NCBI GenBank assembly: GCA_039714075.1
Contig: JBDLKA010000073.1
Location: 1-18,344, forward strand
Reading direction: 5' to 3'
Source of the DNA: Candidatus Krumholzibacteriota bacterium
Lineage (GTDB): Bacteria; Krumholzibacteriota; Krumholzibacteriia; LZORAL124-64-63
Length of the DNA: 18,344 nt
This document shows positions 1 to 18,344 of the stretch, piece by piece. Made by a program: the position numbers and the translations under genes. How positions within the stretch are numbered: the stretch's first letter is position 1; every line of letters begins with the position of its first letter. A model generated the notes under the pieces. It saw nothing but the letters and a program-made list of their open reading frames with translations, made no database searches and was not told where the DNA came from.

Positions 1-712
1 GGGGATGGGCCGCGAAGTCGACCGAAAGTTTCCCCGTCAGGCGGCCCGTCGATCTGCGGGCGGTCAACGACGTCACCCCGAGCACCCTGGAGGCAAATCC
101 CCCCTCGAGGTCGAGGTCGGTGTAGGGAGCGTCCTGAAGGACCAGCGTATCGGCCGTGGCGGTGAAGGAAAAAGTCAGGTCCTCCGGCATTATCCCGCCT
201 GGAGGCGCACCCGGTGCGGCAAGGCCGGGCGCGGGCTTGTCCAGTTCCAGATTCAGATCCGTCAGGCGGATCCTGTAAGCCGCGGCCGCGGCCTCACCCT
301 CGTTCCACCGGACCGCCAGTCCCGGCCCCGACAAGTCGATCGCCCGGACCTCCAGCTTCTTCTGCAGCAAGGGCCACAGGGCCACCACCAGACTCAATTC
401 CCGGACTTCGACCGCATAGGATTCCAGATCGTTGGCCGACCCCGTGGCGGCCGCCAGGGCGGCGCCCGTGCCGCTGATGGATCCATCGGTCAGGGTCAGA
501 CGCCAATTCCCCCGCCACCGGACGCTGGTCCCGGCAAGAGAGACCTCGGCCCCGGTGGCGCGGGCCACTTCCCGTTCGATCCGGTCGGTGAAGACGTCGG
601 CGGGGATCAGCCTCGGGAGCAACAGAACAAAAGCTGCCATGACCAGCAGGATGATCCCGCCGGTTACGAGCAATCCGCGCCTGGATTGTTTCATCAACCT
701 GGGCTTTTTCAT
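1..712 (-). CDS. AsmA-like family envelope protein, N-terminal part (runs off the left edge)
   Basis: Not in the ORF track because there is no stop in the window. Manual translation from ATG 712 (alternative 694) gives MKKPRLMKQSRRGLLVTGGIILLVMAAFVLLLPRLIPADVFTDRIEREVARATG...LWPLLQKKLEVRAIDLSGP: a basic N-terminus, one TM anchor, a helix ending in ATG, and a 'PLL..l.v..i.l..P' pattern typical of AsmA N-termini. A purine-rich AAAGGAAA lies upstream, and the start is 25 nt after the mnmA stop. Confidence 0.7.
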   Translation of the reverse strand, partial: MKKPRLMKQSRRGLLVTGGIILLVMAAFVLLLPRLIPADVFTDRIEREVARATGAEVSLAGTSVRWRGNWRLTLTDGSISGTGAALAAATGSANDLESYAVEVRELSLVVALWPLLQKKLEVRAIDLSGPGLAVRWNEGEAAAAAYRIRLTDLNLELDKPAPGLAAPGAPPGGIMPEDLTFSFTATADTLVLQDAPYTDLDLEGGFASRVLGVTSLTARRSTGRLTGKLSVDFAAHP

Positions 713-737
713 AAATCTGGATTTCCTTTTTTCGTTT

Positions 738-1913
738 CTATCTGTCCGGGGAAATAATCCGGCCTCCGCCCAGTACCATGTCGCCCGCGTACAGGACCAT
801 TCCCTGCCCCGGGGCGGCGCCGTCCACGGACTCGGCAAGCTCCACCCTGATGCGGTCGCCTTCGCGGGACCAGCGGTCCACCCCGGCCCCGGTGTGGCGG
901 TGGCGGATGCTCAGGACCACCTCGCCATATTCGCCACCGGCCGGCGTCCCGGGATCGTGTCTGTCCCAACGAGCGGGCAGGTCCGGAACGGCGGCGGTGA
1001 AGTCGTCTCCCGAAACCGTCAGGGTCTCCAGTTCATGGCGCGGGCCGACCACCAGGCGGCCGCCGTCCAGATCGAGTTCCAGGACGTACAGGGGATCCGG
1101 CGCGGCCACGCCCAACCCCTTGCGCTGGCCCACCGTGTAATGGATCAAACCCTTGTGACGGCCCAGCACGTTGCCCGCCCTGTCGACGATCTCCCCGGGC
1201 AGCAACGCATGGTTTTCGTGGTCGGGAATCTGCTCGAACAGGAAGGTCCGGTCCCCGTCAGGGACAAAGCAGATCTCCTGGCTGTCGCGCTTGTCCGCCA
1301 CCCGGATGCCCAGTTGCCGGGCGGCCTCGCGCACCTGGGTCTTGACGTACCAGCCCAGCGGAAAAACCAGGCGGCCGAACAAGGCACGGTCGATGCGATG
1401 CAGGAAATAGGACTGGTCCTTGTCCGGATCGAGGCCCCGCAGCAGGCGGGCATCCGGCCCGCTGCCGGAGATCCTGGCATAGTGCCCCGTGGCCGCGAAC
1501 TTGCAGCCCTGGCGTTCAGCCAGGCGGACCAGTTCGGGAAACCGGACCACCCCGTTGCAGTCCAGGCAGGGATTGGGCGTGCGCGCCCGGGCATAATCGG
1601 CCACGAACGGTTCGATGACTTCCTGCCGGAAGGGACGCTCGACATCCCCCACCCAGTGGGGCGCGTCGAAACTCCGGGCCAGGCGGCGGGCCTCGTCGAT
1701 GGCGTCCAGGGAACAGCACGACTTGTCGGTGAAGGCGTCATCGTCGGAGTAGCAGAAGTTCTTGAAGGTGACGCACTGCACGTCGCATTCCAGCGCCCGC
1801 AGCAGGGCCAGGGTCACCGCGCTGTCCACCCCGCCGCTGATCCCCAGCAGGATCCCCGTGCCGGGCGGCAGAACCCGGCGCAGGGAATCGGGAATCGGCA
1901 GCGGAAAGGTCAA
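738..1913 (-). CDS. mnmA: tRNA 2-thiouridine(34) synthase MnmA
   Basis: PP-loop SGGVDS, TPNPCLDCN, ATGHYA, KDQSYFL, SQEICF, YTVGQRKGL and PGQ motifs. The TTG start overlaps the upstream gene's stop (TTGA). Confidence 0.97.
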   Translation of the reverse strand: MTFPLPIPDSLRRVLPPGTGILLGISGGVDSAVTLALLRALECDVQCVTFKNFCYSDDDAFTDKSCCSLDAIDEARRLARSFDAPHWVGDVERPFRQEVIEPFVADYARARTPNPCLDCNGVVRFPELVRLAERQGCKFAATGHYARISGSGPDARLLRGLDPDKDQSYFLHRIDRALFGRLVFPLGWYVKTQVREAARQLGIRVADKRDSQEICFVPDGDRTFLFEQIPDHENHALLPGEIVDRAGNVLGRHKGLIHYTVGQRKGLGVAAPDPLYVLELDLDGGRLVVGPRHELETLTVSGDDFTAAVPDLPARWDRHDPGTPAGGEYGEVVLSIRHRHTGAGVDRWSREGDRIRVELAESVDGAAPGQGMVLYAGDMVLGGGRIISPDR

Positions 1914-2662
1914 TGGTCGATCGGCGGCGTGGGTGCGTTCATCAGGTCATGGACGATCTTGATGTTCTCCCGCGAGCGGTCGCCGATATCACCGTCGGGA
2001 TCGTACTTGGAGGCCAGTTCCCATTCCTTGAGGGCTTCCCGGTAGATCTTCGCCTCGGCGAACATGATGGCGATGTTGTAGTGCGCCAGCGAACTCTCCG
2101 GGTTGTATTCGAGGGCCTTCTTGAACTCGGCCATGGCTTCGGTCGTCCGCCGCTGCCGCAGGTAGAGCGAGCCCAGGTTGCAGCGGGCCTTCTCGTCGGA
2201 CGGGTCGATATCCAGGGCCATGGTGTAGAACTTGTTGGCCTGGTCGATCCGTTCCTGGTACTGCGTCCGGTCGCCCATCGTCTCGGCGCGGTCGTCCCAG
2301 ATGGACCCCAGGTTGACCATGGGTTCGATGAAGGTGCTGTCCTGGGCCACCGCCAGGTTGAAATAGACTTCCGCGCTGTCCAACAGGGACTGCGCTCCGG
2401 GATTGGTCCAGCCGCCGACACGGGCGCTGTCGCCCGCGCTGCTGTAGAACCGGTTGCCGAGGACAAAATTCGCATAGGAATTGTAGGGGGCTTCTCCCCT
2501 GGAGATCAGCCGCAGGGTGTCCTCCAGTGCCTGGCCCTCGAATTCGGAAGTCCGGGTGATGAACATTTCGAGATCCGTTTGGGGGACGCCGTCCTTGCAA
2601 CCGGACATCAGGCCCGCCACCATCACCACAACGAAAAAAGCTAATGCCAATTCACGACGCAT
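1910..2662 (-). CDS. Tetratricopeptide-repeat (TPR) lipoprotein
   Basis: Likely start is ATG 2662 with a GGAGA RBS (the track starts at 2707). Signal MRRELALAFFVVVMVAGLMSG-C ends in a lipobox. C-terminal TPRs include ARCNLGSLY...A...FKKALEYNP and AHYNIA...A...W..A..YDP. Confidence 0.85.
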   Translation of the reverse strand: MRRELALAFFVVVMVAGLMSGCKDGVPQTDLEMFITRTSEFEGQALEDTLRLISRGEAPYNSYANFVLGNRFYSSAGDSARVGGWTNPGAQSLLDSAEVYFNLAVAQDSTFIEPMVNLGSIWDDRAETMGDRTQYQERIDQANKFYTMALDIDPSDEKARCNLGSLYLRQRRTTEAMAEFKKALEYNPESSLAHYNIAIMFAEAKIYREALKEWELASKYDPDGDIGDRSRENIKIVHDLMNAPTPPIDH

Positions 2663-2714
2663 GGATCGTTCTCCCTGAAATTGAGTTGATACCCGGACCG
2701 GCAACACCGGTATT

Positions 2715-3986
2715 CTACCACCAGCGTTCCAGGCCCGTCACCGAAATGGTCAACCGCCAGATCTCGCTTTCGAGCCCGTTCTTCTCCAGATCACCGATCA
2801 AACCGTAGGAAACCGCCACGTCCAGTTCACCCAGGTTCCGGCGGAAGGGGAAGCCGGTGCCGATGCTGATCATCTTCTCTTCTACCGGTTCCGCCGCGCC
2901 GGGCTTCCCGCCCACGCCGTAGGCCCAGCGCTTGTAGCTGACGCCCAGGCGGAGGGGCAGATTGGACATGCCGCCCCGGCGCACAAATCCCTTCATGCGT
3001 TCCAGACCGACGGAAAAACCGTATTCGTCCTCCATGTCGGCCATCCATTCCTCGGGTCCGGTGAACTCGCTGAAAGGCTGGTAATGGCCGTCGGCCCCCA
3101 GGCGCCATCTCCCGACGGGGCGCAGCTGGATGCCCGCCATGTATTCGTCGGGCATCTGCATGGTATAGGAGGTCAAATACCTTTCGCTCAACCCCAGATG
3201 GGTCACCTTACGGTCCGCCTCCACCTTGTGGGCGGGAGTCCAGGAGGCGCCCGCCTGGAGCCACGAAAACGGTTCCACCAGAATGCCCCAGGTCCGGGAA
3301 GTCCCGTGGAATTCGTCATAGGTTTCCTTGACGTTCGTCTGGTAGAACGGACCATCGGAACTGGACGGGCTGGTAAAGAAGTTGTTCATGGTGGCCTTGA
3401 GCGATCCGGCTTCCAGGTTGACCGAGCCGCTGACGGACAATCCCGGCAGGATTTTCAGGGCCGCGCCGAACGGCACCCGGAAACGGTTTCCTATCCGGTT
3501 GAACTGCTGGTTGCCGCTGATGGTGTCACCCCAGACCTCGCCCCACGCCGTGTCGACCAGCGTGTGATACTGGGTGGTCCGGTGCACGACCAGGCCCGCG
3601 GTCACGGCCAACCTGTTCTTCACCACCGGGGCCGCCACGCGGATATCGGGCGCGAAGACCCTCGTATTGGTTCTTTCGCCCCCGGCGTCACGTGACATCA
3701 TCTGATCGCCGTATCCGGTGAACTTCAGCACGATGTGCCGCAGCGACGACAATGAGGACAGGTTCTTGAAGCCCGGATTGAGCGAGTCGGAAACAGCCAT
3801 GCCCCAACCGCCGCGGGCGGTCATCCGGGCATCATCGGTGGCGGTGCGCTGGCCGATATTCGCCAGGGCGAAGGGAGTCTGGGCCGCCGCCGGTAGGGAA
3901 ACCACGACCGCCAGAACAAGCGCCAGGACAACCACCGCGGCGTCCCGGGACCTCAGGTTGAATGATCTTTGCAAAAAGGTGGACAT
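2715..3986 (-). CDS. Outer-membrane beta-barrel protein, FadL/OmpP1/PorV-like superfamily
   Basis: Sec signal ending AAA-Q, N-terminal 'GGWGMA...NP' plug-like segment, amphipathic beta strands, LRLG motif and aromatic C-terminus (ERWW). The start overlaps the upstream stop (TAATG). Confidence 0.7.
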   Translation of the reverse strand: MSTFLQRSFNLRSRDAAVVVLALVLAVVVSLPAAAQTPFALANIGQRTATDDARMTARGGWGMAVSDSLNPGFKNLSSLSSLRHIVLKFTGYGDQMMSRDAGGERTNTRVFAPDIRVAAPVVKNRLAVTAGLVVHRTTQYHTLVDTAWGEVWGDTISGNQQFNRIGNRFRVPFGAALKILPGLSVSGSVNLEAGSLKATMNNFFTSPSSSDGPFYQTNVKETYDEFHGTSRTWGILVEPFSWLQAGASWTPAHKVEADRKVTHLGLSERYLTSYTMQMPDEYMAGIQLRPVGRWRLGADGHYQPFSEFTGPEEWMADMEDEYGFSVGLERMKGFVRRGGMSNLPLRLGVSYKRWAYGVGGKPGAAEPVEEKMISIGTGFPFRRNLGELDVAVSYGLIGDLEKNGLESEIWRLTISVTGLERWW

Positions 3987-5422
3987 TATTGCCCTCCCTT
4001 CTCGAGATCATCGACCAGGCTGTAGGTGATCTTCAGTTGGGGCCGCTGGGCGGGATCCGCCGCGGCGGTGCCCAGGAACCGGAACTCCCGGTAGTAGAAA
4101 TCCGGATTCACTCCGGCCGAGAAACCTTCCGGCAGGAAATCCTCGCCACCGGTGAGGATAAGCCCCCGCGTCCCCGTATAGACCTGGTTGACCACCCGGA
4201 GGACCGCCTGGGTCACATCGAATTGGATGGTCGCGTGTAAGCGGGGATCCAGGCTTGTCTGCCCGGTGATGTGGAAACTGTGGTAATCGTGCCGGTCATC
4301 GAGATCATCCAGCAGGATGGTGGCATAGGGATCGCCGAAACGTTCCACGTCCCACTCCAGAACCGAAATGGCGCCCAGGTTGCCCAAGGCGGCGAGCGTG
4401 TCGTTGGTGACACTGAGCAGGGCCCGGTTGATGAAGGCGTTCGGCGGCAGCCCGGAAAGATCGAACTGCAGGGCCGGATAAGACCGCAGGCCCGTCCGCA
4501 GCATGAACCCTCCGTCCACGTCCGGCTGCGCGGCGCCGACCTGGTCGAAGGTGCTGGTGTCCGCGAAGGGTTCCATCAGGTAGAACTGGTTGGTATCCAC
4601 GTAGTCGTTTTCGAATTCCACCACGAAATTGGGCGCCACCACGGTCCCCTTCGCCAGGTCGCTGAACTCACTGAATTTTCTGGTGTCCCGGGAACCGAAT
4701 CCCACCAGGCCCGGGTCCGAAGGAGTATCCAGCTGCACCACGATGCCGATGGGCGCACCTTCATCGAACCAGCGCACGAAATCCGCGGGATACATGCGCA
4801 GGAAGGGCTCGTCCGACTCGTTGGGCTCCTGGAAATCCGAATTCAACAGAGGGGCCAGAACCGGCGGCACCACGTTTTCACCCCAGCCGCTGTAGTCCTC
4901 CGGGTCGAAGGGGGTCTCGAGCTGCTTGAGAAGATAATAGAGGTCCACGGGCTGGCCGGTGGGCTTGTCACGGTCGGGAGTGTCGTCGTCCACATCCCGC
5001 AGGTAGGCCTGGTAGAATCTCGGTTTGAGCAGGCTGAACTTGACCGTCTTGATGTTCTCCACCGTAAACAGGCTGTCGGGAAAGGCAACCGTGTCCCGGG
5101 GAACGGTCTCACTGTCAAAGCTGAAGTCGAAGTTGGCGAGGATCGAAGAGCGGGTATCTCCCTGTTCCCCGAGATAGACCAGCTGCTGTTCGTGCACCGG
5201 GATTTCCGGGTTCTCCACCTTCAGGGCGGAATACCGGGTGACCTCCTCCACGCCCAGGGGAACCAGGACCGTGTCGATCCTGTCGGTCACCAGGCCCGTC
5301 CCGACGACATTGGGTTCATCGCTGGTGCAGCCGGCGGCCGCCAGAATCAGCAGGGCCGCCACGAAAGCCGGCCACACGATGTAGCGACCGGGTCTTGAGG
5401 GATGGACGTTGGTGGGCTTCAA
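3986..5422 (-). CDS. Large acidic lipoprotein, reminiscent of DUF4270-type FCB lipoproteins
   Basis: TTG start with AAGGAGAGG RBS, hydrophobic signal and AAAG-C lipobox, 'C..D...VG..L' after the lipid Cys, and C-terminal 'RPQLKITYS'. The family name is by resemblance only. Confidence 0.7.
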   Translation of the reverse strand: MKPTNVHPSRPGRYIVWPAFVAALLILAAAGCTSDEPNVVGTGLVTDRIDTVLVPLGVEEVTRYSALKVENPEIPVHEQQLVYLGEQGDTRSSILANFDFSFDSETVPRDTVAFPDSLFTVENIKTVKFSLLKPRFYQAYLRDVDDDTPDRDKPTGQPVDLYYLLKQLETPFDPEDYSGWGENVVPPVLAPLLNSDFQEPNESDEPFLRMYPADFVRWFDEGAPIGIVVQLDTPSDPGLVGFGSRDTRKFSEFSDLAKGTVVAPNFVVEFENDYVDTNQFYLMEPFADTSTFDQVGAAQPDVDGGFMLRTGLRSYPALQFDLSGLPPNAFINRALLSVTNDTLAALGNLGAISVLEWDVERFGDPYATILLDDLDDRHDYHSFHITGQTSLDPRLHATIQFDVTQAVLRVVNQVYTGTRGLILTGGEDFLPEGFSAGVNPDFYYREFRFLGTAAADPAQRPQLKITYSLVDDLEKGGQ

Positions 5423-5441
5423 ATTCGCCTCTCCTTGGGTG

Positions 5442-5852
5442 TCAGCGCGCCGCCGGCACGCGGGCCGACAGGCTGACGCGGTTGAAACCGCTCCGTTTGA
5501 TGGTGTCGATCAATTCCACCACGTCACCGTGGGCGGCCTTTTCGTCCGCCCGGAGAACCATGCGGTCCTCGCCGGTTTCGGTGTGCATTTTCTCGAGTCG
5601 GCCGGCCAGGGTCTCCAGGTCGATCAACATGTCGTTAAGGTAGACCACGCCGTCGGCGGACAGGTACAGGATCGCCGGGGTGTCCACCGTCTCCGAAGCC
5701 GTGGCGCTGCGGGGAAGAACCAGGTTGATCGCCGGCTGGTTCTTGAAGGTCGACGTGACCATGAAGAAGATCAGCAGCAGAAACATCACGTCGATCAGCG
5801 TGGTGATGTTTATGATCAGCCCGCGGCCCTTTTTTCGGGGACGGAAATTCAT
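5442..5852 (-). CDS. exbD: Biopolymer transporter ExbD/TolR
   Basis: INITTLIDVMFLLLIFFMVT TM segment with the conserved Asp, and periplasmic 'LRADEKA.HG.VV..ID' motif. ATGA overlap with exbB. Confidence 0.93.
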   Translation of the reverse strand: MNFRPRKKGRGLIINITTLIDVMFLLLIFFMVTSTFKNQPAINLVLPRSATASETVDTPAILYLSADGVVYLNDMLIDLETLAGRLEKMHTETGEDRMVLRADEKAAHGDVVELIDTIKRSGFNRVSLSARVPAAR

Positions 5853-6502
5853 CGGCCCGCCGCCGTTCCGGCTTCATGTCCGGCGGCGGTCTGTTCGACC
5901 TGGCGCCGGCGCAGCGTGTCCAGGACCTTGGAGGAATAGAACTCCAGGTCAAAGATGATACGATCGGCCCGGCCGTTCAACCAATTGTAGGCCACCAGTG
6001 CGGGAATACCGATGATCAGGCCCGCCGCGGTGGTCACCATGGCCTCGCTGATCCCGCTGGAAAGCGTTTCGGGATTCCCCAGCCCGGCCAGGGAAATGGT
6101 CGCGAATACCCGGATCATGCCGAGCACCGTGCCGAGCAGCCCCAGCAGGGGCGACACCGCCGCCACGGTCTCGAGAACCCCCAGCCGGCGCGTCAGCAGC
6201 GTGGACTCCTGGCGTCCGGTTTCCTCCAGAACGTCACGGATGACGGTCCAGTCGTTGTCGGCGTGGTCCAGGCCGGCCCGCACCAGGTTGGCGAAGGGCC
6301 CCGGCTGCCGGTCGCAGATGGCGTAGGCCACCGACAGATCCTTGCTCGCGGACAGGGTCATGACCGCTTCGGCGATTTCCGGAATGATGATCCGCCGCTG
6401 CCGCAGCACGTAGATTCGTTCGATGAGCACCGCCATCCCCACCAGCGAAGCCAGGGAAATGGGGATCATCATGTAGCGTCCGGCCAGTATCATTTCCCAC
6501 AT
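5849..6502 (-). CDS. exbB: MotA/TolQ/ExbB proton channel protein
   Basis: PLLGLLGTVLGMI..F and GISEAMVTTAAGL..GIPA signature segments, three TM helices, GGAGG RBS. Confidence 0.94.
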   Translation of the reverse strand: MWEMILAGRYMMIPISLASLVGMAVLIERIYVLRQRRIIIPEIAEAVMTLSASKDLSVAYAICDRQPGPFANLVRAGLDHADNDWTVIRDVLEETGRQESTLLTRRLGVLETVAAVSPLLGLLGTVLGMIRVFATISLAGLGNPETLSSGISEAMVTTAAGLIIGIPALVAYNWLNGRADRIIFDLEFYSSKVLDTLRRRQVEQTAAGHEAGTAAGR

Positions 6503-6568
6503 TCGGGATCAAACCTCCGTCATTGAAATGGCAGGGGTGATTCTTCCCCGCGCCGCGCCGTCATATCC

Positions 6569-7609
6569 TCAACGCCGGAACGCAGGATAGTGCAGGCCAA
6601 GGGTGATAACAAGATTCTCTTCCGGAAAATGCTCGGGAAGAGGCCAATAGGGAGCAAAAGCCTTCAAGGCGGCTTCGGACGCGTCGTGCAGGGAATCGTG
6701 GCCATCGGTTTCCAGGACCTCCATGGACTGGACCCTGCCGTCCTTCCGAATGACCAGCTTGATCACGGTCATGCCGCTGATCACCCCGATCCGGTAGGCG
6801 TAGGGCGCCATCCAGTGGCGGTACAGTTCGTTCTGGAACCGGGTCATCCAGGGGGCGTAATCCCATTCATAGGTGTTCAGGCTGTAGTCGCCGTTGAAGG
6901 CCACGCCCGCCTGGACCTTGCCCCGGGCCACCTGGTTGAAATCGAAACCGCGGTCCCCCACGGCTCCCTGCTCGCCCTCCTTGAGGATCGTGGGCGCCTC
7001 GCCGCCCCACCAGTCCTCCAGTTCGGGTTGTTTCTCGTCCTGCCGGTCGGCCTGTTCCCCTTCGTCGGCCCCGCCGGATTCGGAATCTTCCCGGGGCAGG
7101 ACCCATTCACCGGAGGGGTCGATGTCCTCGCCCTCGACTTTTTCCCGTTCCTGTCCCGCGGCCCCCGTCTCCGTCGGGCTGGTGGCCGACTCGGTTTCGG
7201 GCAGAGGCTGTTGCGCGTTCTGGACACCGTCGGCGCCGGCTTTTTCATCCTTTTGGATCCGGACCTGCTCCGCCAGCCATTCCTCGTCCGCGGACGGCGT
7301 ATCGGAATCACCGCCCAATTTGTTGTCCGCCGCCAGGGAATGGTGCTGGGCCAGATAGTCCGGATTCTCCGGCGCGGTCTCACTGGCCTGGCGTTCGGGC
7401 ACCGCCGTAAAAGCCTGGGGCAGTTCGTCGGCCGGATCGGCGGGCTCCTCGTCCGGCATCAGGAACAGTTCGACTTCCCTTTCCAGGTCGTCGGCCATGG
7501 CGGAGTCCACCGAGGGAGTCAGGGGGATGCGCCACGTCACCGCCGCCAGCACCAGATGCAACAGCAACGACAGGGCGAAGGCTCCCTGAATGACTCTTCT
7601 TTCCTGCAT
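6569..7609 (-). CDS. TonB/TolA-family energy transducer
   Basis: Probable start is ATG 7609 (the track extends to 7663). N-terminal TM with S-x3-H (SLLLH), long acidic linker, and a C-terminal TonB/TolA-like domain (...LVIRKDGRV.......G...L..A...A....APY.PLP). Lies directly upstream of exbB/exbD. Confidence 0.85.
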   Translation of the reverse strand: MQERRVIQGAFALSLLLHLVLAAVTWRIPLTPSVDSAMADDLEREVELFLMPDEEPADPADELPQAFTAVPERQASETAPENPDYLAQHHSLAADNKLGGDSDTPSADEEWLAEQVRIQKDEKAGADGVQNAQQPLPETESATSPTETGAAGQEREKVEGEDIDPSGEWVLPREDSESGGADEGEQADRQDEKQPELEDWWGGEAPTILKEGEQGAVGDRGFDFNQVARGKVQAGVAFNGDYSLNTYEWDYAPWMTRFQNELYRHWMAPYAYRIGVISGMTVIKLVIRKDGRVQSMEVLETDGHDSLHDASEAALKAFAPYWPLPEHFPEENLVITLGLHYPAFRR

Positions 7610-7719
7610 CGGTACGACTTTCCCGCAATTCCCGTTTGAAGCAGACATCCACCAGGCAGTCACCGGAGGCGACTGCTGGGGAAAAGGTACCCCGTGCCGG
7701 TCTTAATTGCCAACCCGGG

Positions 7720-7748
7720 TTGACGAAACCCCCGGGCTCGCCCATGCT
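7720..7748 (+). promoter_or_regulatory. Candidate sigma70 promoter for murB
   Basis: TTGACG-N17-CATGCT, ending 40 nt upstream of ATG 7789. Confidence 0.4.
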
Positions 7749-7788
7749 TGATCCTGCCGGCTGATGGTTGCCGGGGAATGGATCTGCC

Positions 7789-8724
7789 ATGGAAGACGCC
7801 CGGACATTCCGGACATTGCTGGAATCGCTGCCGCCGGACCTGCAATCCCAGGTCCTGCAGTCGGTTCCCCTCAAGACACTGACATCCCTGCGGGTTGGCG
7901 GCCCCGCCGCTTTGGTGTGCCCGATACGAAACCCCGAACTCGCCCTCCGGTTCCAGGACCTGGCCCATAATCACGGAATTCCCTTTTTCATCCTCGGCGG
8001 AGGCAGCAACGTCCTGGCCGACGACCGGGGATTCGGCGGCCTAATCCTCCAGGTGGCCACCGAAAACCTGGAATTCACTGGAGATACTGTCCGCGCCGGA
8101 GCGGGTTTGTCCTTCGACGGCCTCATCGAGAGCACCCTGGACAGGGGCCTGACCGGGCTGGAATTCGCCTCGGGCATTCCCGGCACCCTGGGCGGCGCCC
8201 TGGTGGGCAACGCGGGCTGCTACGGTCACGAAATCGGCGAATTCCTGCTGGAGGCCCTGCTGCTGCGCCCGGACGGAGGCCTAGAAACGGTCGGACCGGA
8301 AGATTTCGGTTTCCGCTACCGGGAAACGGCCCTCAGGGAAACCGGCACCGTTGTCCTGGAGGCGGTCCTGCGGCTCGGGCGGGGCAACGTGGAGCAGGCG
8401 GCCGCCCTGCGCCGGGAAAAGATCCTCGACCGGCAGGCCAAACATCCGGTGGACCTGCCCAGCGCCGGCAGCTGGTTCCGCAACCTGCCCCCCGCCGAAC
8501 CGGGCGGCCGCCGGCGGGCGGCGGGCGTCCTGCTGGAAGAAGCCGGCGCCAAGGAAATGCGTGAAGGGAACGCCCGGGTTTTCGCCAAACACGCCAACAT
8601 GATCGTCAACACCGGCAACGCCACCAGTGCGGAAATCCTGAGACTGGCCTCCCGCATGAAAGAAGCGGTGCGGGAAAAATTCGGGATCGAACTCGTGGAG
8701 GAAGTCAGGTATCTCGACCCTTAG
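7789..8724 (+). CDS. murB: UDP-N-acetylenolpyruvoylglucosamine reductase MurB
   Basis: VGGPA, GGGSN, GIPGTLGGAL.GNAG, FRYR, SAGS.F.N, HAN and C-terminal EV motifs. Start is ATG 7789 or TTG 7768. Confidence 0.96.
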   Translation: MEDARTFRTLLESLPPDLQSQVLQSVPLKTLTSLRVGGPAALVCPIRNPELALRFQDLAHNHGIPFFILGGGSNVLADDRGFGGLILQVATENLEFTGDTVRAGAGLSFDGLIESTLDRGLTGLEFASGIPGTLGGALVGNAGCYGHEIGEFLLEALLLRPDGGLETVGPEDFGFRYRETALRETGTVVLEAVLRLGRGNVEQAAALRREKILDRQAKHPVDLPSAGSWFRNLPPAEPGGRRRAAGVLLEEAGAKEMREGNARVFAKHANMIVNTGNATSAEILRLASRMKEAVREKFGIELVEEVRYLDP

Positions 8725-8745
8725 CATCTGGACGAATCACCGGGT

Positions 8746-11514
8746 TTATTTGAGCAACATGACCTTGTGGATCAAGGTGTTTTCAGGCGTACTGATGCGC
8801 AGCAGATAGACACCCCCACCCGCCGGCCGGCCCTGGTGCCTGCCGTCCCACTGCAGATCATGATCCCCCGCCCCGTGCCAACCATCAGCCAGGATGGCGA
8901 CCCTCCGCCCGGCCAGGTCATAGACCCCCGCGGTGACCTCGGCCCCTCGGGCGAGGGTGAACCGGGCATGGACCAGGGGGTTGAAGGGGTTGGGCCAGGG
9001 TTCGCGGGCCCAGGCCGCACCGGGCATGTCCCGCTCAGCGGCCGCGGGACACAGATCCGCCAGGGCCAGGTCCAGGGATTCGGAATCCCCGTCCGCGCCC
9101 ACCGTCAAACGCAGCCAGCCATCTCCGGGGAGCCCCTCCAGTTCCCGGCGGGGCACGGTGATGATCCAGGTATCCCGGTCATAATCCAGATCCCCCAGCA
9201 CCGCCCGGCCCGTGACCGCCAGCGGAGTCCAATGCCCGGGGGAACCGAAGGCGACTGTCCAGGGTCCGGGGCGATCCGGACGGACCCGGACCTTCAGCAC
9301 CGCCGGACTGCATTCCGCCGCCAAGGCGGTCGGTTCCACGGCCACCAGCTCGGGTTCCATGTTGAGCAGGGTCAAACCCAGCCTCAGGGAACTGTCCAGG
9401 GTCAGGATATCCGCCACGCCGTCGGAGTTGAAATCCCCCACCCTGAATTCCGACACGCTCGGGCCGCCGGGATAGGTGACGGTTTGCGACCAGGTCCAAT
9501 TGCCGAGGGGAAATGAAATACCGAATACCTTGTCTTCGCGAAGGTTCATCACGATCTCGGGCAGGCCGTCCTGGTCCATATCCCGGACCAGAATCCCCGC
9601 CGGACGGCTCGCCAGGGCATGGGCGCCGACGCGTCTGACCAGGGAGCCGGTGCCCGAATTCTCGAACATGGACAACGAGACGTCGATCTTGTTGACGACC
9701 ACCAGGTCCTCGTCCCCGTCCTGGTCCAGATCGCCCACGGCCATGATACCCGGCCCCGAACCGGCGTTCAGCCAGCTCATGGTTCCGAAGGAGCGGTCAC
9801 CCTGGTTGATGGTGGTCCAGACACGGTTGAATCCATCCGAAAAAACCAGATCGGGCAGGCCGTCGGCATCCAGATCCAGCAGCGAAATCCAATCCGCCCC
9901 GTTGTCCAGGCCCAGGAAGGTCTGATCGGGAAAGGAGTGGTCGCCGGCCCCGAACAGGATGGTGACCTCATCCACTTCCCGCGTGAGGATCAGCAGGTCC
10001 TCGAACCCGTCGGCGTCCAGGTCCCGGGAAATGATGAAGCCCGGGAAATCCCCCGTCGGCGTCTCGGAAACGAGGGCGAAACCCTGGCCCGGCACATAGT
10101 CCGCAATGACCATCCGGTCCCCCGCAATGTCCAGAATCGCCAGTTCGGGAGCGGGATCGTCATCGGTGTCGACCACCGCCACCTTGCCCGGGAAAAAGGA
10201 AAGATCGAAACCCACCGGTGTGGTGGCGAAGCCCCCGCCGACATGTCCGGGAAAGAAGCTGAGAAGGGGCAGGTCGCCATTGGCGACCACCAGATCCCGC
10301 AGGCCGTCACCGTCAAAATCCCCCATTTCGGAGGCACCCGGGCTGGCATTGAGAGCCAGGGCGGGATACCCCCCGAAACCCGGTCTGGTATTGGCGAACA
10401 TGACGGTCAAACGATTACCGTCGCCGCCAAGGGACACCAGGTCGCGCCCGCCGTCCCCGTTGAAATCACCGGAGGCCGTGCTCAAGGGGTGGCAGCCCGG
10501 ATAATAGGCGCTGATCATGTCCCAGGACCCGTTGCGGAGCTGGAAAAATTCCACCAGGCCGCGGCCCATGTTCGAAGCGAACAGTCCGACCGTCCCATCG
10601 TACAATCCGGTCAGATGAAGCCCGTCGGCCGGCAAGGTCAGCCCGACGGTTTCGGTTTCCACCAACTGGCCGCCCACCGCGTTGAAGAAGACCGCCTCCG
10701 GGACACCTTCAACCGTGGCCGCCAGCTCGATCCGGCCGTCACCGTCCAGGTCGTGGGCCGCCAGATGGGTGGGCGTGCCCGCCGGGAACTCCTGCCGGGT
10801 TCCCGCATACGAACCAGAGGCATCCCGGCGATAGATTCCGAGGTTTTCGGAAAGCGGCCCCCGGTTGGCCGTCACAAGCTCACGGACCTGATCTCCGTCC
10901 AGGTCGATACCCATGATGGAGAACGGCCGGTCGCCCGTGTCATGCAGCGCGGCGATATTCCAGAGGCCTTCATCCTGTTTCAGCAAGGCAACCTGATCGA
11001 TGCCGGGCAGGGAAACCGCCAGCTCGGGAACACCTCCGACCACTTCTCCGACAAAGGAAAGTGTCCCCGGATCCTCGTCGAGGTCGACAATTTCCTCGAT
11101 GGTGAAATAGGGTGCCTGCGCAAGGACCTGGAGAAAAACGACACGGTCCGGATTGGCGGTGGCGGCCACAACTCCCTGATTGAGCAGCGGGCGCCCCTCC
11201 CAGGGGACCAGGTGGACGACCTTACCTCCGACCAGAATATTATCGACCTGCAAAAACCTATCCGCCCCCGCGGAGTAACGGAACAAGGTCAGGGCCCCGT
11301 CTCCGCTCCCGGCCACCAGGTAGGCGGGATTGCCCACCTCCAGGGGAAGGGAAACCGCGCTGAGGGCTTCACCGCCGACTTCCATCACTTGGGGACCGGG
11401 AAATTGGACCTGGGAACGGGCAGGAACAGCCACTATCAGGCAGATCAGGACCATAACAACCGCAACCATGGTTATCGGTGCCTTCCTTGGCGAGACAAGG
11501 ATTTGGGGGATCAT
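8746..11514 (-). CDS. Secreted FG-GAP/VCBS repeat protein with C-terminal FlgD-Ig (T9SS type A-like) domain
   Basis: About 10 DxDxDG..D/E-hydrophobic motifs (e.g. GDFNGDGGRDLV, GDFDGDGLRDLV, GDLDQDGDEDLV) and a signal peptide ending ARS-Q. C-terminus reads PWPNPFNP...YDLAGRRV...WDG...GVYLLRI...KVMLLK. The start is uncertain (11532 TTG, 11514 or 11469 ATG). Confidence 0.88.
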   Translation of the reverse strand: MIPQILVSPRKAPITMVAVVMVLICLIVAVPARSQVQFPGPQVMEVGGEALSAVSLPLEVGNPAYLVAGSGDGALTLFRYSAGADRFLQVDNILVGGKVVHLVPWEGRPLLNQGVVAATANPDRVVFLQVLAQAPYFTIEEIVDLDEDPGTLSFVGEVVGGVPELAVSLPGIDQVALLKQDEGLWNIAALHDTGDRPFSIMGIDLDGDQVRELVTANRGPLSENLGIYRRDASGSYAGTRQEFPAGTPTHLAAHDLDGDGRIELAATVEGVPEAVFFNAVGGQLVETETVGLTLPADGLHLTGLYDGTVGLFASNMGRGLVEFFQLRNGSWDMISAYYPGCHPLSTASGDFNGDGGRDLVSLGGDGNRLTVMFANTRPGFGGYPALALNASPGASEMGDFDGDGLRDLVVANGDLPLLSFFPGHVGGGFATTPVGFDLSFFPGKVAVVDTDDDPAPELAILDIAGDRMVIADYVPGQGFALVSETPTGDFPGFIISRDLDADGFEDLLILTREVDEVTILFGAGDHSFPDQTFLGLDNGADWISLLDLDADGLPDLVFSDGFNRVWTTINQGDRSFGTMSWLNAGSGPGIMAVGDLDQDGDEDLVVVNKIDVSLSMFENSGTGSLVRRVGAHALASRPAGILVRDMDQDGLPEIVMNLREDKVFGISFPLGNWTWSQTVTYPGGPSVSEFRVGDFNSDGVADILTLDSSLRLGLTLLNMEPELVAVEPTALAAECSPAVLKVRVRPDRPGPWTVAFGSPGHWTPLAVTGRAVLGDLDYDRDTWIITVPRRELEGLPGDGWLRLTVGADGDSESLDLALADLCPAAAERDMPGAAWAREPWPNPFNPLVHARFTLARGAEVTAGVYDLAGRRVAILADGWHGAGDHDLQWDGRHQGRPAGGGVYLLRISTPENTLIHKVMLLK

Positions 11515-11565
11515 CTGCAGGACCAGGGCCAAGAATACTCTCTTTTCGCCGGCCGGGGTGACATC

Positions 11566-11594
11566 AGTATAGGGATATCACGGTCCCCGACCAA
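11566..11594 (-). promoter_or_regulatory. Candidate sigma70 promoter for the FG-GAP gene
   Basis: Minus strand TTGGTC-N17-TATACT, flanked upstream by an AT-rich tract. Confidence 0.45.
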
Positions 11595-11715
11595 AAGGGT
11601 TGCCATTTATTATTATTATTGACACTAAAGGCATCGCGCCTGAAATTAATTCGATAAGATAATTTAGGCTGCATCCCCGCGTGACCCGGGCCAAGTCCTG
11701 GACAGGAGCCGTTTC

Positions 11716-12660
11716 ATGTCCCGAAAATCCGTGACCACTTTGATCATTTTCCTGATGATCACGGTTTCTACCCCCCTGTTTGCCCAGGATACGGAACCAC
11801 AGGAAACCAAACCTCCCGAAAAACAGGAAAAAACATTTCATCTCCTGCGCGATTCATCGTCCGCGGCGGATGAACTCGACTTCGAGGATGAAGAAGCCGA
11901 GGTGTGGGAGCCCCGCATTGAAAAGGGCACCATTGAGGTCAGTTTCGGATTCGGTTTCACGGACTTCAACAAGGTCCTGTGGGAACACGACCAGATCATT
12001 TACAAATACACGAAAGACGCCACCTTCTGGGGCGATGTCGCCATCAAGGGCGAAAGCGCCTTCAATCCGGTACTGCGGTTGGGCTACAACCTGACCAACT
12101 GGTTCGCCCTCGAAGGCATCGGCGGCGTGGCCATCACCGAATACAGTTCCACGATCACCAACCGGCGGACCCGCGAGAACAAACCCAACGCAGTTATCTT
12201 CGATGATCCGCCTCTGGGTGAGTTCGACGCCGAAGCACGGTCCCTGCTGACTTTGCAGGCCTCCCTCAACGCGGTGATCTATCCCCTGGAAATCGGTGGT
12301 GACGGCTCGGGCCAACTGTTCCCCTTCCTGACCGCCGGTGCCGGCAGGATGTGGTATGACATGAACTCCAATTATTTCGACGGGGCTGCCGGCGCCTTCG
12401 ACTTTAATTTCGGCGGCGGACTGCGGGTCCTGGCTGACAAGAACATCAGCTTGCGGTTCGAGGTCCTGGCCCATCTCAACTCGGTCGAATTCACTCCCTC
12501 CGAATATTTCACCACCCGGGACGAGGGAACCATTGTCGTGCCCCTCAATGAATATCCCCGCAATGAAGACGGGTCGGTCAGGGAACAGGTCGTCGGCAGT
12601 TATGGTTCGCAAACCCTGAGCCTGCTCAACTGGAGCCTTGGCGTGCAGGGATCTTTCTGA
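11716..12660 (+). CDS. Outer-membrane beta-barrel domain protein (OmpA/OmpW-like small barrel with long loops)
   Basis: AGGAG RBS and a signal peptide ending PLFA-Q. Contains RLGYN....FALE, PFLTAGAG, FNFGGGLR and LRFE strands, and a C-terminal beta-signal WSLGVQGSF. Confidence 0.82.
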   Translation: MSRKSVTTLIIFLMITVSTPLFAQDTEPQETKPPEKQEKTFHLLRDSSSAADELDFEDEEAEVWEPRIEKGTIEVSFGFGFTDFNKVLWEHDQIIYKYTKDATFWGDVAIKGESAFNPVLRLGYNLTNWFALEGIGGVAITEYSSTITNRRTRENKPNAVIFDDPPLGEFDAEARSLLTLQASLNAVIYPLEIGGDGSGQLFPFLTAGAGRMWYDMNSNYFDGAAGAFDFNFGGGLRVLADKNISLRFEVLAHLNSVEFTPSEYFTTRDEGTIVVPLNEYPRNEDGSVREQVVGSYGSQTLSLLNWSLGVQGSF

Positions 12661-12689
12661 TCCCGGCTTTTTCCCTGGTTTGATTTTCG

Positions 12690-12716
12690 GGGCGGCCCCT
12701 TCGGGCCGCCCTTTTT
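12690..12716 (+). terminator. Rho-independent terminator between convergent genes
   Basis: Perfect 9-bp stem GGGCGGCCC-cttc-GGGCCGCCC followed by TTTTT. Confidence 0.85.
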
Positions 12717-12728
12717 CCTGCCGGTTGC

Positions 12729-14294
12729 CTACCAGGACTGTTCCGACATCAGGGGGCCGATCTCGCGGCGGAATTCCAGGGCCTCCCGTACATGTGCCCT
12801 GCCGACCCGATCCTGCTGGTCAAGCGCGGCCAATGTCCTGGCCACGGACAGGCACCGTTTCACACCCCTGAGCGACAGGCCCAAAGGCAGGCGGGAATCA
12901 TCCAGGAATGCCGCCGCCTCCGGGGCCAGGAGTTTCCGGACATCGGTTTGGCGCCAACCGCACAGGCGTTGCCGCGCCGATACCAGGATCTCTTCGGTGG
13001 GGCGCTCCCGCCATGCTCCGGGGGCACCGGCGGGGCCGCCGCCTTTTCCCCTGCCGGGATTTTTCCTGGTCAGGAATTTTCCCTGCCAGGGCCCCACCTC
13101 AACGAACAGGTCGAACCGATCCAGCAGTGGCCCGGAAAGTCGCGACAGGTAGCGGGACCGCGCGGCCGGCGTGCAGCGACAGGTGCGCTGGGTGCTGCCC
13201 AGGAAACCGCAGCGGCAGGGATTCATGGCCGCCACCAGCTGGAATTCCGCAGGGAAGGTGTGGCTGCCCGGATGGCGCACCAGGGTGATGAAACCCTCTT
13301 CCAGGGGCTCGCGCAGAACATCCAGGACCGCCGGGGAAAACTCCGGCAGCTCATCGAGGAACAGGAGTCCGCCGTGGGCCAGGGTCACTTCACCGGGCTT
13401 GGGCCCGGGCCCTCCGCCGACCAGCCCCGCCCGCGTGACCGTATGGTGCGGCGCGCGAAATGGCCGGTGCTCCATGAGAGCGGTTTCCCCCAGCATGCCC
13501 GCGGCGCTGTGGATGCAGGTCACCTCCATGGCCCGGTCCCGGTTCATGGGCGGTTGCATTTGGCCGAGAATCCGGGCCAGGCGGGTTTTTCCCGTCCCCG
13601 GGGGTCCCACCATCAACAGATGGTGCCCCCCGACAGCCGCCAGGACCGCGGCTTTTCTCACCAGGGGCTGACCCGCCAAACCCGCCAGAAGATTGGTCAG
13701 GGACGGCTCGGGAACTCTCGTCGACGGAGGTGGGACCGGTCCCGGGTCGGACGGACCCGCCTGCGGTGACCGCCCCGTCCGCCACCAGCGAATGACCTGG
13801 GCCAGATTCGCCGCCCCCACCACCTGGATTCCCTCGACCAGGCCCGCTTCCCAGGTCTGGTCCACGGGCACGACCACCATTTTTTCTCCCATGCGGGCCG
13901 CCGCCAGCACGATGGCCAACAGCCCCCGGACCGGCCGCAGTTCCCCGAACAGGGAAAGTTCGCCGATGAACAGGGCGCCCGACCTGAGGCTGCGCTCCTG
14001 GTCCCGGGCCGGCGGTTCGGCGGCCGCGACAATGCCCATGGCGATGGCGAGATCAAAAAACGCCCCCTCCTTGCGGATGCCTGCAGGGGCCAGATTGACG
14101 GTGATTTTCCCCACCGGAATCCGCGATCCGCTGTGCCGCAGGGCCGCCAGGACCCGCTCCCGGCTTTCGCGGACCTCGGCCCCCGGTAGTCCCACCAGGT
14201 GAAACCCGGGCAGACCCCGGCTGATATCCACTTCCGCGGTTACGGCCAAACCTTCGATTCCGGCCAGGGCGCCGGTTCTGATCCTGGTCGACAT
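12729..14294 (-). CDS. comM: YifB/ComM family Mg-chelatase-like AAA+ ATPase
   Basis: GLP.F..VGLP...VRESRERV, Walker A GPPGTGKT, RPFRAPHH, PGE..LAH.G.LFLDELPEF, AMNPC.CG...C.C and SGPLLDRFD motifs. GGAGGGAG RBS. Confidence 0.94.
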   Translation of the reverse strand: MSTRIRTGALAGIEGLAVTAEVDISRGLPGFHLVGLPGAEVRESRERVLAALRHSGSRIPVGKITVNLAPAGIRKEGAFFDLAIAMGIVAAAEPPARDQERSLRSGALFIGELSLFGELRPVRGLLAIVLAAARMGEKMVVVPVDQTWEAGLVEGIQVVGAANLAQVIRWWRTGRSPQAGPSDPGPVPPPSTRVPEPSLTNLLAGLAGQPLVRKAAVLAAVGGHHLLMVGPPGTGKTRLARILGQMQPPMNRDRAMEVTCIHSAAGMLGETALMEHRPFRAPHHTVTRAGLVGGGPGPKPGEVTLAHGGLLFLDELPEFSPAVLDVLREPLEEGFITLVRHPGSHTFPAEFQLVAAMNPCRCGFLGSTQRTCRCTPAARSRYLSRLSGPLLDRFDLFVEVGPWQGKFLTRKNPGRGKGGGPAGAPGAWRERPTEEILVSARQRLCGWRQTDVRKLLAPEAAAFLDDSRLPLGLSLRGVKRCLSVARTLAALDQQDRVGRAHVREALEFRREIGPLMSEQSW

Positions 14295-14332
14295 GATTCT
14301 CCCTCCGGGCCGGAAACCCTGCCGACCTTGTC

Positions 14333-14349
14333 TGCAATAAACCCGCCAG
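14333..14349 (-). promoter_or_regulatory. Candidate sigma54 (-24/-12) promoter of comM
   Basis: Minus strand CTGGCGGGTTTATTGCA, i.e. TGGC-N7-TTGCA with exact GG-N10-GC spacing, about 40 nt upstream of the ATG. Confidence 0.55.
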
Positions 14350-14512
14350 CTCCTTCCCCGGGGGAAACCACCCGGAAAAGGGGGACCGGCGCGGGATCAC
14401 GGACATTTGAATCAACTGGAGATCATTCGCCCCGCAGTGGGGCGTCAACCGGGAGAGACAACAATCCCCAGGCGGGAAAACGGGATTGTCGTTCAGAATC
14501 CTGAAGCCACAT

Positions 14513-14546
14513 AAAAAAAGCGGGAACCCCGGTCAGGGCTCCCGCT
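14513..14546 (-). terminator. Rho-independent terminator of the histone-fold gene
   Basis: Minus strand GCGGGAGCCC-tgaccg-GGGTTCCCGC (one G-U pair) followed by T7, 50 nt after the stop. Confidence 0.85.
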
Positions 14547-14596
14547 GAATCCAAAAGGCGCAATCGCAAGATCAGGCCTTACAGTGTCGCTTTCTG

Positions 14597-14767
14597 CTAC
14601 AGATCGCAGGGGCGAACAGTCTTGCGACCGTTGTCCTTGGCGCGACCTTCGGCAGCGGCGATCATTTCACGAACCTTGGCGTCCAGGGCGCTGTAGAATT
14701 CGCCGGACACGTTGCATTCCTTCACGGATTCCTTGGTCTTGCTCTTGCTGATAATCATGTCAGCCAT
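14597..14767 (-). CDS. Bacterial histone-fold protein (56 aa, alpha3-truncated; DUF1931/Bd0055/face-to-face-like)
   Basis: MADMIISKSKTKESVKECNVSGEFYSALDAKVREMIAAAEGRAKDNGRKTVRPCDL, with AAGGGAGG RBS 7 nt before ATG 14767. Shows the histone signature RA...GRKTV...D (R48-x-T50-x4-D55) and a short helix, loop, long helix layout. Confidence 0.9.
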   Translation of the reverse strand: MADMIISKSKTKESVKECNVSGEFYSALDAKVREMIAAAEGRAKDNGRKTVRPCDL

Positions 14768-14916
14768 GTGGGATCCTCCCTTAGAGTGTTGGTCGTCTTC
14801 CGGTCTCGGCCCAAAGGCGGAGCGGCACCGAAAACCGACTTCCTTCATTTCCAGCTCCGGAATTAACGCATCTCCGGTCAGCTGCGACACAATCGCCTCG
14901 ACAGGCGTCGCTGTCA

Positions 14917-14944
14917 AGAGTAGTTTAACCTGCGGTCCCGTCAA
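14917..14944 (-). promoter_or_regulatory. Candidate sigma70 promoter of the histone gene
   Basis: Minus strand TTGACG-N16-TACTCT. A second candidate, TTGACA-N17-GATTGT, lies at 14917-14889. Confidence 0.45.
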
Positions 14945-15001
14945 CGGGAAAACCCGTCAAATGGCCCCCAAGCCCCGAAAAGCTACCAGAAGGAGTTTTC
15001 C

Positions 15002-16375
15002 ATGGCCAGCGAAAAAATTCTCGGCTATCTGGACAGCCACCGCGATGAACACGTCGACCAGCTGGTCGAGTTTCTCAAGATACCCAGCATCAGTTCCCAG
15101 AGTGATCACGATGAGGACACCCGGCGGGCGGCCGCCTTCGTCGCCGACGAGTTGAAGGAACTGGGCCTGACCGTTGAAGTCATCGACCTGGGCGGCCACC
15201 CCCTGGTCTACGCCGAAACCGAAATCCGTCCCGACCGCAAGACCCTCCTGTTCTACGGGCATTACGATGTGCAACCGGTGGATCCGCTGGATTTATGGGA
15301 CACGCCGCCGTTCGAACCGCGGATCGAAAACGGCATCATCTACGCGCGCGGCGCGTGTGACGACAAAGGCCAGGTCTACACCCACCTCAAGGCCGTGGAA
15401 GCCTATATCCGGCAGGGAATCGAATTGCCGGTGAACGTGAAGTTCATCATCGAGGGCGAAGAGGAAGCCGGCGGCGAAAGCATCTACAAGTATACCGAAC
15501 AGAACGCGGAAAAGATGGCCTGCGACGCGGTCATCGTCTCGGACACCGCTTTGTACAACGAGACCACGCCGGGCATCTGCTACAGCCTGAAGGGGCTGGC
15601 CTACATGGAGATCCAGGTCACCGGCCCGGCCATGGACCTGCACTCCGGCAGCTACGGCGGCACGGTGCAGAATCCCGGCAACGCCCTGGCGGAAATCGTG
15701 GCCAATCTGAAGGATGAAGACGGCCGCTGCCTGATCCCCGGTTTCTATGACGACGTGCTGGAACTGGACCAGGAGGAACGCGACGGCTTCGCCGAACTGG
15801 GCTACACCGACGAGATCCTGTGCAAGGAAACCGGCGCCAACGCGGCGTTCGGTGAAAAAGGCTTCACGACCCTGGAACGGATGTGGGCCCGGCCGACCTG
15901 CGACGTCAACGGGCTGTTGAGCGGCTATGGCGGCGAGGGCGCCAAGACCATCATTCCGGCCACGGCCATGGCCAAGGTCTCGATGCGGCTGGTGCCCAAC
16001 CAGGAACCGGATAAGATCGCCAAGGCCTTCTCGGACTACGTGCTGTCGATCGCCCCGGCGGGCGTGAAGGTCGAGGTCATCGACCACCACGGCGCCAACC
16101 CGGTCCTGGTGCCCCGCAAATCCGATATGATGCAGGCGGGAATGGCCGCTCTGGAGAAGGGTTTCGGCGCCAAACCCGTGTTCATTCGCGAGGGCGGCAG
16201 CATTCCCATCGTCGGCACCTTCCAGAAGTGCCTCAAATCCCCGGTATTGCTGCTGGGTTACGGTTTGTCGACGGACAACATCCATTCCCCCAACGAGAAG
16301 TTCCATCTGGACAACTTCTGGCGGGGGGCCCGCACGTCGGCCATTCTCATGGAAGAGGCCGCCAAACAGGGCTGA
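15002..16375 (+). CDS. M20 family metallopeptidase (ArgE/DapE-like dipeptidase)
   Basis: YGHYDVQP, RGACDDKGQ, EGEEE, DLHSG, GGSIP and HSPNE motifs. AAGGAG RBS. Confidence 0.94.
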   Translation: MASEKILGYLDSHRDEHVDQLVEFLKIPSISSQSDHDEDTRRAAAFVADELKELGLTVEVIDLGGHPLVYAETEIRPDRKTLLFYGHYDVQPVDPLDLWDTPPFEPRIENGIIYARGACDDKGQVYTHLKAVEAYIRQGIELPVNVKFIIEGEEEAGGESIYKYTEQNAEKMACDAVIVSDTALYNETTPGICYSLKGLAYMEIQVTGPAMDLHSGSYGGTVQNPGNALAEIVANLKDEDGRCLIPGFYDDVLELDQEERDGFAELGYTDEILCKETGANAAFGEKGFTTLERMWARPTCDVNGLLSGYGGEGAKTIIPATAMAKVSMRLVPNQEPDKIAKAFSDYVLSIAPAGVKVEVIDHHGANPVLVPRKSDMMQAGMAALEKGFGAKPVFIREGGSIPIVGTFQKCLKSPVLLLGYGLSTDNIHSPNEKFHLDNFWRGARTSAILMEEAAKQG

Positions 16376-16405
16376 ACGGCAAATCAGGAGAATTGCACGG
16401 GAAAT

Positions 16406-16434
16406 TTGACATGAACGGCGGCAGGAAGTAGTTT
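16406..16434 (+). promoter_or_regulatory. Sigma70 promoter of the tRNA-Glu gene
   Basis: TTGACA-N17-TAGTTT followed by a GC-rich discriminator-like TCTGCCC, 26 nt before the tRNA. Confidence 0.65.
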
Positions 16435-16460
16435 TCTGCCCTCATACTGCGAAATATGGC

Positions 16461-16535
16461 GTCCCCGTCGTCTAGTGGTTAGGACACCGCCCTTTCACGG
16501 CGGCAACACGGGTTCGATCCCCGTCGGGGATGCCA
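16461..16535 (+). tRNA. tRNA-Glu (anticodon TTC)
   Basis: Acceptor stem GTCCCCG/CGGGGAT, discriminator G and encoded CCA. D-arm contains TAGTGGTTAGGAC, anticodon arm is CCGCC-CTTTCAC-GGCGG, T-arm contains GGTTCGATCCC. Confidence 0.97.
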
Positions 16536-16545
16536 AATATGATAA

Positions 16546-16580
16546 CGGCCGGGCTCATGCTGCCCGGCCGGTTCTTTTTT
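16546..16580 (+). terminator. Rho-independent terminator after tRNA-Glu
   Basis: CGGCCGGGC-tcatgct-GCCCGGCCG followed by GTTCTTTTTT. Confidence 0.8.
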
Positions 16581-16613
16581 GGTAACCTTTTTCATCCCCT
16601 CAGGGGCCCAAAC

Positions 16614-17531
16614 CTACCAGTCCACCTCGACAACCCAGATATTGGGCTCGGGATCCCCAAAAACACAGAAAACGATGTAGTCGCCCCCCGGCGACCAGCG
16701 CGGCCAGAACCCACCCCCGGTCGTCACCTGGAAAGGCGCGCCACCGGCGGCGGGGATGACGTGGATTTCCATGATCCCGGATTGGGCGGACTCGTAGGCG
16801 ATTTCTTCACCGTCGGGGGACCAGGCCGGGTGCCCCTCGTAACCGTTCTCGGGTGTAATACGGGTGAGCGAGCCGCCTTCCACCGCCAGGACGTAAAGCG
16901 CGGAACTGGCATTCTCCAGATTGGACTCGCAAACCAGGCGGGTGCCGTCGGGAGACCAGTCGGCCGTGCGGATGTAAACCCCCGCACCCGTCGTGGTCAG
17001 CCGTTTCGCAGGCCCGCCCGCCACCGGAGACATCCATAGGTCGGTCCCCCCGTCTTTCGCCCGATTGGATTCGTAGGCGATCCACTCCCCATCCGGGGAC
17101 CAGACGGGATCGGCGTCCTCCCAGACGCCGGACGTCAGGGCGACCGGGTCCGCCGCGGGCGCATCCGGATCGATGATCCAGATATTCTTGAAACCGGAAC
17201 GCTCGGATTCGAAAACGATTCTCTTGCCATCCGGGGACCAGAACGGGGCACTGTCGAAACCCTTGTCGAAGGTCAGCTGCCGGGGCTCGCCGCCGGTGGC
17301 GGGAATCAACCACAGGTCGCGGTTGCCGGTGACATCGGATTCGAAAAGGATCCAGTTCCCGTCGGGAGAATAGATGGGGTTGGCCTCGAAAACATCATGG
17401 TTGCCGGTCAGCTGCATGACCTGGGGAACCCGGTCGGCCTTCACGGGGACCGCGGGCTCCTCGTTCGCACAGCCGGACAGTCCCATGACGAAAATGGTAA
17501 TGATAAAAAACAGCCCTCTTAAGGGACGCAT
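16614..17531 (-). CDS. TolB-like six-bladed beta-propeller (PD40 repeat) lipoprotein
   Basis: LSG-C lipobox and six repeats PIYSPDG, PFWSPDG, PVWSPDG, ADWSPDG, PAWSPDG, PRWSPGG, most followed by 'I.FES'-like strands and 'LT' linkers. Confidence 0.88.
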   Translation of the reverse strand: MRPLRGLFFIITIFVMGLSGCANEEPAVPVKADRVPQVMQLTGNHDVFEANPIYSPDGNWILFESDVTGNRDLWLIPATGGEPRQLTFDKGFDSAPFWSPDGKRIVFESERSGFKNIWIIDPDAPAADPVALTSGVWEDADPVWSPDGEWIAYESNRAKDGGTDLWMSPVAGGPAKRLTTTGAGVYIRTADWSPDGTRLVCESNLENASSALYVLAVEGGSLTRITPENGYEGHPAWSPDGEEIAYESAQSGIMEIHVIPAAGGAPFQVTTGGGFWPRWSPGGDYIVFCVFGDPEPNIWVVEVDW

Positions 17532-17705
17532 CGTGGCTTCACTCCCTGGAGTAATCCCGTGTTGCCTGATTGAAACCTGGTTAAGCAGCTTCCATGCCCA
17601 CCGGCCATCCCCCGATGCCGGTTATCCCATAGTGAAGATAATTCTAAGGTAATTTGATAGGGAATTCCAATGAGGCGGAGGGTTTTTTGATTGAATCCAC
17701 GGCTG

Positions 17706-18344
17706 TCAGCGCACCAGCGTCACCGACCCCTTGGACACAACTTGGCCTACTTCAAGGACATAGATGTAACGACCCGAAGACACAACCGAGCCCGACCGAC
17801 CTGTTCCATCCCATTGAATGACCAGCCGGTGGTTGGCGACTTCCCCGCCACGGAGTGTGTTGACCAGGGCGCCGCGGATATCAAAAATCCTCAGGACACC
17901 GGATCCGCTCTCGGCAGCCAGACCGACCGGAAGGGCCATCTCGATGCTCGTGCGGGGGTTGCAGGGATTGGGAAAAGCGCTGCTGGTCATCTGCAGAGGC
18001 CGGTCTTCGCCGCCCAGGAAGAACCCGGCCAGCATGCTCTTGAGCCCGTCCACCCACTGGGGATGCACCAGATCATGGTTTTCGATGCTGCCCGCAACCG
18101 TGGCCAGGGGGCCCCCGAAAAGGGCCCGGATGTCTTCAGCCAGGATTTCCCGGGCCCGGTCCGCGTGGATGGCGTCAACCGCGAGTGACGATTCGTCCAA
18201 CTGGCGGAGCTCCATGTAGGCGTTCCAGCGAGCGGGATAATCGTCGATGAAAGCCCAGGTCAACACGTGGCCCATTTCATGGGTGGTGATGTAGGCTACG
18301 GTGGAGGGATCCACAGGCCCGGTACCCGGTGAGAGGTAGATGGC
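17706..18344 (-). CDS. HEXXH-motif protein with C-terminal FlgD-Ig (T9SS type A-like) domain, C-terminal part (begins beyond the right edge)
   Basis: The frame is open to the window edge (AIYLSPGTGPVDPST...). Contains HEMGH plus a downstream E..AE (REILAED), and a C-terminus FPNPCNP...FDIRGALV...WDG...SGRYIY. Confidence 0.78.
   Translation of the reverse strand, partial: AIYLSPGTGPVDPSTVAYITTHEMGHVLTWAFIDDYPARWNAYMELRQLDESSLAVDAIHADRAREILAEDIRALFGGPLATVAGSIENHDLVHPQWVDGLKSMLAGFFLGGEDRPLQMTSSAFPNPCNPRTSIEMALPVGLAAESGSGVLRIFDIRGALVNTLRGGEVANHRLVIQWDGTGRSGSVVSSGRYIYVLEVGQVVSKGSVTLVR

Follow-up and report, generated by a model that had tools for sequence, protein, structure and literature searches.

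A tail-less, 56-residue bacterial histone of probable face-to-face type in Krumholzibacteriota and allied phyla

Bacterial histones have been recognised as chromatin proteins only since 2023, and have been studied in Bdellovibrio and Leptospira. In passages of Schwab et al. 2024 (PMC11390915), alpha3-truncated histones are described as having an alpha3 cut to 3-4 residues and an alpha2 that is 4-5 residues shorter than in nucleosomal histones. The same source characterises the face-to-face (FtF) class by its tetrameric assembly, by an R and an N that are both conserved (R41/N45 in D4GZE0; positions R48 and N52 of the FtF HMM), by the motif RxTxxxxD, and by a salt bridge between the R and the carboxylate of the residue that follows the D; a positively charged tail is given as common, and not defining, in bacterial members. 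The phyla published there as 'predominant' for FtF histones are Spirochaetota, Planctomycetota, Bdellovibrionota and Myxococcota. HTkC and HLp are FtF histones with solved tetramer interfaces. HTkC of Thermococcus kodakarensis (9F2C) is archaeal and occurs alongside nucleosomal histones; its report describes high expression, DNA wrapping, hypercompaction and a growth defect on deletion, and the R45A variant is a dimer (bioRxiv 10.64898/2025.12.06.692711). HLp of Leptospira perolatii (9QT0-2) is reported to bind DNA non-specifically, to wrap ~60 bp per tetramer, and to use R49, N53 and R55 at its tetramer interface (bioRxiv 10.1101/2025.05.08.652872). DNA wrapping, with ~50-60 bp around the tetramer, and compaction have been shown for HLp and HTkC. 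In L. interrogans, the histone is described as essential and among the top 2% of expressed genes. HBb (Bd0055) of Bdellovibrio bacteriovorus (8FVX, 8CMP, 9EZZ) is described as dimeric, bending DNA or binding it end-on, and the DUF1931 pseudodimers are reported to cluster apart from FtF histones (Hu et al.).

Here we describe a histone gene in the window, the whole stretch of DNA that was analysed (18,344 nt of a Candidatus Krumholzibacteriota contig). The open reading frame at 14597-14767 on the minus strand gives a 56-residue translation that starts MADMIISKSKTK and ends RAKDNGRKTVRPCDL, followed by the stop. The features of the locus are as follows.

14597..14767, minus strand: histone gene, 56 codons plus TAG stop, recognised by its homologues and dN/dS
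14775..14782, minus strand: Shine-Dalgarno sequence AAGGGAGG, its GGAGG ending 7 nt before the ATG
14792..14884, minus strand: leader with two predicted hairpins, HP1 (14852-14884) and HP2 (14792-14839)
14888..14926, minus strand: intergenic element AAACTA-nn-C-TTGACA-N8-TGTCGAGGCGATTGTG, recognised by its conservation in related loci
14512..14546, minus strand: intrinsic terminator with a 12-bp stem (8 G-C), a 4-nt loop and a run of 7 T
15002..16375, plus strand: M20-family peptidase, the divergent neighbour (Pfam Peptidase_M20, E 1e-35)
12729..14294, minus strand: YifB/ComM-type Mg-chelatase-like AAA+ protein (Pfam Mg_chelatase, E 7.8e-80)

The protein has 172 close homologues. Relatives were found in at least 162 species genomes, and the best 80 of 162 came mainly from Krumholzibacteriota and allied candidate phyla, the latter including genomes labelled Eisenbacteria, Latescibacterota and Delphinibacteria-type. 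An earlier note on this DNA had suggested an FCB-type lineage, which agrees with relatives labelled Krumholzibacteriia/-ota, a phylum placed within the FCB superphylum in PMC10936416. All counts of related loci given below (65-79 loci) are drawn from the best 80 of these 162 genomes, the loci having been located with a close-family alignment (A2); a broad alignment (A1) comprised 146 sequences.

We considered whether the correct frame had been assigned. In the mechanical list of open reading frames, the 56-aa gene is present only inside a 115-aa frame with a TTG start (14597..14944, minus strand). The earlier note had proposed that the short gene lies buried in a mis-started frame, and it was right in this, as the long frame is an artefact of mechanical ORF calling. 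Its description of the gene as hidden holds for that mechanical track and not for public annotations, which already call the 56-aa protein and name its relatives 'DUF1931 domain-containing protein' or, at JGI, 'histone H3/H4'. The 115-aa frame is open in the window, and the upstream frame is likewise open for more than 150 nt in some relatives, so that the long frame might be the real gene, or the 56-aa frame a chance one in G+C-rich DNA. The probability of either is close to nil, since 108 of the 120 close homologues listed are exactly 56 aa long, an in-frame stop lies within 60 nt upstream of the histone ATG in 37 of 78 related loci, and 45 of 78 have no other in-frame start between this ATG and the nearest upstream stop. 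Furthermore, the upstream DNA carries the Shine-Dalgarno sequence and a conserved non-coding element, and dN/dS against the window copy, computed over the 56 codons, had a median of 0.16 and a maximum of 0.41 (64 of 67 pairs with finite dS). The 56-codon frame is under purifying selection, beyond what a chance frame would be, and the observation of a 56-aa histone gene is confirmed. Its product (6.15 kDa, pI 8.7) is only mildly basic, with 11 K+R against 9 D+E.

Among proteins of solved structure, HTkC is the closest relative of this protein, by sequence as well as by fold. Searched against the PDB with phmmer, the single sequence matched HTkC (9F2C, E 1.2e-6), HLp (9QT0, 0.035) and HBb (8FVX/8CMP, ~0.05); a profile of 109 family members raised these to 4.7e-13 (52.4 bits), 1.8e-6 (31.3 bits) and 2.1e-4 (24.7 bits), with HMfB at 0.8. 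The earlier note had named CBFD_NFYB_HMF and DUF1931 as the histone-fold profiles to consult. The second was found: DUF1931 (PF09123) matched the protein with 16.3 bits (E 0.012), below its gathering cut-off of 21.8 bits, and 107 of the 109 family members matched it at E up to 0.1 (best 3.7e-5), making it the only Pfam family found. The first gave no Pfam match to the protein, and NCBIfam gave no family. The DUF1931 model describes Aq_328-type pseudodimers as a doublet of 138 positions, of which the window protein covers 22-53.

The residues that mark the FtF class are present with the same spacing. These are R42, N46, R48, T50 and D55, with L56 as the final residue, one past the clamp aspartate; the motif reads R48-K-T50-VRPC-D55. 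RxTx4D was carried by 119 of the 120 close homologues listed, and 239 of 268 retrieved sequences end RxTx4D-x, with the interface R in 237 and the N in all 239. Most of these 239 (217) terminate in L, with I (13), V (5), F (3) or C (1) in the remainder. In alignment A1, N46, R48, T50 and D55 are invariant and R42 is at least 90% conserved. No positively charged N-terminal tail is present, the protein beginning MADMIISK directly at alpha1. HTkC, at 59 residues against 56, is likewise tail-less; its R45 aligns with R42, and both proteins have RxTx4D and end one residue past the D, whereas the HTkC L1 region is 4 residues longer and an E occupies the column of N46. HLp, which is ~36% identical and has a short N-terminal extension, aligns its R49, N53, R55 and C-terminal residue with R42, N46, R48 and L56, and its RD clamp R55/D62 with R48/D55. 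Its DNA-contact positions, as given in its report, map by profile alignment to K8, S9, K10, K12, K16, G22, K49 and T50. The RD clamp and the SK motif, which the earlier note had singled out, are therefore supported by R48/D55 and by the alignments to HTkC, HLp and HBb. Outside the FCB set, the closest relatives are tailed, FtF-type 'DUF1931 domain-containing' histones of Planctomycetota, with 55-68% identity over the fold. They share IISKS(K/R)TK, CNV-G-(E/D)FY-ALD and N-(G/K)-RKT-x4-DL with the family described here, and carry lysine-rich N-terminal tails of 15-50 residues, whereas the Krumholzibacteriota family is tail-less. More distant representatives include tail-less forms of 55-58 aa and doublets.

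The predicted structure is that of an alpha3-truncated histone. The AlphaFold2 monomer (pLDDT 83.7) has helices at 8-14 (alpha1) and 22-45 (alpha2, 24 residues) and no long alpha3; loop L2 and an alpha3 stub follow alpha2, and no helix is called past residue 45. Foldseek against the PDB returned HTkC, HBb and HLp chains as its top nine matches, all of them alpha3-truncated (TM 0.86-0.91; 9f2c_A with TM 0.89, rmsd 0.9 Å and 42% identity); none reached E 0.001, the best being 4.2e-3 with a short query. A nucleosomal (HMf-type) histone would have an alpha3 of ~10 residues, which builds the four-helix bundle used in open-ended stacking; in the window protein, no alpha3 helix extends beyond the final 4 residues. 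Model and structural matches thus agree with the histone fold and truncated alpha3 of the earlier note. We then modelled four copies together. The ipSAE was 0.88 in three of three runs against 0.17 for the best of three controls, a score that may reflect likeness to the already solved HTkC and HLp tetramers more than independent support. Partner pLDDT was at least 91 and the runs agreed in 100% of contacts (of the smaller set). The mark used was passed by 20 of 30 solved same-chain pairs and by 1 of 23 solved single chains, a calibration that applies only roughly here, where a purpose-made alignment and four copies were used. In this model, the scored chain meets its handshake partner along residues 3-56 and contacts a third chain via 41-42, 45-46, 48, 52 and 54-55. 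Both the handshake dimer and an FtF dimer-dimer interface are therefore predicted, as for a toroidal tetramer; the contacts reported are those of one chain, with closure of the torus not directly seen, and the R42-carboxylate salt bridge appears only as model contacts of 41-42 with 54-55.

These data bear on whether the protein might instead be an HBb-like 'bacterial dimer', which would stay dimeric and bend DNA with no wrapping by a tetramer. HBb shares the alpha3-truncated fold, the alpha1 SK motif, the RD clamp and a tail-less, singlet form, and its chains are among the top Foldseek matches (TM 0.86-0.91). In addition, the L2 sequence R48-K49-T50 has the RKT form that Schwab et al. (PMC11390915) assign to bacterial dimers and nucleosomal histones. 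We nevertheless consider this reading very unlikely. Bacterial dimers have no FtF R and N and show no confident oligomer beyond the dimer, and HBb has S and D in those two columns; the window protein and essentially all its relatives have both residues. HBb also scores 28 bits below HTkC with the family profile and runs ~5 residues past D-x, whereas the window protein ends D-L, like HTkC and HLp. Moreover, the third chain of the four-copy model sits on the FtF interface residues. The preference of the earlier note for the FtF over the dimer class is thus upheld by R42/N46, the D-L end, the profile scores and the modelled interface. We conclude, with a probability of roughly 0.78, that the gene encodes a tail-less, alpha3-truncated FtF histone, putatively of the core, nucleoid-organising type.

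On the basis of the models, two chains of this FtF histone would form the usual handshake dimer. A pair of such dimers would then make a toroidal tetramer, joined at the alpha2 end, loop L2 and the C-terminal stub, an arrangement that fits the solved HTkC and HLp interfaces. Across this junction, R42 of one dimer is predicted to contact the terminal carboxylate of L56 from the other, and N46 to contact R48. By homology, the tetramer may bind DNA non-specifically and wrap it, with probable contacts from the alpha1 lysines K8, K10, K12 and K16 and from G22, K49 and T50 in the L1/L2 loops.

We next turned to the expression signals. The strong ribosome-binding site claimed in the earlier note was evident, GGAGG preceding the start by no more than 20 nt at 68 of the 78 related loci, and so was a terminator of its own: a stem of 12 pairs (14546..14519) followed by TTTTTTT, ~50 nt past the histone stop, with a fold of -22.6 kcal/mol. 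Three terminator-like sites were seen in the region against 1.1 expected from shuffles, and 48 of the 76 related loci have a comparable hairpin and T-run no further than 160 nt downstream. With this strong ribosome-binding site and a terminator to itself, the histone gene forms a transcription unit separate from its neighbours. The promoter proposed in the earlier note fared less clearly. A sigma-70 scan gave no site at its threshold, yet ~120 nt upstream of the gene there is a perfect TTGACA (14912-14917), separated by 17 nt from a GATTGT (14889-14894). Of the 77 related loci with enough upstream DNA, 72 have the element's 16-mer (up to 3 mismatches) upstream of the gene and on the histone strand.

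The intergenic element, present in a single copy in the window, can be read on either strand. On the histone strand, 14888..14926 reads as a -35 TTGACA, the 17-nt spacer and GATTGT, and on the opposite strand as TCGACA, an 18-nt spacer and TAGTTT, facing the M20 peptidase gene. From its sequence, it is a candidate for a pair of face-to-face divergent promoters, or for an operator. Between it and the gene, the second leader hairpin ends ~10 nt ahead of the Shine-Dalgarno sequence. Folding of the leader in the window alone was not significant (z = -1.17). When 77 loci were taken together, positions -90 to -18 had a lower median z than coding controls (-1.2 and -0.11; Mann-Whitney p 1.3e-5). Thirty leaders aligned with MAFFT and folded with RNAalifold showed only 2 trivial pairs, without covariation or a consensus hairpin, and the claim of leader structure is therefore based solely on the per-sequence z-scores. 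An Rfam search of 14400-15100 at E up to 1 gave no match. A conserved, divergent promoter- or operator-like element and a structured leader are predicted near the histone gene.

The gene neighbourhood was also conserved. The M20 peptidase gene begins 234 nt from the histone ATG, and 72 of the 79 loci have it in divergent orientation and within 400 nt of the histone. It is a partner in synteny that is not known to have a functional tie to the histone. The YifB gene starts 302 nt after the histone stop, past the terminator and on the same strand. At 44 of the 65 loci it follows immediately downstream, and at a further 17 an insert of 0.7-2.6 kb intervenes (61/65 together); Pfam searches of open reading frames in this insert at two loci (L042 and L073) gave no hits. 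With an outer-membrane beta-barrel protein gene, these make up the neighbourhood in the window, which differs from that of HLp (SMC, MAP and DUF350). In 66 loci with all three genes, the histone had a median identity to the window of 84%, compared with 75% for M20 and 56% for YifB. A neighbourhood as constant as this, the shared intergenic element kept in most loci and the modest net charge of the protein would also suit a true FtF fold in a specialised role, as a condition-specific nucleoid protein or a local regulator linked to M20/YifB/ComM. Schwab et al. (PMC11390915) warn that some 'histones' may not be global organisers, and describe FtF expression in Thermococcus as condition-dependent. 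We regard such a role as unlikely, as a terminator separates the histone gene from YifB, Eisenbacteria-labelled and a few other loci (L060, L067, L071 and L078-L080) keep the histone without M20 or YifB, and those FtF histones that have been characterised show non-specific DNA binding and either high abundance or a role in growth. A separate transcription unit with strong signals, in a neighbourhood that stays fixed throughout Krumholzibacteriota and allied candidate phyla, would suit a core nucleoid organiser better than an accessory or mobile protein. From what is reported for HTkC, HLp and the L. interrogans histone, we infer by analogy that the protein may be abundant in the nucleoid and form histone-based chromatin; HTkC is backed by experiment, whereas the window protein is known from sequence and models.

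The history of the gene was approached with a maximum-likelihood tree built on 56 columns from 213 histone cores. Support was good for only 8 of the 202 inner branches, and the window protein fell in no supported clade; the tree identifies neither a donor nor a sister group, nor does it establish a single origin. The FCB loci clustered in this tree, with 7 changes against 63.7 in shuffles. A phage collection searched with the protein gave no match. A plasmid collection gave 82 records, all below 60% identity, and the 20 listed as well as the ten commonest genera were haloarchaea. Haloarchaeal FtF histones are known as plasmid-borne, and the plasmid matches are consistent with that; they gave no sign that the window gene is plasmid-borne. 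A full-text search found no paper with both 'Krumholzibacter*' and histone, although the taxon figures of Schwab et al. are not text-searchable and may already include the lineage. In the supplements of Hocher et al. 2023, the sole place that mentions 'Krumholz' is Table S4, where the surveyed assemblies are listed; the name is absent from the histone tables searched, four supplementary files lying outside that search, which shows neither presence nor absence.

Taken together, these results widen the known FtF family and found no new one, and the picture of FtF histones is unchanged. Relatives have already been named DUF1931 or 'histone H3/H4', and FtF histones have been characterised structurally and functionally; this is therefore a known kind of protein. 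What is added is an FtF histone that has no tail, is tightly conserved and occurs in at least 162 species genomes, most of them from Krumholzibacteriota and allied candidate phyla, with a fixed gene neighbourhood and a predicted, conserved upstream control region, which extends the range of the class. A broader proposal, which we hold only tentatively, is that this histone is a vertically inherited core gene and the principal nucleoid organiser of Krumholzibacteriota and their neighbours, possibly replacing HU, with its dosage set through the divergent element and the leader. The bare 56-aa fold offers a simpler bacterial FtF protein for biochemistry, and Krumholzibacteriota a lineage in which to ask whether histones replace HU. 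If the histone is indeed their principal nucleoid organiser, Krumholzibacteriota would join Bdellovibrionota and Leptospirales as a bacterial lineage whose chromatin is histone-based, and a tail-less bacterial FtF tetramer would suffice for it.

The 56-codon histone gene is genuine, and its short ATG is the true start. The mechanical ORF list holds only a 115-aa frame there, with a TTG start at 14944, and an earlier note had proposed that a 56-aa gene with a strong ribosome-binding site and a candidate promoter and terminator of its own was hidden in this mis-started ORF.

Features of the histone locus
15002-16375, plus strand: M20-family peptidase gene, divergent, 234 nt from the histone gene
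14888-14926, minus strand: conserved 39-nt element AAACTA-nn-C-TTGACA-N8-TGTCGAGGCGATTGTG, intergenic between histone and M20 genes
14792-14884, minus strand: leader with two predicted hairpins, the second ending ~10 nt before the Shine-Dalgarno sequence
14775-14782, minus strand: Shine-Dalgarno AAGGGAGG, its GGAGG ending 7 nt before the ATG
14767-14597, minus strand: histone ORF of 56 codons, start MADMIISKSKTK, end RAKDNGRKTVRPCDL, then TAG
14546-14519, minus strand: terminator hairpin of 12 pairs (8 G-C), then seven T
12729-14294, minus strand: YifB/ComM-type AAA+ gene, same strand as the histone gene, 302 nt away

A homologous-protein search returned 172 proteins at E <= 1e-3, and 108 of the 120 homologues among the matches listed (73-98% identity) are exactly 56 aa long. 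The ORF was located by script in 78 of 80 related genome loci. Between the histone ATG and the nearest upstream stop, 45 of these 78 loci contain no other in-frame ATG, GTG or TTG; an in-frame stop lies at most 60 nt upstream of the ATG in 37/78, and GGAGG lies within 20 nt of the start in 68/78. When the window gene was compared by the Nei-Gojobori method with 67 loci carrying a 56-codon ORF, median pS was 0.475 and pN 0.119, and dN/dS had a median of 0.16 and a maximum of 0.41 in the 64 pairs with finite dS. The terminator hairpin has a folding energy of -22.6 kcal/mol, and 48 of 76 related loci have a comparable hairpin and T-run after the histone gene. The hidden gene, its ribosome-binding site and its terminator were all borne out.

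The claim of a promoter held only in part: a candidate TTGACA-17 nt-GATTGT was found, but a sigma-70 scan of 14300-15100 gave no promoter reaching threshold. The candidate belongs to the 39-nt element, which has a single copy in the window; 72 of 77 loci carry the element upstream of their histone gene (16-mer search, at most 3 mismatches, histone strand, up to 300 nt upstream). The sequence reads as two candidate promoter-like sites placed face to face, one directed towards the histone gene (TTGACA, 17-nt spacer, GATTGT) and one towards M20 (TCGACA, 18-nt spacer, TAGTTT), and contains the imperfect inverted repeat TTGACA...TGTCGA. Of the five loci that have no copy of the element, four (L060, L067, L078, L079) have no M20 neighbour either, so it may act for M20, for the histone gene or for both. 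Some of the more distant loci show a further and better sigma-70-like site, 60-95 nt ahead of the ATG.

Folding of the window leader alone was non-significant (z = -1.17). For the -90 to -18 segment, the median z over 77 loci was -1.2, with 18 loci below -2, against a median of -0.11, with 2 below -2, in 69 coding-sequence controls (Mann-Whitney p 1.3e-5). The stem sequences vary between loci; RNAalifold found no consensus fold in a MAFFT alignment of the leaders, and an Rfam search gave no match for the leader.

Histone-fold profiles were searched, as the earlier note had suggested. The window protein matched Pfam DUF1931 only, at E 0.012 over model positions 22-53 of 138, and its 16.3 bits against the curated cut-off of 21.8 led us to reject DUF1931 membership at that level; NCBIfam gave no match with the window protein. 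Scanned singly, 107 of 109 family members matched DUF1931 at E <= 0.1 (best 3.7e-5) and 32 matched CBFD_NFYB_HMF (best E 0.005). Searches against solved structures ranked a face-to-face (FtF), tetramer-forming histone first.

Matches of the window protein (single sequence) and of the family profile to known histones
HTkC, Thermococcus kodakarensis (9F2C): single sequence E 1.2e-6; profile E 4.7e-13, 52.4 bits
HLp, Leptospira perolatii (9QT0): single sequence E 0.035; profile E 1.8e-6, 31.3 bits
HBb/Bd0055, Bdellovibrio bacteriovorus (8FVX/8CMP): single sequence E about 0.05; profile E about 2e-4, 24.6 bits
HmvA: single sequence, not among the matches listed; profile E 0.052
HMfB: single sequence, not among the matches listed; profile E 0.8

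9F2C is the archaeal FtF histone HTkC (PMC11390915) and 9QT0-2 are HLp, a tetrameric bacterial FtF histone (bioRxiv 10.1101/2025.05.08.652872), whereas HBb (8FVX, 8CMP) is dimeric. The AF2 monomer (alignment of 146 sequences, pLDDT 83.7) has helices at 8-14 and 22-45 and no long alpha3, in agreement with the proposed histone fold with a truncated alpha3; a nucleosomal histone was rejected on this feature. Foldseek against the PDB placed HTkC on top (TM 0.89, rmsd 0.9 A, 42% identity), HBb and HLp chains came next, and classical histone folds ranked lower, at TM about 0.45-0.6; the best E value was 4.2e-3 and none reached 0.001, as expected for a 56-residue query.

Schwab et al. (PMC11390915) characterize FtF histones by a toroidal tetramer, a conserved arginine and asparagine at the dimer-dimer interface (R41/N45 in D4GZE0), an RxTxxxxD motif, and a salt bridge linking the interface arginine with the carboxylate of the residue that follows the D; bacterial dimer histones are described there as having neither interface residue. 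The window protein has R42, N46, R48, T50 and D55, and L56 is its C-terminal residue, all at FtF spacing, and the R-x-T-x4-D clamp noted earlier is in place. The full motif occurs in 119 of 120 close homologues among the matches listed, the exception having N for T. Furthermore, 239 of 268 retrieved sequences terminate in RxTx4D-x, and these keep the R in 237 cases, the N in 239 and a terminal L in 217. In contrast, HBb aligns S and D at the two interface columns and its chain continues beyond D-x; the presence of R42 and N46 thus led us to reject a dimer-class histone. By analogy, mutant and structural work on relatives backs the role of the interface residues: HTkC R45A, a change at the residue that corresponds in the alignment to R42, runs as a dimer in SEC-MALS (bioRxiv 10.64898/2025.12.06.692711), and HLp R49, S52 and N53 bond across the dimer-dimer interface to F63, T61 and R55 (bioRxiv 10.1101/2025.05.08.652872).

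A four-copy model gave an ipSAE of 0.88 in each of three runs (best control 0.17), with partner pLDDT of at least 91, and the contacts shared between runs made up at least 100% of the smaller set. Calibration of the complex tool (its mark was reached by 20 of 30 proteins solved as same-chain pairs and by 1 of 23 solved as single chains) is only a rough guide to this model, because a custom alignment and four copies were used. By the contact list of one chain, the scored chain is predicted to meet its handshake partner along residues 3-56 and a third chain at 41-42, 45-46, 48, 52 and 54-55, the FtF interface residues. Since like complexes have already been solved, this pass indicates likeness and is not independent proof. 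Judged from sequence and models, placement in the FtF class is supported on every count; the earlier observation is confirmed, and the testable parts of its interpretation are supported.

The DNA contacts of HLp (A13, S14, K15, K17, K21, T27, G29, T56, T57; bioRxiv 10.1101/2025.05.08.652872) map by profile alignment to predicted contacts K8, S9, K10, K12, K16, V20, G22, K49 and T50. K12 is conserved at 90% or more in the broad alignment and is the counterpart of an alpha1 lysine strongly conserved in the FtF profile (PMC11390915). All 109 family members in the alignment share Cys18 in loop L1 (motif CNVSG; codon at about 14714-14716, minus strand), as do many of the tailed relatives among the matches listed; HLp and HBb lack a cysteine at this position. 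In the model Cys18 would touch T50 and V51 of the partner chain.

The neighbourhood is likewise conserved. Among 79 loci with sufficient flanking sequence, 72 have M20 in divergent orientation at most 400 nt away. Of 65 loci, 44 have YifB immediately 3' of the histone gene and 17 have it behind a 0.7-2.6 kb insert (L021, L035, L042, L045, L051, L056, L057, L065, L066, L069, L070 and L073-L077 among them); insert ORFs tested in L042 and L073 had no Pfam match. Beyond YifB lies an outer-membrane beta-barrel gene, followed by either an FG-GAP gene or MurB. Where histone, M20 and YifB genes occur together (66 loci), their median identities to the window copies are 84%, 75% and 56%, respectively. 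The G+C of the histone gene (0.56, GC3 0.74) is somewhat lower than that of its neighbours (0.61-0.68, GC3 0.77-0.85), which says little for a gene of 56 lysine-rich codons. Elsewhere in the window, an ExbD, ExbB, TonB_C gene set is adjoined by two large ORFs without a Pfam match, at 2715-5422 and 5442-7663 (both minus strand; 423 and 478 aa). The window opens with an AsmA-like fragment (2-838, minus strand), and 8746-11532 and 17706-18314 encode FG-GAP and FlgD_ig-domain proteins.

Relatives were found in 162 genomes (one per species), the best 80 with 68-96% identity. By label, these best 80 comprise Krumholzibacteriota (25), 'Fibrobacteraceae' (20), Eiseniibacteriota (3), Gemmatimonadota (2), Latescibacterota (1) and records of no phylum (29). 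The 20 'uncultured Fibrobacteraceae bacterium' records (L021, L026, L031, L035, L038 and others) and two Gemmatimonadales/Gemmatimonas records show the M20-histone-YifB order of records labelled Krumholzibacteriia; these organism names are probably placeholders or mis-binned. The suggestion of an FCB-type lineage agrees with close homologues named for Krumholzibacteriia and with assignment of the phylum to the FCB superphylum (PMC10936416); NCBI taxonomy places Krumholzibacteriota directly below Bacteria.

An exhaustive representative search without length filter returned 215 proteins at E <= 1e-3. Beyond the family itself, the nearest relatives are 55-68% identical across the fold and have N-terminal tails rich in lysine. 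The window protein is tail-less, unlike most bacterial FtF histones. One tailed protein (P0130) gave 1322 matches, and the named organisms among the 120 listed are Planctomycetota/Planctomycetes, plus one plain 'bacterium'. More distant relatives include tail-less proteins 55-58 aa long and ~120-aa tandem doublets; the doublets of ~115-125 aa (P0131, P0132, P0138, P0140, P0142, P0150 and others) appear to repeat the FtF-like fold, with N-x-R-x-T-x4-D kept in each half. In P0186, P0204 and P0243, a hydrophobic, signal-peptide-like segment precedes the histone folds, which would be odd for a DNA-binding protein. Representatives with the exact histone N-terminus followed by unrelated sequence (P0124, P0129, P0149, P0159, P0164, P0165 and others) are probably frameshifted reads or chimeric contigs and were left out of alignments. 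A tree of 213 histone cores did not settle the branching order.

The FtF class is already established: structures have been solved and DNA wrapping has been measured. In addition, relatives of the window protein already carry database labels ('DUF1931 domain-containing protein [Candidatus Krumholzibacteriia bacterium]'; JGI 'histone H3/H4'). In the full-text literature searched, we found no account of the conservation or neighbourhood of a Krumholzibacteriota histone; the text of the Schwab supplements names no taxa, and the Hocher supplements are only partly searchable. What is new is that this histone is conserved, and keeps its neighbourhood, in genomes labelled as Krumholzibacteriota and as allied candidate phyla.
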